NCBI GenBank assembly: GCA_008632985.1
Contig: QPGO01000075.1
Location: forward strand, 64,517 to 128,516
DNA: 64,000 nucleotides
Direction of reading: 5' to 3'
From: Psammoneis japonica
Taxonomy: Eukaryota
Part shown: one piece after another, positions 1-64,000 of the stretch
Layout: each line of letters starts with the position of its first letter
How positions within the stretch are numbered: position 1 is the first letter of the stretch
The notes under the pieces: model-generated
Seen by the model: the letters and a program-made list of their open reading frames with translations, nothing else
What the model was told of the DNA's origin: nothing
The model's database searches: none
Position numbers and translations under genes: made by a program

Positions 1-2620
1 AAAGAGCATTGTTGAGCTGGGAGGGATGTCAAGGCTCCTGCCACAACAGCCACAACCAAGTGTGGAATGCATCTTAATGCCTGCTTTTAAAGAAGCTTGC
101 AGGTCCAGGGTGTGCACAATTCAGAGGAGCAGCACACATTGTGAAAGCTGTGCTTGCCTCTCTAAATTCTGTCAGAAGCTGGACATTGTGGGGTGGCAGG
201 TCAGCACATGCACAGACAACTCTTCTTCACTGCACACTCTTGCAACTCTGCTGGCAGCAGCATGGCATTCAAAGGGATGAGGTCAAGATGAGAATTTTGG
301 CAACTGACATCTCTGGGACTGGCCCATTGTGAACAAGCCATTGCCAGCTGGAAATGTCACAGGGCCCACCAGCACCCTGTTGGCAAGGAGCAAAAAAGGA
401 GCATGAGATGTTTTTCAAAGCAACTGCTGCATGTCTTTTGCAGAGCAGTGCTGTTTCAACAAGTTGCTTTTAGAGCAAAGAGCATTGCTGACCACCCTCT
501 GGCTCAGAATTCTTGCTTGTTGTGCATGAGAGCTGTCAAGGCTGCCACAGCAGTCACAACCAAGTGTGGAGTGCATTTTGATGCCAGCTTTTAAAGCAGC
601 AGTTTGCAAGCCCAGGATGCACACAATTCAGAATGGCGCACTTTGTGAGAGCTGTGCTTGCCTTTCTGGGTTCTGCCAGAAAAGTCAGGCATGGGTCAGT
701 GGGGTGTCAACACATGTGCACACTTGTCTTGCAGCTCCACTGATGACATTCAAAGGGATGATGTCAAGATGAGAATTTTGGCAAATGACATTTCTGAGAC
801 TGGCGGCCCTTTGTGGATGAGCCATTGCCAGCTGGAAATGTCACATGGCCCACCGCAGCACCCTGTTTGCAAAGAGCAAGAAAGGGTCATGAGATGTTTT
901 TTCAAGGCAACCACTGAACATCTTTTGTGGAGCAACGTTGTTGTTCAACAAGTTGTTCTCAGAACAAAGAGTGTTGCTGACCACCCTCTGGCTCAGAATT
1001 TTTTTCATTTGTGTGTGTGTGTGTGTGCATGGGCAAGTGCCAGATGGGCAAGTGCTGCTCACATCATCTGGGGGTGTCTCTCTTTTTGTGGGACCTTCTT
1101 GTTCACCAGGTTGTCTGCGCAAGAGTGGCAACGACAATCAACTCAGTGCAAAAAACCACCCTTCATGTGAACACCACACACAGCAGCACTGCCACACTCA
1201 ACAACCAACAACTTGCTCACATTGTTGCACATCTCTTGTTCCTCACTCCATGCTGGTCAGCGCCACCACAGGAAGAGCTGCTGGTGTTTGGACACAGTGT
1301 TGTCTCACTCTGAATTCAACAACTGCAATTTTTTTTGCAAGTGCAGCAGCAGATTTTGGAGTGCAGGTGTTTAGAAGATTGAAGTGCATCAACTGTTTGA
1401 TGTCTTTTCACATCCAATGCACATCATGTCCCACAGCTTGTTCATTGCTGCAATGTGAGTGTGCAAAAAAGTGCACCAGTGGCTTTTTTCTCTCTCAGCT
1501 GCACAAAAAATGTGCACACTCTTGTCAACTGGATGCTGGCAACACATGATTTTGTTTGTGGCATTGCTGGGGTTGCTCTTGGTGCTGCAATCACTGAAAC
1601 TTGTGCTGCTCTGGCCCCACAGTTTCAAGCTGGTGTGTGGGGATCTCTGGGGCAACAAAAGCTCTGCCAAGCAACAACAGCACATGGAGAAAGACATGCA
1701 AAGTGCAGGGGCTGGCCTGCTGCAACAGATTGGCTTGATTGGCAGCACCCACAAGTGAGCCAAAACAGCCAGAAAAGCATGGCACAGCAGCATTGCACAA
1801 CTCAAGAAGGATTTGATGATGGACATGGTGGCAGGAAAAGTGTGCACGATGTTTGCCCCACTTCCTTTTAGCTTGTTGTTTCTTGCACATTGTCACGCGA
1901 TCTCTTTTTTTGTTGCAGCATGTTTTCTTCACAAGTGTTGAAGAAACTGGGACACAAGCAAGGCTGTCAATTGGGCTGTTGGAAGGGATGCATGCACGTG
2001 GGGTTGTCATGGCAAGGATGAGAGTGGAGGAGAGCTGCACGCGCAGAGACAAATTTCTGATGCAGCTGCTGGCTGCCTGAATCAACAGATCAGGCAGCAA
2101 AAGAAGAGCTTCCATGCAAGAAATCTAAAAAGCAACCAGAGCCAAGCAAAGTTGAAAACAATGTGGGGCAGTGTGAAATTTGGCGCCAAACAAAGTTGTG
2201 CAAGAGCAGCGTGGTGCGCACTCTCCTCTCCAATCTGGTGCGCTGTGTTGTTGATGCTTTGGCTCTGGCCAGTGTCAGCAGATTGATGGCAGAGCTGCCA
2301 AAGCAATTTTTGCAGGACTGCCAGTGATGAAGTCCAGAATCCAGCAATCCCCATGACCCAGACCACCCAAATGAAAGCTGGGATTGAGTGCTTTGTTGCC
2401 TGTTGCACTTGTTTGTCTTGCCAGGTTGAGAAAGTGGCACAGGCGGGTCGCCGCTTCTGTGTCTTTGTCATTGGGTTGCCTGCTTTTCTCCTCTGTCACC
2501 AAGAAACTTCATGGATTTTTTCCCTGTCAATGACAAGGCACATGCCAAGAATGGTGAGAACCCACTGTCCGCTTGAGCTTGGGGAGGAGACTGCGGAACG
2601 AAACGAATTTCTAATTCCTT
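1..2620. other. TpA- and CpG-depleted, TG/CA-rich hypermutated block (decayed repeat or gene remnants)
   Basis: Manual scan finds only about 9 TpA in 2.6 kb, all TTAA/CTAA/TTAG, and few CpG. ORFs in all frames are Cys/His-rich with no Tyr. Normal composition resumes at about 2625. Confidence 0.9.
25..1010 (+). repeat. Diverged tandem duplication, about 500-bp unit, 2 copies
   Basis: CACAACCAAGTGTGGA at about 51 and 556; CATTCAAAGGGATGA..GTCAAGATGAGAATTTTGGCAA at about 266 and 747; TTGCTGACCACCCTCTGGCTCAGAATT at about 485 and 974. Confidence 0.85.
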
Positions 2621-2798
2621 TTGCAGATACAGTACGTCAGTCGTGAATATTATTTATTCAAATTATTTAGCCTACATTTTTGAGGAATTTGGAATGTATC
2701 CAATAGTTGGGCTTCGCATAGAAGCGAACTTCAATTTTGTGATCATTCTTATTTATCCATAGACTAAGATGCACTATATATTTCAGGGTTGAATTGGA

Positions 2799-4778
2799 GT
2801 GAACCGCATCAAAAAAGCTGGAGCAACCATGGAGGAGTTAGAGGAAGCAACGAGTTATTTGACCTTGGCGGTGGACGTGGTAGAATGGTTGTGTCAAGAA
2901 TCCTTGGAGGCTCGTTCTCCCGCTATAATGCAATCACGGATTGAGCAAGTTCACAAGGCCTTGATGCGATTAGACAATGTGCATACGTACGGCCGTCTCT
3001 ACAACCGGCTTCAAATTATTGCCTTGATTCAGGATGTATGCGCCCATGATGTTGTCAGAGACGATGAGGACAACGACGATAACGATGAATCAGAAGAGTA
3101 TGAAGAGACTCTATCGGAATATTCGAGTGATCAGTGGAGTATGATTCGAGAGCAGTTGATTCTTCTGAAATCGCTTCTGCTAAGAAAAGATGCAGACGCT
3201 TTGGTATTTCCGGATCAAGTCGACGGTAAAGTGGTTGAAGACGTCACAAGACCTCCCCGTGATTATGACTTGGATGTGGAGAAGAGCAATGACGACGTCT
3301 TTCAGGAGAAATACAAGGACGTGCTTGTTTGGCTGGATTTGCATGCTACTGTTGCCAAGTTTCGTGAAGCGCTCCAGACACTGATTTCTGATTCCAATCG
3401 GCCTCAGAATTCACGCACTAGATCCAGACACAGCAAGTCGGAGAGTGTTTTATTGAAGAAATTGGAAATTGCAGTGGATGAATACAAGAAGTCTCTTAAC
3501 GAAGTATTGGGAGACGCACAGGACTCCCCTACGCAGTATACCTTGACGAGTTTCCTGCTTCATGACTTGTACACTTCTCATTCTCAATCCGATTCAACCC
3601 ACCAATTGCCTCAGCGGCTACTGAACGATATTGACAAGGCCATGTCCAGTCACGATGAACCGCACTCATATGCCTCATTACAGGCCCAACTTCAGGATTT
3701 GCTCCGGTCGTGGTCCGATACCATCTTGACCAAGCCAACGCTTGTTCTTCTCGGATATGGAAAAACCCAAGATAAGGTATCTGCAGCGATGTGGGAAGAA
3801 GGAACCAGGGCTTTGATGGACCAAGAGTCACAAGTAGATACTCGAGAGCAAGCAACGGAAACCCATGCGACTCAAACTGAGCCAGAACCGACGGCCGTCA
3901 TTGGGACTCAAACAGAGCAGTCTCCCACGGCATCCCATGCTACGCAAACGCAGGAACAAGAGGAGCAACCCATCGAATCGCAAGGTACTCAGACTGAACA
4001 GCCACCGTCGCCTGTGAATATGCCAACGGAACAAGAGCCACCATGCGATGACGATGATTCTGTGGAAACACAGCCCTTTGAAACGCAAGACGATGACGCC
4101 TTTCTGACGCAACCTCCACCGTCGCCACCCATGTTTGAATCACAAGAAACTCCTCAGCAGTCACTAGATACTCCTCAGCAGTCCACGTCACAAGAAGAAA
4201 GCGTCTCTCTGCTTCCCTCGCAGTCGACTCAATCATCTACGAAAAAGACTCCGACGCGGGCTCGGCAGGAAGAAGTAGACGAAGAAGACAACGAATCGGA
4301 ACCATCTGTCGCACCCGCCGAAAGAACTGCTACTGTTAACGAGTCCGAGGAAGAGAACCGCCAAGTAACTGATACATCACCTCGAGACGCACCCGAGACA
4401 CAGTCTCCGTTGACGGCGACGAATCAAAATGTTCAGAATGGCAAACCTAAGAAACGACGCAACAGCACGGGATCCGTTCCAGCACGGCGTCAGCGTCGCA
4501 AAATTATCGAATGGTCCGATAGCAGCGAAGACGACGAGGAAACTATCAAGGTTCGGAAAAGCTTTTCACCAAGAAAGCCTTCAAATATGGCGCCGAAGCA
4601 GCAGAGCCGAAGGCGTTATACCGAACTCGAAAAGGAAGCGATTCGTGCTGGTGTCAAACGGTTTGGAGTGGGTGCTTGGAAGGAGATCAGAAGTTTTCAT
4701 GAGGACGTTCTGAAATCGAGAACCACTGTAAACATCAAGGATTGTTATCGAACCATGTTAAAAAAGGGGGAAGCATGA
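2799..4778 (+). CDS. Telobox-type Myb/SANT (TRF-like) protein with a central TQ/SQ-rich region; 5' end uncertain (first in-frame ATG at 2829)
   Basis: C-terminal RRRYTELEKEAIRAGVKRFGVGAWKEI...RTTVNIKDCYRTM is a single Myb repeat of TRF/telobox type. Confidence 0.8.
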   Translation: MNRIKKAGATMEELEEATSYLTLAVDVVEWLCQESLEARSPAIMQSRIEQVHKALMRLDNVHTYGRLYNRLQIIALIQDVCAHDVVRDDEDNDDNDESEEYEETLSEYSSDQWSMIREQLILLKSLLLRKDADALVFPDQVDGKVVEDVTRPPRDYDLDVEKSNDDVFQEKYKDVLVWLDLHATVAKFREALQTLISDSNRPQNSRTRSRHSKSESVLLKKLEIAVDEYKKSLNEVLGDAQDSPTQYTLTSFLLHDLYTSHSQSDSTHQLPQRLLNDIDKAMSSHDEPHSYASLQAQLQDLLRSWSDTILTKPTLVLLGYGKTQDKVSAAMWEEGTRALMDQESQVDTREQATETHATQTEPEPTAVIGTQTEQSPTASHATQTQEQEEQPIESQGTQTEQPPSPVNMPTEQEPPCDDDDSVETQPFETQDDDAFLTQPPPSPPMFESQETPQQSLDTPQQSTSQEESVSLLPSQSTQSSTKKTPTRARQEEVDEEDNESEPSVAPAERTATVNESEEENRQVTDTSPRDAPETQSPLTATNQNVQNGKPKKRRNSTGSVPARRQRRKIIEWSDSSEDDEETIKVRKSFSPRKPSNMAPKQQSRRRYTELEKEAIRAGVKRFGVGAWKEIRSFHEDVLKSRTTVNIKDCYRTMLKKGEA

Positions 4779-4891
4779 GACTTTGTGATACCGTATAATT
4801 CAGGTTCTTATCTGTGGGGACCGCTGAGATATGTCTCAGATCATGGATATCGGCATAAGAATCTCTAGCAGCGTGATTACGTGTTACATTC

Positions 4892-5947
4892 TCATCGCTT
4901 ATTATTCCTTCTCTGCTCGTTTCGTTCGGACTGATGCCTCAAATCACGAATCCACCAAGCCATGAGACTGGGCGATCCAACGAATCCTACAATAGCAGCC
5001 AGCACCAACAGGGCATGCAGAAAACGATTCGGTGGCAGCATTTCATCGTGCAGATGTGCCGCGGTATCAGCGCCCAAATAGGTCCAGAGCGCGGTATACA
5101 TCCATCCATGAATGGCAGTCGCCAAGAAGAACATCCATGTTTTTACGGGAAGTAATATAGAAGTTCCAAAGTTTTTCACAAACTCTGGAAAGCAAGAATA
5201 CTTGAAGAGAAAGGTTGTTCGCAATGGATGGTCCTCCACTGAATCGTCTATTAGTTGCATCACTGTGTTGTCCTGCAACTTTTCCTGAGTCCATTCACTC
5301 AGAAAATACCGCCCCAACCAAAAAGCTAGCAACGCACCTAGCATTTTACCGCCCGCACTGGCGATGAATGCTGTCTTGAAACCAAAGGCCATACCTGCGA
5401 TACAAAAACACGATCATGTTTTATAAAGATGTAAGAGTTTGATCCGGAAGTGACTGCAACAATACTTACCTGCAGCAGTCTCTACTGGAATAGTGGCTCC
5501 CACTGTCATTTCCCAAATAGCCATACCCACAACATAAATACTTAGACCCTGAACTCTTCCGTAGTCTTTTACCCTTTGCAGTATGCGCAACACGGCATCT
5601 TGGAGACGCTGTTTGTCAAAGAGTCGGGCGATTGCCTCTCGGTTGTCCCAAGCAAACCAGACTGCAGCTGCAGCAACAACGCCGCTAACTGCAATTTGGA
5701 GTGCTTTTGAAGAGTCTTCAGGAAGCGTATCTCGAGCTTTCTTCCCTTTGCCGGCACTCAAATCGTTGGAGCGCCCACCACCCCTTGGGATGATAAAAGG
5801 CTGCCGAGACAGAAGTGAAGAAGCTTTGTTGTTGCAGATCCGCATGCAAGGAGAGTTCAATTTGAAACCATCAGAAACCGTCAATAGACCGAGTAAAAGA
5901 CCAAGAGCTAGCAGGTGACACCATGATGAGCTACGCACCGCCATCAT
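4892..5947 (-). CDS. DedA/VTT (SNARE-associated, TVP38/TMEM64-like) membrane protein, 2 exons, probably plastid-targeted
   Basis: ETAAG|MAFGFK...GKMLGALLAFWLGR...FPEFVKNFG motif; GT-AG intron at about 5395-5469; N-terminal signal peptide ending SDG-F. Confidence 0.85.
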
Positions 5948-6076
5948 CGTCCCCTAAGCAAGGTACATATTGTCGTCAACGTGTAAACTTCCCAATATAA
6001 CTTTCTGCTTTCATTGACGACGTACGGGCAGAAAACTTTGATGGCGATTCACGACCTGCTGTGTGTAGCTGCGGTA

Positions 6077-6354
6077 CATTGATGGCGTTTTTTTCAGCTT
6101 CAACACGACTGAACGCTCATTTTTTCAATCGTCTCCCTTTCCCGAGGGTCCAGTCGCAGAAACTGGCAGCAGCCTTGTCAAAGGGCCCTCTTTTGAAGGA
6201 CATTCTCCTCATCTCTTGATGACAAGCTCTGCCTGAGCCGCTTGCCCCGACCGGTGTCCACTGAGCGTGGAAAGGTGAGTGAGCCCTTGTTTGAAGCTCA
6301 GTTGGGAGACATTCAAAACAATGTCACTCGAAAAGAATTGCAATCAGAACGAGT
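6077..6354. other. TpA-free intergenic patch, probable small repeat or TE relic
   Basis: No TA dinucleotide over about 278 bp while CpGs are retained. Confidence 0.55.
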
Positions 6355-6651
6355 TACGAAATGCACAGTACGTTGGGATTTCGCGTGAGGGCCCCTAGTC
6401 TAAATTATGGCCCCGACTCTTGTTGCCTGCACTCTTCTACCGTAGTAGCTACTTAGCAACACGCTGATAATCCCATGCTGCACCTCCTCCCTCAAACAGT
6501 GGTACCGGTATATTTTTCGATGGTGTTGTAGCAAAATGGGGATCGGCTTCATGATCAATGACACTAAATATATGGTAAGACAACGTTTAATACAGCAGCC
6601 TTATTAACCTTCAAAAGAAAAAAACATGGAACATAGATCTCCGGAGTGAAG

Positions 6652-7844
6652 TTAAACCTTCTTGGCTTTGCTTGCCTTTCGATCTTTCACGAGTTGACCT
6701 AGGTAGCTTCCCAGCATAAAGGTCGGAAACCAGCGAAGCACGACTTCGGCGCTGCCAGTGCAGGCATGAAAGAGAGCAGGTCCCGGGCAGAGTCCAGCCA
6801 GACCCCAACCCATACCAAAGAGAACGCCTCCGCCCACGAGCTCCGCGTCAATGGTCGTATTGGTTGGGACAGAGAAGCCACACTCTTCCACCGCCAATGG
6901 TGACTTCAAACATTCTTCCGGCTTGCGAGTCTTGGACCATCCATCAAGATACTGATAACTCAACCAACTAGTCACTAGCCCACCACCCATGACGGTGGCA
7001 AGAGTCGGGTCAAAGTTGCCCGTCTGCCCAAACTTGCAGAGAGCGCAGATATCTAGGAAATCAAATACCTTGGAGGACGTAACCATGCCCGAAATTGCAA
7101 GGCCCGTTGAAAAGAGAGATGCAGAAATGGCTGCGCCGAGTTTCTTGCGTCGTTGGTCTGTGTGTTCAACATCCTTTTTGAACGTCAACAAGCCCAAGAG
7201 AGAAAGTGCCCCTGTGAACAGCAATCCGTAGAGGGGAATCAAGTCTGGTGCCACGTCCGTGCGTAATGCACTAGTCGAATCGGCCCAAGGCGTCCAGGGT
7301 GCAGTGATGAATCGAGTCACCATTGCACTACCCATAAAGGACAGAACTGCAACGAAGGAACGTTTGCTCAGCCTTGCCAATCCACAGATTCCATGGCCAC
7401 TGGTGCATCCGTTTCCTAGCTTAGTCCCAATTCCCACGAGGAAGCCACCAATCAAATTAGCTAGAGAGGAAGCAATGGGGACGTCGGGATCGTTTCCAAT
7501 TCGCGGATCATACACAGCTTTTGCTTCCAAGCCGTACACAACAAGTGCGGTGTTGATGGCAAACGTTCCGAGGTAGACTAACTTCCAGTGCTGAGACGGC
7601 GTGTTCAAAGTTTTCGGAGGATTCAAGAGCGCCGATGATAAAATGCCACTGATACCCATGATATCTCCATTGAGCAACAGCAACGATCCGGCAGAGAGGC
7701 CTGCAAAAAAAAAACACGAGAGTGCGCAAAAAAAAGTGAGCATGATGCAATCTCGTCATCCTATCTCTTCTCAATGAGCTGCATCTCAGACTTACCAATC
7801 AAGGAGCCCCCGATGAGACCGGTAACCGGAGTGAAGAGCGACAT
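6652..7844 (-). CDS. YeeE/YedE family sulfur-compound transporter, 2 exons
   Basis: MSLFTPVTGLIGGSLI|GLSAGSLLLLNGDIMGISG, GNGCTSGHGICG and FGMGWGLAGLCPGP motifs; intron at about 7701-7795. Confidence 0.9.
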
Positions 7845-8009
7845 GGTTCTGCTACCGTCTGCCGTATTATTAATGGCCGCAAAGGGGTTCGCATCGCTCA
7901 CACCATCTCCTTCGGAGTTTCGGAGTTTCTTTCTTCAAGATTTTCGATTTTGACGACATGGCGCACGTGCACACGACGGACGCAAGATCATTGCTTTGAG
8001 CTCCTCCCA

Positions 8010-8140
8010 CGCACTCTCTACTCTCTAGAGTCTAGAGAGTAGCTAGCTACCGGTAATCCTTACGTAACACACACCACACTCTCTCTAGCCCCACCTGGTA
8101 GGGCCCTAGAGGGTCTAGAGGCATACTCTCTAGTACAAAG
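8010..8140. repeat. CTAG/CTCTAG-rich palindromic low-complexity tract
   Basis: CTCTCTAGAGTCTAGAGAGTAGCTAGCTACCGGTA...; a similar tract lies at 27675-27850. Confidence 0.6.
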
Positions 8141-8281
8141 CTGCTCAACTATCGTAGTGTTGGTGTGAGTCTTAGTAGCGGTAAACATGCATGATCTCGA
8201 CCCTATGTGAAATCCTCTTTATTAAGCTACATCTTCGCTACTAGAGGACGGACTATGGTGAATCTCTACCGGTATCATCCT

Positions 8282-9708
8282 TCAAACCTCACTTTCACTG
8301 TTTTGAATGTACGAGAAACTACTAGAGCTAGATCTCCTGGAGCGCCTGCTTGGACGCCTGTCGTAGGTCGTCAACGACGAAGGGATTTCCGCCCCGGTCG
8401 AGTCGAACTGGGCTATTCCCGGGGTGTCGGGCTTCTTGGATGGAAAGAACAAGGTATCCGAAGGTCGGTTCTCGAGACACAGCTTGCATGTGCCAGAAGC
8501 GCAGTCGTGCACATCCATTCGGCGATGTCTCTTTCCCAAGTTGTTGAAATCGGCATCCGTTAGAACAGAAGCCTCCTCATCCCCTTCGTCAATGACAGGA
8601 AGAATTCCAAATCCCTGTTGCCTTGTATCATAACATCCTGCGCATCTGGTGGAGAGATAACCCTGCCCACTAGGCATGTAGTGATATAGGCCGTGGTGAA
8701 AGCTGCCAGGTGGATCACCGGTTCCAACAAGACGAGTATCATAGTAGCCATCACTGAGAAGCAAATCACCTCGTTCCACTGACGTGTGTGACGTGTTACG
8801 TCTGCGGGCAAGGAAAAAGATAATAAGCACAGCAATCAAAGCAGCCGCCACTGTAATTGGAACAATCGTTATTAAGGCCCCAGCGCCTGATCCTCCGGCC
8901 GCACCAGCCAGAAAGGGCGGAGCGTCCCGCACTCCAAATCCACCACCAAGAAGCACAGAATCCGCAGTGTCACCCAAGTATGTTAGCTTAACAACTGACG
9001 GAATATCTGGTCCCAGGTAGGCATCCGACAGCATATTGTATTGGATGGTATCGCGAATAGCGGCCACCGTGAAGTCAAGGTTATCTGACTCTCTCGCAAC
9101 CAACGATAAACCTCCCTTTACGACAGTGCAGTCGTTGGCTGAGTCTTCAAGCTCGTAGGGGCATGCAACTAGGTAACAGCACAGGAATGAGGAGATAATG
9201 ATGGTTTGAGCGTGCATCTTATGCATTCAACAACGAAGGTTTTTTCGAATATAAAAGTTGACTTACCACCAAAGTCCGTATCCGATGGAGAACTAGCAGT
9301 GGATAGAATGCCTAGTTTTCTCCTGGGGATATCATTGGTGCGAAGTTTCCTTCCTCCATCCATTGCGACATTACCCACATTCACGGTGTCATCGTAGCAC
9401 CAAAGTGAAATGGAGCCAAAAATCGTCTTGTCAATGTCTTCCAAATATTCACCTCCATTGGGTATGCTTTCGACACCATAGTAGTATTCTACAGTTGTCG
9501 GGACAAAGACTTCATCACTAGTCGATCCACTGAGTGAACAATCGAGAGCCGTGTGATTGACGTCGTCAATGCGGTTTGTGAGACCAAACTCGTCGAGCAA
9601 TAGCTCTCGTTGAACGTCATCGGTCAAATCCGTCTTGACGACGGAATGAGAGGCCGCCGTTTGAATTATGGAAACTAGCGCCATTGTGAGCTTCATCGTG
9701 TTTGTCAT
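8282..9708 (-). CDS. Signal-peptide, single-pass membrane protein of unknown function, 2 exons
   Basis: Hydrophobic N-terminus, TM segment IVPITVAAALIAVLIIFFL followed by RRR, Cys/His-containing tail; intron at about 9172-9266. Confidence 0.7.
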
Positions 9709-10306
9709 GGTGTTTCTACCTCCCTCCAGAGTGTTGAATGCAAAGAGTACAAGTCGCCGCTTTTTCGCCAATTGCGCTTGGATTTTGTGAGAAGGTGTTG
9801 GCGGGAGTTCGCCAAAATCAATTTAATATTATTCATACCTTAATTTTGTATTTAACTCTATTTAATCCTCGAAAGTGATAGTAAATTCAATGTATTTTTT
9901 AAAAAGGCTGGATTGTTTATAAACACGATAACCATCGTGCTTGTGTTTCGATCGAATGAATCGATTCCATCTTTCGGCCTGTCCGTCGCCCGCCATCGTC
10001 CTGCCAGCAAAAAGTCAAAAAGAGCCATCAAAGACATCCCATCAAGGCTGCGGTGACGATGGTGTAAAAAAACAGGAAAAGCTGTAACATATGCCGAGAG
10101 CTAGCCAATCATTTGCATGGCTCTGTTATAATTGTTAAAATCTTTTGGGGTTCTGTTTTTTAGAGTCTTATATGAAGATACTTCAAGCCCGAAATCATCA
10201 CCAGAAGTTCTTCGCCTTACAACTAAGTCGATCTTCACGTTCACGCATCAGCAGCACTGCGAATCATCACTTATTTTTGTTATCAAACACGAAAAGCATT
10301 CAAAAC

Positions 10307-13300
10307 ATGAGGTTCTCATCCTTATCTGTTACTACGGCACTGTGCATGTCAGCCAATGAAGCAGGCGCTTTTAGTTTTGGTGGCAGACATCAACCTCAGG
10401 CCTTGCGGCATCCTTTATTCCTCGCGCCGAATCCGTATGGATTGAGCGCCTGTCGAGAGCAGCAAAATCGAAACTCTGTGCAGCCACTACCAAAGAGATT
10501 ATTAACTTCGATAGCATCTTCTAGTCAATACGAACAAGATGCGGTTCACTTACAAGGCTTGAATCCGTCTCAAATCGAGGCAACGACACAACCGCTTGAA
10601 TCCATTTCTCGCGTCGTGGCGGGACCTGGTGCAGGCAAGACCAGGGTGTTGACTTGTCGCATTGCGGAATTGCTACAAAAGGATCCAGATGTCTCGAGTC
10701 GGATACTGGCAGTCACCTTTACAAAAAAGGCGGCCGGTGAAATGCATCATCGGTTGGATGGTCTTTTGCAACAGCAGCTTGAAGAGGATCGCAGGAACGG
10801 AATCATGAATGCTGAAGCAATGTCGTTTGGAAACTATGAAGATGGAAATATAGTACAAGAAGAAGCACCACCTGTTACTGATCCCACGTCGAGAAACAAG
10901 TCACCGCTCATGGACCGAGTAACCTTGGGTACCTTTCACTCTGTCTGTGCCAAGATTTTGCGATGGAATGGGCAGCAACTCGCATCGCTTCCCTCGATTG
11001 TACAGTGCAGCGCTCTCATGAAGAGCAATTCAACCTTGAATCATCCTCTGGATGGCTCGTTTGCAATTGTAGATCAGTCGGAACAAATGAGAATAGTCAA
11101 GGAATGCCTCACGCTAGCCGAGATTGATCTCAAGGGTAGTGGAGGGAAAAAGGATGTTCGTCCACTTACAATTCTCAACGCAGTGACTCACCTCAAGTCG
11201 GAAGATATCTTGGCGTGCACTGGACCCATTGTTGGTAATGATAAAGGAACGACCGAGAAGGATGAACCGGAATTTAAAATGACTTCTAGAGTCAGAGGGA
11301 TTGCAGAAGCGATTTTTCCAATGTACCGAGCAAAACTTCTTTCGCAGAATGCTCTCGACTTTGATGATTTGATTTTGTTGGCTCGAGAGTTGCTCTTTAC
11401 TGATCCAGAAGTGCGACAAAAGTTACATCGGAGGTGGAAGCACGTGCTTGTGGACGAATTCCAAGATACATCTCGCGCACAATTAGATCTTGTGAAACTA
11501 CTCACGACACGGAGTCTTTTTGTGGTGGGTGACGGAGATCAAAGCATTTACAGTTGGCGAGGGGCCAACGTGGAAAGCATGTCGGACTTTGTGGATGAGT
11601 TTGACGGACACAGAGCGCTACACGGAGTTCAGTCGAAAGAAAGAGACGACCCTCGAGATGACAGGATCAACGACATTAAAGTCAACACTGTATACTTGAT
11701 GGAGAACTACCGGTGAGCACATTTTAGATCATTCTGACATTGCGATACATTTTATTCACTAACCCTTGTCCCTTTTGCTACCATAAAGATCGACTACCAA
11801 TATCGTAAGTGCAGCTCAAAAGATTATATCAGCATCTCCTGACGAGACGCCGTCTGCGCAGGCTGCGATCCGTCAAGACATGAAGCCGATGAGGGGAAAG
11901 GGACCTACACCAAGAGTTATTGCATGCCCTGATTCAAAGGCCGAAGGTACGTCAATTTAGTTTTTGTAGTGTCTTGGGTATTCAGTTATGTGTTCTCATT
12001 CCAAGCTGTCGCTTCTTACTATGTTTCCTCCATACACTAGCCACACGTGTGGTCCAGACTATTTTGCAAATGGAGTCAGCGGGCGAATTATCGCCCGAGT
12101 CATCGATTGCTCTCATTTACCGTACGAATGCACAGTCGCGAGCACTTGAGGAGGCTTGCGTCGCTCAAAATTTGCATTATCTTGTCCGAGGTTCAGCAGG
12201 AACATTCTACTCTCGAGCAGAGGTAAAGGATTGCCTTTGCTTCCTTCGGTGCCTCTACAATGGTCGTGATCGTGCTGCATTGATTAGGGCCTTCAAGACA
12301 CCAAGTCGTGGGATTGGTGATGTTGCAATAAGAGAATTCTTTGCCTATTGCGACGAAGTTGACTCATTTCTTTCAGAGCACTTTCCAAGCGAGCCTCGAC
12401 CGACGCCTTTTGATGTACTTGTAAGTCTTGGTGATGGTTCCGTGGCGACGGATCATCCTCCACCAGAACACTTCATTTCGAAGAGGGCCTTGAATCGGAT
12501 TCTTCCGTTCGCAGGCCAAATGAAAACGATTCATCAAAAGGCAAAGGCTCTCACGGTTTCAGATTTGCTGACAACGATAATTGAAAATCTGAACCTTCGT
12601 GCTCATTTCGATTCTATATCTAAAACAAGTGCCGAATTTGCTGATAGAATGGGGAACGCAATGGAATTATGCAGTGCAGCCGAACGCTATGCTGAAGATG
12701 GTCCTTGTTTACCGGAAGTTGATGACGTAGAGAATGTATCTCCACTTGGACTATTCCTCGACGATGTCTCTCTACTCTCTGAGACAAACGACGATGATTC
12801 CATACAGTCAGACGGCGAAAATCGACTAGTCGCGAATCTCATGACAATCCATGCATCCAAGGTAAGCTCTCAGTACAAATAGGACTTGGAACCGAGGAGT
12901 TCACGAACGTTTTAAATCTGACTTTCTCGTTGGCGTTTGTGGTTGCTTGCTTGTATCTGTTGAAGGGGATGGAATTTGATGCTGTATTCCTTGTCGGCAA
13001 TGAAGAGGGCACGTTCCCAACTCAGCGAGCTATTTCAGAAGGAGAGGGATCTGTAGAACTAGATGAGGAACGACGGCTCTGCTACGTTGCGATGACAAGA
13101 GCCAAGACTTTCTTAATCTTGACGTGGAGGCGAGAAGTAATGGTATTCTTCGGGACGGGCTTCAAAGTCATTGATTCTGAACGCAGTCGATTTCTTGACG
13201 CGTTGGTGGCATCCAAGCCCACAACATCAACTAGCAAAAAGAGAGCTAAAGAAAAGCAGGTCAAACCAGTTGCCCTTGGGAGAAATAAGGCTAAACCGAA

Positions 13301-13856
13301 GGGAAATGGTGCGGTGTCGCGTACCTCCGGTGCCGGAAGTTCACCGAACAAAAGAAGGATTCGCGCAATTTTGCCAAACTCGCCTCAAGGAGATGTTCGC
13401 CGTGCCACCAACAGGAAACATGCGCCGTCGCGTACTTTAGGTGCCGATAGTTCATCGAGCAAAACGATGATTCGCGCAATCTTACCAAACTCGCCTCAAG
13501 GAGATGTTCGCGGTGCCACGAACAGGAAGCATTCTACGGCGCGGCAACAAACAAGAATTCCTCAGGATTCCCGCGACAGTGCATCGACTGTTAAAAGGGC
13601 CACGAAGAAGGTTTCGACAACGAAACTTTCAAGCAATGGGTCGTCGCCACGAGGAACTAAGAGCTTTTCCACAGCAGACCAGAGCGCTGTAGACTCGACT
13701 TGGTTTTTCCCTGTTGGCTCGGCCGTTCGGCATGCATACCACGGCGGTGGAGTGGTTTTACATCCACGAAACAGCGGGATGGTTAGGGTAGAATTTGATG
13801 GCGGCAGGGAAGTTGAAATCCCCATCGAGGATTCTAACCTCCTGCCGAAGTTTTGA
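10307..13856 (+). CDS. uvrD: UvrD/PcrA-like SF1 DNA helicase, 4 exons, predicted plastid presequence
   Basis: AGPGAGKT, VTFTKKAA, TFHS, VDEFQD, VGDGDQSIYSWRGA, ENYR|S, YRTNAQS, MTIHASK|GMEF and EERRLCYVAMTRA motifs; introns at about 11713-11788, 11948-12040 and 12862-12966. Confidence 0.93.
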
Positions 13857-14087
13857 CAAAGCATGCGGGCACGTACGTACCATAAGGGGGCAAGCTTTCC
13901 CCCCAGGGGGGTACAAAGTCTAATGCATACTTACTTTACAGTTTTTCACTTTTTCTATGTACAGTTAGTGATAGTTTGCTAAGCGCAATGCGGAAGGGGA
14001 CTCTCTTGAGATTCAAGATCAAAAGATCTCAATTCTCAATTCACATCAACGCGAATCGTCGACGACCGTTCAGACAGCGCAACAACC

Positions 14088-17000
14088 CTACAAGCATGAG
14101 TCGGGGAATTGCACTCCATCAAACGCTCCAACCACGGTGCTCTGGTTAAAAATCTTTTGATACCAGGGATCTTTCCTCATCAAATGTTGCATTGATGGAC
14201 CGCTGGAACCTGGAGATGTCGCAGATGCGGTTCGTGGTCTCGACATGCCCAGCAATCGCGACAAACTTTCCACGCCTCCGTTGTCCTCGTCCAGCTTGGT
14301 CTTGTCAGCCCATTGCTCGCATTCCTCGGCAAGGTCTTCATTCCCCATGGCTTTCGCGATAACGGCCCAAAGTTTCCAGGTCTTTGAATTTCCTCCTGGC
14401 ATCATATTCTCCATAAGCGACAAGCCCACAAAGTGTTGTGCAAGCTCGTATTCTTCACGGAAACACTCTAGTCGAGCAATAGAATACAAGATGTAGGACA
14501 GAATTTCAGAGCCATCGTGTCCACCGTTGGTAAGGCGGAGAGCGTGGTCAAAGAGGACCTCAGCACGAGAGAGATTGTCTAGATACCATTCGCAAACAGC
14601 CCACGTGTGAAATAGTTGAGCCATTCCACTTCTGTTTCCAAGACCACCGTCGGAAGAATTGGACACCGCCTGAGCACCGCGGAAAAGAATGGACTTGGCT
14701 CTCGCATAGTTGCCAAGCGACATTTCAAATTCTCCATAAAGCCGATACGGATCTGCATGCCTGTTACAATAAGATGTGAGGTTGCAAAGTGAGTAAATAG
14801 ATAACAGCGGTGCGGCAAAATGCAAAGGGACCGACTCAGCGCGCACTCACCAGCTGTTTGCCTTTTTGCAAGAATCTTCGAACAAAGACCGAGCTCGGTC
14901 CACATCGCCAGTTCTGGCAGCGTACTGCGCCCATCTCATCGACAACTGATAATCTCTAGGAAAGGCTGTAGTCGCTCGCTCGTAAACACTGTCTACTGCA
15001 TCCTGGTCACCATATCGTTCTTCCAATCGCGCCCAGTTCCTGTACACATTGACAAACTTGTCTCCCGATCTATAAGGAGGTACACGCTTTAGTAGCTTCT
15101 CTCTGATCGATTTCACACCGTTGCTGTCGTCAATGTCATCGGAAGAAAAGTCGAGGGGGATAGGCGTTGCTTCTGAAAATCGCTTCACGTCCAACGTGTT
15201 GTAACCATTTCTCGTGTTTCTTGATTGGCGATTTCGTCTGGTATTGCGTCGGCTATCTCGGTGAATTAATCCATGTTCATATTGGGCGATAGCCTCAATG
15301 TACACCTTCCGAGCATCATCAATGTTACCCTCGGCTTCTTCCATTTGTCCCCAAGCTACCCACGATCGGCTATTCCGTCCGTTATTGAGAGAAACGGCTT
15401 CTTTCAGCCAATGCCGGCATTCGTCCAAAGCTCCCTTCTCGTAGGCGACATAGGCCAAGGCGGTGTACGCAAATCCGTGATTGACCGTATTGCCATGCTC
15501 AAGACTTCGGCGATAAGACGTTTCCGCCATGTCTAGCATTTTTGCTTCTCGGTACAAATCGCCAAGAGCGTGGTGCAACCGATGATTTTTGGGAGAATAC
15601 CGAATGCCCTCCTTGAGTAGTTTCATAGCGGCTGCAATGCGACCATGGGTATGCTCTAGTGTACCGAGTGCATGGTAAGGATGAGGCAGAGACGGATCTG
15701 CAGAAATAGCCTTTTGGAAACACAGGCGTGCTTCTTCATCCTTGCGTGCCTTGAGTTCCAACTGTCCCAATCCGTGCCACAAAAAGGCATTGTTGGGATG
15801 GAGTCGTAGTCCTTCTTGTAAGACCTTCCGTGCTTGGTGTACACGCCCCTCTTCACTTTCCATTCGAGCCAATCTACGAAAAATGCGAGCGTCATTGGGA
15901 GTGGCTTCCTTAAGCTTTGTCAGAATTTGTCGACACAACACTCGGTCGCCAACTTTATCGGCTTCTTTTGCAGCAGCATACATTTGCTTGACTTGCAAGT
16001 TAGAGTATAAGGATGGGGGAGCTTCAAAAGCATCTGTCAGGGACGACACATCCTCCTTGGTGGGAGTTCGCTTGAAAACAGACTCGGCATTGTCTCTCAT
16101 AGCATTGTGTTTGGTCTTTTTCCCTTGTTCCGCTTCTCGCCGAATGGCACGACGCCGATTTAGCAAGGTGTCGAGATCAACATTGCGAGCCCAGTCCTCC
16201 AGTGAATCTGGCTGCTGTTGTTTCTGAGGAGGCTGCGATTCTTTCGGTTGCTCCTTCTTGCTGGGAGTTGAAGTCGTGGCTGATGGCTTTTTATTTCTAT
16301 TTTGGTTCTTCTCTTTGCCGTATCGACGAAAAATGGTATCAGAGTTTCTAGAATTCCCATACATGGTTCGTAGTGGCATTTTCATGTCAATGGCAGACCC
16401 GAGTGCAGAACCTCTGGCATTAAGGATTCGTTTCTGGTGCTGAAGCTGCGTCCATTCCCATATGCGATCCTGAAGCTCCTTTTTGTTTCCAGACTATTGA
16501 GTACAATTTTAATAAGTGTGAGAAACAGGTAGAACACAAAGCAGGAACAGAGTACAGTACTTGAACCACACCAACACGCCCTCTCTAAGCCTTACGTACC
16601 TTTTTCAGGTCTCGTTCCGCACAAGCCTCACGCAACTCAGTAACTTTGAGCATTTGCAATTGTGATCGGGAAGGCAGCCACGGAAACCAGGCAGGCAGCG
16701 ATGATAATTCTTGTCGCCTCCTTATATTGGATGCCAACTGGTTCTTGAGCGGAGACGTCGGTGTATCGAGTACTTCAAACCCCAGTATCATTTTGTCTTG
16801 ATCCTCAGATTGACCTTCAATTTGAGAGGAAACAGCGTGGCCGCCGTAACGATCTGAGCCTCTTCTCTTTATCAGAATTGAATAAGGAGATGTCAATTTT
16901 CCATTATCGAGAAACATACACGGTGAATCTCCACAGATGGGTGCGTCCAGGGCAGTAGGAGCAGCCATAAAATGTGGTGAACAATTCTTAGCTCGTTGAT

Positions 17001-17127
17001 GATGCAGCGGACCAGAGGGAACAAAAGCGTTGCTTCTGGCTGAATAACAACAACTCATCGCAGCCGTAGCAAAGTGCCGCCATCTCTGTGATGTTAAACT
17101 GGAGACTCGTCCTCGTCTTCTTGTCAT
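14088..17127 (-). CDS. HAT/TPR-repeat protein (HCF107/Mbb1-like) with a SAP-like motif, 3 exons
   Basis: Repeated W/Y-x-x-(W/L)-G-x-x-E helical repeats; LKVTELREACAERDLKK|SGNKKELQDRI SAP-like motif; SNA-FVP presequence. Confidence 0.8.
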
Positions 17128-17475
17128 TGTGCTGCTCTATGTATTGTGATGGCAGCTGCTGAGAATTTTCATCGCTTTCTCGAAGGGCTTCGCTGTCTGC
17201 TGCTGGCTCAGCTCTGTTGATGGAATGAAGCGATTGCCACGTGAAAGCACGAGGAGCGAATTTCGACATTTTTTTCAGCTGTCCGGAGAGGTGACGTGTC
17301 TTCTTCGATTCTTGTGGTGAATCTACGTACGATAGGAATCAGTAGAAACAGTACGACCTCTGACGCACGACGGGCGGGGGTCGAGGATCACACTTTTTTT
17401 CTTGGTGTACATAACGCTGGAGACTGGAGCATGAACTGGGTAGACCTTGCCTTTAACGCAAAAAGGTTCCGCATA

Positions 17476-17799
17476 ATGTCACTCCACAAGAAAGACACCT
17501 TTGAAATGGACATCTCATTTTCTGCATGTGCCAGTCAAACACTGAGTCGTCACTCAGGGAGTGCAGAGAGAGATGGGTGCTGTCCAAGAAGCGGCGGCAC
17601 ACCTGACACAAGGCTGAAATGGTTTTCTTAACACAGCCACTCACATAAATTGCTCACTTCCACTCACTCTTTTTTGTGCAGTGAGTTTGAGAAAAGCACG
17701 GCTGGCTCTGCCGGCCTGCGGGGCAGCAGGGCTCTTTCCAGAGCCCCAGTGGCATCAAACAATTGCAAAGTCCTTGGGGCCAATGGTGATCAGGCAACG
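17476..17799. other. TpA-poor intergenic patch, probable small repeat or TE relic
   Basis: Only two TA in about 320 bp; TG/CA-rich. Confidence 0.45.
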
Positions 17800-18098
17800 T
17801 AAAATTAACGAGATAAGCACAATTGTCGTGGCTTGTATGTGTCAGCCTTTGGTTTGCGTCACTGCTCCTGCTGCAGTGCGACAGCAAATTTTGGATTTTG
17901 GAGGTGCGTGACGTCACATTTTAGATTTCACCTACATGCATGAAGGTAATATGAAATTTTAGTCCCGTCGAGGTGCGCGATTTATCACGACTGACGACAT
18001 GCGGCCGAGCACAACGCACATCAAAAATTTCGAGAAGTCATCCGAGACACAAAGCCATTGGCGTTTCGTCCCTATTTGATACACTGGCAATCGACACC

Positions 18099-18950
18099 AT
18101 GCGCAATCATAGCAACAACGACAGTCAAGAGGAAGAATGGGAGCTCTTGTCAGATGACTGGACGGAAGCAGAAGCAGAAGAAAACTCTCAAGAGGGAAAC
18201 CACGACTCGATCGAAGATGTCGCTGACACTGAAGAACAAAATGGTGTTCCAGAGACGGAAGAACTGCCAGAAGAAGTCACCCTAAATGCAGAGGAAAAGA
18301 TTGTGGTAGAGGAAGAAGACATAATGTCAATGGATGAGAACCAGCTCTTGCTGCAAGACGAAACATGTATTGTCGAAGAAGAAGAAGAAGACACCAAGGA
18401 GGCGGTCATAGAGGAGGAGACGAAAGAAGAAGAGCTAACACCTGGCGTGCGTTTGTTGGTCGATATGGGTTTTTCCGTGAAAGACTCCAAAACGGCCTTG
18501 TTTTACAGTGACGGTGATATGAATCAAGCCGTCTCTGACCTTTCTGGAGAAGATCCGGATTGGCATCGCATGCATCGAGCAAAGAAGGATGCTGCGATTC
18601 AACTTAAACTCACTGCCAAGCAAACTGCAGAGGCGGTTGGAAAAGCAGTCGAAAGCGGCGCTGCCCACGTGAAGAAGGTGGCAAAAGATCATGACGTGGA
18701 AGGTAAGGCCCGCGTTGTGGCTCACAAGGCCAAGCTTACCGCAAGATCTGTTGGCCGGGACATTGAAAACATCAACGCAAAGTATCACCTCACGGAGGCC
18801 CTGGCTACTTTTGGAGCTGCGGTGACGGTAGCCATGTTGACCAGAGGCAATGTGAAGGCAGCTACCACCACAGCCGCGGTGGCTGGAACGGCCTTTGTCG
18901 CCGGAGAAACCATGAAGAACCATCGTCCGAGTGATCAGATGTACGAATAG
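18099..18950 (+). CDS. Acidic UBA-domain protein with an N-terminal LIR/AIM-like motif
   Basis: LVDMGFSVKDSKTALFYSDGDMNQAVSDL matches UBA (MGF motif); EEEWELL near the N-terminus. Confidence 0.75.
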   Translation: MRNHSNNDSQEEEWELLSDDWTEAEAEENSQEGNHDSIEDVADTEEQNGVPETEELPEEVTLNAEEKIVVEEEDIMSMDENQLLLQDETCIVEEEEEDTKEAVIEEETKEEELTPGVRLLVDMGFSVKDSKTALFYSDGDMNQAVSDLSGEDPDWHRMHRAKKDAAIQLKLTAKQTAEAVGKAVESGAAHVKKVAKDHDVEGKARVVAHKAKLTARSVGRDIENINAKYHLTEALATFGAAVTVAMLTRGNVKAATTTAAVAGTAFVAGETMKNHRPSDQMYE

Positions 18951-19165
18951 AAGTAATGGCAAATACTGAATCGCAGTTTCATAGTCGATATTGTCGATGG
19001 TATGCTCTAGACATACTATTTTTGTCGTTGATGCTATGAAACTTATGAAATTTAGAGATCCCCAATAGCTTTTGGCTATGCATGCATTCACTTGATGCTC
19101 CCAACCCATCGCACTTGATATGTAAACCATACTGAGTGCCTATTCGTGCTCCGAAAACCTATACT

Positions 19166-21091
19166 TTAGTTGTGACCACTTAAACAATAGCGCGAGAAAA
19201 GCAAGGACGCCCCTGCAGGAGCAACGATTCTCCAGTAACTTGTCGGGGTCCTTAAAGGCTCTTGCTTGGATCTGGCAACAGCTGCAAATCCCGAGGCTAC
19301 GCTTTGCGCAAGCGCAACCAGGACGACAGCAAGTACCACGGTGGCGAGCATGTTATCAATTCGTTGAGCAAAGACACTCGCGCCAATACCAATCGTGATT
19401 GCAAGATTGTTCGCAGCAAAAAGACGCTGATAAAGAGAAGTCGATGGTGATTTGTCTTTGGACCATGCTGTTACCAACAGGACTATCATTTCAACTGCTG
19501 TAACTCCAACTACTGCGAATGCAGCAGCTTGAGCGTACGAATTGTATCGGCTATCGAGTCCGATTATTACACTGGATGCAGCCAAGGCTACACGACAAAA
19601 CTCGTTGGCTTTGGAGGCAACCTGCAAAGATAATGTGTTCTCCTTGGAATCCCCTTGGTCCGAAGGAGATAATGACGTTGAGCTTGAGATGGGACCGACT
19701 ACAGTTGGGCTCGGCAGCGACGTTGTGGAGCTAGTATCTGGGTGTTTGCCACTTCTCCCGGAATAGTTGCTCTGGTATCGGCGGGTTCCATTACCGACTA
19801 CCAGTCTGGGTAGATAGTCAATTGACTCGCGAGCTTTCGCAACAAAGCTGACAGGAGATATGCTGCCTTCGTTAGACACACCATTTTGACAAGAATCGTA
19901 TCCTCCAAAAGAAACTAAGGAGAGCGACGTTCGCACGGTTGGAGGTGTCACCACTGTTTTGACACCAACTTGTGAATGTGGCGGCGTAACAACAGAAGGA
20001 AGATCAAGTTCGGGCGATGAAAGCCTCTCGAACGTAAGAGACTCTGGAGTCGAGACAGAAAAGTCACAACTCTCAGTATTTCCATGCACACCATTACGTC
20101 TTATTTGTTCCTCCAAGCGAGCAGCCTGGGATGCAACCGAAACAGATCGGAAGGTCGGTTCGACGCCACGTGGTTCATTCCCAACAGTTGGAGGTTTATA
20201 GACGGGGCCGTCCGTTGCAGGAGGTTCGATAAGCGAGTCTCGCAACTTCGGTAGAAGTGACGGTACTACAACAGGTTCATGGTGTACTGGATCATTAGGA
20301 GGGCTCAACTGCGAGCTTGAAGCATGTACAGATTCCGAATCTTCCCCCGATACAACATTGCCGGTAGCTGAAATTGTATCTAAGTCGATCTCTTCGTCCT
20401 TCGTAAACGAATTTTCAATGCCGTTTTTGTTCACTGTTCGCTCGGGTGTCAGCGCTGGCTCTGTCACCGCGGGAAAGGAGAGTGACTGTTTTGTCTCCTC
20501 ATTCTTCTTGGCTTCGTGTGCTGATACATCACGCTTCGTCGCAGCTTTCTCTTGCTCCATCAGCCAAGAAACAAGAGAGCTCGTCGTTGCGATTAAAAGA
20601 GCACCCTCTATACGATTTCTTTTCTTGACATTATCTTTCGATTGTCTTACTCTCGACGGAACCAAGGACTTTTCCGTTTCTTTTTCTGCCCGTGCCGATC
20701 TTTCCTTTAGCCAGAGCCAGTAGATCAAATTGTGGGTTTGTTTCCTTAGGAGAAGAGCTTCAATGCAACGATTCTGTTCCGTTCGTTCAATCAACTGCTT
20801 TGTGGCCATTTCTCGTTCTGTCGAGGATATCTTTGTACGCTTCTCTGTGACCCGCTTCACGTCCTTCCTTTCAGTGTTCCTTACTGATTCTTCAGAGCTA
20901 TTATGCTCAAATTGCACGTGTTCTTCCTTCGCCGTCTGCTTAGATGCATGCACCCCATCACCCATACAAACGCGATTTTTTAGTAAAACTTTGCGTCTCC
21001 CCCTTTCCGTAGGAAGAGACGATTGCAGCACATTGCGATATCGATCTGCCGCTTTCGAACGAGACGTCCTTCGAGCCAAGCGAGACTTCAT
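19166..21091 (-). CDS. Uncharacterised protein, low-complexity N-terminal region with several C-terminal TM helices
   Basis: About 640-codon open frame; four or more hydrophobic segments near the C-terminus. Confidence 0.65.
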   Translation of the reverse strand: MKSRLARRTSRSKAADRYRNVLQSSLPTERGRRKVLLKNRVCMGDGVHASKQTAKEEHVQFEHNSSEESVRNTERKDVKRVTEKRTKISSTEREMATKQLIERTEQNRCIEALLLRKQTHNLIYWLWLKERSARAEKETEKSLVPSRVRQSKDNVKKRNRIEGALLIATTSSLVSWLMEQEKAATKRDVSAHEAKKNEETKQSLSFPAVTEPALTPERTVNKNGIENSFTKDEEIDLDTISATGNVVSGEDSESVHASSSQLSPPNDPVHHEPVVVPSLLPKLRDSLIEPPATDGPVYKPPTVGNEPRGVEPTFRSVSVASQAARLEEQIRRNGVHGNTESCDFSVSTPESLTFERLSSPELDLPSVVTPPHSQVGVKTVVTPPTVRTSLSLVSFGGYDSCQNGVSNEGSISPVSFVAKARESIDYLPRLVVGNGTRRYQSNYSGRSGKHPDTSSTTSLPSPTVVGPISSSTSLSPSDQGDSKENTLSLQVASKANEFCRVALAASSVIIGLDSRYNSYAQAAAFAVVGVTAVEMIVLLVTAWSKDKSPSTSLYQRLFAANNLAITIGIGASVFAQRIDNMLATVVLAVVLVALAQSVASGFAAVARSKQEPLRTPTSYWRIVAPAGASLLFSRYCLSGHN

Positions 21092-22486
21092 GGTCAGTCG
21101 TGATAGACAACGAAAGTCAAGCGCATCTACGTCTTCGAGACACACACAATTTTCAACTTGGAAATGGAAGAAAGAATCGTTGATACACCGTACTACCCGT
21201 AATGCGATGTAATGATCTGTAACTTACAGGTGTTTGGTGCTAGTCTATCATTCTCCATCCATTATTTGTTGTTCTCCGGGATTAGAAAGCCTGGTCAGTT
21301 GATGGGTCTTGGCGGGAAATTCCGTTCGGCTGCGGACGGTTATTGATGCAATACTACCTGGATTGAAGGTATCAAAACTGTATGTTAACAAAACATGTCA
21401 TTTAGGACCATAAAGACTCAATTATTTATATTGTTATTCAGCTTTGAAAGACGAACGAAAATGGCGGGGGAAAATCTTGTGATGGAAAGATCCAGATAAC
21501 GCAACACGCAACACATCATTGTCAATGGTGAGCGAATCCGACATCCACTGCACTTTACTTGCACTCCAGTGCAGAGATAAAGCGATTTATGCAATCAGTG
21601 CTATAGGAGTACCGTATCAACTAGAGAAGCGCGACTTTCGATAATGTCCGTTGCCTCTGGAAGCCTTAGCGGAACGATGTCCTCTTCCATGACGCTACTC
21701 ACTGTGGGTAGTGCTGCATGCTTGGGAGAGGCAGAGTCAAGCGTACAAGCATGGAAACCGCGATGAAATGCGAAGACGTCACGAATTTCGAATCAATCAC
21801 AAGGGATACGACAGCTATTGGGGCTTATCGCTAATCTTCTCAATCAAGAAACAACGGGCGAGCTTCCGTGTCTGAAGTCTTCAGTTCTTTTTTAGTTTCG
21901 ATCACATTTAGTTACGCAAGGAAACAGTAAGAAAGAGTCAATTGAGGAAACAAGGACTGGTCGGCTAGCTAAGAAACTATGTTACACAAAACAGTACGCG
22001 ACTTGGACAAATGATGCAGTGAAACGTACAACCAGCTGTAAGTCGTACACTCACAGCTCGCAAGAATCGCGAGAAGGACCAAAGTTGAGAGATGCACCTA
22101 CTAGTATCTAATATCACAAGTCACGAGGAGGACAATAGAATGTAGCGATAAAGCGGAAAAGCATCGACACTGGTGAAGAGACTGGGTTCCAAATGTGCTG
22201 AAAGGGAGCGAAGTATGCGGAACCAAAACAAAGAGGGTCGCTTAGTAACCAGTCGAGTCTTTGTATGCCTTTGGAGACAACACAGAGAAACGAAAAGGAA
22301 ACAATCCGATTAGAAAAGAGCGACTCAGGAATCAACAGATATCTATAGAATGGGTTTAGACTGCTCTAAATTCAAGAAGGGGATCCATTCGCTTTATCGA
22401 AAATGATCCAATCTAAGATTCCAACGTATGCAAGACTTGTTAGCCTGTAAACGAAGCACGAGTGTTCTTTGCGGAAGAGAAGCTCT

Positions 22487-23008
22487 CTAGTTCTGGGTAG
22501 CACCAAAGTCAACAAGAACATCCGTGACGTCTTCAAAATACGAGTAGGGTCCCTCGCGAAGAACAGCAGCCATAGTCTTCTCGAAACGGCGATGAAGCTC
22601 GGCCGTGTCACCGGGAATCACGTCTTGGAGCTCGCGTTCCTCTCCCTCGGCAAGCTTACGGCCTCCATAGCAGAGGAAGCAGTTGCCACCGTAGACTCCG
22701 CCACCCCAGTTCCTTCCGGGGAGCTCACGGTGAACCGGGTCACTACCGCGGAGAGCACGGTTGGTTGGCTCCTGCTGAGTCTCAACAACGAAGGACGTGG
22801 CTTCGGTTTGCGGTCCACTCGCATTCGAATGGACGAGGTTGTAGGTATCGACGAGCATGTTCTGGAAGTACTCGGTCTCTTCGGGGGGCATCTCGCCCGA
22901 CGCTCCAACGATATCGAAGGTGGTGTACTCGTGAATCACCTGAGTGGCGGAGGTGGACTTGGCGGAGAGGGCAACGGCCACGAGGAGGGGGGCAAAGGAG
23001 AGCTTCAT
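22487..23008 (-). CDS. Small secreted protein with RXL sites and a CxxC motif (paralog A)
   Basis: Signal peptide; RALRG..HREL-PGRNWGGGVYGGNCFLCYGG-RKL; highly similar to 24004-24534. Confidence 0.85.
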   Translation of the reverse strand: MKLSFAPLLVAVALSAKSTSATQVIHEYTTFDIVGASGEMPPEETEYFQNMLVDTYNLVHSNASGPQTEATSFVVETQQEPTNRALRGSDPVHRELPGRNWGGGVYGGNCFLCYGGRKLAEGEERELQDVIPGDTAELHRRFEKTMAAVLREGPYSYFEDVTDVLVDFGATQN

Positions 23009-24003
23009 GGTTGCGAATGGTGAGAGCTTTTTGTCGTCAGAAGATCAAGAGAGAAAATTGTGAGCCGTCTGGAAGGGGAAAGTGAAATGAAAAATGTGAG
23101 TGGTCGCGTAAACGAGTACCAAGACTGTGTGGAATATGGTGCTCACTCATACATGTCAACGCAACCTCTGAACTCTAGTCAAACTCTGGACATTTGCTTT
23201 CGTTCAGCTCTACGGAACTCGGCAGACAAAGAAAGTCACTGTGAAAAGATGGACCAAAACTCGGAGTCGATCGGTTTGCTCTCTAAGTGTTGCATGTTGG
23301 TCGCATTTTCGTTCCATAACAACACACGACGCGCGCTTTGATTCGCGACCACTATGGCAGATGTACACAAGACCTGTCTAAGTAAATTTCCCGCACGCGG
23401 TACGTATTGCCTTCACTTAGATGGATGAGTGATGGCGGATTCATTGCAAGAAGACTTGAGCATTTTAAATTGGTCGCACTCACTCTATGTAATCTTTTAC
23501 TTAGGCAGATCGTGAGGGTCGCAACGTCCGCGGCACAGAAACAACTACAGAGATCATCTACTGGAGCCCACAGGGCAACGTGACTGGTTCTTTTCTCTAA
23601 GCGAGAAATTTAATACCAACATTGTGGATTGCTACTTAGAGGAAGTCGTGAATAGAAATGGCGGGAAAACAAGGCTCAAAAGCGACCCCACCATATTATT
23701 TTCCTCGATGTAGCGGAGATATGGCTTTGTCAAGTACGCCGGACGATTTTGGTCCTCTTTTTCATCAATGACTATGTTTGAGAACCAGCGCCTGTACAAT
23801 TTCACAAGGAGGAATGCCAGTCTTAGCGACAATATGAAAGGGTACGACAAACTCCTGTATGCTACAGGCTCTCTGGTAGTCCTTTCGTTCACGAAAAATC
23901 TCGTTGGACCGGAGGAGCAATCACTTTTTCACCTCTCGAACTGCTCACAATTCTCTCTCTTGAGATTTCACAACCGCAGGAAATCATACTCTCATCCGAA
24001 ACC

Positions 24004-24534
24004 ATGAAGTTCTCCCTTGCCTCTACCCTCCCCATTGCGGCTCTCGCCTTGACCAAGTCCGCCGCCGCTACCCAGGATATCCACGAGTACACGACCTTTG
24101 ACATTGCTGGTGTTGCCGGTGAGATGGCATCCGCTGAGAAGGCCTTCTTCGAAACCATGCTTGTGGACACGTACAACCTCGTCCACTCGCACGAAGAAGG
24201 ACCTCAGACGGAAGCGACCTCCTTTGCCGTCGAAAGCCAGCAGAGCGAACGCCGAGCTCTCCGTGGTGAGACTACCGACGAATCGGTTCACCGTATGCTT
24301 CCAGGCAGGAACTGGGGCGGCGGAGTCTACGGCGGAAACTGCTTCCTCTGTTATGGAGGCCGTAAGCTTGCTGAGGGAGAGGAACGCGAGCTTCAAGATG
24401 CGATCCCAGGCGATAGCACCGAGCTTCACCGTCGCTTTGAGTTGACCTTCGCCGCTGTACTTCGTGAGGGCCCCTACAGCTACTTTCACGATGTTTCGGA
24501 CGTTGTCATTGACTTCGGTGCCACCCAGAACTAG
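24004..24534 (+). CDS. Small secreted protein with RXL sites and a CxxC motif (paralog B)
   Basis: Signal peptide; RALRG..HRML-PGRNWGGGVYGGNCFLCYGG-RKL; divergent partner of 22487-23008. Confidence 0.85.
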   Translation: MKFSLASTLPIAALALTKSAAATQDIHEYTTFDIAGVAGEMASAEKAFFETMLVDTYNLVHSHEEGPQTEATSFAVESQQSERRALRGETTDESVHRMLPGRNWGGGVYGGNCFLCYGGRKLAEGEERELQDAIPGDSTELHRRFELTFAAVLREGPYSYFHDVSDVVIDFGATQN

Positions 24535-24917
24535 CTTCTCTTCGGTGAATCTTATTCCTCAAGCTACTTCTTCGTGTGGGTGTGGTTCTATTTCCGGTTT
24601 CTTGGGACTTTCGAGTCGCGAGAGTATGTGTTTCGTGACGAGGATCTGTGGTGCTTGCAATCAACATGTATTGCATGCACCAGCCATTGAAATAGCTTTA
24701 GCGTAGACCTAATTGGATAACTACTAGACGTGTTGTCCCTATGGTATAATACAAGCTATGACTTGATCGTTCGTTCGACAGTTAGCTTTTCCCGGCAAAG
24801 AAACTTCGTCGAGCTAGTGCTACTTGACCTGTGCGTATTCCTGAGCAATTTCGAAATAATCTGGAAAACTCAAAACTCCCTCCGACAAGGAGAGCGAGGT
24901 GGCGAGCGCGAATGCGT

Positions 24918-25384
24918 NNNNNNNNNNNNNNNNNNNNNNNNNNNNNNNNNNNNNNNNNNNNNNNNNNNNNNNNNNNNNNNNNNNNNNNNNNNNNNNNNNN
25001 NNNNNNNNNNNNNNNNNNNNNNNNNNNNNNNNNNNNNNNNNNNNNNNNNNNNNNNNNNNNNNNNNNNNNNNNNNNNNNNNNNNNNNNNNNNNNNNNNNNN
25101 NNNNNNNNNNNNNNNNNNNNNNNNNNNNNNNNNNNNNNNNNNNNNNNNNNNNNNNNNNNNNNNNNNNNNNNNNNNNNNNNNNNNNNNNNNNNNNNNNNNN
25201 NNNNNNNNNNNNNNNNNNNNNNNNNNNNNNNNNNNNNNNNNNNNNNNNNNNNNNNNNNNNNNNNNNNNNNNNNNNNNNNNNNNNNNNNNNNNNNNNNNNN
25301 NNNNNNNNNNNNNNNNNNNNNNNNNNNNNNNNNNNNNNNNNNNNNNNNNNNNNNNNNNNNNNNNNNNNNNNNNNNNNNNNNNNN
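24918..25384. other. Assembly gap (N run)
   Basis: Run of n characters. Confidence 1.
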
Positions 25385-25772
25385 TACATTCGAAAAATTG
25401 AAAATTCAAAAAGTTGCGACGCACAACGCACATGCACACCATGACGCCAGAAGATAGACGACGCATTCACCGCACCTCCCACACACCATGGCACGACAGT
25501 TTACCGAAATCATTATAAGTGGTCGATATGATCGAAACGACCATGAATTTGATAAATAAAGGCGATGTATGGGAATGAATCGAAGGACAGGATGGTTTGT
25601 AATTATTGGCGATCACCACGTCACAATTTTCCGATGAAAGTGCAAAAACCCCACGAACGCGAATCTTTTAGATCGATATCAACTCGCATTGATGGGTCTT
25701 GCGTTGCTTTTCGATCGTTGTTCAACAATTTACATGAAACTTCACCAGGATAAACCTAAACCTGCTGCTGCC

Positions 25773-27529
25773 ATGTCTCGGTACGGTGCTGTTGAGATTC
25801 ACAGTGGAAACGCGGAGAACGACAATCGTGGGTCGAGCATCCAGAACAGCCGCGAGGCTGCCAAAAGAGCCGAGACTGTGGAAAAGACCGTTTTATACGG
25901 TATTTTGCTCTTTTTGGCCGCGATTGTTGTGGCGCTCCTCATTCCACCGCAAAGCTCAGGCAGTATTTCTTCTGCTGCATCTTCCGAATTGCTCAGAGAG
26001 TCGTCCTCCATGCACCATGACGAGAACGAACCTCTCTTTTACAATGAGCAGCTCGTGGATCATTTCGGCGATAACCATGGCCACGAAAAGTATTGGTCTC
26101 ATCGTTACTACAAGAGTACCAAGTACTGGGCAGGCGCTGGGTCTCCTGTTCTTCTGATTGTCGGAGGGGAAGGCAGTCTTGATCACGGCATGCTGTATCC
26201 CTTTGTGACGGAGCATCTCGCCAAGCGTTTTGGAGCCGCAGTGATTCAAGCCGAGCATCGCTTCTACGGACCATACAGGCCACTCAAGATGCTACGGTCA
26301 AGGACCTCCTTGAGTTGTTGACACCGCAGCAAGCCATGTCGGACATGATTCGTCTCTATACACATCATTTGAGGTCGACGGATTTCAAAGCGTGCTCGTC
26401 CGATAAGAGTTCATCCGACTATTGTCCATTCATTACTATTGGTGCTTCGTATCCAGGCTTTCTCTCTGCCATGTTTCGGCTGGTGCATCCTGATGTTGTG
26501 GATGCGGCATATGCCAGTTCTGCTCCGCTGTACATGTATGCCCAAGAGGGAGATCCCAATGTTTATTATGACATTGTCACCAAGGCGGCGGAAACAGCGT
26601 CTCCGGGATGCGCCCACTCCGTCAAGCTCACATTGGCCGAGACTGCAGCAGAAATGAGCAGGCCCAATCTAACACTCCAAGAAGCAGCAGCTATGATTGG
26701 TATTTGTCCCGACAAGATTCCCAAATCTGTGAAGACGCCCTCCGAGCTGAGCAGCAATGTCATAACGCTTGCCAGTTATGCGTTTGCAGACTTTGACATG
26801 ACGTATTATCCTCCGGGTCCAGACCAAGATCTCTACAAGGTGTGTAAGGTCTTTCAAGATCCCGACTTGGACTCGTTTGATACAATGTCGGCCTACTTCC
26901 AAGAGTCTGTCATGGCTGAAGTAGAGGAGGACCTTGGTTGTGACATGAAGTGGGTTACATGCACGCAAGAAGAAAAGCTTGCTGCGTACCGTGTTAAGAC
27001 GGATGGACGCGACTGCTACAATATGCTAGACGAAGACGATGACGAACCGGACAAGAGCAACAAGCATGGTATTGTCAGCGCCGATGATGGCACCATGTGG
27101 AACTTCCAAACCTGCACGACTGTTATTTTCGTCATTGGCTTTTCCGAGTCCAGCATGTTTCCAGTTATCAAGGACAACTCGTATGGGAGTTCCTTGCAAA
27201 AACTGAAAAAGGAATGTCTCGAAGAGTTTGGCATTTCTCCACGTCCTCACGAGTTGGTAGATAAGTGGGGGTTTGACGACTTGGTGGGACAGGGCGCAAG
27301 TCGAATCCTGTTTACCAATGGCCTTCTTGACATGTGGGCTGGAGGCGGTGTGCTGCAAGACCTTTCCGACTCGTTGTTAGCCATTACCTTTGAAAACGGT
27401 GCGCACCATAGTGACTTGACGCACGAAGGACCTTCGGATGCAGATACAGATGACATTCGTGAGGGATATGTCCAGATTACCTCTATTTTGGAAGGATGGA
27501 TCGAGGAAATCAAGAATGAGGTAGACTAG
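25773..27529 (+). CDS. Serine peptidase family S28 (prolylcarboxypeptidase/DPP7-like), one apparent frameshift at about 26288
   Basis: QLVDHF, GGEG, AEHRFYG, LTPQQAMSD, GASYPG, ASSAP, FTNGLLDMW and AHHSDL motifs split over two frames. Confidence 0.88.
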
Positions 27530-27674
27530 CCTCTAGGGAGGGCCGCCGCAAGAATTAGATATGATAGAATAGAATTGGGTTGCTATGTAGAAGTCAATGT
27601 AATGGCTATCTGTTTAGTGGGATGCCACTTTTTCGCTAGTTTATCTGCAAGAGTTGTTCTTGGATTGCTACTTA

Positions 27675-27850
27675 GACCTAGCTTAACCGGTAGAGGTTGT
27701 CATACCGGCAGGGCTCTCGCTCTCTACTAGCAGTCTAGCTAGCTAGAGAGTAGCTACCTATAGATAGAGAGGCACTTCTCTCAAGCTAGCTACTACTCTC
27801 TAGCTAGCTAGAGTAGAGAGTGCATTGCGGTGAAGTAGGGCTAGAGAGTG
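27675..27850. repeat. CTAG/AGCT-rich palindromic low-complexity tract
   Basis: CTAGCTAGCTAGAGAGTAGCTAC...CTCTCTAGCTAGCTAGAGTAGAGAG. Confidence 0.6.
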
Positions 27851-28041
27851 GGCTCCGCTTTTTATTTTTAATTCACTTTGCGGGCCACGACGGTCAAAGG
27901 CCAGACAGGCCATCGTCGTCCATTCACAAAATTGAAAATTTCCAATTTCATCTCGCTCCATCTCATTTTTCTCCTCATCGTTCTGTTTGTTTCACCAGCT
28001 ATTACTCTTTACTCTACTACTGCTAGCAAAACAATCGCAAG

Positions 28042-30813
28042 ATGGAATCGTTGTTGATGAGTGGTGACAATGGCGGAGGAATGGATCTCAATATTGTTGT
28101 GGAGAAACCGACAGCTTTAGCAACAAATAAGCCCCGCAAGCCCAAGAAACGCAACAAGTATGAGAAACGACGGGAGAAGGCACGTCGTGCACGAGAAGCG
28201 GCAGAACAAAATGAAACAATACAAATACTAACGAAAAGGAAGAGACGACTGAATTAGTTCCTTCTTTGCTAAATGATGCTGCTCAGAACGGCATTGTCCG
28301 AGGAAGAGACACACACGTCGATGATGATAAAACAACATCAGAAATTGTTCCGACCAGCGACACTCTATCGACAAGCCGACGTCGTCACGACGGAAAGAGT
28401 CTAGACACTGTCCAAAATCGAGCAAAGTACATGGCAGAGTTCCATGCTCGACCTCTGGAAATGGATCGTCGGAGTGGCGCAGTGTCGACCTTTGCGCGTT
28501 CCAAAGATTCCCAGCACATTTTTGATGATGCGTGTAACAACGAGAGTGATTCAACGACGACTCCGTGGTCCCATTTAAAGCTACAACCCCGAGTCGAATC
28601 TACTCTTGTGGGGCATTTCAAGCTGAGCAAGGGGCCCACGGTTGTCCAGAGCCGTTCAATCACGTCACTGACACATCAGAGTAGGCATAACTTGTTTGTT
28701 CAGAGTGAAACAGGAAGCGGGAAGACCCTAGCATACCTCGTCCCAATTCTTCAGGTAAGCAAGCTGTGTGTAGTCGTGTATGGAGTACCTCCATGACGAA
28801 TCTTTATACATTATGGTTAAGACATGAACTGTGCTCGGAACGGAGATCGTCGAATGGTATGGTTGAGCCACCGCGTCTTTTTTGAGATGTACGGTTGGCA
28901 CCTGTGCTTTGGTGACCTTGTTTCGAGTGCTTGATTACAAACTATTGTTTTGGAGAGGCCAATGTGTTCATTTGCATACCATTATCAATACTGAGGCATG
29001 GGCTTGCTCACTCTGCGTTGTTGTAATTCTTTAGAGTTTAGCCGTTGACAGCCAATCGGGTCAAGTGAAGCGCATTGATCGAAGCAAGGGGGGGACACGG
29101 TGCATTATTTTGTGTCCCACCCGAGAGCTTGCGTCACAGACAGCTTCAGTGGCAGAGCAGTTGTGCCGGTACTCGTATTCCTGGATTGTGTCTGGTTGCT
29201 TGTCTGGAGGCGAACGTCGTAAAAGTGAAAAGGCTAGAATACGCAAGGGTATTACAATTTTGATTGCTACACCGGGGCGCCTACTGGATCATTTGGGCAA
29301 GACGGAATCGTTGCTAATGGCACTCAAGGGAAAATTGGAATGGCTGGTTTTGGATGAAGCCGATAGACTGTTGGATATGGGACTTGGATCACAAGTGGAA
29401 CAGGTTGTGCAGCACGTCCGGGCAAATCAACCAAAAAGTGGTATCAATAAAGACGGTGTCACGTGGAGGAGTGTATTGGTGTCTGCGACAGTCACCAAGA
29501 GTGTGCAGGACTTGGCACAAACAATGCTAGGAGGAGACGAATGGAAATGGGCAAGAGGGGTCAAGGACGATAGGGTGGTCAAGGCGATTTCTGACGCGCA
29601 GGATGAAGCACAAGAAGAGAATGAGTTGACATTGGAGGATTCTACACCTCGGCAGTTGAAACAACTTCACATGACGGTAAACGCCAAGCTTCGACTAGCT
29701 GCACTTGTGGCGTTTTTGGTCCAGCGAGTCAAAAACAAGGAACGTACTGTTGTCTTCTTCTCCACTTGCGACAGTGTCGACTATCATCATGCTTTGTTCG
29801 AAAAGACGGATTCGCTTTTGGATGTAGCAGAGGATGACACGGATAGTGACAATCCAGTAGGCTTGTTTGGAAAGGCTTGTCAGGTTCACAAGATTCACGG
29901 TAGCGTTCGGCATTCGCAGAGACAGCAGATTTTGAGCAATTTCGCGTCCGCGCCAACCGCCGCTGTCTTGTTGGCGACTGATGTTGCCGCACGCGGTTTG
30001 AACCTGCCTGGTGTCGATTGGATTGTTCAGTACGACGCGCCCAGCGAGGTGGCAGATTACATTCATCGTGCTGGCAGAGCTGCGAGAGCCGGTCGTGCGG
30101 GTCACTCGCTATTGTTCTTGTTGCCATCGGAACGCGCATTCTTGAATGTATTGGAAGCCAAAGGACTAAAGGACATGACAGCTTTGTCTTTAGCATCCAC
30201 TCTGAATGGCGCTGCTGATATTTGCAAGGATACTTGTGAGTTGGGCGGCAATTCAAAGAACCAATCGAGACTCGGCGAAGCGTTTGGAACTTTTGTACAA
30301 AGGCGGTTAGAAGATGTTTTGGCGGAAGACGACGCCCGTCACCAAGAGGAGCAGAAAGCGCTTTTGGCTAAGAAGAAGAAACGCACCGCTGCCAAGCCCA
30401 AGAAATCGTCTGGTCCACTTTTGGAGATGGCTACCAAGGCATATTTTTCTTTCGTCCGGGCCTATCCCACAAAAGAAAAGGTTATACGTCACATATTCTC
30501 TGCTCGGGCCATTCATTTGGGACACATTGCGAGATCTTTTGCCCTCAAGGAACCTCCAAAGTCCCTTGCCGTGCGTGACAAACAAAGTGGTAAAAGCAAG
30601 GATGATGATTCTCAAAATCTGAAACGAAATGCATCTCTTGCCTTCCAAGAAACGTCTGACACGAATAAGAAAGCAAAGATGACCACATCAGAGGCTAATC
30701 GCAAGGAGTTACCCTCGAGTACAATGGATGATCGAATGAATCCAAAGCGTGCCCGTAGCATGCTTCTTGCCCGGGCTGCTCAGTTGCAAGGCGGTGGAAT
30801 GGACGCTTTCTAG
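28042..30813 (+). CDS. DBP7: DEAD-box RNA helicase DBP7/DDX31-like; intron at about 28755-29033; apparent frameshift at about 28240
   Basis: SETGSGKT, PTRELA, GGERRKSEKARIRKGITILIATPGRLLDHL, DEAD, SAT, HRAGRAAR and HLGHIARSFALKEPP motifs. Confidence 0.9.
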
Positions 30814-31237
30814 ACTAGAAGTTGCTGAATAGTATTTCACCTTGCAATGCTTAGCTTATAAATTAGGAGCTTCCTACCGTCGACTATGTACCTCGCAAGT
30901 AGTAGCTAAGCACTCTCATGAAAGACGACTTCGAGGTTGATGCCATCGGGGTCAAGAACATCAGAGGCTTATCGCAAGGAGTTACCCTCGAGTACAATGG
31001 ATGATCGAATGGATCCAAAGCGTGCCCGAAGCATGTTTCTTGCCCGGGCTGCTCAGTTGCAAGGCGGTGGAATGGACGCTTTCTAGACTAGAAGTTGCTG
31101 AATAGTATTTCACCTTGCAATGCTTAGCTTATAAATTAGTAGCTTCCTACCGTCGACTATGTACCTCGCAAGTAGTAGTCTTCTAAGCACTCTCATGAAA
31201 GACGACTTCAAGGTTGATGCCATCGGGGTCAAGAACA
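30685..31237 (+). repeat. Near-identical tandem duplication (about 273-bp period) of two convergent gene 3' ends
   Basis: 30685-30957 is repeated at 30958-31237 with about 6 substitutions and a 4-bp indel. Confidence 0.92.
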
Positions 31238-31705
31238 AATGCGCCGTAGTAGTTTGGGTGATAGGGACGTTTTCCAGGAGCACCATTATCTTTTCCTCCA
31301 GCGTCTAAGGCGGCCTTGTGAAAATCCTGCACATCTTTCTCGCTCGAGCCCTTGAATGCAACTAACATTACGAGTACAACAAAAAAGTGCGTGTAAGTGT
31401 AAGAGTAGCTTCTAAAAAGTAATCGCCAGTTTGCAGATCACCCTCAATCTCCGATCACCGAACAACATCGTACCATGAAAGTTCGTCGTGGCTGGGCCAT
31501 CCCCAGACAAAAAGAGATCTGGCTTTCCCGAAGCACCCAAGCCGACAAGTTTTGCTTCGGGCATTGCTACAATTTGGGTGTAACCCAGCGGGGCGAGGGC
31601 TGCAAGATAGAACTTGCTCGAAACGTCGAGATCCGACACGTGTATCATAATGTGGTCCAAGCCACTAGCATTTGTCTCTTTCAGTTCACCTGTGATCTCC
31701 GCCAT
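31183..31705 (-). CDS. Glyoxalase/bleomycin-resistance (VOC) family protein, 2 exons
   Basis: LDHIMIHVSDLDVSSKFY..ALAPLG, FH|VAF, AGGKDNGAPGKRP..YYGAFVLDPDGINLEVV. Confidence 0.9.
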
Positions 31706-32124
31706 GTTGTTGCCAATAAGATGTACACTCTGACATCTGAGCAGTCAAATGAATTTGTTCTTCTGGAGCGAAGAAAGCATTTCCAGGAGTTCCTTACTGT
31801 TCCAATCAATCTTCAATCACTTACGTACTCACTGCTTCCCTCTTCAAGAGAAGAAAACGGGCGTCCGCCAATGAGAATGTAACTGAGTGAGTCAGCATCT
31901 ATCGGGCGGTTGTCAGTTGTCACGGAATCGACAAACTATGGCGCGGAGGACGTTGCGCGCGCGAGCAAACGAGAACGGTTGTACGTATGTCTGTGGAATT
32001 GGGTGTCAACGGAGAGACGAATGACATATTATGCCTTGCGCGCAGGTGCCCCCGCGCGAACGTCGATTTTTTTCTGCAGTCGCTCCGCTCACCGCAACGC
32101 ACAAAAAAGCACAAAAACGACGCC

Positions 32125-34031
32125 ATGACAAACAAACTCAGTCGAATGAGAGCCGGCGGCGGCTCGTCGTACTCCCACGCCCCTCAGGCAATGGCTCCAA
32201 GTCACCATGATGATGTTGTGTCACAAGATTCATCAACAGTGTCTCCAGAGCGGGACCCACCAAGAGAAAGGACCGAAGTTCCAACGCGCGCCGAAACCAA
32301 GCCGACACCACCATCAATCCCTGTACCCGATCATATTCCTGCACTACCTCAGAAGCCACTGCTGCCTCCAAAACAGAGTGAGCTTTACAAGAAGGACTTG
32401 TCGGGTGCTGTCACAAAGCCAAGGGGAAAGAAGGTTGCCCCCCACACAAATGCAGTCGTGCTGGCGAACGAGCGCATTGAAAAATTGGAGAAGACTTTGG
32501 CAGAAAAGCACAACAGCCATGGACACTTGGAGGCAGCAGCGGCCACATCTGTTGATTCCATGTGTGACAATGTGAAGTCCATGCACAGCAGTCTTGTCAA
32601 GATGGCCCAGTCAAAGGCAGCGCTTCAAAACAAGTTCTGCGAAATTCAGAGCGCAAAGAATGCCGCGGTTGAGCAGTCGCGACGAGACAAGAAGGAGCTG
32701 GAGAGCATGGAAAAGGATTTGAAGAGAAAGAACAAGCAAATCAAGTCATTGAAACAGCAGCTTGTGGCAGCCAAAGAATCCAACAGGAAGAACAATGGCT
32801 CCAGCGACAATGCCTCGCAGGACGACGTGCATGAAAAGAAGAAACAAGCGAGCCTGTCACGTGTCGAAGAATTCAGGGTGAAAGAGCAAATCAAAGTTGA
32901 TTCGAAAAAGCAGGAGAAGAAGAATGCTTTAGATGCAAAGAAGGAACGCATGCAATCACTGCATGCTTCCAATGGGCAGTTCGTTGTGAGCATCACATCA
33001 TTGCTTTGTGCGTTCGTGCATCTTTCGTGTCTTTCATTTCTTTTTGATTTCTTTGACTCCACTCACTGGCCTTTTCTCTTCTTCCTCAAAAAGCTTGGTT
33101 CCGGGTGTCCAATGCCACATGGTCAGAGGCAGTCTGATGATTCCCATTGCCAAGAACAAACAAGGCGTCGTGGTCGTTCCCGCAATCGACGCCACAGCAG
33201 CAGTCATCGTGGTCATTCAAGAGGACACGGGAGCAGAGGCCGCAGCCGCTCTTGCCACAGTCCAAGCTCCAGCGATGGTGAGAGTGACTGCAGTGATTCC
33301 CATTGCTGCCACAATCGTTCTCGCTCTCGCCGCCGTCGCAGTCGCTCTCACCACCGTCGCAGCATCTCTCGCCGCGGTGAGAGAGCACTCGCGCCAGTGA
33401 CAGGGAGCACAGTCGCTCTGACAGCATCTCTCGCCGCGGCGAGAGTGCTCGCACCAGTGACAGGGAGCACAGTCGCTCTGACAGTGTCTCTCGCCGCGGT
33501 GAGAGCACTTGCGCCAGTGACAGGGAGCACAGTCACTCTGACAGTGTCTCTCGCCGCGGTGAGAGTGCTCGCGCCAGTGACAGGGAGTGCAGTCACTCTG
33601 ACAGCATCTCTCACCGCAATCAAAGTTGGTCTGGCCGAAGCATGGGTGACCAAGAAGAGAGGCGCTGTGTCACTGCTTCTAGTGGCTACAAAGACGATCG
33701 CCACTGCAACCAAAACCAACCTCCCAGCTCCTCCTCCCATGATCGTTGCAGCTCCCATGGACATGATGGAGGGCATGATGGAGGATGTGAGGAAGAGCCC
33801 GTGCATTCTGATGAAAACAGCATGCAGGAGAAGGAGAACTGCCATCCTGATGGCAAGGAGAATTCCTTTCAAAATGGCGTGGGGCCACATTCCTTCCCTG
33901 GTCCTCCAAAGAATCATCCTGCATTGACTGCACCATCCTTCTCATTGTCCAACGAGTCTGAAAGTTTGCAAGTCTACGAGGATGTTGCTTTGAACAATGC
34001 TTCTGTTGGACGTGAAGGCATGGATGTTTGA
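32125..34031 (+). pseudogene. Transposon-borne accessory ORF: coiled coil plus Arg/Ser-rich repeats; probable intron at about 32986-33093 and a 2-bp frameshift at about 33380
   Basis: Lys/Glu heptad region, then RSRSRRRRSRS and 20-aa repeats that continue in the 33642-34031 frame; Cys/His at positions where Tyr is plausible. Confidence 0.65.
33361..33617 (+). repeat. 60-bp tandem repeat, about 4.3 copies
   Basis: AG(CA/TG)TCTCTCGCCGCGGTGAGAG(CA/TG)CTCGCGCCAGTGACAGGGAG(CA/TG)CAGTCGCTCTGAC. Confidence 0.95.
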
Positions 34032-34084
34032 AGACGAATTTCTGCAGAACTCCTGCGTGAACCACTTGATGCTTTTGAAACCAA

Positions 34085-34459
34085 TCAAGACTCTCTGTGC
34101 TGGTGACCATGTTTGCATCTTGTCACCATTGCACTGTTCAGGTGTGTCAATCTAGATCCAACTCCGTCAGTTGTGGATCTGTCACTAAAAATCGCATCGT
34201 CCCTTGTGCTTTCTCGTGTGACAGTGCTCCGCAAAAAGTTAGTTTCATGTTCAAACACCCGGCACCATGAACAATGCGTGCCTGCTCTGTTCTCGCAAGA
34301 CATTGTTTTAAAGGACAGGAAACTGACAATGCTCACATCTTGCGTATTTTGTGGCTCTCGCCGGGGTAAAAGTCTAACTGCCGCATTTTTCGGATCAACA
34401 ATTTGAATCGAATGGATCCAATCTCGTAACGGCAAAGCAGCATCAATTTTTAGAGACAT
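34085..34459 (-). pseudogene. Possible third small ORF inside the transposon
   Basis: AAAAATG start (MSLKIDAALPLRDWIH...), about 124 codons, no recognised domain. Confidence 0.3.
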
Positions 34460-34767
34460 TTTTTGCGGGAAAACGCGTGTGTTTCCCTGGCATGGCAAGT
34501 CCCGGGTTTTCCACCAGCCGTCAGCCGTTGAACGGAAAGATCCAATGACCATTGATCATTGCTCAGAGGTTTTAGTCAGGATGTCAATGACTGTTCACCC
34601 TTCAAATGACATGTCCAACGGTTGGAGTTACATTGGCGTTTTCAAAAACCAGGGATTCAGTCCCGGGGTTCTGGCGCCCAGACATGCCTCTAGGGCCTGG
34701 AAGTTTCAACTGCATTTCAGTCCATTGTAGGTCATTCTACAGTGGAGCATTCTACAACAGAATGAGC

Positions 34768-35889
34768 TCAAGACACACATCCACATGCTCTGTGCATGCA
34801 GAAGACTTGGTCATGCACAATTTGGGACAACACGTCATGGGCAGCACAGGCGGTGGAATGCTCGGTGTGCGAGCGGAGCCTGCGGATCGGATGGCACTTG
34901 AGCTGTGTCACAAGTTGACACCACACAAGTTCTGCAGGGTTCCATTCAGGGGTCCTCGTTGGAAGAAACAAAACAAATGTGCCACACTCTGTCCACAGCC
35001 ATTCTTCAAGAACCGCATTTTCACCATGCACGTGGCAGGCTGCATTGTCTAGAACAAGGATGTCACCACCTCTGAGAAAGCCCCGATGCACTGCATGCTC
35101 AATCTCCATTGCAAACTGTTCCACATCATTCGGCTCATTGTGGATCCGGCAATGCACTGGGTGGGTCCTTGTGTCGATGCCGCAAAAGCCGATGACGGGG
35201 CATGTGTTGCGAAAATCAGAGGATGTGAAGGATGGCGGGACTTCCCCTGTTAGTGCATTTCGCCTTGTCCTTCGGCAATGCACTTCTGAACCTTTCAGCA
35301 GCTTCTCATCTCCGCATTTGACCCTCCACGGATCAACCTCGGCGACAACCATTGTGAACTCGCGTGCTCGTAGGATGTTGTCGGGTTTGAATTTGTCACA
35401 GGGAATGAGATTTGGCTTGCGAAGTTTCCCGCTGATTGGAAATGCATGATTCCAGAATCTGCTGATGGCAGCATTCGAAACCACTGCTCCTGTGAGGTTG
35501 CACAGATTCTCCCGACAGTTGGACAGCAAGCGACTTGGCTCGTCCAGATGTGGAATCAGAAGGACAAAAGCATCTAGACTGTCAATTGTGTTGACGCCTG
35601 GACCACACATTCGTTTCTGGTGAATCTTTCGCGGGTGAAGCACTTGGCCGCAACAGTCAAGTTCTCGCTCCACTTTGACCACAAATTTGCGGTCAACCCT
35701 GCAAACCCGAGCGACTTCTGTCAGATTCGGCCTGCCACTCTCTGACGTGTCTTGTGGTGATTGATGGACCCTCTGAACTTCGATCTTCTTCTTGATGCCA
35801 CATGCCCTCCCACGTTCATACGTTCCACCATTGTCATTGACAGCAAGTCCGCACTGGGCTGCAGTGGCGCAATCGATGTTGTTGGCCAT
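34768..35889 (-). pseudogene. IS630/Tc1-like DDE transposase (DD38E spacing), frame open but hypermutated
   Basis: GDEK...LVLDNAACH...LFLPTRTPEWNPAELVW; N-terminal HTH-like region; 1 Tyr versus about 23 Cys in 373 aa. Confidence 0.9.
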
Positions 35890-36591
35890 TTTGTTTTTTC
35901 ACGACACAATGTCTCGTCTACTTACAGCCTGCTCAAGCCACACAATGTCCCGTGTAATGCTGAATCATCAGAATAGATGGGTGCGACTGCAAGGGAGGAA
36001 CATGGAGATGCGACAAAGAATGAATTGCACAGAAAAGTGCAGCATTTCGGTGACATCCAAGCACAACAAATCCTGGTAGATTTCTCGAGTGTCTCTTCAA
36101 ATCTTCACAAGACCTTCAAGTGATATAATCTTAGGGACTAGTATAGCGTTTCCGACTGGTCAAACTATCACGATAATCGTCCAATTACTTACAATCAACG
36201 ACAAGATGCCATCCGGAGTCGTTTTTCGGGTTTTTTTTAGCGAGCGCGTGTCGGAGGGAGTCGAAAAAATTCTTGTGTGTCCGCGCGGGGGCACCTGCGC
36301 GCAAGGCATAATACGGTGCTTTACCGTAAAAGTCTCGTACGTAGAAAGATTACCATGTCTTCAACAATGTACGTGGTGGACATCGACAGCTCACAAAATT
36401 GCCGCCAACACGCATTTCATCGAATCCAATTTGGAAATTCAGCACAGGCTCTGCGTGTGTAGTTCGAACGTCTTTACGTTGTGTCGTGGTCTCTATCGTC
36501 AACTAGTGTCATCTACCATACGTGTGAAGAGATCATATACGAAGAAAGAAGCAATTGTTGCCTTAGCGTTGAAAAAATCGAACAAGAAAAC

Positions 36592-37695
36592 ATGCAACGA
36601 TTGAGAATATCGTGGGCTCTACGTGGAAGAAAGAGTGCCGTGTCGTTCGAAAATAGTTGGCCGTCCTGGTTCAGAACGACTGCTCTGATCATTTGCATTC
36701 TCAGTTGCAACTGGTACGAATGTCTCGGATTTTCTTCCGCAGCGACAAGTGTGGTGGATTTGAAAATGACAGACTTTACAACTGGAACAAAGACAAACCA
36801 CGAACCCGTCATATTCTTGCATGGCTTGCTAGGATCAAAACGAAACTTTGCCTCCTTGGCCACATCATTGGCAGCGCAATTGAAAAAGAAAAGACCAATC
36901 ATTGCCGTAGATTTGAGGAATCATGGTAAGATTGATTACTTCGTCTTACCACTTACTACTGCGCTCAATCCGTTTGTTTTTCTTGAATCTCACCAACAAA
37001 GTATTCTGTCCGCTTGATACAAAGGGGAAAATAGTCATGATTGGCGACCTGACATGCCATATACAGAAATGGCTAGGGACGTGTTGGCATTGATTGATAA
37101 ATGTGGTTACGATAATGCAATATTAGTGGGGCATAGCATGGGAGGAAAAGTGGCAAAAGCATGTGCCTTGCTCGAGCCAGAGAAAATTGGCGGTTTGGTG
37201 GTACTCGATATTGCTCCTGTAAAATATTCCGTAGAGAGCGATCCGACATGGAAGGCAGTTTCAGATATTGTACACAACATTGCTTCGATTGAATTCTGCG
37301 AGGGACAAACGAAACGGGACGTGGATGTACTGCTGAGACCTCTGGTACAAGATCCTGCGCTAAGGGCTTTTGTTCTAACCAACATAGACGCACCAAAGAC
37401 TGCAAAAGACGCATCCATCAATAAGCCATCTTGGAAAATAAATATGGATGCTATTGTGCATCAAATGGACACACTGGCTGGATTTGACCTCCCAGCACAG
37501 TCTTTGGAGTATCCAGGCGACGTCTTTTTCATTCACGGAGGACAATCACGATTTGTACGACATTCTCACATTGAAACTATCCAGGGGTACTTTCCAAATC
37601 ACATGCTGACGACCATTCGTGGTGCAGGGCACTGGGTACACGCAGAAGCCCCGGACGATACGCTAGCATTACTGAAGCGATACTTAGATCGGTAA
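36592..37695 (+). CDS. Alpha/beta hydrolase, ABHD11/YbfF-like, 2 exons
   Basis: FLHGLLGSKRNF, VDLRNHG|, GHSMGGK, LDIAP and AGHWVHAEAP motifs; intron at about 36926-37024. Confidence 0.9.
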
Positions 37696-37741
37696 ATCTT
37701 TAGAGAAGAAATATAGAGTGGAACCTGTCGTTATTGCGGCT

Positions 37742-38875
37742 TTAAGTTCGAGCTCGAATACCTGCTCGTGTCATCCATCGCCAGTCGCATAAGCTTGCAT
37801 TATTCGCCCATTCTTGAAACAGCAGTTCGATTTCGCTTTGTTGATACACGTTCTCCATGATATTCTTGTACTTTCGTATGCCAATGCCTTGTGCGCGCAT
37901 CTCCTCAAGAATTAGGGATTCTTGAGGATCAATGCCCCAGCCTTGGAGCAAGGTCTTCCATGCTTCTAAACTCTGCTTAAATGCCACAGTACCGTATTGT
38001 GTATATTCAAACGCCTCGAGGCGCTCCAAAGCTAGTCGAGGATAGTTTCCAGCATTGATAAACACTTCTTTCTCCAAGTACTCTACTAACAACGGATCGC
38101 GATACCCGTCCTCACAGCCCCAACGTGTCATAAGCTCAGTTATTGTTTCTGAGAGCACGCTTTTGTTAAACTTGGCAAGGACCTTTGTTTGCGGGTGGCG
38201 CCTTCTTGCGAAACAAAGATCGGATCTTGTGCCATCTTCATAAACCGACAAGTGCTCTTTTGCGAAGCAGTCCCGGGCTCTACAAATGTTGTGTTCCAAC
38301 ACATTTTCTCTATACGTGACAACCACACGAGCCTCGAGATCCTTCAAACCTGCGGCCACTCCATATGAGAGTTGCTCTAGTAGAACTTTGGGCAGCATCA
38401 CCTGCGATTGGTTGCTTGAAATCATGTTGTAGGTCTCAAACACCATTTGTTGGTACGCGAGCCATTTGTTTTCCTTTGCGAGTGTCTGGTTGAATCTTCC
38501 ATTAATTTTGTTGGCATCTGGTTTTCCTATGGACAAGTATTCAGACTCCATTCGGTCTCCCAAGTCCACGTATGGATCCAAGCCAGTGTGATGCAAGACA
38601 AGGTTCTTGGCGACTTTCAACAAGAACGTAGTCCCAGAGCATCCTCGAGAGAGCAACACCAACGGAGGCATTGGTCCCATTTTCCCATTGTAATTCTTTT
38701 TCATATTGTTGGGGACATCACGTCTTTTCCGTGAAGAATTCGACTTGCTCAAGCTCACAGCTGCTGGGTTGGCGACAACTGAATCAACTGTCGACCAGAC
38801 ATATCTGAACTGACTCAAACGCCACCCAAACAGCAGAAACATAAGAACAACGAGCAATAAGCGCGAGTTCATCAT
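37742..38875 (-). CDS. Type II membrane protein, sulfotransferase-like
   Basis: N-terminal TM anchor; LSRGCSGTTFL (5'-PSB-like) and YRENVLE (3'-PB-like) motifs. Confidence 0.6.
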   Translation of the reverse strand: MMNSRLLLVVLMFLLFGWRLSQFRYVWSTVDSVVANPAAVSLSKSNSSRKRRDVPNNMKKNYNGKMGPMPPLVLLSRGCSGTTFLLKVAKNLVLHHTGLDPYVDLGDRMESEYLSIGKPDANKINGRFNQTLAKENKWLAYQQMVFETYNMISSNQSQVMLPKVLLEQLSYGVAAGLKDLEARVVVTYRENVLEHNICRARDCFAKEHLSVYEDGTRSDLCFARRRHPQTKVLAKFNKSVLSETITELMTRWGCEDGYRDPLLVEYLEKEVFINAGNYPRLALERLEAFEYTQYGTVAFKQSLEAWKTLLQGWGIDPQESLILEEMRAQGIGIRKYKNIMENVYQQSEIELLFQEWANNASLCDWRWMTRAGIRART

Positions 38876-39249
38876 CGTCTTACAGCTCTGTTCCCGAAAT
38901 CACAATGTAACAACGTTTCCCAATTGTACATAAAAGCAAACAAATCCCTCGAGAGACAACTAAGACGAATGCCAATGAGTGTTGAGGAGCGGATGCCGAT
39001 TATCGTCATGAGCACCTCCTGATCGCTTTGTGCTTTGTGCTTGTGATTTGCGTGATGGGTGATGGGTGATGGCGCTGGATGCAGCGCTAAGGTGAATTCT
39101 GGAGCTCGGACCTCGTCATCGAAGCTGCAGTTTCCTACACGACGTAGAGCGTACGTAGGGCTAGGAATTGGCAATAATTTTGAAGGTAGCAGGTTCTCAC
39201 GCATCTTTTACATGCGAAATCATGGTGTTAATTCTACAAAGCTGCACAA

Positions 39250-39900
39250 CCCATCAATTCCTCGCAATCGATGTCACTGTACCACAAGCTCCCCCGCCTC
39301 CTGCACCTGGTTTGCCCGTCCCTGAAAACCCACTCAACAAGGCTCACCTCAGCAGCACTCGGGACAAGCTCCTCGGCCGCTCTGCATCCTCTTCTCATGG
39401 TTCTGACGTCATTGACGCCATTGACCAAGCAGGCCTCTTCCTCCTCCCTTCTTTTACCTTCGACCACCTCGGAGGCATTGGGTGTCACTTCCATGTCTTC
39501 TTCTTTGGCGCCTCCACCACCACCTCCTCCTCCGTCCCACCCCTTCCTCCCAAACCACCCTGGTCAAGCCCATCCTCCTTGCCCAACTCACAAGCATCCT
39601 TCTCCGCCTTCACCAACTCCCTTTTGGCTCCTTCCAACCTCCTCGCCCAATCCAACGCGGCCTGGAAACAACTTTCACCCAACCACTTTGGCTCCTCCTG
39701 TCATGCAGCAACACCCCCACTCTGGGCCTCCCAAATCCTCAGTCTCAATTTCGGCTTTGCTCTTTCCAACCGCCTTTCTACATTTTAAGCTTTCCTCCTC
39801 CGCCACCCCACTGTCACCAACTCCTCCTCACAACCATCTGTCGCACCCTCGGCCAACCCTTTTTCTCTCCCTCGCCAAGCGCGACCACCTGTTTCCCCAC
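39250..39900 (+). mobile_element. 3' fragment of an RLE-type (CRE/R2-like) non-LTR retrotransposon
   Basis: FLAIDVTV...RDKL...FLLPSFTFDHLGGIG resembles the restriction-like endonuclease C-terminus; strongly C-rich sense strand; no RT upstream, so 5'-truncated. Confidence 0.6.
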
Positions 39901-41095
39901 CACGACAACTGCCAACCCCACGGACATCACAGTTGGTGAAAACAAAGTGACAGTGATTGAGAAATTTAGCAATGGTCATCACACAAACAAAATCTCTCAG
40001 AAATTCTTTCGTGCTCATTTTTTGCTCACAACTCGTCATCTCACATGATGTGTTTGTTGTTTGCCAAGCAGGGATGCAGGCGATCGCCCAGGATGGCTCG
40101 CCCTTCTTATGGACAATGGAAAGTCTTCTCTTGTTTGGCAATTGCACAACTCATTTAGCTTGATGGCGTGTTGTCTCCAGGTGGCACAGGTGTTGCCAGT
40201 CAAGTCCGGAGGTCGGGGCAAATCAAGTGCGTGTCTCCGGCCCAGAGCCCACATCATTCCTGTGTCTTTGACCGCAGGAAGTTGCCTGTTTGCTTGACCC
40301 GTCAGGTCACGGCTGTTGAAATGGACAGCAGCGTTCATCTGCAAAGCAGCAAAAGCTTGCCAAGCAGATCATGCCATTGACGGAATGTGGGGTTTGGGGT
40401 TCCGTCGCATCAGCGACATGATGCGGCAAGTCTTCACTCACAGGGGAGTGTTGATTTGGCACGCGGTTGACTCGCAAGTCATCTTGTTGTCTCTGCAGCA
40501 CATCCCCCCTTTTGCATTTTTTAGAGTGATGCTTCACTCTGAAGATGCACAAAAGCTTGAGATCCATCTTTTTTGATGGCGCTCTTGAGGCATCATTGCC
40601 CTGCATGACCAATTTCCACATCAACTTTTGACATTTCTGTGTTTCAAATTTTCGAAACGCGCTTTGAACCTTTGCAACAGATGTGGAAATGCCAAAAGCA
40701 AGACATGACAATCTTCGTTGGCATGCCATTCATTCTGCACATGCGTCAATGGACTGCGATGGCAGTGCTTGCAATGTCGTTGCACAGCTCCTTGCCTGGG
40801 GTCCATGATGGGGTGTTCGTTGCGGTGTGAAGGCTTGTCATCGACATGTGGTGGACTGTTCGGTGCTGCTTGCCTGCAGCACTGCATGGGCAAGCTGTTC
40901 CTCCATGATTGCACTTGCAAGATCACGGTGGACTGACAAAGTGCAAATTCGGACAACTGGGTGCTGTCCGAACAACAGCTGTTGGCACCTGCTCTTGAGG
41001 AAAAGACAAAAGCAATTAATCGAACCCCACAGACATCAAAATGAATCTAATTCCAGGTTTCCATGCCAACGGTTCCAAGTCTGATGAGCAATGCA

Positions 41096-44070
41096 TCATG
41101 ATTGCTGTGCATGTGCCAGCTTTTCTCCATTTTTCTGGGTGTCATCTCCAGTTGACAAGGCACTGGGAGTGGTGACCATTGGCAAGTTTTTGCCGCTTCC
41201 TTCATTGCCCCCGTTTCCTTCCTCCTCTGTGCCTTCTCCATCATCAATCTCCACATGGAAATCACTGTTCAGTGCAACACCCAGTTCAACATCCCCCACC
41301 TTGTGAAGCAAAGGTTGGCAGTTGTCTGGGTGGACCTCGTTCTTTGCCTTTAAAGTCGGCTGCAGGCACTGATTGGTGATGAACAAAAAATCATCCTGGC
41401 CTTCAGCTTGATTCTTGAGATTGACCTGCAACAAGCACTCCTCTCCTGCAGGCAGAAATTCTGCAACCTGCTTGTGTCTCTGCAAATGTTAAAAAGAACG
41501 TTTGCATCAACAGCGGAAGCACGAGGGGGGCAGCCCATCCCTTTCTTTTGAGCCCAAGTGCACCCAGGAGGGTCAGCTGTCCAATGATGGTTTGTGCTTT
41601 GACATTCCCATGAAAGTGATTCAATTCTGCTGCCCATGCCTGGCTTTGCTGGGCAGTTGCAAAAGCACTTGTGCCTCCAACACAAGCACAAGATTCCAAA
41701 GCAAAACATGAGAAACCAGTTAAAGAGAGGCACCATTGACAAACAGACAAAGAACACCTTTGTGTGGAGTGTGGAGTGCGTTTGCAGAGGCAACTTCGGC
41801 ATGTGGAAGCCTGAGAGGGTTGCACAGTGGACACAAAAAGCCATGCGACCTGCGAGAAGACTCCTCCTTGGCAAGGTCAGGGCCATGACAGCATTGCAGG
41901 GCTGCCTTGAAGAGTGGCAAGAAACAAAGCATTTCGACAGTCAAGCCAACAAAGGTCTTTGCCAACAAAAGCTGCACAAAATGGGTTGACTGCCCCGGAA
42001 GGGACGTCGCCAAGAAATCAATTTGCTTGCAGGGTCACAGACAATGTTTTGAACTTCAGCCCAAATCCCTCCTGATGCAGCAGACACAAAGAAAGTTTGA
42101 ATGATCAAAAAAGAACAAGTTTTGGGAGCTGTTGGGCAACCTGTGCAGCCTGTGAAAGCGGAAATTCCACAAGCACAATCCACTCAAGCAGGGTGGGCAA
42201 TGAAAAATTGAGTGGAACGAGAAGGAGCGGAGCAAGACTTTTGAAGAAGGTGGAGAGCCATGGTTGCTTCTCCAATGAATTGGCAAGCCATGACATCTCC
42301 TGTGTGAGAGATTCAATGTTGCTCAAGGATGAAACAAATGCTGTTGGAATTGTCTGTGATGATTGAAGGGCTGCTGTCAGTGCAATGGCAAGGAGCCCGC
42401 CAGTCTGCAACTTGTGAGAGCTCCTTCCATCGTTTCTGTGAAACACATTTTCTGGATCGGGTGCATCGTGCGCATCCATGCTGAATGGTGTTGAATGATG
42501 AATCCCCTGCAATGCAGATTGCTTGGAATGAAGGTTCTTGAAACAGACAAAACCGGCATCCCGTGGCGACCCTTCCTCTTCTCCCCACACCAATGCCAAC
42601 ACGCTTGTTGCGCTGTTGTAATTCCCTCTTTTGCCTTCTTTGCAAGTTTCTTGCTCAACGTTGCACCCAGCTTGGCACCCTTCTGAAGAGAGTGGGTGAC
42701 GGATTCAGAAAAATGCGACACTGATGTCTGCAGCTTGTCCACAACGTTCCTCTTCAAGCCGCCCAATCTAAAAACTGGAGGTGTTGCTTTCTTTTCCACT
42801 GCAGCCTTCTCTGATTCTGCTGTTTTGTGAGCATCCACAACATTTTCTCCCTTTTTGACCTTTGGCAAGCTTTCTGTCTCAGCGCCTTTGCTTGTTGTTT
42901 CCTTCTCCTCTTGATCATGCTCCAATTGTAAAGTTTCTTGAGTGTCCATGAAAATGTCTTCCTGTGCTGACACCTGGTCTGTTGCATCTGGGTTGGTCTG
43001 GTGCACGCCCAATCCTGTTGATGACTCGTCTGCTTCTGCAATGTTGCAGCCATTCACGAGCACCCTTTTTGAGTGCTGCATCATGTTGAAGCTTCAAACA
43101 CTCAATGACACAGACGTCTTCTGCAATTCACTGGTTTGAGTGGGTGATTCCTCCACCGCTGCAGAATGGCCTCCTTTGTTTGCTTTCGTCACACCCTTGG
43201 TTTGTTCAATGTTGGTCAAATGCTCAAGTTTTCTGATGAGAGCCTGCCATTTGTTGACCTTGGCTTCCAACTTTGGAATTCTTAGAGCCACATGCATATC
43301 TGGCACACCATCTGTGAATGACAGCAAAAAGCATTTTAACACAGCATCCGATCAATGGCACAATCTGGAATGCCTGAATGCACATGGCACAATTTCGTGG
43401 CTCACGCTCCAACTGAAAGGCATGTCAGTGGGTCAAAAACCATTTGAACTCTTGCAAGACAAAGCACATTGTAAATCCAAAGACAATTTGGGTCGACAGT
43501 GAACAGCAGAAATGAGATGATCCGATCCTGGAGGAACATGTGCAGAGGATGATCTCACAACTGAGTCAAGCTGCACATTTTCTGGAGTGGCACGGCATGC
43601 CACAGATTGGAAAGAGCCAGATGGAATTGAACATTCCCGCCAAGAAAATCTTCGTCCAAAAGATGAACATGCAATCCAAACATGCCGAGTCCATGCCGCA
43701 TTGCTCCCAAATCTCCGTTGAGCTTGCTCGTTGAACCTTCCAAACCACGACACAAAACCACAGGTTGACGCTTCCACAATTTCAACACGGCCATTCTTTG
43801 GGACAAAGATTTGTTAGACAGCATTGAGCCAAGCAATCTCTGCATCCTTGGCTTCTGCGAAGGAGTCCCAGCTGAAGGTTCCTGGTTCCGCATCTTCCCA
43901 CCCCCATCCGCACCTGGACAGCGACTTGCAAGAACAAAGATTTTTTTACACCACCTGTGTTGACACACCATGACAAAGAGAAATGCCTCATGAGCAAATG
44001 CGAAGCCTCCAAACAACCTTTCCAGGCAAGCTGTGCTCACTGTCCGCTGATGGCAGACAGTGACCAGCAA
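41096..44070 (-). pseudogene. Decayed OSCA/CSC1/TMEM63 (ERD4-like) channel gene
   Basis: Collinear fragments across frames: EQCGMDS..GMFNSIWLFPI; VALRIPKLEAKV..RKLEH; AGFVCFKNL..QSALQ..APDPENVF; TIPTAFVSSLSNIESL; ATSLPGQSTHFVQ; GPDLAKEE; PLFNWFLMFCF..RHK; QCLQPTL. Confidence 0.85.
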
Positions 44071-46059
44071 AAGCCATCATCATCTTCTGTCGGCAACGCA
44101 CCTTGATCTCAAACAGTCGCTGCAGTTGCATGAATGCCACTGTGGCACAAAGCAAACAGAGTGCGTGGCTGCAGAAAAAAGGCCTGCACACAACCGTCCT
44201 TTGGCCCCAGCACACCTCTTGCACAGGACTGAAGCTTTGATTGTTCTGGAAAAGGGCCTTTCACTGGAAAATGGAGTTTTGAACCATCTTACATTGCAAG
44301 ATGAGGGACAAAACTGCAGCAAGATTGTGTGTGCTCTTGAATGTCTTGGGCACACAAATCTGGACACAACACCCAACATGCAATCGCTGCATGCTTTTCT
44401 TGCATTCCTGCAAGGTGCGCTGGAGAAGACCCCCCACCAAGGCTTCCAACTGTCCAAACTCAAGGGCGGCCCTCTTGACAAGAGCTCTCTGGTCCTCAGC
44501 ATGTCATGTGACAAACCTTGCATGTTGAGTTTCTCCCAATTAAAAAAAGTCTGTCGATCCCTGCGGAACCACTTGATGACAGTGTTGCGCGTTTGTGGGG
44601 AGCTCACTTGAGAAGAGTCCAATGAACTGTGGAACATCACTCAAAGAGTTGCAATGATGCACAGCCAGGTGTTTGATCATGACCAACGGCGCCACTGGGG
44701 CAGACAAGACAGCATCCATCAGAGCTGTGCACTGGTGCATCATGGTGATGGCAGCACGAATGCGCCGATGCCGCGTGCTGCAAAAACGATGATGACATCA
44801 CGATTTTTTGGTGGGAAAGTTGGCCTCAAAGCAAGTGCGCTGCATGGCACATCTTTCAGGAGGACAAAATCTTGCAGCCAAGAATCATGGCATGGCAATG
44901 AGCCATCAAAGCTGCTGCGGCAAAAAGGTGGCATGCGCTGCTGCCAATGGAGAACACTGTTGGTGACATGCTCTGGCACCAGGGAGATGAGAGTCACATT
45001 GCTGTGCCTGCTGCTCAGGAGAGATCATGCACTGCTGATGCCACATGCTGCCACAGGCAGAGCAAATGGCAGCCATTGTGCCAGATCTTGCCAAAATGAG
45101 AGGAGCAAAGAAGCAATGTGGCAGTTGAGGCCAGCAGACATTGGTTGGCAGGTTTCTTCCATGTGAGACTCTTGTTCTTGAAGAGGGGTTTGACAAGGAC
45201 TTTTTCTGCTGCCCCTTGCTGCCTGCTGCCAGGATGACAGGTTGCACCATTTTGGTCTTCTCAACTTGGAGGAGATGGGAGAAGCTCAATGCTGTGTGTC
45301 CCCATCTCATCAAGAAACCAAACTCACCAAGAAGCACTCTTAGGGGGGGGAAGGGGGGGGGGGGGGCAGATGAGCTGAGGACAGTGGTTGTTGTGAGCAC
45401 AAATCCTCACCATGCTTTGCCATTGCAAGACTCTCATGAAGGCAAAGTGTGTTGCTTTTGCTGTTGGACCTGAGCCCATCCACTCCACTGTCTGTGTTGG
45501 ACCTGAGTCCCCTCCCATGCATGTGTGCTGGCTTTCCTTTGTCTGCCATGTGAAAAGGGTGTTTCTTGACCCAGATGTTGTTGAGTCATGCGCCAGCAGT
45601 CATGCCATGAAAAATGGCATCAAAATGCCCACAAGCACATGTTTGTCATGACCCTTCAAACAATGGCAACATTTGACAGAAGCAAGCAGATGCTGACCCA
45701 ACTCACCTCTTGTTGCACTGGGTGATCATGCCCATCTTGGTCACATTTCATTTGCCTGTTGACTTTGTTTGATGACTCCACTCTCTGTGGCAGCTGGGGG
45801 TCACATGCAAGCACAGCCCATGCTCATCACCTTGGGCAGGCCAAGTGATGAATCCTGCCAAAGTCAGAGCCTTTGGTCAGTGCTGCTGGAAATTGTCTCG
45901 CTGTTTGTTTCAATGAACTTCCCAAGCTGTTTGACAAGGCCAAGTTTGAGAAATGTTTTTGTGTTGTCACACAAACCTGCATGGGCAACAAGTGTTCACC
46001 CTGTTCCTGGAAAGACAGTGAGACAAACACAACAGCCATTTGCGCCAAATTGAGAAATC

Positions 46060-46735
46060 AAATCTTCCAAGTCTCTTTCCCCAGACACCAGGCAACACAA
46101 CCCTGCAACTGTCCGCTGCAGCTCTCAAAGTGTTGCCTGGCACTCATCAAAATTCCCAGAGCCTTTTCAGCCTGCAGGTGGGGCCGGTTTTGGCTGGTGG
46201 GCTCCACTTTGATCTCCAGCACCACAGGTGGCATCAAATTTCAAGTCCCCTCCCACAGACAAGAAGCAGGCTACAAAGTGGCTGTTGGGACAAGAGACCA
46301 ACCCTGGAGCTGTCCCCCACCACAGTTCTCAAGTTTTGCATGTGCTGGCACCCAACAAATGCCCCAAGAGCCTTCAGCCTGCATTTGTTGCTTTGGCTTT
46401 TGGGTCCCAACCAATTTGACCTCCAGCACCACAGCACCAGCACCAAATTTTAAGTGTCTCCTCTCACAAAGACAAGCAGGAGGTGTGGCAAGCGGCTGTG
46501 CAGACAAGAGATGATGTTAAATCTGCAGCTGTCTGTTGCAGCTCTTGAAGTGTTGTGCCTGGCACTTGCCCTCTGATGTCCCAAAAGGTTTCAGCCTGCA
46601 GTTGTTTGGCTGGTGGGTCTTGCTCTGACCTCTGGCACCACAACCAACATCAAATTTCAAGTTTCTTCCCACAGACAAAGCAGCAGGCAGCAAAGTGCTG
46701 GCTGCAAGGGCAAGAGATTGACCACGCAGCTGCCT
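46060..46735 (+). repeat. Diverged tandem repeat of about 205-210 bp (about 3 copies; a further related copy at about 47200)
   Basis: CAAATTT(C/T)AAGT at about 46235, 46444 and 46651, each followed by ...GCAGG...GGCTG...CAAGAGA; related CAAATTTCAGGT...GTGGCTGCATGGGCAAGAGA at about 47207. Confidence 0.75.
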
Positions 46736-46762
46736 GACATGGCGCTTCTTGAAGCATCTCCT

Positions 46763-47022
46763 GGCCTGTTCAGGCTCCAGGTGATCTGCTTTTCATCACG
46801 CGAGAGGCCGATTTTCTGCGCAGTTTAGCGCAATTGACTCCTTCAATTTTGATCGTTTTGAAAATCGAAAGGTGAGTGTACACCCGAAAACACATGCAAA
46901 GTGTGCACTTGCCCTTCGATTTGGCAAAAAACGGATTTGGAAAAAGCCAATTGCGCCCAATGCACAAATTTCCAGATGATGGGAATCGAACCCGCGCGGA
47001 GCACCTGGAGCTGGAACAGGCC
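46763..47022. repeat. Imperfect inverted repeat of about 260 bp, CpG-retaining
   Basis: GGCCTGTTCAGGCTCCAGGTG...GCGCAATTG...AAATCGAAAGGTGAGTGTACAC pairs with GTGTGCACTTGCCCTTCGATTT...CAATTGCGC...CACCTGGAGCTGGAACAGGCC. Confidence 0.8.
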
Positions 47023-47969
47023 TCCTGGCACCCACCAAAGAGCACCCTCAGCCAGAGCTTTTCTGCAGCTGTTGCTCCAACACAGCTCTGAAACAAGCAC
47101 TGCCTGGCACCCACCACCACAAATGCACCAAGTGCCTTCAGTTTCCCACACAGTTGTTTGGCTTGTGCACATGGCCCATTTTGACCTGCAACAGCTTTGC
47201 CTGCACCAAATTTCAGGTCTTTTTTTCTCGTGGTTCAAGTGGGCAACAAGTGGCTGCATGGGCAAGAGAGCAGCAACCCTGCAGCCAGTTGTCAACTTTT
47301 GCCTGGTGCCCACCAAATCACCCTTGGAGACTTCAACAAAAAGCTGGGCCATTTTTGCCACACTGTGTTTGCACAGCCAATTTTGTCATGTGCAGGCTTT
47401 GCGACATTTCTCACAAAGGATGGCACAACTGACATGGCGGGACATCTGAAAATGACTCTGGATCTTTCTCTGTCAGTGTCCCCAGCCCTGTGGATGCTGC
47501 GCCCAGTCATGTGGCACTCTGGCGACCTCACCTCCCACTCTCCTGCACTCCCCAATGATTCAAAATGCTCTTGTCTCCACCCAAAAGTGGGGACTTTGAC
47601 TTCCTGGTTTGATGATCTTAAATTGCGTGTGCTGTTGAGGCACCCACAATTGCAGATTGTTTGATTTCTGTTCAAGCTGTGATGGGTGGCAGGCAGCGGC
47701 AGCTCGGATGATGTTTTGATGCCACACTTGGCTGGATGGACTGTGATGGTTGACGGCACACCATTGGCAGATTGCGCTGCAAATGACACCATGTTGCCAG
47801 TGCTCCAGTGCTGGCTAGATTGGGGTGCTTTGCATGAATTGTTTTGACCTCTGCAACAAATGTCTGGCTTCTCAGCTGCATGTCTGTCTGGTGCTTCTGT
47901 TGTTGTTCATTGGGTCAAAGGTCACCAAGATTGCACAGCACCCCCCAAATCTCTTTCTCTTCAAGCTGA

Positions 47970-50690
47970 GCCAAGTGCTCATGATGATGAGTTTGCTGCT
48001 GATGGATGCCAAGGCCAAGGTCTGTTTTCTGGCAACACCTCTCTGGCTCCTTGTGAGCCACACTGCACTGCAAACTTGGTCATTTGGGGCTGCTCTGTTG
48101 CTTCCACATGCAAGTCACTCCCGCAACATGAAGCTTCCATTCCAGCTCTTTGACTGCAGCACATGATGGGCAACAAGTGTGGCTGGTCAGATGAGCTGCT
48201 CACCTTGATTGATTGGACAATGCACTCCAAGTTGATGTCTTGTGATGTTTGCCACAAAGTCAGCACAGTCAAGCTGGTGTGTGAGGCTTGCCACCCACGA
48301 ACAAGACAGCCAATTGCTGCAACCCACCACTCACCCAGCCAGATTGTTGTACCTGTTGTGAGCATCCCATGGAGCACTGGGATTGTGCTCTTCATTGTCC
48401 TCACAACAAAGCCTGGCACAGGAAGTTTGTTCTCCAAGGAACACACAAAAAGTGCAGCAATGTTGATGTCTCCTCACCCTCCAAGCATGACTTGCTCCAA
48501 CAGTCTGCTCTGTCCTGATGAGATTCTTTTGACAACATGAAAGCGGTTGCCAAGACAGTGTGAGTTGGTGGCATCTTTTTCTTGATGGCCGCTTTTCTTC
48601 TGTGGTGCAAAACTTGGGCATCACACTTGCTGATCAGTGGATTGCATTGCAACCAGAATTCAGGGGAGTCAATGATTGGGTTCGGCAGCAACAACCTGTG
48701 CTTTTGTTTGGTCTCAGCAGCAGGAGCTGGGGGGCTCAGTGCATGGCAATTGCTCTCATGGCCACAACTTTGTCAACCAGGAAGTCAGCTCAGTGACACA
48801 AAGGATGATGAGGTGCACTTGTTTGGCTCATTTGAGAAACATCTTGCTCACTCCATGCACACATGGACTGTGCAGCTGGTTGGCTGCAGTGAAACCCATG
48901 TTCAACAGGTTGACTCAATGTTTTGCCACTGGGCAAATGGAGCCACATCAGAGGCTGCAACATGGGGATTTTTGCTTTCCTCCTTCACAAGCTTTGCATC
49001 TTTTGTTGTCACAAATGTTTGCAAATGAAAAGATCAAAATCCCAGTGACAGCAGTTGATGCAATGTGTTTGCATTTGACATTTCCATTTCAGTCTCAATT
49101 GACTTTTCTGAAAACTGATTGATGCAAACATGTTTGTTTTTGACAATGATTTTAATTGTCACCAAGTTTTTGTGGTGCACCTTTTTGCTTTTCATTGGAT
49201 TTTTGCAGTTGAACTTGGTTTTGACTTTGTTTCTCCCACTCATGTGCCTGTGTTGTTGGCATGTGCAGCACGTGCTTCCCTGCGCTGCGCTGCACCTTGT
49301 TGCCCCTGCAAGCTCAAGTGGCCACCACACACCCCAATGCATGTTTCCCTCTTGCTTTCTCAGTGTTGCGTGCCACATCCTCCCGTTGTGTGATTTTTTC
49401 AGCATTTTGCGATTAAATTTTTACACATTTCATGACAGCACACCCTCTCCCCAAATGCCAAAAGAAGAGCATGTGCTGCGGTTGTGATTCACATGCATTT
49501 GACATGATGCCACCAACCGACAACAGGCCATGGTGGCGAATGACTTTGCCCTGTCAGCTGACAAGGTCAGCCCCAATTCCTTGTTTGTCCTCTTTGATGA
49601 CAATGTTGATTTTGACAACATTGAACATTTTGCTTGTGGTTTTGGCATGGAGTTGTTTGGACAAAAGTTCAAAAGCACAGCAGCTGCAACATGTGCCTCC
49701 TCCAAAAAGCAGCTTGTGGAGCAAACAAATTGGGCACCATCTCTGGAATTCCTTGCACTTCCCTTCCTTTGCTGACAGAAAAACAAGCTGAGGAAATGCT
49801 TGGGCAGATGCAGGGTGCTGCAAGCCTGTCCAAAGGAAGACACCAATGTAAAAAATGAGGCAAAAAGAATGAGGAAGCTGAGCCAATTGAAGAACCATTC
49901 ACGCCAACTTGGGAGGGCAAGACTGTGGAAACCACTGTGGTGGGTGAAAAACTGACCAACAAGGAAGCGCATGTGTGGTTTTGCAACAATGTGCTGAAAT
50001 TCTCCAAGAGCACTGCAGCATGGAGCACAGCCAACTGCAGCAAGCAACAAAGATCCAAGCTGTTGGCACCAGAAAACTGCTGGAAAACAATGAATCACAA
50101 GGCAGCAAATGAGCAAAAGTTTTGACAGGGAGATGAAGACAAGGACAAGAAGGGAGAGAGCTGGAAACCACCAGCGCCAATGCACACAAACCCTGAGCAT
50201 CTTGTGATTCATGGGGAGATGCAGGAACAGAGTGACTCAATGAGCTGCAGCTCATGCAGATGAGCTTGCCGGTGGATGCCAAGGTCTGTTTTCTTCAAGC
50301 GACACCTCTTTGGCTCCCTTGTGAGCCACACTGCTCCATGAACTTGGTCATTTGGTGTGCTGCTCTGTTGCTTCCACATGCAAGTCAGTCCTGCAACATG
50401 AAAGAGCTTCCAGCGCCCAGCTCTTTGACTGCACATGTGATGGGTCACAAGCATGTGGCTGCTGGCTGGGTGAACCACTCACCTCATTTGATTGGACAGT
50501 GCACTCCAAGTTGTTGACATGCACAGCTGTGACACCCTGCTCACCCAGCCAGATTGTTGCACCCATTGTGAGCATTGCATGGAGGGCTGGGGCTGTGTTC
50601 TTCATTGTCCTCACACAACAAAGCTCGGCACACACAGGAAGTTTGTTCTCCAATGGCTGCACAAGAAGTGTGACGACATTGCTGTCAATG
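47970..50690 (+). repeat. Dispersed direct repeat pair (about 47970-48470 and 50240-50690)
   Basis: Shared CCAAGGTCTGTTTTCT, TTGTGAGCCACACTGC, GCTGCTCTGTTGCTTCCACATGCAAGTCA, TCACCCAGCCAGATTGTTG and ACAGGAAGTTTGTTCTCCAA. Confidence 0.85.
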
Positions 50691-51191
50691 CACCAAATGC
50701 AGGATTGAATTGGGTGGAGGATGGATGGGCAAGCAAAGGAGGGATGATGACAGATGACGATGACGTGATTGTTTCGTTTGTGTTCTTTCATTGCCAGCTG
50801 CTTTGTTCGAACGTGTTGCTGGCCTGGCATCACAGTCAGGTGGCAGCACCAATCTTGGCCAGTTGCCATGGAGTTGCAGGATGGAAGTACAGCAGCACTT
50901 TAAAAACACAGATGTTAGGTTTTGTTCTGTGTTTGCCCACCTTTCCTCTCAACTGATATTGTGTCTGTGTCTCCGAATTGTTTTAGATTCCACGGCCAGA
51001 TTGCATTGGGCGGAAGGACGGACGGGCAAAGTACAGAAGGTATGATGACAGACGACGATGACGTGATTATTTTTTGATTTGTGTTCTTTCATTTTTTTTG
51101 CCGTGTCGCCTTGAGTGTGAAACGTGTGTACCACAGGGCTTACTGTTGTTTCTGTTGTTCCTGCTGTAGTTCTTATCAGCACAAACGAGAT

Positions 51192-54023
51192 ATGCCTTCT
51201 TTAGGATATGCAGAAGCCTTGCGGCGAGGGTCCCCACAAAATTCTGAACGAACAAAAAAAGCGCAAAAGCAAGTGCCGCAAGTACCTGCCCCCGAAAAAA
51301 CACAGCCGCCAAGGAATAACAAGAATCCGTGGAAAAGCGCATCTGGTCTACCGCCGAGTTCAGCATGGGGATCCATAAATACTTCTGCTTCGAAAAGAAT
51401 AAAAAGCGAGCAAGGAGAACCGATGGCTCCAGAGAGGATGAATCATCGTATTGCTCCCAAACAGGCTTCACCGTGGGCCCGTAATCCGTTGAATACAAAC
51501 ACCGTGGGTTCAGCCACTGTCTCTCCCTCACCGAAAGTCAGCTCAAGGAAACCAATCAACGGCCCTCTTGCTGTAGCCCCTGCAAAGAAATTGAACGAGA
51601 AACGAGAACAAAAGAAGGGAGATGTTGACTTTCGATCTTCAAACGACTTTCCAGCCTTGTCACCCGCTGCGCCTGTTGTTGCGGCGTCGCCTGCGGTCAA
51701 ACGAAAGCAACCACAACCTCAGCACGATTCAAGCAGAGCAAAAAAGACCCCGCCTCAGAAAAAGAAGAAAGCAAGCAGCCAGTCTAGTACTTTTTCCAAA
51801 GAGCCTGTCAGTAAGAAGGCGTCGCTACCAAAGAAAAAGGTAGCTCTCAAACAGGAACAGTCGCTATCTGACCACCACTCGAGCAATATGCTTACTTTTC
51901 CAAACAAGATATTATCACCACCGTCGCAAGATCAACGTCAAGGTGGAGGAACAGAGCTATTGTCGTTGGTACAGAAACAAGGAGGAGCACTTTCCTCGGG
52001 CCGACAACGACTCCATCCTCGAAAGAAGATATTCACCTCGCTCAAGAAAAAGGTGCTACAAGAACGATTGGAAATATGGAAGAAACAACAGGAACAAGCC
52101 GAACAGGAAAAGAACAAGTCCGTCTCTATCGAGGAAGGAAATGCATCGAATGAAATGAGTTTAGATTCTTCACCCGCTTGTTGTCACGCTGTGTCGTTGA
52201 ACAGGTTCTGTACATTTGAGGAAATACAAGATGAGGACGAGCATGCGGAACTATTGGATAACTTGACGAGCATGGCAGCAAAAATTGGATCAACCACAGA
52301 CATCTTTGTAGAAGCTGTTGGTCATGACGCTGTCGCTTTTGTTGTTTTCGAGAATATTCCCGACGCGCAGGCAGCCAAGGCGTGCTGGGACGGGTTTGTG
52401 CTCGGCGGAGAACGGCTACGAACCACCATACTGAATGTGTCACTCCAGTCGACAGAGACGGATCTAGCGGCTACCTCATGGCGTCCAGCACTTCTTCATG
52501 CATATCAGGAATCTATCCAGCAGCATGAACGACCCTCTCCTGAGCCGCATGCTACAGAGCTCATGACAAAGAACGGGGTGCGAGTTCTGCTTGGCAATTT
52601 ACTCACCAAGGATGATTTTGAGGATGAAGATAGTTTGGAAGAAAGCTTGGGAGATATTCGCACGATGATCGAGGGCTACGGAGAAATTGTAAATATCGAA
52701 GCTCGAAGAGAAGACTGTACCGCGATCCTTACGTTCAGCACCCTCGAAAATGCTACGGGAGCCGCCAAGCATTTTGCTGGAAAAGTGATTGGCGGACAGC
52801 ATATTGTAGCTCGACTGTTAGATACCAAGTTGGAGGATGGGGGAGTAGAGCAGACAAGGAGACCGAGCACTACTATTGCGCTTGACAATTTTTTGACCGA
52901 AGATGATCTGGAGGACGAGGATAATTTGGAGGAATGCTTGGAAGACCTTCGAACGATGGCAGAGGCTGTCGGCACAATCAGCGACGTACAAATCTCCAAG
53001 GATTATCATGGGACTGTTCTCATAGCATATAGTGACAGGACTAGTGCAGAAAGGGCACTACGACATTTTTCTGGCAGGGTCATCGGTGGTCAAATTGTGT
53101 CGGCTTCCATGCACAACGAAAACGTTGGTGTAGAAGTGCAAGATGACGCGGCGTCGTGGATCGTATTGACAAATGTGCTAACCGAAGAAGACTTAGATGA
53201 CAAAGATTGTCTTGAAGAAACCAAGGATGACATTGCCGAGCTTGCCGGACGGTACGGGCAAGTCCTTTCTGTAATTGTAGATACTGACATTGGTGGAGGG
53301 CGTATTAGAATAGAGTACGGTGGGAGCCAGAGCGTCGCCTCAGTTGCAGCTAGCAAGCTTGACGGGGTTACGGTAGGGGGGCAAAAGATATTGGCCACCG
53401 TGTTGTCAACAAACGACACCGAAAAAGAAAGCATGAAGCACGAGCCCATCCCAACACCTATAACGACAGCGAAACAACATGGCACGGGTTCCGACAACAA
53501 AGATGCGCCTCATCCTCAGTTATTTTCGGGCGACAAACTAATTTCTGAGCGATTCGCAGAATGCAAACGTGCGCCAAAGATCTCCAACGTTGCACCCGGT
53601 CCACGCCATTATGCTGCTTTTGTTGATGACGAAAGAGTCAAGCCTCTTCTCATCGAGATGCTGGGAGAACTTATGAGACTACAGAACCGTGCTATCGAGG
53701 ACAAAAATGCGAAGGCGAGAAGGCGTATTGTCATGGGCCTAAGGGAGGTAGCACGTGGCATCAGATCACACAAGGTGAAAATGGTGGTAATGGCCAACAA
53801 TCTTGATCATTACGGTGCCATTGATGAAAAACTGCAAGGAATTCTGGACCTCGCTAGCCAAGAAGACGTTCCCGTCTTTTTTGAGTTCAGCAAGAGACTA
53901 CTGGGAAAGGCAGTTGGCAAGAACATCAAGGTTGCTGTCGTTGGCATCCAGAATGCGGACGGAGCACACCAGCAATTCAAGAAGCTACTTCAGATCAAAT
54001 CTAAGTCAGGATACGGGGCATAA
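51192..54023 (+). CDS. SECISBP2: SECIS-binding protein 2-like (K-rich SID motif plus L7Ae domain) with four inserted UHM/RRM-like repeats
   Basis: KKIFTSLKKKVLQER; KARRRIVMGLREVARGIRSHKVKMVVMANN...SKRLLGKAVGKNIKVAVVGI. Confidence 0.85.
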   Translation: MPSLGYAEALRRGSPQNSERTKKAQKQVPQVPAPEKTQPPRNNKNPWKSASGLPPSSAWGSINTSASKRIKSEQGEPMAPERMNHRIAPKQASPWARNPLNTNTVGSATVSPSPKVSSRKPINGPLAVAPAKKLNEKREQKKGDVDFRSSNDFPALSPAAPVVAASPAVKRKQPQPQHDSSRAKKTPPQKKKKASSQSSTFSKEPVSKKASLPKKKVALKQEQSLSDHHSSNMLTFPNKILSPPSQDQRQGGGTELLSLVQKQGGALSSGRQRLHPRKKIFTSLKKKVLQERLEIWKKQQEQAEQEKNKSVSIEEGNASNEMSLDSSPACCHAVSLNRFCTFEEIQDEDEHAELLDNLTSMAAKIGSTTDIFVEAVGHDAVAFVVFENIPDAQAAKACWDGFVLGGERLRTTILNVSLQSTETDLAATSWRPALLHAYQESIQQHERPSPEPHATELMTKNGVRVLLGNLLTKDDFEDEDSLEESLGDIRTMIEGYGEIVNIEARREDCTAILTFSTLENATGAAKHFAGKVIGGQHIVARLLDTKLEDGGVEQTRRPSTTIALDNFLTEDDLEDEDNLEECLEDLRTMAEAVGTISDVQISKDYHGTVLIAYSDRTSAERALRHFSGRVIGGQIVSASMHNENVGVEVQDDAASWIVLTNVLTEEDLDDKDCLEETKDDIAELAGRYGQVLSVIVDTDIGGGRIRIEYGGSQSVASVAASKLDGVTVGGQKILATVLSTNDTEKESMKHEPIPTPITTAKQHGTGSDNKDAPHPQLFSGDKLISERFAECKRAPKISNVAPGPRHYAAFVDDERVKPLLIEMLGELMRLQNRAIEDKNAKARRRIVMGLREVARGIRSHKVKMVVMANNLDHYGAIDEKLQGILDLASQEDVPVFFEFSKRLLGKAVGKNIKVAVVGIQNADGAHQQFKKLLQIKSKSGYGA

Positions 54024-54388
54024 TACAATCCGTAGCGACCGGGCGAGATAGCGAAAGATAGGAGATAAGCCCAAAGCCCTGACGAGACACTATTGCAGTG
54101 TCTTCGGTACGGAACATAGCTTAAGTATTTTGCTTTGGTTTCACATACCGGTTGCAAACAACAATCGATGGAAGCGAGCCCTCGGAATGTGCGCGCAGCA
54201 CTCCGTCGCAACAAACCTGACGGGACAAGACGAAAATTCGAGCTTCACATTCCTTGTTGTACGGTAGACCGTGCAAACGACGAAATCTGCACATATATTT
54301 TGGCGTACAGGTATGCCAGGTAGAGAAACGACATTCGTTTCGGAATGAATGGATGTCTTAATGGAAATTGGCTATTATTATTCTTGTG

Positions 54389-57300
54389 CTACTTCTTCTT
54401 CCTCACGTTTCTTCTCCATTTTGCGGGCAAGTCATAAACCGACTTTTGGCGAATGGTTTTTTGCTTGTCCACCTCAACACATTGCACAACTCAACTTCTG
54501 ACACGGACTTTCGAAATTCAGCGAAGCTATAAAGTGACAATTTTCCCTCCTTGCAACAATCCTTGAAAAGTTCTTGCAGCAACTTCGACCGATTGGGATG
54601 GTCATGTCCCATGTGCATGTTTATGACGCGAAACATATAGCCATATGAATCCGGACTCAGCTGGAGGTCATTCCCATTCTTTAACACCGAGAAGAGTCTC
54701 ATTCCTCTTTCCAGCGTTTCGGAGGACTTCTTCTTGTCATCACTCGGAACGTGTGCGCAGGCTTTGAGAACGGCATCATATGAGCTGGAATCAGGCTTGA
54801 CGTCTTTGAATGCGTGGAGCTTGCTCAGCTCAATCGAACGATCCAAAAGTAATTCTGCGTTTCTGTCGCCGTCTATTTGTCGGCTGTTTGCCCATGCATT
54901 CATACAAATCGAAAAGAACTTTGTGCTTGGCTTCGGACCATCTTTCTGCTCAGCACGATCAATCATTCGTTCCAGCACGCCTTGTGCTTTCGCAGGATCA
55001 GAAGGGTTACCTCTATCCATATAATTCAATAGTACTCGCCTGTACAAGTCCGCGCTCGGTGCCGTCACATTGGCACCCAAGTCATAAGCTGACACCATTT
55101 CGTCAAGCAGTGACTCAGCGCGTTCAGCCCCATTTTCTGCCAGGCTTTCCCCCCATTTCTGCATAACCTGGAGATAATCCAGTTCATCAGCAAAAACAGC
55201 GAGATCTTCACTGTGAAATGCATCTTTCATTCGCAATGCTTCTTCGGCACGTTCAGCAGACTCCGGTGAGCTTGAATTCATCCAAGCGCGCAGCAATGTG
55301 ACAAACGAAAGCGAAGACGGTTTTGAGTTCTCGTCTCCTCCTCTGTACCTAATCATCATTCGGTCGAATAATTCTTGTGCTCTTTCTGGACTGGACAACC
55401 TCATTACTGCATTGTACGTCCAAGCACTGGGGGCTGGGATTGATACTCCGTTTCTTCGCCCCGTTTCCATGCATTGTAACAGTGAATCGATTTTAGTGAT
55501 TCCTTCTTGAGTGTCTGAGTCTGCATACGCAGCAATTACACAGTTGAAAAGAGAGGAATCTGAAAAACGATGATCCTTTCTCTCGAAGTTGTCGGACTCG
55601 GAATCGTAGCACCTGTTTAGCAGTTCTTCTGCCTGTCGTGCCGCCTCCAAAGTCCCCAAATTTTTGTACGCGGTTGCTAACGACGTATAACTGACAAGGT
55701 CGGGACGGCATTTTGGCCCGTATACACCGGATTCCATACCAAAGAGAAGCTCTCTTGCTTTTTCCAGCGCCCCACATTCACGCCGCCTTCTTCCCAGTGT
55801 GTTCAACACGATATTAAAGAAGTGTAGATCCAAGACATCTTTTTCTTTTCCACTACACAAAGAGTCAAAAACTTCCAGTATTTTGGAAGTAGGAGTGCCT
55901 GATAGGTCATATATTTTCATCAACGCAGAGTAGCTGTATTGATCTGGATGAACCCGCTCGTCTTTGGCCTTCATTCTAGATATGACTTCTTCTGCTTTCA
56001 TGTCGAGTCCCTTTCCATCCCTGGCCTGATGTGCGTAGAAATTAAGTAATACATTGTAAGCAACTTCCGGTGGTTCAATTTGTGCCATTCTACGAGCAAT
56101 TTTTGGATTCGACTCGTTGGCCTTCGCCCTCTCCATTGATTCCATCTGATGCACCAAGTCTTCTAGTCTGTCACCTGTTCGACCGTCACTTTGGCAGTGT
56201 CTTGAGAGTGCGGTAATGACACTCATAAAAGACGTGATGTTGGGGCGCGACCGCATGCGATACATGGGATCGCGCTGCAGGCTTTCTAGTTGCGTATGAT
56301 AACTTTTGCAAAGACGGTCCAGTACCTGATCTGCACGCATGGCTCCGTATGCGGTTTGAGTAGCCGCCCAAGCAAGAATAACAGAGTTGTAACAACCTGA
56401 ATCAGGACAAAGATGCTTGAAACCGGACTGCTTTGAAAGTCTTTCCATCTCCGATAGATGATTGTTCGCGGATTGAGCAAGCTTTCGATTCGACCTCGAA
56501 CCCTTTCGTAACGCCTCCAATAATACACCATAGGATTGAACAGTTGGGCGAACGGTACTGCGCGACGTCTTTTCATAATTTCCAAAATACGAGGAGAAAA
56601 TCCGTTCCACATGAAGGGGATCATAGAAAGCGTAGGCGGCCATGACGTGTTGAACCATATGAACGTCGATTCCGGTACTCAACACCGCAGCTTCCAAATG
56701 TCTTTCGGCGTGCTGAGCACATTTCTCTAGAGCCCTTCTTTTCTGAGGCATGTTCAGAGTTTTCGCTTTGCTAAACCGATGTCCGCAGTCCACCCATGCT
56801 TGAAGAGCAGTTTGGTAAGTGAGCTGGTCTGGCTGTGCCGTGTTAGAGGCCTCCATATCGTGAACGATGTCGTTCATGGTTTCACAGATTCTGTACTCAT
56901 CTTCAGCCGACAATGGCTTACACCGATAGTAGGCCGTCAATAACGAATTGTACAGGATGGTAGTCGGCTGGATTTCCATGCTCTTAGTGACATGCGCCAA
57001 TTCCTGAACATGCGGCTCAATATTGGGTAGCATTGAATTTGCCAACAGATGGTACATGGTCGTCAGAGTCATCACACTAGGTTTCGTGTCATAGCCACGT
57101 TTCTCGTAGTTGTCGACCATATCATGTAGAATCGCCATGCCGTGATCGAGCGCATGTCGGTCACCGGAGCTTACCCACGCTTTCAACGCGGAATCGTAAC
57201 TAACCGACGAAGGCTCAAGCATTTTGCCATTTCCTTCCTGGGATAACTCAATCAATAGATGTAGCAGCGCTTGAGCTCGTTCCGCTGCTGATGTCCCAAA

Positions 57301-58329
57301 GTTATCGTCGTCCGAGCTGCTCCGCTTGGCACACTTTGACCAAGCACCAATGACAATGTTGAAACTGATCGCAGTGGGCACAACAGCGCTCGACAAGGCC
57401 GATTTGTCAGGAGATGAAGGATTCAGCGTTTCCCCGTTCGTAGTTCTTTTGTGATGGAGCCACTGTTGTCCTGCTTGCATGAGAAGGTGCTCCGCATTTT
57501 GTGCTGCAATTCGCTGGGTTTCCACATTCGCTCCTCCGGCAAACGCTGACCATAGTTGCAACGTATGGTTTAAACTGAGAAGGAGCGTTTTTTGGATTCG
57601 TTCAGAGTCTTGAAGATGCTCTACCGGTTTTCCAGTGCTGTCGACTGGTCGAATGGAACATGCATTGTGTAGCAAGTCTTGCGCATCATATCCATCGTCC
57701 AGAGTCACTCGGGTAGAGGGGTGTGACGCATCATGCGCAAAGCCCCTTAGTGTGAACATGACAACTTTGAGAACTAGGTTGATATCGTCCACGTCAACCA
57801 ACATATCATGTTCTGGTAAGATTAGGGTTCTAACAATTCGTCCCAGTTGGCGACCCAAGATATCTTCTGACTTGGGCATAGGTTCTCCCTCAAGAACTAT
57901 TGGGCTTTGACGCATCCCCTTTACGTATGAGGTGGTGTGCAAACGCACAACAGCGTCTACGTGTTGAAGGAGCTTTTTGCGGTCGTATCCGTCGTCTAAC
58001 GCCTCTTGGACGCTATTGTAAGACAACAACCGCTGCGCAATACCCGGCACATCTTGAATATCTTTGTAACTTGTGGTTTCTGATCCCGTGCTCGTGGGTT
58101 TTTCTGCGGCGGAAAATGTCCGATTCGAAACAATTAGAGGTGCATTTCTTCCAGTTTCATCCAAAAGCGTTGAAGACTTGGTGAAATATGATCGGAGTAA
58201 TGTCCTCGATGCATGTTGAGACGGAGCAATACGCGAGTTGAACTTTACTGAACGTCCGGTTGACACGCGAGGAGCGACGCTTGGCATAAAAGGCGCATTT
58301 TGACGCCTCAGGACCACCTGTCTCCACAT
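54389..58329 (-). CDS. Large pentatricopeptide-repeat (PPR) protein, probably organellar; likely frameshift near the C-terminus (about 54460)
   Basis: Many P(D/T)xxS(Y/F)Nxx(I/L)xAW...AERA repeats; an alternative frame ends SVYDLPAKWRRNVRKKK* at 54389. Confidence 0.88.
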
Positions 58330-58880
58330 TGAAATTGAACGTTACTGACTTAGACTGTAGTGGTGGATGCGATCAGAAGGAATAGAAGGCGAGTACTGCT
58401 ACACGGCGCTCTTCCCGTCATCGTTGTGGTGCAAGTGCGTTGATTGAAATGATGTACCGTATATCTTCGGGTTGATTTTTTGCTAGAGGGCCATTAGACA
58501 TAATGGGGGGACCCCCCCATTTATTCGGTAATCTTTCTCCGTAGATGACATAATTACGGTATATTTACCAGTGTGACACAGAGGACTCCATGGAGGGGGC
58601 CCCTTATCTACCGGTAAGGCCACCGAGGACGAGACGCCGATGAGTCATACTGTATTCTGGAATCCGGAATCATTACACGTCAACCTGCTGCCCTTGTACT
58701 ATGTGCATTCGATGATCGGGAGTGGACACGACGTCAAGCAAGATTACTTTAAATAGCTCTCTGCTACTAGCCATAGCCATAGGGAACGAATGCTCTTTGC
58801 AAATGGTGAGAGAAAAGAGAGTTTGGAGTATCCTTGGTCTACACTACTATGACTCTTAGACATTGAATACACTCTATTCT

Positions 58881-59933
58881 CTATTCCTTCTTTGACTTGT
58901 TGTTGTTTTGTTCTTGTAGTTTGTCATTGTGACACTTCCGAATAATGCGTTCAAAGTCTTTTAGATAAAATAGTGAAACAAACCTCAAAATTCCCATGAG
59001 AAACACTTGGCAGGTGGCGTTCACCAGTGATGATACGGGGCTCATTCCAGCCGTGAGTGTGGAAAGCATCCATCCCTCCAAACCAAAGTATACCGCAAAG
59101 GGCGGATTCTTGGACAAGGCCGCCTTGACGATGGACTTGGCAACAACGTCAGCACTAAACAGGCCGGCCGTTTCCGACAATAGCTTGGTTTCGAGTGGCT
59201 TGCCCTCTAGTTCCAATTGAAATCCCGGTGTTTGCGTATCGGGTGGGTAAGCAACCGTAACGCTAATGTCGTGGGGATGCAATTCCGATTGTAAGCACTG
59301 TGATAGTGAAATCAAGGCAGCCTTGGTGGGTGAATATGCTGAAAGTCCAAAAATACCGCATTGACCCGCCATGGATGACACAAAGACAATACTGCCGCCA
59401 GACGATGCCTGTATCATGGCTGGTACAAGAGCTTTTGTAACATAGACGGCTCCCAGATAATTCAGTTTCATGAGGTTTTCAAAATCGGAAATGGGTGCAT
59501 CGACAAAAGTATTTGGAATGGAGGTACCGGCATTGTTGAATAGTAGCGTCGGCGGTCCGTGTTGTTTTACCAATTGATCTAGCTCCGATTCCACTTTTTT
59601 CGAATCCGTCACATCCAACGAAACAATATGAATCATGGCGTTGGGAAAAGTTGATAGCAATTCTTGTTTGGCTTTATTCAGCTTGTCCATATTACGTGCA
59701 ATCAGTGTGACTTGTTCTACGCCTTGCTTGAGACACTCGTTCGCCAAGCCGAGTCCAATTCCTGAGCTACCACCTGTGATGAGTGCATGTTGTTTCTTTT
59801 TCTTTGTTTTGCTCGAGCTCTTGGGAAGCAGTACATAGCTAATTAGTACAACGCTGAAACAAATAAACAACGAACCAACCGCAACGGGGTGGCTCTTGCT
59901 GAACGACAACAACAAGGAGAGAGCGTCGCCCAT
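58881..59933 (-). CDS. KDSR: 3-ketodihydrosphingosine reductase (SDR family)
   Basis: N-terminal TM, ITGGSSGIG, NNAG, YSPTK, AYPPDTQTPGF and GWMLSTLTAGMSP motifs. Confidence 0.9.
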   Translation of the reverse strand: MGDALSLLLSFSKSHPVAVGSLFICFSVVLISYVLLPKSSSKTKKKKQHALITGGSSGIGLGLANECLKQGVEQVTLIARNMDKLNKAKQELLSTFPNAMIHIVSLDVTDSKKVESELDQLVKQHGPPTLLFNNAGTSIPNTFVDAPISDFENLMKLNYLGAVYVTKALVPAMIQASSGGSIVFVSSMAGQCGIFGLSAYSPTKAALISLSQCLQSELHPHDISVTVAYPPDTQTPGFQLELEGKPLETKLLSETAGLFSADVVAKSIVKAALSKNPPFAVYFGLEGWMLSTLTAGMSPVSSLVNATCQVFLMGILRFVSLFYLKDFERIIRKCHNDKLQEQNNNKSKKE

Positions 59934-60230
59934 TATGTTACGGTATGGTACGGCATTGTGTCGGAGGGAATTTTTCTTGTCGGAGGCAAGTGCTCTGCGC
60001 TGGTATATTTTTACATAGATTCTACATACGAAGCATCCTCTTTGGTTTCTCAGTACTGCGACGTCAGCGGACCTCGCACACGCGCGCGCCAGATTTTTGT
60101 TATTCATTTTATATATCCACGTAGATAAGGATTGACAGCGACAAAAAGTCTCACAGAACACCGCTCTGATGTTACAGCGTGTTGTTTGCTTCACCATGAG
60201 CTACTTACTACTAATCGGTGTTTTGTTACA

Positions 60231-63200
60231 ATGGTGAAACAACAGCTCCATCATCATGGACCTGGGTTTCTTGTATTTGAAGGCGAAGTAGCGTCGCTAA
60301 GCTCAGATCAGTGGCTGAAGCGATACCAGTCCAAGACCGCGACGACTCCTCTGTCTCCGTCTCAGCCACAACCCACTGCAGCAGCTTTTGCAAAGCCTGC
60401 AAACCCAAAGCAGAGCAAAAGGTTATGCACATTTCAAAGAAAAAAGCCATCCCAAAGTCAAAGTCCAAGCGTCAAGCCAAGGCTCGTGTCAACTCAAAAC
60501 CCAATAAATCAGTCCCTACGCGCATAAAACAATCTCCACCTATTCCGCTTCGCAGACCATCTGCACGTGTTCGAGTTGCAACCAACTTTTTCATTCCAGG
60601 CATTTCGACACAAATTCACGACGATGTGCCTTTTGTCTATACTCAAGCAAACGAACCAGTGTATCAGCCTCAAGAAGATGCATTGTCTGAAAAGGAAGCC
60701 CAGCCCGTCCATGAAGGATCTGTCGCGAAGCCCATAGGCACAGAGGCGGAGGGTAATGTCATAACTTTTGCGGACGACAAGGCCAAAAGTCACGAGGAAC
60801 AATCATTTTCCGTCGAGAAAAATGCAGTTTGCATCGCTCAGCGTGATGCAGAATCCGTCTCAGAGCCAATACGACAAGTGAAGGCGGGCGGAACAGAGAC
60901 TGCAGAAACCACACGAACTAATCACATCGAGAATTCTATATCCGAGCCCATTACAAAGACAGCGACACAAAAACGCTGGATGCGACTGAATCGATTGAAT
61001 CGTCAGTAGCAAAGCCAGCAGCACAAGACGAGACGGATTCAGTCGATAAAAGCGCCGAGAATTTAGTCGGAAATACAGAGCCTTGCAAGTCGAATGCGCG
61101 GAGAATCGCGAGAATATAGTTGCATCTCCACCAAATATATCAGCCGTAGCCCCTGTACAAGAAGCCTCAGTAACTATCGCCTTGCAGCAAGTCCAGAAAA
61201 AACCTGTCAAACAGAGGAAAAAGCGTCGAATCCGTGTGATCCCTGCGGCTCTTCGACCGAAGCCTGCGCCCATAATTACACAACAGGATTGCCTTGGAAT
61301 CGATTGTACCCCTAGCAAGTCGCAATCAATGCATGCAGTTGAACCGGAATACTGATGATGGCTGCAAGAAAGTGGTGGATGATTCAAGTGATTTGCCAGA
61401 CATTCATAATGACAATGTCGATGCGCCACATGCACGCAAGAAGCGGCGACGTCATCTTGACACGACCGCATCGTCCCCAAGCGTATTGGCCGCCTTGCCA
61501 TTTCCAGAACCCAACAAGGTCGATACGAGTATTATCAAGGTATCACCCATTGTGCAGCAAAAGCCAAACGAGGACGGCGCCCAAGAAGAGCAGTGTCGCA
61601 ACGAGCTCGGAAGCAAATAGACAGTCCTTGAACGAGTCAACAAGTGGGAAGCGCAAGAGAGGCCGACCACCAAAGAGCAAGGATGACACCATTGCAGAGC
61701 CAAAGCGTAAACGAGGGAGGCCGCGCAAAGTAGAGAATACTGACAGCAAGGATGACGCCGTTGCACAGCCAAAGCGTAAACCAGGGAGACCGCGCAAGGT
61801 GCAGAATACAGACAGCAAGGATGACGCCATTGCGCAGCCAAAGCGTAAACCAGGGAGACCGCGCAAGGTGCAGAATACAGACAGCAAGGATGACGCCATT
61901 GTGCAGCCAAAGCGTAAACCAGGGAGGCCGCGCAAGGTAGAGAATACAGAGAGCAAGGATGACGCCATTGCACAGCCAAAGCGTAAACGAGGGAGGCCAC
62001 GCAAGGTACAAGATACAGAGGGCAAGGATGACGCCATTCCGCAGCCAAAGCGTAAACGAGGGAGACCGCGCAAGGTACAAGATACAGAGGGCAAGGATGA
62101 CGCCATTGCGCAGCCAAAGTGTAAACAGGAGGCCGCGCAAGGTACAGAATGCAGAACAGCAGCAAAACCACCCGACGACGCAATTGACGGAGAAGCAGCA
62201 TATGGATAATCAAGTACATAAGCATGAGATCCCGCACGGTCTCCGCGGAGCAGGCATTGGAAGCAGTAGAATCACCGACGAGCAAGAAGTCTGCTCAATA
62301 TCAAAGTATCCTCGGGAAGGAATCGCCAATGCATCTGAATTGGGCGGGAGCAGCGCAAGATGCCAAACCAACTTTCGGAGCGCAACAAACGTCCAGATTG
62401 TACATTATCTAGAAACGAGGCCGAAACGAGGAAGACCGCCAAAGAGTAAGGCTAATGAGACCGAACAGCTTTGGACCGAGAAAAAGACAGCCGGAACCGC
62501 TGGCTCGTCAGAAGAGGACGCGTCACGAAGGCCAGATGGTGCTGTCGATGTTGACCCGAAACCGAAACGAGGGCGGCCACCAAAGAATAAGAATATCGTA
62601 CCAAAGAAGAGTGGTCCAGTGCAAGGTTCATCCGGAAGTACAGGCAAGCCACAGGAGGAATGGGCGCAGAATGCCGTTAGCAAGCCAAAGCGGGGACGAC
62701 CTCGCAAGAAGGCAAATGCTGATTTAGAGACTGAAACAACCGTAGACCATGTGCATACGGAAGGAGCTGTTACCAAAGTTATCCCCAAGCTAAGAAGAGG
62801 GCGGCCACCAAAGCAGAAATCCACGGAGGGATTTGCTCTGAAGGCAGCTACCGGACAAAGGTGCGAGCCAGATGAGAAACTCACACAAGTTAGCAAGCCA
62901 ACGCGGGGACGGCCTCGCAAGGAGGCGAATGCTGGTTTAGAGACTGAAACAATCGTGGACGATGTGCATATGGAAGGAGCTGTTACCAAAGTTACCCCCA
63001 ATCCAAGAAGAGGGCGGCCACCAAAGCAAAAGTGCACAGATGGCATTGCTCTGCAGGCATCTACCGGACAAAGGTGCGAGCCGGATGAGAAACTCACACA
63101 AAATACCGCCAGCAAGCAGAAGATGGGAGCACCCCGCAAGAAGTTGAACGCTGATATCGATAGTAATGAAGTGGGAGACGAGGAGAAAACGCAACAGAAA

Positions 63201-64000
63201 GAAAGTGCGGACAATTCAATCCCGATGCGAAAGAGAGGCGTCCGCCAAAGGATAAGAATATCGCACCGACAGAGGGCGTTTCTTTGTGGGATGCTGCGGG
63301 ACGCACTTTCAAGTCAGTCACGAAAGGCGCCGAAACTGCGCAAAGCACCGCTTGCAAGCCAAAGAGAGGGCGACCAAGCAAGAAGTGGGGTGCTGATGCC
63401 GCCATCAGTTCACAACTTAAGCCGAGAAGAGGGCGGCCGCCAAAGAATAAGAGTGCCCCATTGAACGAGGGTCCTCCACTGCAAGAAGCTATGGTGTACT
63501 TGCCTTAAGTCAGAAGAGAAAGGTTCGCAAAGTAGCGGTGTCAAACGAAAGAGGGGGAGACCTCGCAAATCGCGAATAGTGTCGGGACTGCATCGATGCC
63601 ACACGATTGCACGTTCGAAGAGGATAGAACACAAATGGACGGAGCTATCGTCAGCCTACAACCGAATCCGAGACGAGGGCGACCACCCAAAAATAAGAAC
63701 GCTGCGCCGGGGACACAAGGAACGAAAACTACTGTCGATTTAAACTCTAAGCCGAGAAGAGGGCGACCACCAAAAAACAAAAACACGCGTGAAGGAGGAT
63801 TATTCTTTGCAGGATGCTACGAGACGTCCTTCTTGCACGCTAGTCGAGAAAGATTCGCAAAGCACCGGCAGCAAGCCTAAGAGGGGGCGACCTCGCAAGA
63901 AGGTAAATGTGATTGCCCAAGTTAAACCAGTGGGAGACGATTGCATACCAGTTATGAGATAGCGCAGAGGGAAGAATTCGCAGTCAATCTTAAGCCGAAA
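60231..64000 (+). CDS. Very large multi-AT-hook protein, broken by many apparent frameshifts; continues beyond the window
   Basis: About 20 or more (K/R)RGRP(R/P)K-type motifs across successive + frames. Confidence 0.7.
61675..62150 (+). repeat. 60-bp coding tandem repeat (about 8 copies), one AT-hook per unit
   Basis: GCAAGGATGACGCCATTGCRCAGCCAAAGCGTAAAC(C/G)AGGGAG(A/G)CCGCGCAAGGT...; encodes SKDDAIAQPKRK(R/P)GRPRKV(E/Q)NT. Confidence 0.95.

Follow-up and report, generated by a model that had tools for sequence, protein, structure and literature searches.

Probable TpA-directed hypermutation of repeat and mobile DNA in a diatom-like genome and the sequence context of the surviving sites

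Known hypermutation systems and the present locus

The closest described counterpart of the DNA presented here comes from the chlorarachniophyte (rhizarian) Bigelowiella natans. In mutation-accumulation lines of this organism, 231 mutations are reported for a pair of integrated viral regions, of which 230 were A→G or T→C changes, all at TpA, and genes for DDE endonuclease and reverse transcriptase were described as overrepresented among TpA-poor coding sequences (Mettrop et al., bioRxiv 10.64898/2026.01.13.699255). The same preprint of 2026 puts forward ADAT2 as the candidate enzyme, and in its main text trinucleotide context, flanking bases and CpG each occur zero times (bioRxiv 10.64898/2026.01.13.699255). 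It was the only report of hypermutation from TpA to TpG or CpA found in the full-text literature, most subscription journals lying outside the scope of that search. We analyzed a window of 64,000 nucleotides from Psammoneis japonica (GCA_008632985.1, contig QPGO01000075.1, positions 64,517 to 128,516; coordinates below are those of the window), in which positions 1-2620 (block A) and three more blocks are poor in TpA. The likeness to B. natans lies in the change of TpA to TpG or CpA on both strands, in a TpA loss that is coupled with CpA and TpG gain, in the localized blocks and in the DDE endonuclease genes among the victims. On the other hand, the host here is a diatom-like stramenopile, the victims seen comprise a transposon, repeats and a pseudogene of cellular type instead of giant-virus or virophage inserts, and the evidence is comparative, whereas mutation-accumulation lines were used there. 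This kind of hypermutation has already been reported in B. natans, and what is new here is the diatom-like host and the detail of the context.

Repeat-induced point mutation (RIP), known from ascomycete fungi, is similarly localized and hypermutates repeated or mobile DNA by transitions at a preferred dinucleotide, leaving sharp-edged blocks with skewed dinucleotide indices. However, RIP makes TpA from CpA and creates stop codons, whereas the process here destroys TpA and its changes (TA to TG or CA) cannot create any. Instead of the TpA excess and CpA/TpG deficit that C→T changes at CpA would leave, block A has a TpA/ApT ratio of 0.07 (9/123) and a (CpA+TpG)/(ApC+GpT) ratio of 2.05 (609/297). 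Concerning adenosine deaminases, Tad2/Tad3 (fungi) and ADAR (animals) share the A→G outcome, and Tad2/Tad3 is also reported to require strongly a U or T 5′ of the A, the A34 of tRNA being always preceded by U33 (PMC11156358). Both act on RNA, whereas the change here is heritable, in DNA and on both strands. At the +1 position Tad2/Tad3 is described as preferring A or G and ADAR as slightly preferring G (PMC11156358), in contrast with the order T > C > G > A found here at the same position. As this order is opposite to the one described for Tad2/Tad3, ADAT2 fits poorly as a simple explanation. Methylation-driven CpG decay differs as well, for it cannot remove TpA and, in the younger block described below, has progressed less than the loss of TpA; its combination of low CpG with TG/CA gain is found in block A and would explain one of the two depletions there.

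Composition and contents of the TpA-poor blocks

Direct counting of block A (1..2620) gave nine TpA (positions 75, 88, 163, 471, 592, 1372, 1869, 2126, and 2612), an observed/expected ratio (o/e) of 0.05 against 0.47 in the remaining window. The survivors are three TTAA, three CTAA and three TTAG, with no TAY and no RTA, exactly as the initial annotation had tallied them. It had also described CpG as largely lost, and 24 sites were counted (o/e 0.16 vs. 0.83 in the remaining window). CA and TG reach o/e values of 1.96 and 1.77 (1.29 and 1.28 in the remaining window), in agreement with its view that TpA loss and CpG loss both end in TG/CA. Every 500-bp bin of 1-2500 has a TpA o/e of 0.03-0.12 and a TG/CA o/e of 1.69-2.10, and the same holds for 39.5-51 kb. 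While the left edge of this end-stage block is located beyond the window start, the right boundary (2612..2628) is sharp and is followed, about 200 bp further on, by the ATG of an ORF at 2829-4778; the last isolated TA at 2612 is followed by 14 TpA in 2628-2760. A tandem pair with a unit of about 490 bp is located on the forward strand at 21..1003 (21-514 and 528-1003). Its copies are 75.7% identical, or 87.9% with transitions collapsed (R/Y code); a third copy begins next, and a (TG)n microsatellite, as read from the sequence, closes the array at 1010..1028. The 14 ORFs of block A with at least 90 aa gave a single Pfam match, to Peptidase_M56 and below the cutoff (16.5 bits, cutoff 31), Rfam gave no match at E ≤ 0.1, and no inverted repeats were found in the block. 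Compared with the remaining window after collapsing transitions, block A showed no similarity (best score 58 bits vs. 52-56 for shuffles). Since it is without recognizable mobile or viral content, it is described as repeat or mobile DNA because of its tandem arrangement and by analogy to the other blocks.

The three other blocks are located at 32.35-34.2, 34.7-35.95, and 39.25-50.95 kb. The first two, with an intermediate stretch at 34.2-34.7 kb, form a younger hypermutated element (32351..35950), in which TpA is almost lost and CpG mostly retained (TpA o/e 0-0.03 while CpG o/e is 0.68-0.96 in the bins at 32.5-33.5 kb), and whose summed contig depth is several-fold above that of the adjoining genes. 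On its reverse strand, a still open ORF (34768..35889) encodes a DDE_3 transposase of the Tc1/mariner-IS630 type (PF13358, E = 7.7e-9) containing 0.3% Tyr, 6.2% Cys, and 5.1% His. Tyrosine is encoded by TAY codons only. At the eight conserved Tyr columns the transposase has one Tyr, three Cys (TGT, TGT, TGC), three His (CAT, CAT, CAC) and one Phe, while the other conserved columns are retained for Asp (10/10), Lys (8/8), Asn (10/10), Pro (13/13), and Leu (18/19). The TA of eight relatives is retained in the window at 11 of 352 sites (3%), and ten other dinucleotides at 19-38%. Where at least one relative has TA (233 positions), the window has CA 40 times, TG 40 times and TA twice. A pyrimidine follows the TG products in 31 of 40 cases and the CA products in 23 of 40 (p = 0.09); the 5′ flank showed no such difference in this ORF (p = 0.82). 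Related transposon loci elsewhere (n = 80) have a TpA o/e of 0.46-0.99, and among these 80 loci the metagenomes yielded no hypermutated relative with a value below 0.46. TpA poverty is therefore not the native composition of this transposon family.

The third block (39251..50950) is a hypermutated mosaic of 11.7 kb that fills the gap between two genes. CpG o/e ranges from 0 to 0.66, 24 of its 40 TpA are YTAR, and two stretches (39.5-40.8 and 46.2-47.5 kb) stand out by a very high summed depth. It includes a dispersed duplicate on the forward strand (47977..50670; 47977-48454 vs. 50250-50670). Additionally, pieces of an OSCA/CSC1-type gene (RSN1_7TM, PHM7_cyt) are located in two frames of the reverse strand at 41723..42704, RSN1_7TM scoring 30.4 bits over a cutoff of 28.7. 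With 418 relatives (best E = 9e-36), they represent a hypermutated pseudogene of a cellular-type gene; the alignment with 24 of the 150 relatives listed covered a region without a conserved Tyr column. As for the genes flanking the blocks, the named homologues are diatom proteins and, for one gene, animal proteins too.

Flanking bases of the surviving TpA

The YTAR context of all nine survivors in block A exceeds both the expectation of a first-order Markov model built on the dinucleotide counts within block A (P(YTAR|TA) = 0.356, p = 9e-5) and the empirical share in the remaining window (336/1836, 18.3%; p = 2e-7). Because the YTAR hypothesis was derived from block A, it was tested on the three other blocks, where 31 of 57 survivors are YTAR, compared with 336/1836 (Fisher OR 5.3, p = 2.3e-9). 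The other 26 are not, and the exclusivity of block A was not replicated; the claim of the initial annotation that every survivor is YTAR holds for block A and elsewhere becomes an enrichment. Over all TpA-poor blocks, 40 YTAR were observed against 126.9 expected (0.32). These context statistics are comparative, coming from 66 surviving TpA in one 64-kb window with no new mutation observed, and the ancestral tetramer make-up behind them is approximated by the remaining window, mostly genes.

Relative to that background, survivor density is 0.69 for TTAA, 0.30 for CTAA/TTAG, 0.12 for both CTAG and GTAA/TTAC, 0.09 for CTAC/GTAG, 0.07 for GTAC, 0.02 for ATAT, 0.011 for ATAA/TTAT, 0.010 for ATAC/GTAT, and 0 for ATAG/CTAT. 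A model of independent strands with four per-strand escape values (TAA 0.77, TAG 0.37, TAC 0.22, TAT 0.03) reproduced all ten tetramer classes. Uniform depletion, the outcome that would have spoken against a context rule, was rejected in a likelihood-ratio comparison with the context model (chi2 89, p = 4e-19). By the base 3′ of the A, the four-class hit intensity is 3.46 for T, 1.54 for C, 1.0 for G, and 0.26 for A, a gradient that beats a two-class Y/R rule (chi2 31.7, p = 1e-7). Judged from these counts, the chance of a hit depends on which base is 3′ of the A, being highest for T and falling through C and G to A, and for this reason only TTAA, CTAA and TTAG are left in the oldest block. 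The initial annotation had proposed a TAY target. Depletion does depend on context, and pyrimidine contexts are struck harder, but the target is not exclusive (CTAG 0.12, CTAA/TTAG 0.30) and TAT is struck far more than TAC; given the graded preference, the TAY rule is a coarse version of what was found.

Survivors could alternatively be new TpA formed from CA or TG. This origin predicts a YTAR share of 22.5%, under which at least 40 of 66 has a probability of 3e-11, and it was rejected. The tetramers expected as products were also compared, and their ratios lie in the predicted direction in five of six classes, one of them significantly (ORs 1.00-1.62); a version based on excess density likewise gave five of six. 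As independent tests of the order of 3′ bases, this comparison and that of the flanks of TG and CA products in the transposase are weak.

Origin of the depletion and competing explanations

Comparison of duplicated copies informs on when the change took place. In the tandem pair of block A, the 80 mismatches comprise 60 transitions and 20 transversions, and CA↔TG makes up 10 of 23 adjacent double mismatches. The dispersed pair (47977/50250) gave 11 of 24 and a third in-block tandem, poorly aligned, 3 of 27, whereas normal duplicates gave 2/40, 0/0, and 1/5. Against other contigs of the same sample, transitions account for 481 of 591 differing places, and seven CA↔TG doublets occur among 40 listed differences. 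A:T→G:C transitions at TpA, as in B. natans, are thus seen both as Tyr codons turned from TAY to TGY or CAY and as doublets between copies. Concerning the confinement to foreign or mobile DNA, the element at 32.35-35.95 kb holds the DDE_3 transposase and another block the cellular-type pseudogene, and block edges are sharp. On this comparative evidence, the depletion of TpA is mutational and arose in place, after the copies were duplicated. The initial annotation had read block A as a hypermutation product, and the doublets, the conversion of Tyr and the normal TpA of the 80 relatives bear this out. Its strand symmetry is confirmed as well, with 310 TG and 299 CA in 1-2620. No strand-coordinated runs of TG or CA were seen, the products being interleaved (z ≤ 1.5). 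Both strands were struck equally and independently, and strand-coordinated clusters of the kind left by processive single-strand deamination were not found.

Pol eta has its A→G hot spot at WA. Error-prone patch repair, in which a polymerase of this type wrongly places G opposite T in WA motifs and is recruited repeatedly to silenced DNA, would yield TA→TG on either strand, and the independent, unclustered changes fit many small repair events. We nevertheless consider it improbable: such a polymerase should erode ApA too, which is undepleted (o/e 1.24 in 1-2620 vs. 1.15 outside), transversions are a minority (20/80), and the B. natans hypermutations are reported as all at TpA (bioRxiv 10.64898/2026.01.13.699255). 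More improbable still is A-to-I editing of transcripts or retro-intermediates, ADAR-like or Tad2/Tad3-like, with subsequent copying into DNA. The strong preference reported for Tad2/Tad3 for U at -1 agrees with it, but the +1 preference here is opposite (PMC11156358). Moreover, the victim seen most clearly is a DNA transposon of the cut-and-paste DDE_3 kind and the tandem copies diverged in place; editing would be expected to leave the product of one strand, while TG matches CA in number and the two are interspersed, and neither a one-strand bias nor a +1 purine preference was found in the blocks.

The remaining two explanations, which we regard as about equally far-fetched, dispense with hypermutation in the present genome. 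Foreign or mobile DNA that avoids TpA natively, by composition or selection, would account for sharp, insertion-like edges and for ORFs of 646 and 373 aa that are still open. Open frames are expected anyway, though, by the genetic code, as TA→TG/CA makes no stops, and native avoidance is contradicted by conserved Tyr that became Cys or His while other residues were retained, by the normal TpA of the 80 relatives and by CA↔TG doublets between copies duplicated within a block. A sequencing or assembly artefact, with heavily modified bases of silenced DNA misread so that TA appears as TG or CA, finds some ground in the assembly, a scaffolded draft (N run at 24918-25384) for which the sequencing runs found, three entries, come from one sample and study. 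However, the blocks recur in independently built contigs of that sample (depth ~55), which differ at 2-9 places per 1-2.6 kb, paralogous copies are fixed differently (TG in one, CA in another), which read-level error would not produce, and the preprint on B. natans scores this signature, obtained there with Illumina data, as genuine mutation (bioRxiv 10.64898/2026.01.13.699255).

Hypermutation in place is thus the preferred reading: positions 1-2620 are probably the worn end product of region-targeted A:T→G:C mutation at TpA that struck repeats or mobile DNA in a diatom-like genome, with a slower CpG loss superimposed. TpA would become TpG or CpA according to the strand struck, in a process restricted to sharp-edged blocks that hold the transposase and high-depth repeats. 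We infer that a dedicated enzyme may deaminate adenine to hypoxanthine in DNA, steered to silenced or foreign chromatin, and that the process may serve as genome defense. The loss of CpG is a separate, slower process than that of TpA and may stem from methylated cytosines in this silenced DNA; methylation decay would account for the CpG o/e of block A and for part of its TG/CA excess. As TA→TG/CA never makes a stop codon and erases TAA and TAG, dead genes persist as long open frames, and they would be damaged by missense, chiefly Tyr to Cys or His. More tentatively, since we would not bet on it, diatoms and chlorarachniophytes may share a genome-defense DNA adenine deaminase (or equivalent) aimed at silenced mobile or foreign DNA and reading 5′-T-A-N-3′ with N = T > C > G > A, which would set it apart from ADAT2/3 and ADAR. 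Such an enzyme would be the mirror image of RIP, without new stops and with Tyr→Cys/His and other missense, and would fill algal gene catalogs with long, dead, TpA-free "genes".

If the preferred reading is true, TpA-directed hypermutation would extend beyond one chlorarachniophyte to a diatom-like stramenopile, from a group of major marine primary producers, a range pointing either to an old shared defense or to convergence. The gradient TAT > TAC > TAG > TAA would then be a biochemical fingerprint of the enzyme and argue against the simple ADAT2 candidate, and fast TpA loss combined with slow CpG decay could be used for dating insertions. Since the blocks retain long open reading frames, they will be annotated as genes; such false genes could be recognized from missing Tyr together with surplus Cys and His. 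An ORF of 646 aa, located on the forward strand at 31987..33927, runs from normal DNA into a TpA-poor block; it belongs to no Pfam family, has 0.3% Tyr and contains 60-bp tandem repeats at 33360-33617.

TpA-poor blocks and their CpG content

The first 2,620 nt of the window (1-2620, hereafter block A; T 678, G 676, A 667, C 599) hold nine TpA (observed/expected, o/e, 0.05), and CpA (299, o/e 1.96) and TpG (310, o/e 1.77) reach nearly twice their expectation. CpG is also largely lost there, as the initial annotation had reported, with 24 occurrences (o/e 0.16); outside block A the window has o/e values of 0.47 for TpA and 0.83 for CpG. On the right the block ends abruptly: after an isolated TA at 2612, 14 TpA occur within 2628-2760. 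Its left edge is truncated by the window start. Seven of the 24 CpG are located within the last 180 bp (2440-2612), where TpA is still absent, so the CpG-poor zone stops before the TpA-poor one.

Block A contains a tandem unit of ~490 bp in two copies (21-514 and 528-1003) plus the beginning of a third, followed by a (TG)n run and ~1.6 kb without repeat structure. The sole Pfam match was weak and sub-cutoff (Peptidase_M56, 16.5 bits; cutoff 31), the Rfam search gave no match, and the remaining window showed no likeness to the block, even with transitions collapsed. Block A is read here as an old repeat or an old mobile insertion in which both decays have reached their final stage, and a mobile or foreign origin would be in line with the other blocks. 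Between the two tandem copies, TAAA at 163-166 is aligned with TGGG at 667-670, a run of A/G differences that is unexplained by a strictly TpA-limited process.

A sliding count detected three further TpA-poor blocks at 32351-34200, 34701-35950 and 39251-50950, bringing the total to 17.4 kb with 66 TpA. The 32.5-33.5 kb bins have retained CpG (o/e 0.68-0.96) with a TpA o/e of 0-0.03, and both dinucleotides are lost in the 45-50.5 kb bins. Since the blocks are unequal in CpG but alike in TpA loss, two processes are implied, TpA loss being the faster. Summed contig depth over 32.2-36.2, 38.8-40.8 and 46.2-47.5 kb was about 5 to 190x that of neighbouring genes, which suggests multi-copy families, although summed depth is not copy number. 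Specifically, it was 2500-3300 over 39504-40837 and 3100-10600 over 46174-47507 (with many loose ends at 47022), versus about 55-140 over neighbouring genes, and both probably represent families of short, TpA-poor repeats present in very many copies. The block at 39251-50950 also bears, at 41723-42704 (-), RSN1_7TM and PHM7_cyt pieces of an OSCA/CSC1-type channel gene, with a second version ~90% alike in the same sample; cellular-type sequence is thus affected too. TA-poor blocks end about 200-370 bp ahead of the start codons of flanking genes, and the spared stretches (2620-2829, 38875-39250 and 50950-51192) are TA-rich; these may be plain insertion edges or reflect promoter protection.

Direction of change and strand behaviour

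Comparison with homologues and duplicates indicates that the TpA depletion is mutational and took place in situ, in the direction TA to TG/CA. The block at 34701-35950 carries a DDE_3 transposase ORF (34768-35889, -). At E ≤ 1e-5 this protein has 17 relatives, the best of which shares 63% identity, and 12 of the 17 were used for the protein alignment. At eight conserved Tyr columns it has one Tyr, three Cys (TGT, TGT, TGC), three His (CAT, CAT, CAC) and one Phe, with conserved Asp, Lys, Asn, Pro and Trp retained at all columns and Leu at 18 of 19. Its composition is 0.3% Y, 6.2% C and 5.1% H, compared with 1.1-3.9%, 0.6-3.0% and 1.8-3.1% in seven normal ORFs. Codon alignments with eight related metagenome loci showed that the relatives' TA was kept as TA at 11 of 352 sites (3%), versus 19-38% for ten other dinucleotides; at the 233 positions with TA in one or more relatives, the window has CA 40 times, TG 40 times and TA twice. 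Low TpA is no trait of the transposon family, as none of 80 related loci was depleted (TpA o/e 0.46-0.99).

Copies duplicated within the blocks present adjacent CA/TG doublets, a signature of one ancestral dinucleotide resolved independently on different strands. They account for 10/23 adjacent double mismatches in the tandem pair 21-514/528-1003, 11/24 in the pair 47977-48454/50250-50670 and 3/27 in the poorly aligned tandem 46098-46500, with 2/40, 0/0 and 1/5 in three duplicates in normal DNA. The ancestor could be TA or CG, TA being a real source according to the Tyr and codon data. Regarding contigs from the one sample containing this sequence, 481 of 591 places differing from the window were transitions, and seven TG/CA doublets were found among the 40 differences listed. 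A 72.8% identical inverted duplicate in CpG-rich normal DNA (22474-23081/23927-24543), adjoining the N gap at 24918-25384, has strongly one-sided differences (A/G 66, C/T 22) with 22 CG/CA and 11 CG/GG pairs, a pattern unlike that of the TpA blocks.

TG equals CA in each block and no excess of same-type neighbours was detected along them (z from -1.35 to 1.5), hence the hits appear independent and on either strand. The same equality and lack of clustering disfavour an editor moving processively along one strand in a single pass, as well as the editing of one transcript strand.

Flanking context of surviving TpA

The nine TpA of block A are TTAA, CTAA and TTAG, three of each, identical on recount to the initial tally. 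All are YTAR, against 0.356 expected from a first-order Markov model of the block's own dinucleotides (p = 9e-5) and against the share outside the blocks (336/1836; p = 2e-7). For all 66 survivors, the 16 NTAN tetramers were folded into ten strand-symmetric classes, each TpA representing two TAN contexts, one per strand, and expected counts were scaled to block length from the rest of the window (mostly genes). Survival (observed/expected) was 0.69 for TTAA (16/23.0), 0.30 for CTAA/TTAG (19/63.5), 0.12 for both CTAG (5/40.4) and GTAA/TTAC (10/85.0), 0.09 for CTAC/GTAG (9/100.9), 0.07 for GTAC (4/56.3), 0.02 for ATAT (1/51.4), 0.011 for ATAA/TTAT (1/94.4), 0.010 for ATAC/GTAT (1/100.1) and 0 for ATAG/CTAT (0/78.6).

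A model of independent escape on each strand reproduced all ten counts, with fitted escape probabilities of 0.77 (TAA), 0.37 (TAG), 0.22 (TAC) and 0.03 (TAT). Uniform depletion whatever the flanks is rejected by the 16-tetramer count (four-class model, χ2 89, p = 4e-19). The strand-symmetric TAY target initially proposed, a two-class Y/R rule, also outperforms uniformity (χ2 57, p = 4e-14), but the four-class model fits better (χ2 31.7, p = 1e-7); that interpretation was of the right kind, though drawn too strictly. TTAA being the most resistant class, the governing base lies 3' of A, not 5' of T. A preference of T>C>G>A at this position is well supported, its exact values being rough (66 survivors, mostly genic background). 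Re-creation of TpA fails to explain the YTAR pattern, because YTAR would make up just 22.5% of new TpA derived from CA or TG. Product tetramer ratios (predicted direction in five of six classes, one significant) and 3' pyrimidines in the transposase (31/40 TG versus 23/40 CA products, p = 0.09) were weakly supportive.

Known systems, host lineage and reading frames

A full-text literature search for TpA-directed hypermutation led to one preprint, on Bigelowiella natans, and no other. According to its main text, two integrated viral regions gained 231 new mutations, 230 of them A to G or T to C, with all GC-biased ones at TpA; also reported are 124 clusters of TpA-poor, CpA+TpG-rich windows, enrichment of TpA-poor CDS for DDE endonuclease and reverse transcriptase, and ADAT2 as a speculative candidate enzyme (bioRxiv 10.64898/2026.01.13.699255). 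The finding presented here, known from aligned sequences, is of the same kind as this phenomenon described once before; the signature is the same, while the lineage is different. Two features are added here, the gradient set by the 3' neighbour and the decay of TpA ahead of CpG. The words 'trinucleotide', 'context', 'flanking' and 'CpG' do not occur in the preprint's main text (bioRxiv 10.64898/2026.01.13.699255). Tad2/Tad3 editing prefers A/G at +1 and ADAR slightly prefers G (PMC11156358). The gradient described here is opposite to both. The natural site of bacterial TadA is U-A-C-G, which, as a lead, would fit TAC better.

Genes are densely packed in the window, which has long ORFs without interruption and a single gap of 467 N. 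Named matches were diatoms and animals at similar identity for 3-dehydrosphinganine reductase, solely diatoms for a TPR/HAT protein, and a single diatom for the DDE_3 transposase. The diatoms matched by these three proteins were Skeletonema, Thalassiosira, Cyclotella, Pseudo-nitzschia, Phaeodactylum, Cylindrotheca and Fragilariopsis (40-48% identity); the best other match of the two housekeeping proteins reached 53-54%, and Bigelowiella was absent among the matches listed. These matches point to a diatom or a near relation of diatoms as the host. According to the genetic code, TA to TG/CA changes can convert TAA to TGA or CAA, and TAG to TGG or CAG, and would never make a stop from a sense codon at any codon position. 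This would account for the open frames of 646 and 373 aa in the CpG-retaining block and for the hundreds of predicted TpA-free CDS found in the preprint. Finally, a purine-rich ORF region (AT skew about +0.4) harbors in-frame tandem repeats within 61676-62161 and 62676-63101 (69 bp, seven copies; 213 bp, two copies), whose unit encodes a basic KRKPGRPRK-like motif.

Follow-up and report, generated by a model that had tools for sequence, protein, structure and literature searches.

Fungal RIP changes CpA/TpG to TpA and makes stop codons. A hypermutation restricted to TpA itself was described by Mettrop et al. in April 2026 (bioRxiv 10.64898/2026.01.13.699255) for integrated NCLDV and virophage DNA of Bigelowiella natans, a chlorarachniophyte (Rhizaria). 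Two integrated viral regions in their mutation-accumulation lines carried 231 mutations, of which 230 were A>G or T>C, and all the GC-biased ones lay at TpA; the de novo rate was about 1,000-fold over background, and only some lineages were active. DDE endonuclease and reverse transcriptase domains were enriched among the TpA-depleted CDS of that organism. Besides, one targeted region of B. natans was single copy, so that recognition of repeats is not established.

We analyzed a 64-kb window (64,000 nucleotides) from the diatom Psammoneis japonica, in which the first-pass annotation had suspected an undescribed, locus-targeted A:T>G:C mutator. The mutator is backed by outgroup polarization in two genes, sharp domain borders, ordinary TpA in 80 of 80 relatives, and CA/TG alternation between copies, as detailed below, but the process is not undescribed: it is of the same kind as the TpA-only hypermutation that Mettrop et al. 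measured in integrated foreign DNA. In both cases A:T>G:C changes occur only at TpA, giving TpG or CpA on either strand, the process is local and leaves neighboring host DNA unaffected, and the long-term footprint is TpA depletion with CpA and TpG enrichment. The present case differs in its stramenopile host, in its targets (a DNA transposon and a host-type pseudogene rather than recognizable viral DNA), and in its far deeper depletion, with observed/expected ratios (o/e) of 0.04 to 0.11 against a Rho of 0.45 for the NCLDV region; furthermore, a mutation rate was measured there, whereas here a footprint is read in the sequence. The present case adds a diatom host, a hierarchy of flanking bases (TAT > TAC > TAG > TAA), and a CpG decay that shares the borders of the TpA loss. 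The words "diatom," "CpG," "context," and "trinucleotide" are absent from the main text of the preprint, and a flank preference may be contained in its Table S2.

The element (32029..36311) is a Tc1/mariner-type DNA transposon inserted at TA. The TA target-site duplication, read from the sequence at 32027..32028 and 36312-36313, directly abuts both terminal inverted repeats (TIRs), which were located by inverted-repeat detection at 32029..32061 (forward strand) and 36279..36311 (reverse strand). Including the duplication, the two arms (32027-32061 and 36279-36313) are 35 nt long and 97% complementary, and the 33-nt TIRs are identical over their first 30 nt, with a single A/G difference near the inner end. 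A 373-amino-acid open reading frame (ORF) on the reverse strand (34768..35889) matched DDE_3 (PF13358; E value of 7.7e-09, above the curated cut-off). Membership in Tc1/mariner (Pfam DDE_3) was assigned from the TA duplication, the short TIRs, and the lone DDE_3 transposase, which is about 370 amino acids long, although the element, at 4.3 kb, is longer than usual for this superfamily and also carries a convergent second open frame that belongs to no known family. An HMM of 12 homologues, searched against the 64-kb window, found 34768..35889 only and no second transposase copy. The second open frame (32125..33927, forward strand) consists of a coiled-coil-like N-terminal part followed by an Arg/Ser/His/Cys-rich part, and four 60-bp tandem units at 33381..33620 (forward strand) all have the same purine/pyrimidine code. 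The in-element ATG of the second frame, as read from the sequence, lies at 32125. This frame was without a match to any Pfam family and may not be one intact gene; open frames in the element are weak gene evidence, because TAA and TAG disappear along with TA.

The earlier observation that TpA is nearly gone from the element while CpGs remain holds for its interior (32391..35900), where the o/e was 0.11 for TpA, 0.70 for CpG, 1.45 for TG, and 1.55 for CA; TpA in host DNA on both sides was 0.60 to 0.63. The interior has 24 TA against 107 to 173 (median, 139) in 586 overlapping windows of non-depleted sequence, each of 3,510 bp, and 1,000 mononucleotide shuffles of it gave 210 TA on average and never fewer than 180. 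Depletion does not, as had been claimed, extend across the whole element (TpA o/e of 0.18 for 32029-36311). The left subterminal part (32029..32390; about 360 bp) shows an intermediate TpA loss (0.34) with intact CpG (1.09), and its TA of 32334 is CA in most other copies among the contigs of sequencing run X1. The right subterminal part (35901..36311; about 410 bp) is spared, with 17 TA (TpA, 0.58; CpG, 1.13), 8 of them in ATA/TAT, the most sensitive contexts, although its read depth in run X1 (417 to 500 versus 53 to 58 in the flanks) indicates that it is repeated in the genome. Element ends that are genome-repeated yet spared are unexpected under a simple whole-repeat or whole-insert targeting rule, and RIP-like mutation of all duplicated DNA above a length threshold was rejected, since this repeated 410 bp is host-like in TpA and CpG. 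Fungal RIP resembles the present process as a dinucleotide-specific transition hypermutation that ruins mobile, duplicated DNA, acts on copies independently, and has sharp borders, but it runs in the opposite direction; here TpA is destroyed, no stops can arise, and the repeated ends escape. RIP itself was also rejected, because TpA is depleted instead of enriched and the transposase ORF is open.

Sliding TpA and CpG profiles revealed the same signature, together with CpG loss, in two larger blocks of the window. The first (1..2600; TpA, 0.05; CpG, 0.15; TG/CA, 1.88) continues beyond the window start and has a sharp right border at about 2600, where TA per 200 bp steps from 0 to 19. The second (39400..50900; 11.5 kb) is TA poor throughout, inter-ORF stretches included, with graded CpG loss (0.42 at 39400-44900 and 0.17 at 44900-50900), and at its border near 50900 TA per 200 bp goes from 0-2 to 5-8. 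In both blocks the o/e was 0.04 to 0.07 for TpA and 1.62 to 1.88 for TG/CA (0.04 to 0.11 and 1.50 to 1.88 with the element interior included), and other dinucleotides move far less. The second block contains a CSC1/OSCA (RSN1_7TM, PHM7_cyt)-like pseudogene (41320..43780, reverse strand) whose reading frame is broken and carries a stop codon; elsewhere the blocks matched no Pfam family, and they have no recognizable origin. Thus, the mutation process reaches beyond transposons, from the mobile Tc1/mariner element to a host-type channel pseudogene in one block. Furthermore, a mutated copy of a short duplicated segment (50668..50925, forward strand) has an unmutated partner at 50966-51210, just beyond the block edge, and the differences between the two are CG>TG and TA>TG/CA.

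The first-pass annotation had proposed a rule of A>G in TAY on either strand. Surviving TA sites in the element are indeed enriched for YTAR, but the rule is not strict: sensitivity is graded in the order TAT > TAC > TAG > TAA, TAC is far slower than TAT, and YTAR is also eroded. Within the core of the element (32350-35950), the tetranucleotide classes with ATA/TAT in them numbered 2 observed versus 66.9 expected and GTAC 0 versus 11.6, and the ratios for the other classes were 0.33 (CTAC/GTAG), 0.28 (GTAA/TTAC), 0.54 (CTAA/TTAG), and 0.58 (CTAG). Over all blocks, the ratios were 0.01 for ATAA, 0.02 for ATAC, 0.00 for ATAG, 0.02 for ATAT, 0.05 for GTAC, 0.09 for CTAC, 0.14 for CTAG, 0.15 for GTAA, 0.33 for CTAA, and 0.65 for TTAA, the last being nearly immune. 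The earlier candidate of polymerase-eta-type WA>WG mutagenesis was rejected, because AA/TT is not depleted (o/e of 1.18 in the element interior and 1.18 to 1.30 in mutated regions versus 1.14 in host DNA).

As to chemistry, the leading candidate is adenine deamination by a putative 5'-T-specific (TadA/ADAT2-like) deaminase acting on DNA. The natural tRNA substrate of ADAT2 has U 5' of the target A. In amphioxus, BjADAT2/3 (tRNA adenosine deaminase ADAT2) edits DNA, deaminating A and C, and with evolved TadA base editors represents an enzyme class of this kind, although its DNA preferences (5'-GAA for A, 5'-TCG for C, and hairpin loops) differ from the TpA footprint found here (PMC10354150). 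Because TpA is palindromic, an attack on A and an attack on T leave the same footprint, and all counts agree with either A>G in 5'-TAT or T>C in 5'-ATA. The attacked base might thus be a modified thymine in TpA (hydroxylated, for example, by a TET/JBP-type enzyme) that mispairs with G at replication and gives T>C. No strand bias separates the two, since TG and CA counts on a given strand are near equal (310/299, 543/570, and 708/668 in the blocks). Dinoflagellate DNA carries 5-hydroxymethyluracil preferentially at TpA. We nevertheless consider thymine attack unlikely, as nothing in this analysis supports it specifically and we know of no modified thymine that mispairs efficiently enough for saturation. 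Adenine deamination is also favored by the authors of the B. natans preprint.

The direction of change was judged from two genes. The transposase has, as annotated earlier, a single Tyr and 23 Cys residues (0.3% and 6.2%), compared with 2.9 to 5.6% Tyr and 1.1 to 2.6% Cys in the 12 homologues, which were checked for native Cys or His at the affected sites and have Tyr instead. At the eight conserved Tyr columns (Tyr in at least 8 of the 12 homologues), it has Tyr at one, Cys (TGY) at three, His (CAY) at three, and Phe at one, so that Cys or His now stands at six of the eight; conserved columns also show Leu>Pro (CCA) and Ile>Thr (ACA), and conserved residues have thus been lost. None of the six consensus Tyr columns of the CSC1/OSCA-like pseudogene is kept; they now hold four Cys (TGY), one His (CAT), and one Gln (CAA), i.e., Tyr>Cys/His at five of six. 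Since outgroups of both genes keep Tyr where the window copy has Cys (TGY) or His (CAY), the change runs TA>TG/CA, that is, A:T>G:C at TpA; at most sites this direction is suggested by depletion and protein outgroups. The TpA poverty of the transposase gene (o/e of 0.077) is not a family trait, because each of 80 related transposase genes taken from metagenomes has a TpA o/e in the ordinary range (0.31 to 0.85).

These results bear on the view that there is no mutator and that TA poverty came either with horizontal transfer from a donor genome of that composition or from selection that disfavors UpA in transcripts. TpA is low in most organisms and already low in the host DNA (o/e of about 0.6), and blocks without recognizable origin would suit a foreign source. 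We find this view very improbable, given the relatives with ordinary TpA, the replacement of conserved Tyr in two unrelated genes, which is damaging to proteins, and the o/e of 0.04 to 0.11 with sharp borders, far under every host window. Besides, a non-coding part of the element (34032-34767; 15 TA) is depleted too, and copies in the genome differ only by CA/TG alternation and transitions.

Where copies differ, they do so mostly by transitions at YR dinucleotides. CA/TG double differences numbered 9 in one repeat pair of the first block (21-514 and 528-1003) and 8 and 4 in two internal pairs of the second, versus 1, 0, 1, and 0 in the four pairs that served as controls outside the blocks. Among the tandem units of the element, all 13 variable columns are transitions, with three sites alternating CA/TG and five showing CG versus CA or TG. 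Other element copies in run X1 contigs differ from the window at 412 places, 337 of them transitions; 40 listed places represent 34 events, and 27 of these are changes among TA, CG, TG, and CA. Since paralogous copies differ by transitions, with CA/TG alternation at corresponding sites, mutation followed duplication. An ancestral CpG could also give rise to CA/TG alternation, but an ancestral TpA is favored in the element, because CpG sites mostly stay CG in three of the four tandem units and the alternating sites have neither TA nor CG in any of the four. Some of the TpA loss may not have arisen at this locus but have come with a master copy that was already mutated.

A sequencing or assembly artifact, in which a modified base of silenced DNA would be read wrongly and the TG/CA would be absent from the germline sequence, had been raised in advance as a possible flaw. 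The stretch was found in the runs of one sample only, and reads of both strands of a doubly deaminated, unreplicated TpA would give CA/TG alternation. Even so, contigs of run X1 (flank depth of about 55) carry the same sequence and cross from unique flank into the element on either side, one of them entering the right TIR (36286-36800); run X1 is weak as independent confirmation, because it is possibly the source data of the assembly, but it does depart from the window at two flank sites. Among the tandem units and between the block repeats, the differences are fixed and assembled; the pseudogene, with its stop and broken frame, shows long-term decay; and a deaminated base would become a true G:C pair after one replication and leave no persistent mark. 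An artifact is therefore scarcely credible. ADARs are, to our knowledge, confined to animals. An origin at the RNA level, in which transcripts edited from A to I were reverse transcribed and re-inserted like the edited retroelements of animals, is hardly conceivable: A>G with a 5' U/T preference is ADAR-like, according to the Discussion of the preprint, and the depleted part roughly coincides with the two convergent ORFs, but its TIRs and TA duplication mark the element as a cut-and-paste DNA transposon, both strands are affected equally (Tyr>Cys three times and Tyr>His three times), tandem units in one locus differ among themselves, and the 11.5-kb block is depleted between ORFs too.

CpG>TpG/CpA decay is present in the TpA-depleted regions and shares their domains and borders, but it is much slower (the CpG o/e was 0.15 to 0.42 for the blocks and 0.70 for the interior of the element). 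Because TpA of the element is nearly gone with CpG still at 0.70, the TpA process is separate from and faster than CpG decay. The CpG>TpG/CpA changes in the blocks, and the consensus Arg of the pseudogene, kept at one of nine columns (listed changes: three Cys, one His, one Trp, and one stop), resemble the outcome of 5-methylcytosine deamination, which probably took place in silenced chromatin. Such deamination cannot remove TpA and is thus not the source of the TpA loss. Among CpG contexts here, GCGC is spared (0.72 to 0.89) and TCGA is most eroded, a pattern that matches no methyltransferase known to us.

Thus, it is probable that the interior of a Tc1/mariner-type element was hypermutated from TpA to TpG/CpA by a locally targeted DNA process after insertion and copying. 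The element would have inserted at a TA of the diatom genome and been copied, and a locally targeted mutation process acting on DNA would then have struck its interior, turning TpA into TpG or CpA by A>G on one or the other strand. The base 3' of the adenine sets the sensitivity (T > C > G > A), which explains why ATAT-type sites are erased and TTAA is nearly immune. Saturation of the same process would yield the blocks 1..2600 and 39400..50900, including the channel pseudogene, and CpG decay would act alongside in the same domains, far more slowly. A:T>G:C makes no stop, and stops of the TAA and TAG type vanish with TA, so that the ruined transposase is still open and spurious ORFs are plentiful on both strands. 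The sequence itself shows the signature, with its direction, context dependence, independence between copies, and sharp borders. The process may serve genome defense, and its targeting may depend on a chromatin or silencing mark common to CpG methylation.

A broader reading, to which we give somewhat less than even credence, is that TpA-specific DNA hypermutation is no oddity of a single chlorarachniophyte but an old defense at least across the stramenopile-alveolate-rhizarian (SAR) group and is active in diatoms. A putative 5'-T-specific DNA adenine deaminase would be aimed at silenced domains with CpG methylation, prefer TAT over TAC, TAG, and TAA, and erase transposons and duplicated genes about 10 times as fast, per site, as CpG decays, leaving ORFs intact. 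If this is true, mutated elements with intact open reading frames would easily be annotated as live genes.

The focal element (positions 32029 to 36311) is a 4.3-kb DNA transposon bounded by a 35-nt inverted repeat (32027 to 32061 with 36279 to 36313; 97% complementary), which comprises a TA target-site duplication and 33-nt terminal inverted repeats (TIRs) whose sole mismatch, A/G, lies near the inner end. A minus-strand open reading frame (ORF) of 373 amino acids (34768 to 35889) matches Pfam DDE_3 above the curated cutoff, and the element is therefore of the Tc1/mariner type; a second open frame, convergent with the transposase and running from an in-element ATG at 32125 to 33927, matches no Pfam family. 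The neighboring host genes are ordinary eukaryotic ones (helicases and TPR, S28 peptidase, SDR, and PPR proteins). Because all organism-labeled matches of the DBP7-like helicase are diatoms (47 to 53% identity; best other matches, 56%), we term the host diatom-like and nothing further. A direct duplication of ~275 bp with normal TpA (30685 to 31237; 96 to 98% identity) follows closely on the helicase ORF, 800 bp to the left of the element. Elsewhere in the window there is an assembly gap at about 25000 to 25500 (467 N), where the 1-kb bin from 25001 is anomalous in composition, and the long ORFs at the right end contain six 69-bp tandem repeats, 71 to 91% identical to a reference copy, together with dispersed repeats of 67 to 75 bp (61602 to 62153 and 62559 to 63909), probably repetitive protein-coding sequence.

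TpA is strongly depleted in the element while much CpG remains, which upholds the observation of the first-pass annotation. The observed/expected (o/e) ratio of TpA is 0.18 over the whole element and 0.11 in its interior (32391 to 35900), where CpG is 0.70, compared with a TpA ratio of 0.60 to 0.63 in the host flanks. The interior holds 24 TA, against 107 to 173 in same-length windows (n = 586, overlapping, from nondepleted DNA of the window) and a mean of 210 in the shuffled interior sequence. Two further blocks carry the same signature in a stronger form, with CpG loss added: positions 1 to 2600 (TpA, 0.05; CpG, 0.15; TG/CA, 1.88) and 39400 to 50900 (TpA, 0.04 to 0.07; CpG, 0.42 dropping to 0.17; TG/CA, 1.62 to 1.83). 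Their borders are sharp, the number of TA per 200 bp jumping from 0 to 19 at 2600, and dinucleotides other than TpA, CpG, and TG/CA show no comparable shift. When 29 stop-to-stop ORFs of the blocks were searched against Pfam, the sole above-threshold match was RSN1_7TM/PHM7_cyt; a subthreshold, Cys-rich GF_recep_IV match was ascribed to Cys enrichment and rejected. With the sequence reduced to purine/pyrimidine code, in which transitions are invisible, no long terminal repeats or TIRs were found flanking the blocks, and a profile of 12 homologues found no second transposase copy. At 41032 to 40868 on the minus strand, 10 of 17 transposase homologues gave a weak colinear tblastn match in the C-terminal motif region (E, 0.45 to 8.7); these matches were recurrent but nonsignificant and the profile search disagreed, and we dropped the idea of a second transposase there, although a heavily degraded DDE_3 remnant is possible.

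The direction of change was read from two genes with outgroups. The transposase has a single Tyr (0.3%) and 23 Cys (6.2%), so that the counts given in the first-pass annotation hold, and both are abnormal beside 12 homologues (Tyr, 2.9 to 5.6%; Cys, 1.1 to 2.6%). These homologues, of which the best is 63% identical and one comes from the diatom Thalassiosira exigua, were aligned with it. Eight columns hold Tyr, rather than a native Cys or His, in 8 or more of the 12. In the window, one of these columns is still Tyr, three carry Cys (TGT/TGC), three His (CAT/CAC), and one Phe. At conserved Leu and Ile columns the codons are now CCA (Pro) and ACA (Thr); those at conserved Arg and Ala columns are CAA or CAG, giving Gln, and GTG, giving Val, and are CpG changes. 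All of 80 related transposase genes on metagenome contigs have TpA o/e ratios of 0.31 to 0.85, versus 0.077 here; TpA depletion is not a trait of the transposase family. The second gene is a nearly full-length CSC1/OSCA-like channel gene, lying in pieces at 43780 to 41320 on the minus strand, in the part of the large block from 39400 to 44900. Codons were scored where 30 or more of the 150 listed homologues aligned and half or more of these agreed. None of six Tyr columns is kept (TGT, TGC, TGT, TGC, CAT, and CAA) and only one of nine Arg columns, with changes that include Cys (3), His, Trp, and one stop; for comparison, Pro is kept at 16 of 17 and Phe at 16 of 19. Thus read from its codons, this pseudogene, unrelated to the transposase, points to the same direction of change.

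Repeats indicate mutation after copying. In three repeat pairs inside the blocks, transitions make up 57 of 74, 39 of 55, and 29 of 42 mismatches, and CA stands against TG at 9, 8, and 4 sites, versus 1, 0, 1, and 0 in four control pairs outside; such alternation is the expected outcome when copies independently resolve one ancestral TA (or CG). Within the element, four 60-bp tandem units (33381 to 33620) are the same in purine/pyrimidine code, and all of their 13 variable columns are transitions. Three sites alternate between CA and TG with TA or CG kept by no unit, and at five, most units have CG and the others CA or TG; since CpG in the element is far from saturated, the fully converted sites are more likely ancestral TpA. 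Outside the depleted DNA, an inverted pair of ~610 bp with 73% identity (22474 to 23081 and 23927 to 24543) was rejected as a case of CpG/TpG bias, its CG/TG differences being symmetric (11 versus 11) and both arms normal in composition; it resembles a paralogue pair with ordinary divergence.

No RNA run is listed among the sequencing runs that contain this stretch. Other copies of this multicopy element are present in contigs of the sequencing run X1 at depths ~3- to 20-fold that of the flanks, and the differences from this copy, of a kind that the first-pass annotation had proposed to tabulate, are mostly transitions (337 of 412 differing places). The 40 best-supported places shown correspond to 34 events, 27 of which are interconversions among TA, CG, TG, and CA, including 6 TG/CA swaps. 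Contigs of the same run connect the unique flank to both TIRs, which is weak independent support because the assembly may itself have been made from this run. In the single-copy flanks, at a depth of ~55, the run differs from the window by TA>CA at 31717 (310 bp left of the element) and CG>CA at 36739 (to its right); they could reflect variation between strains or alleles, or the process leaking into the flank.

Sequence context was evaluated with strand-symmetric tetranucleotides in the pooled element core (32350 to 35950) and blocks, with 42.6 kb of host sequence supplying the expectation. Ratios are lowest for ATAG (0.00), ATAA (0.01), ATAC (0.02), ATAT (0.02), and GTAC (0.05) and rise through CTAC (0.09), CTAG (0.14), GTAA (0.15), and CTAA (0.33) to TTAA (0.65). 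Expressed as A>G in T-A-N, sensitivity follows N = T > C > G > A, with TTAA nearly immune. The first-pass rule of A>G in TAY on either strand is a fair first approximation, but TAC-type sites still stand at ~0.3 of expectation in the younger focal element, and YTAR is eroded too. Both strands are hit, since TG and CA are about equal in number on a given strand and Tyr>Cys is as frequent as Tyr>His.

Repetition does not by itself determine the footprint: the right 410 bp of the element is repeated to the same extent as the interior and yet spared (TpA, 0.58; CpG, 1.13; eight TA remaining in the most sensitive contexts). Over the left 360 bp, depletion is only partial (TpA, 0.34) and CpG is kept (1.09). 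TA at 32334 and 35919-35920 is already converted in most other copies, and the border of hypermutation therefore differs between copies. The targets of the blocks include the host-type CSC1/OSCA-like pseudogene, and a short duplication lies across the right edge of the large block: its inner copy (50668 to 50925) shows CG>TG and TA>TG/CA changes that are absent from its outer copy (50966 to 51210), which adjoins a gene starting at 51192. Since TpA loss and CpG loss have common borders throughout, we infer that one chromatin state directs both, and this state would probably be methylated and silenced. With the sensitive TpA classes of the focal element at ~0.03 of expectation and CpG at ~0.7, the TpA process would run at ~10 times the per-site rate of CpG decay, an estimate that presumes a starting composition like that of the element's relatives.

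We consider it likely that the pattern reflects genuine mutation within the genome, namely TpA>TpG/CpA hypermutation with local targeting, of the kind found in Bigelowiella natans. Given that, adenine deamination on DNA by a 5'-T-specific deaminase would have about an even chance of being the chemistry. Mispairing of a modified thymine, which would place the attack on T, is an unlikely alternative, and the remaining probability falls to some other chemistry. As TpA is palindromic, sequence does not distinguish between these options. We do not claim a single deaminase for both 5'-T[A] and 5'-T[C]G, an idea suggested by the TCG preference of amphioxus ADAT2 (BjADAT2): TCGA is the most eroded CpG class in the blocks (0.00 to 0.25 of expectation), and TC/GA falls to o/e ratios of 0.85 to 0.88 in the oldest, most mutated blocks, but every CpG class is lost except GCGC, which is kept at 0.72 to 0.89. 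The TC/GA shift, together with a rise of AA/TT to 1.26 to 1.30 in the same blocks, could reflect an added 5'-TC>TT component or merely another starting composition. The WA signature of polymerase eta, another candidate of the first-pass annotation, is disfavored by AA/TT, which is not depleted in the mutated regions. Three further readings, namely donor composition or selection, an artefact, and RNA editing followed by retro-copying, are all very improbable.

By the genetic code, neither A>G nor T>C makes TAA, TAG, or TGA from sense codons, and with TA gone, TAA and TAG disappear from all six frames. The transposase ORF has thus stayed unbroken despite the loss of most conserved Tyr, and depleted DNA has a surplus of ORFs: 22 of at least 80 amino acids overlap 5.3 kb at the element, and 49 of at least 110 amino acids overlap a 12-kb stretch of the large block. 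Open frames in DNA of this kind are no evidence for live genes.

The system had been put forward as a candidate undescribed one, but the same kind of process is already in a 2026 preprint on B. natans (bioRxiv 10.64898/2026.01.13.699255), the sole prior record of TpA hypermutation, and the finding is therefore not categorically new. According to that preprint, two integrated viral regions mutate ~1,000 times faster than the remaining genome, A>G or T>C accounts for 230 of 231 changes in them, all of these being placed on TpA by the authors, DDE-endonuclease and reverse-transcriptase domains are enriched among TpA-depleted coding sequences, and a DNA adenine deaminase is proposed, with an ADAT2 homologue as candidate. 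Beyond this, the window adds a host that is diatom-like, targets that comprise a cut-and-paste transposon and a host-type pseudogene, a near-saturated footprint, a neighbor hierarchy, CpG decay inside common borders, and spared transposon ends. The terms "diatom," "CpG," "context," and "trinucleotide" are absent from the main text of the preprint, although a neighbor preference may already be present in its Table S2. Our literature search found no description of TpA hypermutation in diatoms, its coverage leaving out most subscription journals so that absence is not proven; in term look-ups, two diatom transposon papers (PMC2806351; bioRxiv 10.1101/2025.10.24.684338) mentioned neither hypermutation, RIP, nor dinucleotides. 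Fungal RIP is a functional analogue, but its direction is opposite to the TpA loss seen here. BjADAT2 shows that its enzyme class can act as a deaminase on both A and C in DNA, but the preferences reported for it are GAA and TCG within hairpin loops (PMC10354150), whereas the signature in the window is TpA.

For annotators, the finding is a warning that dead elements appear intact and spurious ORFs multiply. For the mechanism, it brings new constraints: a 3'-neighbor preference that is graded and leaves TTAA nearly immune, action of equal extent on the two strands, borders common to CpG decay, and spared transposon ends. Since some diatom species are transformable and editable, candidate deaminases would be testable in this group. 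Furthermore, a saturated footprint in a diatom-like genome puts the process in a second major SAR lineage, which favors a system that is old or transferable over a singular event.

Follow-up and report, generated by a model that had tools for sequence, protein, structure and literature searches.

A Tc1-like transposon in the window (the whole stretch of 64,000 nt that was analysed) has lost TpA in a way that is confined to the element. The loss is matched by a gain of CpA+TpG and is accompanied by the replacement of Tyr by His or Cys in the encoded proteins, and independent outcomes of it are recorded both in the units of a 60-nt tandem array and in other copies of the transposon family. Three sites of this array, at which the units carry either CA or TG, were probably TpA when the unit multiplied and would have been resolved afterwards by a hypermutation directed at TpA, which we consider the best reading of the sequence. 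A process converting TpA to CpA or TpG has already been described once, and the present case adds a stramenopile.

The copies of the array start at 33360, 33422, 33482, 33542 and 33602, the fifth one being partial. The unit translates as DSISRRGES(A/T)RASDRE(H/C)S(R/H)S and belongs to the Arg/Ser-rich region of the cargo gene of the transposon (coordinates of all features are given in Table 1). Copy 1 is 62 nt long, with an extra AG at 33383-33384 that causes a frame shift in the cargo gene. The sequence-only reading had claimed that three positions of the unit carry CA or TG and never TA or CG, and this was confirmed in the 13 cells that sites A, B and C provide: CA is found in eight of them and TG in five, a proportion compatible with 1:1 (p = 0.58), and neither TA nor CG is found in any. 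Each of the three sites shows both outcomes among the copies, so several units must already have been present when they were hit, which bears out the earlier proposal that the hits came after the expansion of the repeat. Furthermore, all four combinations of states at sites A and B are present across copies 1-4, and this requires either recurrent hits or recombination.

Table 1. Coordinates of the transposon, its genes, the 60-nt array and the TpA-poor regions in the window
Feature	Position	Strand	Remarks
Whole transposon with terminal inverted repeats	32027..36313		4287 nt; self-BLAST and alignment of the ends
Left terminal inverted repeat	32027..32061	+	34 of 35 nt complementary to 36279-36313; begins with TA
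Right terminal inverted repeat	36279..36313	-	pairs with the left end
Tc1-like DDE_3 transposase, open frame	34768..35898	-	Pfam PF13358, E 7.8e-9
Cargo gene	32125..34031	+	coiled-coil-like N-terminal part, intron-like stretch, Arg/Ser/His/Cys-rich part with the array
Cargo gene, upstream frame	31891..33927	+	frame shifts at the extra AG
Cargo gene, downstream frame	33381..34031	+	frame shifts at the extra AG
Intron-like stretch of the cargo gene	about 32989-33094		
60-nt tandem array	33360..33617	+	period 60, 4.3 copies, 89% matches (Tandem Repeats Finder)
Site A, AG[..]TC	33363/33425/33485/33545/33605	+	copies 1-5: CA, CA, TG, TG, CA
Site B, AG[..]CT	33386/33446/33506/33566	+	copies 1-4: CA, TG, CA, TG
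Site C, AG[..]CA	33408/33468/33528/33588	+	copies 1-4: CA, CA, CA, TG
TpA-poor tract 1, cargo gene body and intron-like stretch	32401..34152		4 TA in 32401-34031
TpA-poor tract 2, transposase body	34754..35818		4 TA; 5 in 34768-35898
Near-TA-free domain 1	1-2612		TA o/e 0.05
Near-TA-free domain 2	about 32170-35819		TA o/e 0.13
Near-TA-free domain 3	39280-50888		TA o/e 0.05

The transposon that carries the array presents the features of the Tc1/mariner-IS630 (DDE_3) group, namely a DDE_3 domain (PF13358 match of 36 bits, with a cut-off of 28.6) and terminal inverted repeats of 35 nt. TA begins both of its ends, yet that TA is part of the matched inverted repeat. The transposase has 79 homologues, with up to 63% identity, and every named one comes from diatoms; likewise, the named relatives of the neighbouring DDX31-type helicase gene are only diatoms (best identity, 61%), which places the genome in the diatoms or close to them. 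The cargo gene matched no Pfam family. An exhaustive search with its N-terminal 419 aa retrieved three distant homologues (P0200-P0202) with 23-29% identity, and its Arg/Ser-rich C-terminal 216 aa gave no homologues at E <= 0.001. In these three proteins the Arg/Ser region is absent or, in P0201, predicted in another frame, and no alignment of the unit was obtained.

Both TpA-poor tracts lie inside the transposon, and the adjoining flanks have a normal TA density. Per kb, the cargo gene body contains 2.5 TA, 183 CA+TG and 49 CG, and the transposase 4.4, 201 and 46, respectively, compared with 41.9 and 49.3 TA, 137 and 148 CA+TG, and 56 and 51 CG in the two flanks. In both gene bodies about 90% of TpA is gone, a drop of about 10-17-fold that includes the intron-like stretch. 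Over the element, about 40 TA per kb have been lost and about 40-58 CA+TG per kb gained, with a loss of about 5-8 CG per kb; it is therefore the loss of TA, and not that of CG, that the excess of CA+TG balances when the densities of element and flanks are compared. The loss is not uniform along the transposon. The left end (18.7 TA per kb) and the intergenic stretch (20.4 per kb) show a loss of about two-fold, and the right end (35899-36313) shows none: these 415 nt, which lie upstream of the transposase, keep 18 TA (43.4 per kb). A spared right end together with a half-depleted left end and intergenic stretch would not be expected from a simple model in which a whole foreign element is affected, and this counts against the reading proposed here.

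One of three sharply bounded, near-TA-free domains of the window lies within the transposon. CA and TG have observed/expected ratios (o/e) of 1.46-1.97 in the three domains, compared with 1.16 and 1.12 in the rest of the window, where the o/e of TA is 0.60. The AA dinucleotide is not lowered in these domains. In 1-kb windows, the o/e of TA is 0.06-0.22 and that of CA and TG 1.33-1.69 over 32001-36000, and 0.02-0.09 and 1.39-2.05, respectively, over 40001-51000. Both regions were judged to carry the signature defined for Bigelowiella natans in the accessible part of the preprint discussed below, with 32001-36000 borderline for its second cut-off, although the o/e computed here may not be identical to the Rho used there.

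The direction of the change can be read from the proteins. We aligned the transposase with 35 of its 79 homologues, hand-picked among the more complete sequences. Only one of its 376 residues is Tyr (0.3%), against a mean of 3.7% in the 35 homologues (2.7-4.8% in the seven homologues listed), and the chance of finding one Tyr or fewer is P = 1e-5. Conversely, His amounts to 5.1% and Cys to 6.1%, compared with 2.7% and 1.7% in the homologues. At the eight columns with Tyr in at least 60% of the 35 homologues, the transposase has His at three, Cys at three, Tyr at one and Phe at one, the His and Cys codons being CAT, CAT, CAC, TGT, TGC and TGC. Among 12 conserved Arg columns, on the other hand, 11 keep Arg and one has Gln, and none has His or Cys. 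TAY codons have thus become CAY or TGY about equally, and CGN codons have been spared. Changes of Leu to Pro and of Ile to Thr at conserved columns of the transposase are compatible with CTA to CCA and ATA to ACA. The cargo gene tells the same story at its sole column with Tyr in all three homologues, which has Cys here. Tyr survives at residue 27 of the transposase (its first Tyr) and at two places among the 90 codons that open the cargo gene. These Tyr columns, together with the loss of TA, the gain of CA+TG and the large sparing of CpG, give support to the hypermutation that the sequence-only reading had proposed. The change is of the A to G or T to C type at TpA, as deduced from end states rather than from observed events.

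These data also bear on the idea that the poverty in TA was brought from a donor genome, or that it was produced by selection against TA (because of TA-targeting transposon insertion or of UpA in RNA), without any hypermutation in place. Transposases of this family occur widely in diatoms, so a transfer is conceivable, and the depletion does track both gene bodies. We nevertheless consider this origin hardly credible. The normal Tyr content of the homologues speaks against it, as does the change of highly or fully conserved Tyr to His or Cys. One of these replacements, Y128C, affects a column with Tyr in 100% of the homologues, and it is damage and not adaptation. In addition, the intron-like stretch is also depleted, and at shared places one array unit, or one family copy, has CA where another has TG, for which independent hits after duplication are needed.

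A more serious alternative is that sites A-C were CpG, encoding Ser-Val, Ser-Ala and Glu-Arg, and decayed when methylated cytosine was deaminated on either strand. A CpG ancestor would give the identical CA/TG pair, since CpG is also a palindromic dinucleotide, and CpG decay is active in the array as well as TpA conversion. In fact, wherever else a column varies inside the repeated homology, the change is CG/TG or CG/CA (four certain columns and an ambiguous one, GG[T/C]GAG). Two more columns vary at the end of the homology, with GG vs AA in the partial copy 5. One of the CpG changes, CGC at 33414/33474 vs CAC at 33534/33594, converts Arg to His six bases from site C, and at site C itself Arg (RERSRSD) would be more typical than Tyr of an Arg/Ser-rich region. 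The CpG content of the element is also somewhat low (o/e 0.69, compared with 0.97 in the background).

However, the six unambiguous CpG columns of the array retain CG in 21 of 26 cells (22 of 30 when the ambiguous column is added), so that the description of its CpGs as mostly intact in the sequence-only reading holds per cell; it does not hold per column, because decay has reached one copy or more in four of the six (five of seven if the ambiguous column is included). A CpG origin would require that all 13 cells of sites A-C had decayed while those 21 survived in similar contexts, GCGC included. The decay rate at the three sites is thus not comparable with that of the other CpGs of the unit: 13/13 converted cells against 5/26 (Fisher p = 1e-6), or against 8/30 with the ambiguous column (Fisher p = 6e-6), p values that are indicative only and overstated because the repeat copies are not independent samples. 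Moreover, the loss of CG per kb in the element is small beside that of TA, and CpG decay explains neither the TA loss, nor the change of Tyr to His or Cys, nor the contrast between sites A-C and the CpG columns. With expectations taken from the background, the element has seven RTAY where 50.8 are expected and 39 RCGY where 51.2 are expected. Given these rates, TA is favoured over CG at each site by a likelihood ratio of about 10-25 with only two events assumed, and of 100-600 with copies taken as independent, the larger values being overstated because repeat units are not. All these data suggest that a CpG ancestry of the three sites is unlikely, and that they were TpA instead.

It could also be argued that the three sites were ordinary CpA or TpG dinucleotides. 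In a tract with both TpA and CpG unstable, these could have flipped: a C to T or A to G mutation, itself rare, would give a short-lived TA or CG, which in half of the cases resolves to the opposite dinucleotide; or two old types of unit could have been shuffled by unequal crossing-over or gene conversion. Copies 1,2 are separated from copies 3,4 both at site A and in the CGC/CAC column, and site B has a period of two copies; block duplication and recombination have therefore shaped the array. Five flips restricted to three of its nine CA/TG columns would not be improbable either (about 0.23 by our own count). Nevertheless, the four copies show no ordinary substitution outside YR steps, so the changes that initiate a flip should be rare, and the six further CA/TG columns of the array never vary. 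As for shuffling, recombination redistributes variants and cannot create both states, so an unstable ancestor would still be required. We therefore regard both versions of this explanation as very improbable. In a 133-nt pair of blocks detected by BLAST, all 12 differences are transitions and there are no transversions.

Independent outcomes were also found beyond this copy of the transposon. In the contigs of a public sequencing run (X1), the flanks have a depth of about 55, and the interior of the element is covered by 559 contig pieces with a summed depth of 187-1473, which is not to be taken as a copy number. The element is thus a repeated family in the reads of the organism. A chimeric assembly or a foreign contig was considered and rejected, as X1 contigs from both flanks continue into the inverted ends. 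Of 596 places at which the X1 contigs differ from the window, 464 are transitions (119 A>G, 125 C>T, 124 G>A and 96 T>C). Details are listed for 31 places up to position 35920, including one that falls in the left flank. Among the places listed there are at least six doublets with CA in one copy and TG in another, so that copies of the family also record independent outcomes. At least two listed places have kept TA in other copies and at least one has kept it in the window; at least four read CA in the window and CG in other copies, a point in favour of the CpG alternative. The array is represented in this list by 33440 C>T alone. Scans of metagenomes gave 0 loci with the IUPAC pattern of the array and 0 with that of the inverted end.

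With respect to the target, the sequence-only reading had proposed GTAT and GTAC. Both are strongly depleted, at 0.037 and 0.066 of expectation in the three pooled domains, and are among the most depleted contexts, but this definition turned out to be too narrow, because TpA in general is lost. No ATAN, GTAN or NTAT context exceeds 0.15 of expectation (0.07 for ATAN, NTAT, GTAC and GTAG), and the surviving TA are mostly in YTAR: TTAA (0.65), TTAG (0.46), CTAA (0.21) and TTAC (0.20). The target is thus TpA in general with an effect of the flanking bases, TTAA and TTAG being hit least. The rise is equal for CA and TG, which indicates that both strands are hit alike. No clear processivity was seen in the runs of strand outcomes, which are HH CCC H (His, H; Cys, C) along the transposase and of mixed order in the array and in old duplications.

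According to all this, we propose that the 60-nt unit would have multiplied first, and that the Tc1-like transposon would then have undergone a transition hypermutation specific for TpA. TpA would become TpG when the A of the + strand changes to G, and CpA when it is the A of the other strand that changes. Sites A, B and C would ancestrally have been AGTATC, AGTACT and GAGTAC, encoding Ser-Ile, Ser-Thr and Glu-Tyr, and each unit would have resolved each site independently, with a random choice of strand. A slower, ordinary decay of CpG could account for the remaining variable columns. The underlying chemistry may be the deamination of adenine in DNA by a putative ADAT/TadA-like enzyme, as the preprint on B. 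natans proposes in its accessible part, and its role may be a defence against mobile DNA.

The process closest to the one proposed here is that of the chlorarachniophyte B. natans (Mettrop et al., bioRxiv 10.64898/2026.01.13.699255). According to the accessible part of that preprint, 231 of 302 new single-nucleotide mutations in mutation-accumulation lines of this alga fell in two integrated viral regions, and all but one of the 231 were A>G or T>C, all of those on TpA. The same part describes 324 TpA-poor coding sequences, enriched for DDE endonucleases and reverse transcriptases, as well as 124 clusters of windows poor in TpA and rich in CpA+TpG, and proposes an ADAT2-like adenosine deaminase as the agent. 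As far as this part goes, the likeness is close: TpA alone is hit, with the strand deciding between TpG and CpA, only foreign DNA is affected while the host DNA beside it stays normal, and there is a long-term depletion of TpA with a gain of CpA+TpG in clusters of 1-kb windows, genes for DDE endonucleases being among those affected. There are also differences. The host here is a diatom-like stramenopile, and the words diatom and stramenopile do not appear in the accessible text of the preprint. The loss is near saturation here, with a TA o/e of 0.05-0.13 compared with a Rho of 0.45 in the large viral region of the preprint. What is hit here is a multicopy transposon of the Tc1-like type, whose tracts follow both gene bodies, and we read end states in a sequence, whereas de novo events were scored in cultured lines of B. 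natans. Our literature search found no report of a TpA process beyond this 2026 preprint, and none for diatoms.

Other systems known to mutate foreign nucleic acids resemble this one in part. Like fungal RIP, it is a transition hypermutation of a single dinucleotide that destroys repeated mobile elements where they sit, with outcomes that differ between copies. However, the polarity is the opposite: RIP converts CpA/TpG into TpA (abstract of PMC2621366), and here TpA becomes CpA/TpG. For this reason RIP was rejected, the domains being poor in TA and rich in CA and TG. Deaminases such as ADAR (A-to-I on dsRNA) and AID/APOBEC (C-to-U) also produce clustered transitions in foreign nucleic acid, and the 5' U preference of ADAR, mentioned in the accessible part of the preprint (10.64898/2026.01.13.699255), matches the TpA context. 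The present element differs in being a DNA transposon, which has no RNA copy step, and its intron-like stretch is also hit; the depletion is near-complete and strictly at TpA, with AA unlowered.

The tracts start about 100-280 nt past each start codon and end near each stop codon. This shape, with borders at start and stop codons, the intron-like stretch included, the end upstream of the transposase untouched and Tyr surviving early in both genes, hints in this one element at a coupling to the transcription unit. Somatic hypermutation driven by AID is tied to transcription, and we liken it to the gene-body tracts observed here. It is possible, though rather doubtful at present, that diatoms, and hence at least two distant branches of SAR, have an editing defence acting on DNA, specific for A-to-G at TpA, coupled to transcription units and leading to a near-complete loss of TpA.

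That this signature is found, and found saturated, in a Tc1-like transposon from a diatom-like genome suggests that the process is widespread among marine algae. It has practical consequences for annotation, as 'genes' free of TA and Tyr, with long open frames on both strands, will mislead gene prediction, and orphan proteins rich in His and Cys may be ruined transposon genes. An alternation of CA and TG should not automatically be attributed to CpG decay. The array, in turn, is proof within a single element that independent hits fell on both strands, and if the reading as an editing defence is true, tandem repeats like this one would be natural counters of independent strand hits.

Finally, some minor observations concern other parts of the window. 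Inverted ends were sought for the 11.6-kb domain 3, and none convincing was found. An OSCA-like fragment compared with solved structures gave E 0.006, a match too weak for counting Tyr changes. CpG decay is strong in the two TA-poor domains outside the transposon.

Two further domains of the window, 39280-50888 and 1-2612, are nearly free of TA (o/e 0.05 in each), and in them CG is also nearly gone (o/e 0.29 and 0.16, respectively) and CA/TG is raised to an o/e of 1.7-2.0. In the old internal duplications of these domains, doublets with CA in one copy and TG in the other are the main difference: when 11 repeat pairs from the whole window were pooled, such doublets made up 28 of the 128 double differences, 26 of the 28 coming from repeat pairs within the two domains, and none of the 128 was a CG/TA doublet. 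Both domains look like older targets of the TpA process proposed for the Tc1-like element at 32027-36313 (TpA to CpA or TpG), plus CpG decay. A search of the two domains for a transposase and for inverted ends found neither. The larger one contains fragments of an OSCA/CSC1-type channel gene, broken up as if by introns, and the process may therein have struck a cellular-type gene also; the similarity of these fragments is too weak for counting Tyr changes.

Within the element, TpA depletion tracks both gene bodies; upstream of the transposase, a stretch of 415 nt is spared, keeping 43 TA per kb, and TA is merely halved at the left end and between the genes. Both frames of the cargo gene and three antisense frames are open for 150-680 codons because TA is missing, and such long open frames on both strands are liable to mislead gene callers. 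The first copy of the 60-nt array in this gene has an additional AG (33383-33384), which shifts the frame.

Contigs from other copies of the element, assembled from one public read run, leave out about 205-296 nt at 34487-34692 and have about 30 different letters instead, reflecting either an insertion in the window copy or a deletion in the others. Their summed depth, which is not a copy number, peaks in bins 34155-34508 (1236-1473).

Repeats and gene fragments elsewhere in the window
Feature	Position	Remarks
Inverted duplication	22474-23081 / 23927-24543	73% identical; normal composition
Tandem duplication, 273 nt	30685-31237	96% identical; 3' end of DDX31/DBP7-type helicase gene
OSCA/CSC1-type fragments	41723-42704 (-)	RSN1_7TM E 3e-7; PHM7_cyt weak
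69-nt tandem array	61602-62153	6 copies
75-nt unit	62644-63909	six spaced copies

In the inverted duplication, A<->G changes (58 of 140 differences) exceed C<->T changes (16), and 22 pairs are CG/CA. On visual inspection, the conserved part of the 75-nt unit resembles a motif of the KRGRPRKK type (AT-hook-like). The final 2 kb of the window show a marked A-over-T skew (0.40).

Follow-up and report, generated by a model that had tools for sequence, protein, structure and literature searches.

RIP, described in Neurospora and other fungi and dependent on RID/DNMT4 and on a premeiotic stage, is set off by duplications longer than a threshold, mutates both of the copies and changes C:G to T:A only, mainly at CpA, and thereby creates TpA and AT-rich DNA. 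Methylated CpG is known to decay in the silenced transposons of vertebrates and plants, and a CpG-context 'RIP-like' hypermutation reportedly occurs in basidiomycetes. APOBEC and ADAR produce C>T and A>G changes on RNA or on the reverse-transcription intermediates of retroelements, in a strand-biased manner, and ADAR prefers a 5' U/T neighbour.

According to excerpts of PMC9998398, CpG methylation of transposons is established in diatoms, and DNMT4, which is related to RID, has been reported in 31 of 60 diatom species. In dinoflagellates, as described in excerpts of PMC11572971, TET/JBP enzymes give rise to 5hmU, a thymine modification that is concentrated in repeat interiors and has a silencing effect on them; earlier studies cited in the same excerpts found T to be preferentially replaced in TA and TC. 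Our full-text literature search, which covered publications outside subscription journals and supplements, returned no account of a joint loss of CpG and TpA to TpG/CpA in repeats or transposons. In the 64,000-nucleotide stretch of DNA analysed here (the window), CpG and TpA are lost over the same extents, with a common polarity, symmetrically on the two strands and between sharp edges. The features on which the analysis is based are collected in Table 1.

Table 1. Positions within the window of the blocks, genes and duplicate copies discussed in the text
Feature	Position	Strand	Remarks
Block 1	1..2600 (cut by window start)		about 507-bp tandem repeat and flanks; CpG o/e 0.13, TpA o/e 0.05
Block 2	32029..36311		Tc1-like DNA transposon, interior stripped
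Transposase frame	34771..35898	-	DDE_3, E 7.8e-9; 376 codons; Tc1-like
Block 3	39300..50887		about 11.5 kb; TpA o/e 0.05-0.07, CpG 0.25-0.53, TpG/CpA 1.6-1.8, GC 0.49
CSC1/OSCA-type channel gene relic (PHM7_cyt + RSN1_7TM)	41321..43781	-	frameshifted pseudogene
In-block duplicate, copy 1	47977..48454		pairs with 50250-50670 at 78-82%
In-block duplicate, copy 2	50250..50670		33-bp gap to the 95-bp pair (inner copy)
95-bp pair, inner copy	50703..50792		about 100 bp inside the block 3 edge; read as the 'after' state
Spacer, edge transition zone	50793..50998		between the two 95-bp copies
95-bp pair, outer copy	50999..51093		SBP2-like ATG 99 to 193 bp downstream; read as the 'before' state
Inner/outer, CG>TG	50715 T/51011 C; 50722 T/51019 C; 50726 T/51023 C; 50755 T/51053 C		
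Inner/outer, AGTA>AGCA	50734 C/51032 T		
Inner/outer, TTAT>TTGT	50771 G/51069 A		
Inner/outer, TA>GA	50743 G/51041 T		transversion
SBP2-like gene	51192..54023	+	intact, 943 codons; L7Ae + RRM; ordinary CpG and TpA

Composition and content of the three stripped blocks

The window has a GC content of 0.48 and is compact, with long intron-poor ORFs on either strand; it includes a scaffold gap of 467 N, the assembly being a draft. In three blocks TpA o/e falls to 0.05-0.13 and CpG o/e to 0.13-0.70, with TpG/CpA raised to 1.5-1.9, against background values of 0.59, 0.97 and 1.14, respectively. GC content is 0.49-0.52 in the blocks and 0.48 in the background. The loss is not genome-wide: background DNA outside ORFs has a CpG o/e of 0.96 and a TpA o/e of 0.70, and at the codon 3-1 boundaries of four genes CpG o/e is 0.79-0.96. 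The loss of CpG and the loss of TpA share their boundaries in all three blocks and also inside the transposon of block 2. At the right edge of block 1 (about 2600-2612) the composition switches within about 15 bp, some 190 bp ahead of the next long ORF.

Block 2 has a DDE transposase, TIRs and a TA target-site duplication, which make it a Tc1/mariner DNA transposon. Its 33-nt TIRs (32029-32061 and 36279-36311) are identical at 34/35 positions by self-blastn, are flanked on both sides by the TA duplication, and carry six CpG each, all untouched. The ends of the element are spared, with TpA o/e of 0.32 and 0.58 and CpG o/e of 1.04 and 1.12, as against a TpA o/e of 0.04-0.08 in the interior, where CpG is only mildly reduced (about 0.7). 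A partly spared stretch of 620 bp (34,151-34,770; TpA o/e 0.34) lies between two ORF-bearing segments. The loss is strongest over these two segments, and a domain covering the whole element does not predict the spared 620 bp.

The transposase was compared with 79 homologues, which reach up to 63% identity; one of them is named by its source as a Tc1-like transposase, and three carry source names of Skeletonema, Cyclotella and Thalassiosira. It contains 0.3% Tyr and 11.2% Cys+His, where the family medians are 3.6 and 4.4. It keeps 130 of 153 conserved columns and 10 of 11 conserved Arg, as against only one of six conserved Tyr, the others having become His (two), Cys (two) and Phe (one; p 0.0003). 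Among 16 single-step changes, seven are TA>TG/CA and three start from CG; the TA changes are balanced between the strands, with four TA>CA and three TA>TG. TpA o/e here is 0.08, whereas all 39 loci of this transposase family examined in metagenomes have values of 0.39-0.84. Four of these 39 loci show a depletion of CpG only (CpG o/e 0.38-0.49, TpA 0.57-0.64).

Block 3 is of mixed content: high-copy repeats lie at 39017-40567 and 46772-47288, and it also holds tandem repeats, duplications within the block and a pseudogene. Word depths were taken from the contigs of run X1, which is possibly the sample that the window was assembled from and is not independent material. In these contigs the repeats of block 3 have a depth of 1,500-17,900, compared with 58.9 for the SBP2-like gene to the right of the block. 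Much of the block is single-copy at an identity of at least 85% (depth 56-94 versus 58.9), yet this is its most depleted part, and the bin from 50391 to 50907 stands at 4-5x single-copy word depth. Among the differences listed between the window and X1 for single-copy parts of the block, 9 of 12 are exchanges between CpG and TpG/CpA. The contigs of a further run, X2, span 51143-54000 and none lies over 44187-50907, which is a gap in cover and is not evidence of silence. The CpG that survive in block 3 cluster within about 200 bp, with no clear nucleosome-like period. The strand skew of TG against CA swings locally to -0.49 (39501-40000) and had no consistent relation to ORF strand, and an Rfam search over the window gave no matches.

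The pseudogene in block 3 is a relic of a CSC1/OSCA-type gene, which is by origin an ordinary cellular gene and is stripped like the repeats; a paralogue of this gene, diverged by about 10%, is present in the same sample (X1). A full HMMER search found 418 relatives of the relic, and 150 homologues were used to define conserved columns, of which the relic keeps 114 of 173. None of five conserved Tyr is kept (four are Cys and one is Gln; Fisher p 0.004), and conserved Arg have become Cys, Cys, Trp, Gln and a stop. The 40 single-step changes include eight CG>TG/CA and seven TA>TG/CA. A word-index protein search with a fragment of the relic returned no matches.

A duplicate pair across the right edge of block 3

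A preliminary description of this locus had proposed that the DNA just upstream of the SBP2-like gene is duplicated inside the block, and the duplication was borne out. In a blastn comparison of the window with itself, 50703-50792 matches 50999-51093 at 82.1% over 95 columns (E 5.1e-17), and a repeat search in the window gave a gap-free core of 44 nt at 86%. A 25-nt core of the pair, containing a single degenerate letter, was located at exactly two places in the 64 kb and was matched in no shuffle out of 100. No third copy was found in the window or beside the other in-block duplicate. Local alignment scores of the flanks lie inside the shuffle range, with no similarity on either side of the copies, so that the pair is not, as far as is visible, a decayed 298-bp tandem unit. 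The sole tandem array around it is a 20-nt GATGAC run.

Pairwise alignment with MAFFT gave 90 aligned positions, of which 78 are identical and 12 are substitutions, and five gap columns. The differences that the preliminary description had listed (four CG>TG, AGTA>AGCA and TTAT>TTGT) proved to be exact in this alignment, and its statement that the inner copy has lost all three TpA, one of them through a transversion (50743), while the outer copy keeps them also held. Overall, the outer copy has six CpG and three TpA, and the inner copy three CpG and no TpA. Two of the three CpG in the inner copy are common to both copies; the third (50775) is private to it and lies inside an indel-ridden T run. 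The asymmetry in CG/TA within the pair is therefore 7 versus 1 (binomial p 0.07), or 6 to 7 versus 0 (p 0.03 to 0.016) when the CpG in the indel zone is left out. As evidence of direction, one straddling pair of 95 bp with no outgroup of its own is suggestive, and its asymmetry is not decisive.

The inner copy retains two of six CpG and none of three TpA, which is close to the block-wide retention of 0.26 and 0.08, and the CpG and TpA densities of the outer copy equal those of ordinary background DNA. Other divergence within the pair amounts to about 6%, compared with 67% of CpG and 100% of TpA changed. This places both rates at tens of times background, as a rough figure from one pair. The outer copy also carries an 11-codon upstream ORF (51042-51077).

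The two copies mark the right edge of block 3, which is between 50792 and 50999. A TpA-free run of 1,039 bp, whose chance probability is about 9e-19, stops at the first TpA at 50888, and between 50,500 and 51,000 CG+TA go from 0.04 to 0.33 of all pyrimidine-purine (YR) steps. Both copies, the block edge and the gene are found together on a single Logan contig of 10,677 nt from run X1, at the single-copy word depth of 58.9; over 49426-54000 this contig differs from the window by three other letters and five gaps. Since the contig carries the edge and both copies, an assembler artefact, and that only, is ruled out.

The gene to the right of the outer copy lies directly outside block 3. Nine of its relatives have PF01248 and seven of these also have PF00076; one bears the source name 'selenocysteine insertion sequence-binding protein 2'. 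The nearest Atlas cluster of the protein is the 'SECIS binding protein 2 family', and its nearest clusters are commonest in Bacillariophyta. A diatom is the most likely source of the window, though relatives of this kind give a lead only. On the basis of the L7Ae domain and the SBP2-type relatives, we predict that it is an SBP2 gene. Identity to the best SBP2 relatives is no higher than 39-45%, which puts a sister locus out of reach, and an exact-pattern scan of metagenome contigs for an outgroup to the pair gave no matches.

Direction and confinement of the changes

Other duplicates in the window provide the comparison that the straddling pair lacks. The copies at 47977-48454 and 50250-50670 are both stripped, with TG in one standing opposite CA in the other at matching sites. 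The same holds in general: in four in-block repeat pairs both copies are stripped, and in four out-of-block pairs CG/TA is kept in both. The latter include a 276-bp tandem of 97.8% identity, whose copies have 14 and 13 CpG and 18 TpA each, and an inverted pair of about 600 bp and 77% identity (48/48 CpG). A site at which TG stands opposite CA implies a CG or TA ancestor resolved independently in two ways. Such sites make up 21 of the 59 double-difference dinucleotides in the four in-block pairs, and 21 of the 35 differences that are double transitions (expected share 0.23, p 3.5e-6), as against none of six in the four out-of-block pairs. In addition, other genomic copies of the repeat at 39-40.7 kb have CG/TA opposite TG/CA of the window at about 24 of 40 listed variant places, and the reverse at four.

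From the in-block paralogues, the relic, the transposase and the other copies of the 39-40.7 kb repeat, the inner copy is thus judged to be the 'after' state, the direction being from CG/TA to TG/CA. The preliminary description had named the right direction, but it took this directly from the pair, which at 7:1 and with no outgroup does not yield it; the polarity comes rather from four tests elsewhere in the window. It had also proposed that an outgroup with ancestral TG/CA would overturn its reading. Wherever an outgroup exists, namely for the relic and the transposase, the changes run from CG/TA to TG/CA. It might still be argued, given the missing outgroup and the 7:1 split (p 0.07), that TG/CA is ancestral and the outer copy gained CG/TA, or that the asymmetry is a sampling accident. 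We regard this as scarcely credible, as the outgroup-rooted changes in block 3 and the transposon have the opposite direction and the TG/CA sites of the in-block paralogues require a CG or TA ancestor.

The preliminary description had further proposed that targeting is by position and not by pairing, in contrast to RIP. What stands of this is the sharp spatial limit: duplicates inside a block are stripped in both copies, the straddling pair in its inner copy only, and those outside in neither. The contrast with RIP was over-read, since 95 bp is too short for a test of RIP and every block holds repeats. A 95-bp repeat lies below the length that RIP is known to detect, so the outer copy would not be expected to be mutated by RIP either. 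Place and repeat identity are inseparable here because all the domains hold repeats or a transposon and the bin of the inner copy has 4-5x depth. The distribution agrees with a process that keeps to a domain, the edge of which would be about one nucleosome wide, although such a domain may have been nucleated by repeat homology or small RNA and then have spread over a short range.

A RIP-like process would account for the same distribution by the recognition of long repeats, through pairing or small RNA, followed by their mutation and a short leak into neighbouring DNA; the inner copy would then be mutated as a neighbour of repeats, and the outer copy would lie beyond the leak, being with its 95 bp too short to be recognised itself. 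Repeats are indeed present in every block (the 507-bp tandem, the Tc1-like element, and in block 3 internal duplications and depths of 1,500-17,900), in-block duplicates are mutated in both copies, the relic has its paralogue, about 10% diverged, in the same sample, and the raised depth (4-5x) of the bin with the inner copy also agrees with this explanation. Diatoms, moreover, have DNMT4 enzymes related to fungal RID, according to the excerpts of PMC9998398. We nevertheless consider such a process unlikely, because the 276-bp tandem (97.8%) and the inverted pair of about 600 bp (77%) outside the blocks are untouched, the TIRs and ends of the transposon, which are common to every copy, are spared, and block 3 is most depleted where it is single-copy at an identity of at least 85%. 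The types of mutation differ as well: TpA is destroyed and not made, A:T>G:C is included, and GC is unchanged.

The outer copy precedes the ATG of an intact gene by 99-193 bp, which also allows the view that mutation pressure is equal on both copies and that CG/TA persist in the outer one through purifying selection on the SBP2-like promoter. That view is very improbable. Non-coding background keeps CpG at 0.96 and TpA at 0.70, and silent codon boundaries keep CpG at 0.79-0.96, so there is no general pressure for selection to resist; nor would selection be expected to give edges 15-200 bp wide beside unrelated genes (blocks 1 and 3). The 467-N scaffold gap and the draft state of the assembly could be taken to indicate miscalled modified bases, an assembly error, or an import of foreign DNA with a native composition poor in CG/TA, but we give next to no credence to any of these. 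The block, its edge and the two copies are all recovered in Logan contigs at single-copy depth, albeit possibly from the sample of the assembly itself; comparison with 150 and 79 homologues shows the changes as amino-acid replacements and frameshifts; sister copies in the same genome keep CG/TA; and the transposon has ends of host type and a TA target duplication. GC-biased gene conversion was considered separately and rejected, as AA/TT rise, GC is flat and CpG is lost.

A probable domain-confined decay of CpG and TpA and its relation to known systems

Taken as a whole, the observations are probably best explained by a transition decay of CpG and TpA confined to domains, with the inner copy inside such a domain and the outer copy beyond its edge. 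Under this explanation the window would contain three repeat-associated domains in which CpG>TpG/CpA and TpA>TpG/CpA had run nearly to completion on both strands. The 95-bp sequence would have been duplicated before most of the decay took place. One copy, which lies in the largest domain some 100 bp from its right edge, would then have lost four of six CpG and three of three TpA, and the other, 110 to 200 bp past the edge and ahead of an intact gene, would have kept its CG/TA. The edge of the domain, about 100-200 bp wide, would have been fixed in place during the decay. By analogy with diatom transposons, the domains may be silenced repeat chromatin with methylated cytosines, and the loss of CpG would then be due to deamination of 5-methylcytosine.

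The loss of TpA would require a second process directed at these domains as well, through an enzyme or through a base modification. One candidate is a modification of thymine in TpA, comparable to the 5hmU of dinoflagellate transposons; another is the deamination of adenine in 5'-TA. The strand symmetry of the changes argues against transcription-coupled deamination of single strands and favours a mark or enzyme that reads a palindromic step on duplex DNA. The two losses also differ in pace. The ratio of log-retention for TpA to that for CpG is 4.6 in block 2, 5.9 in the transposase frame and 3.5 in the left part of block 3, and it comes down to 1.2-1.8 where TpA has bottomed out. TpA loss is thus ahead of CpG loss in younger elements, and is about 4-6x faster in the young element. 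It is possible, and we put this forward tentatively, that a second DNA-level defence mutator or mutagenic mark reads palindromic TpA alongside CpG methylation at transposon interiors and repeat domains.

The TpA-erasing process itself is the larger result. It is apparently undescribed, and we claim its novelty provisionally, within the literature covered. The evidence base is one window, one straddling pair and a read set that is possibly not independent. RIP and methyl-CpG decay alter cytosines only, and the erasure of TpA through A:T>G:C would be a new mutational signature; if true, an enzyme activity or DNA mark not known before probably underlies it, in an algal group of ecological importance. 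Such a TpA mutator would be symmetric, would remove more than 90% of TpA via A:T>G:C, and would work about 4-6x faster than methyl-CpG decay. It would turn Tyr codons into Cys/His and erase TAA/TAG stops. In 39 of 39 related transposon copies elsewhere the process is absent. The 95-bp pair would serve as a natural before/after control, with an edge fixed within 200 bp of an active promoter. As a straddling duplicate it offers a per-site calibration and indicates that some 100-300 bp separate the limit of the process from a working gene. There are consequences for annotation too. Since GC is kept constant, GC-based scans for RIP or isochores would miss the process, and the disappearance of TAA/TAG leads to long false reading frames, which is relevant to gene prediction. 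Stripped transposons and pseudogenes also escape word-based search, as was observed for the relic, with no matches by word index and 418 by HMMER.

In comparison with the systems described above, the locus resembles RIP in that transitions saturate repeats and transposons, dinucleotides are skewed in blocks, both members of an in-block duplicate are mutated and reading frames are destroyed. It differs in the changes themselves. RIP alters C:G to T:A only, whereas A:T>G:C is here as common as C:G>T:A, and conserved Tyr have become Cys/His at four of five positions in the relic and four of six in the transposase. Under RIP, TpA rises and the DNA becomes AT-rich; here TpA is destroyed, to an o/e as low as 0.05 (0.05-0.13 in the blocks versus 0.59), the cytosine context is CpG, and GC stays at 0.49 in block 3 (0.49-0.52 in the blocks versus 0.48 in the background). 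With regard to duplication, both copies of in-block duplicates are mutated, but the 276-bp and about 600-bp duplicates outside the blocks and the transposon ends are spared; the 95-bp pair is below the length threshold of RIP. APOBEC and ADAR likewise hypermutate mobile elements by C>T and A>G. In contrast to their RNA and retroelement substrates, the DNA affected here includes non-coding sequence, a pseudogene of cellular origin and a DNA transposon of the cut-and-paste type, and the changes are symmetric on both strands.

The 5hmU of dinoflagellates, as presented in the excerpts of PMC11572971, would be a precedent, from a related supergroup, for a mark tied to TpA and directed at the interiors of transposons. 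Those excerpts report no mutational decay of TpA. The present window, unlike dinoflagellate DNA, comes from a compact genome with genes on both strands and relatives of diatom type, and TpC, the other preferred context of 5hmU, is not clearly depleted (GA/TC o/e 0.84-1.17). Methyl-CpG decay shares with this locus the confinement of CpG>TpG/CpA to repeat domains. CpG depletion with an excess of TpG/CpA was found in the three repeat-bearing blocks of the window, and Arg codons of the form CGN have changed to TGN/CAN at conserved columns. Methyl-CpG decay leaves TpA and other dinucleotides untouched, whereas here TpA is lost, more completely than CpG in every block and ahead of it in the young element. 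Judging from these sequence patterns, the CpG half of the process would be ordinary methyl-CpG decay, and the TpA half would lie outside it.

Stop-free frames in the stripped blocks

In blocks 1 and 3 of the stripped sequence, where TpA and CpG are depleted in favour of TpG and CpA, 101 frames of at least 80 codons were observed in 14 kb. These frames, which span 80-270 codons and overlap on both strands, are abundant because TAA and TAG are gone; their translations have a high content of Cys, His, Trp and Gln but almost no Tyr. The 95-bp duplicate at the edge of block 3 is a case in point. Its outer copy carries a short upstream ORF (see table), and the equivalent start in the inner copy leads into a long stop-free frame, since the block is without TAA and TAG. 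Such frames are a pitfall for gene prediction in the stripped blocks.

Features of the window, in window coordinates
Feature	Position	Strand	Remarks
Inverted repeat pair, ~600 bp	22474-23081 and 23927-24543		77% identical, CpG-rich, unstripped
Complete Tc1-like DNA transposon	32029-36311		TA target duplication; near-perfect, CpG-rich terminal repeats
Second long frame of the transposon	about 32125-33927	+	
Tandem repeat, ~120 bp	33365-33617		Within the second long frame
Very high-copy repeats	39017-40567 and 46772-47288		Summed word depth as high as 5,147 and 17,884
CSC1/OSCA-type channel gene relic (PHM7_cyt + RSN1_7TM)	41321-43781	-	Frameshifted, inside stripped block 3
Upstream ORF, 11 codons	51042-51077		Two ATGs at start; in outer copy, 115 nt before the SBP2-like ATG
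Tandem repeats, 69-bp and 213-bp periods	61676-62155 and 62676-63101		88-91% identical

Transposon, repeats and channel-gene relic

Within the Tc1-like transposon of block 2, TpA loss was found to peak over the two ORF-bearing segments, with the intervening 620 bp less affected. The second long frame gave no Pfam match, and none was obtained for the ORFs of the two very high-copy repeats, for which the reference word depth of single-copy DNA is 58.9. A scaffold gap of 467 N (about 24.9-25.4 kb) lies a short way to the right of the inverted repeat pair. The window's right end has long ORFs of high purine content, and these contain the 69-bp and 213-bp tandem repeats, whose CG and TA content is ordinary.

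Contigs from two sequencing runs were compared with the channel-gene relic: those of X1 match over 1,021 nt with 101 differences, and those of X2 over 1,923 nt with about 200. Both look like a paralogue of the relic from the same sample, roughly 10% diverged.

CpG decay with and without TpA loss

At 12 listed places in the single-copy parts of block 3 (41385-49902), the window was observed to differ from every X1 contig. Nine of these differences exchange CpG with TpG or CpA, in both directions, and TpA is involved in none. They look like allelic or strain variation, and hint that CpG decay in this block is still going on.

Depletion of CpG only was seen among the metagenome loci of other organisms that encode relatives of the block 2 transposase, in 4 of 39 (L002, L016, L019 and L034). 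Here the observed/expected ratio is 0.38-0.49 for CpG and 1.29-1.38 for TpG, with TpA normal at 0.57-0.64. This pattern is ordinary methyl-CpG decay, without the process that converts TpA to TpG and CpA in the stripped blocks.
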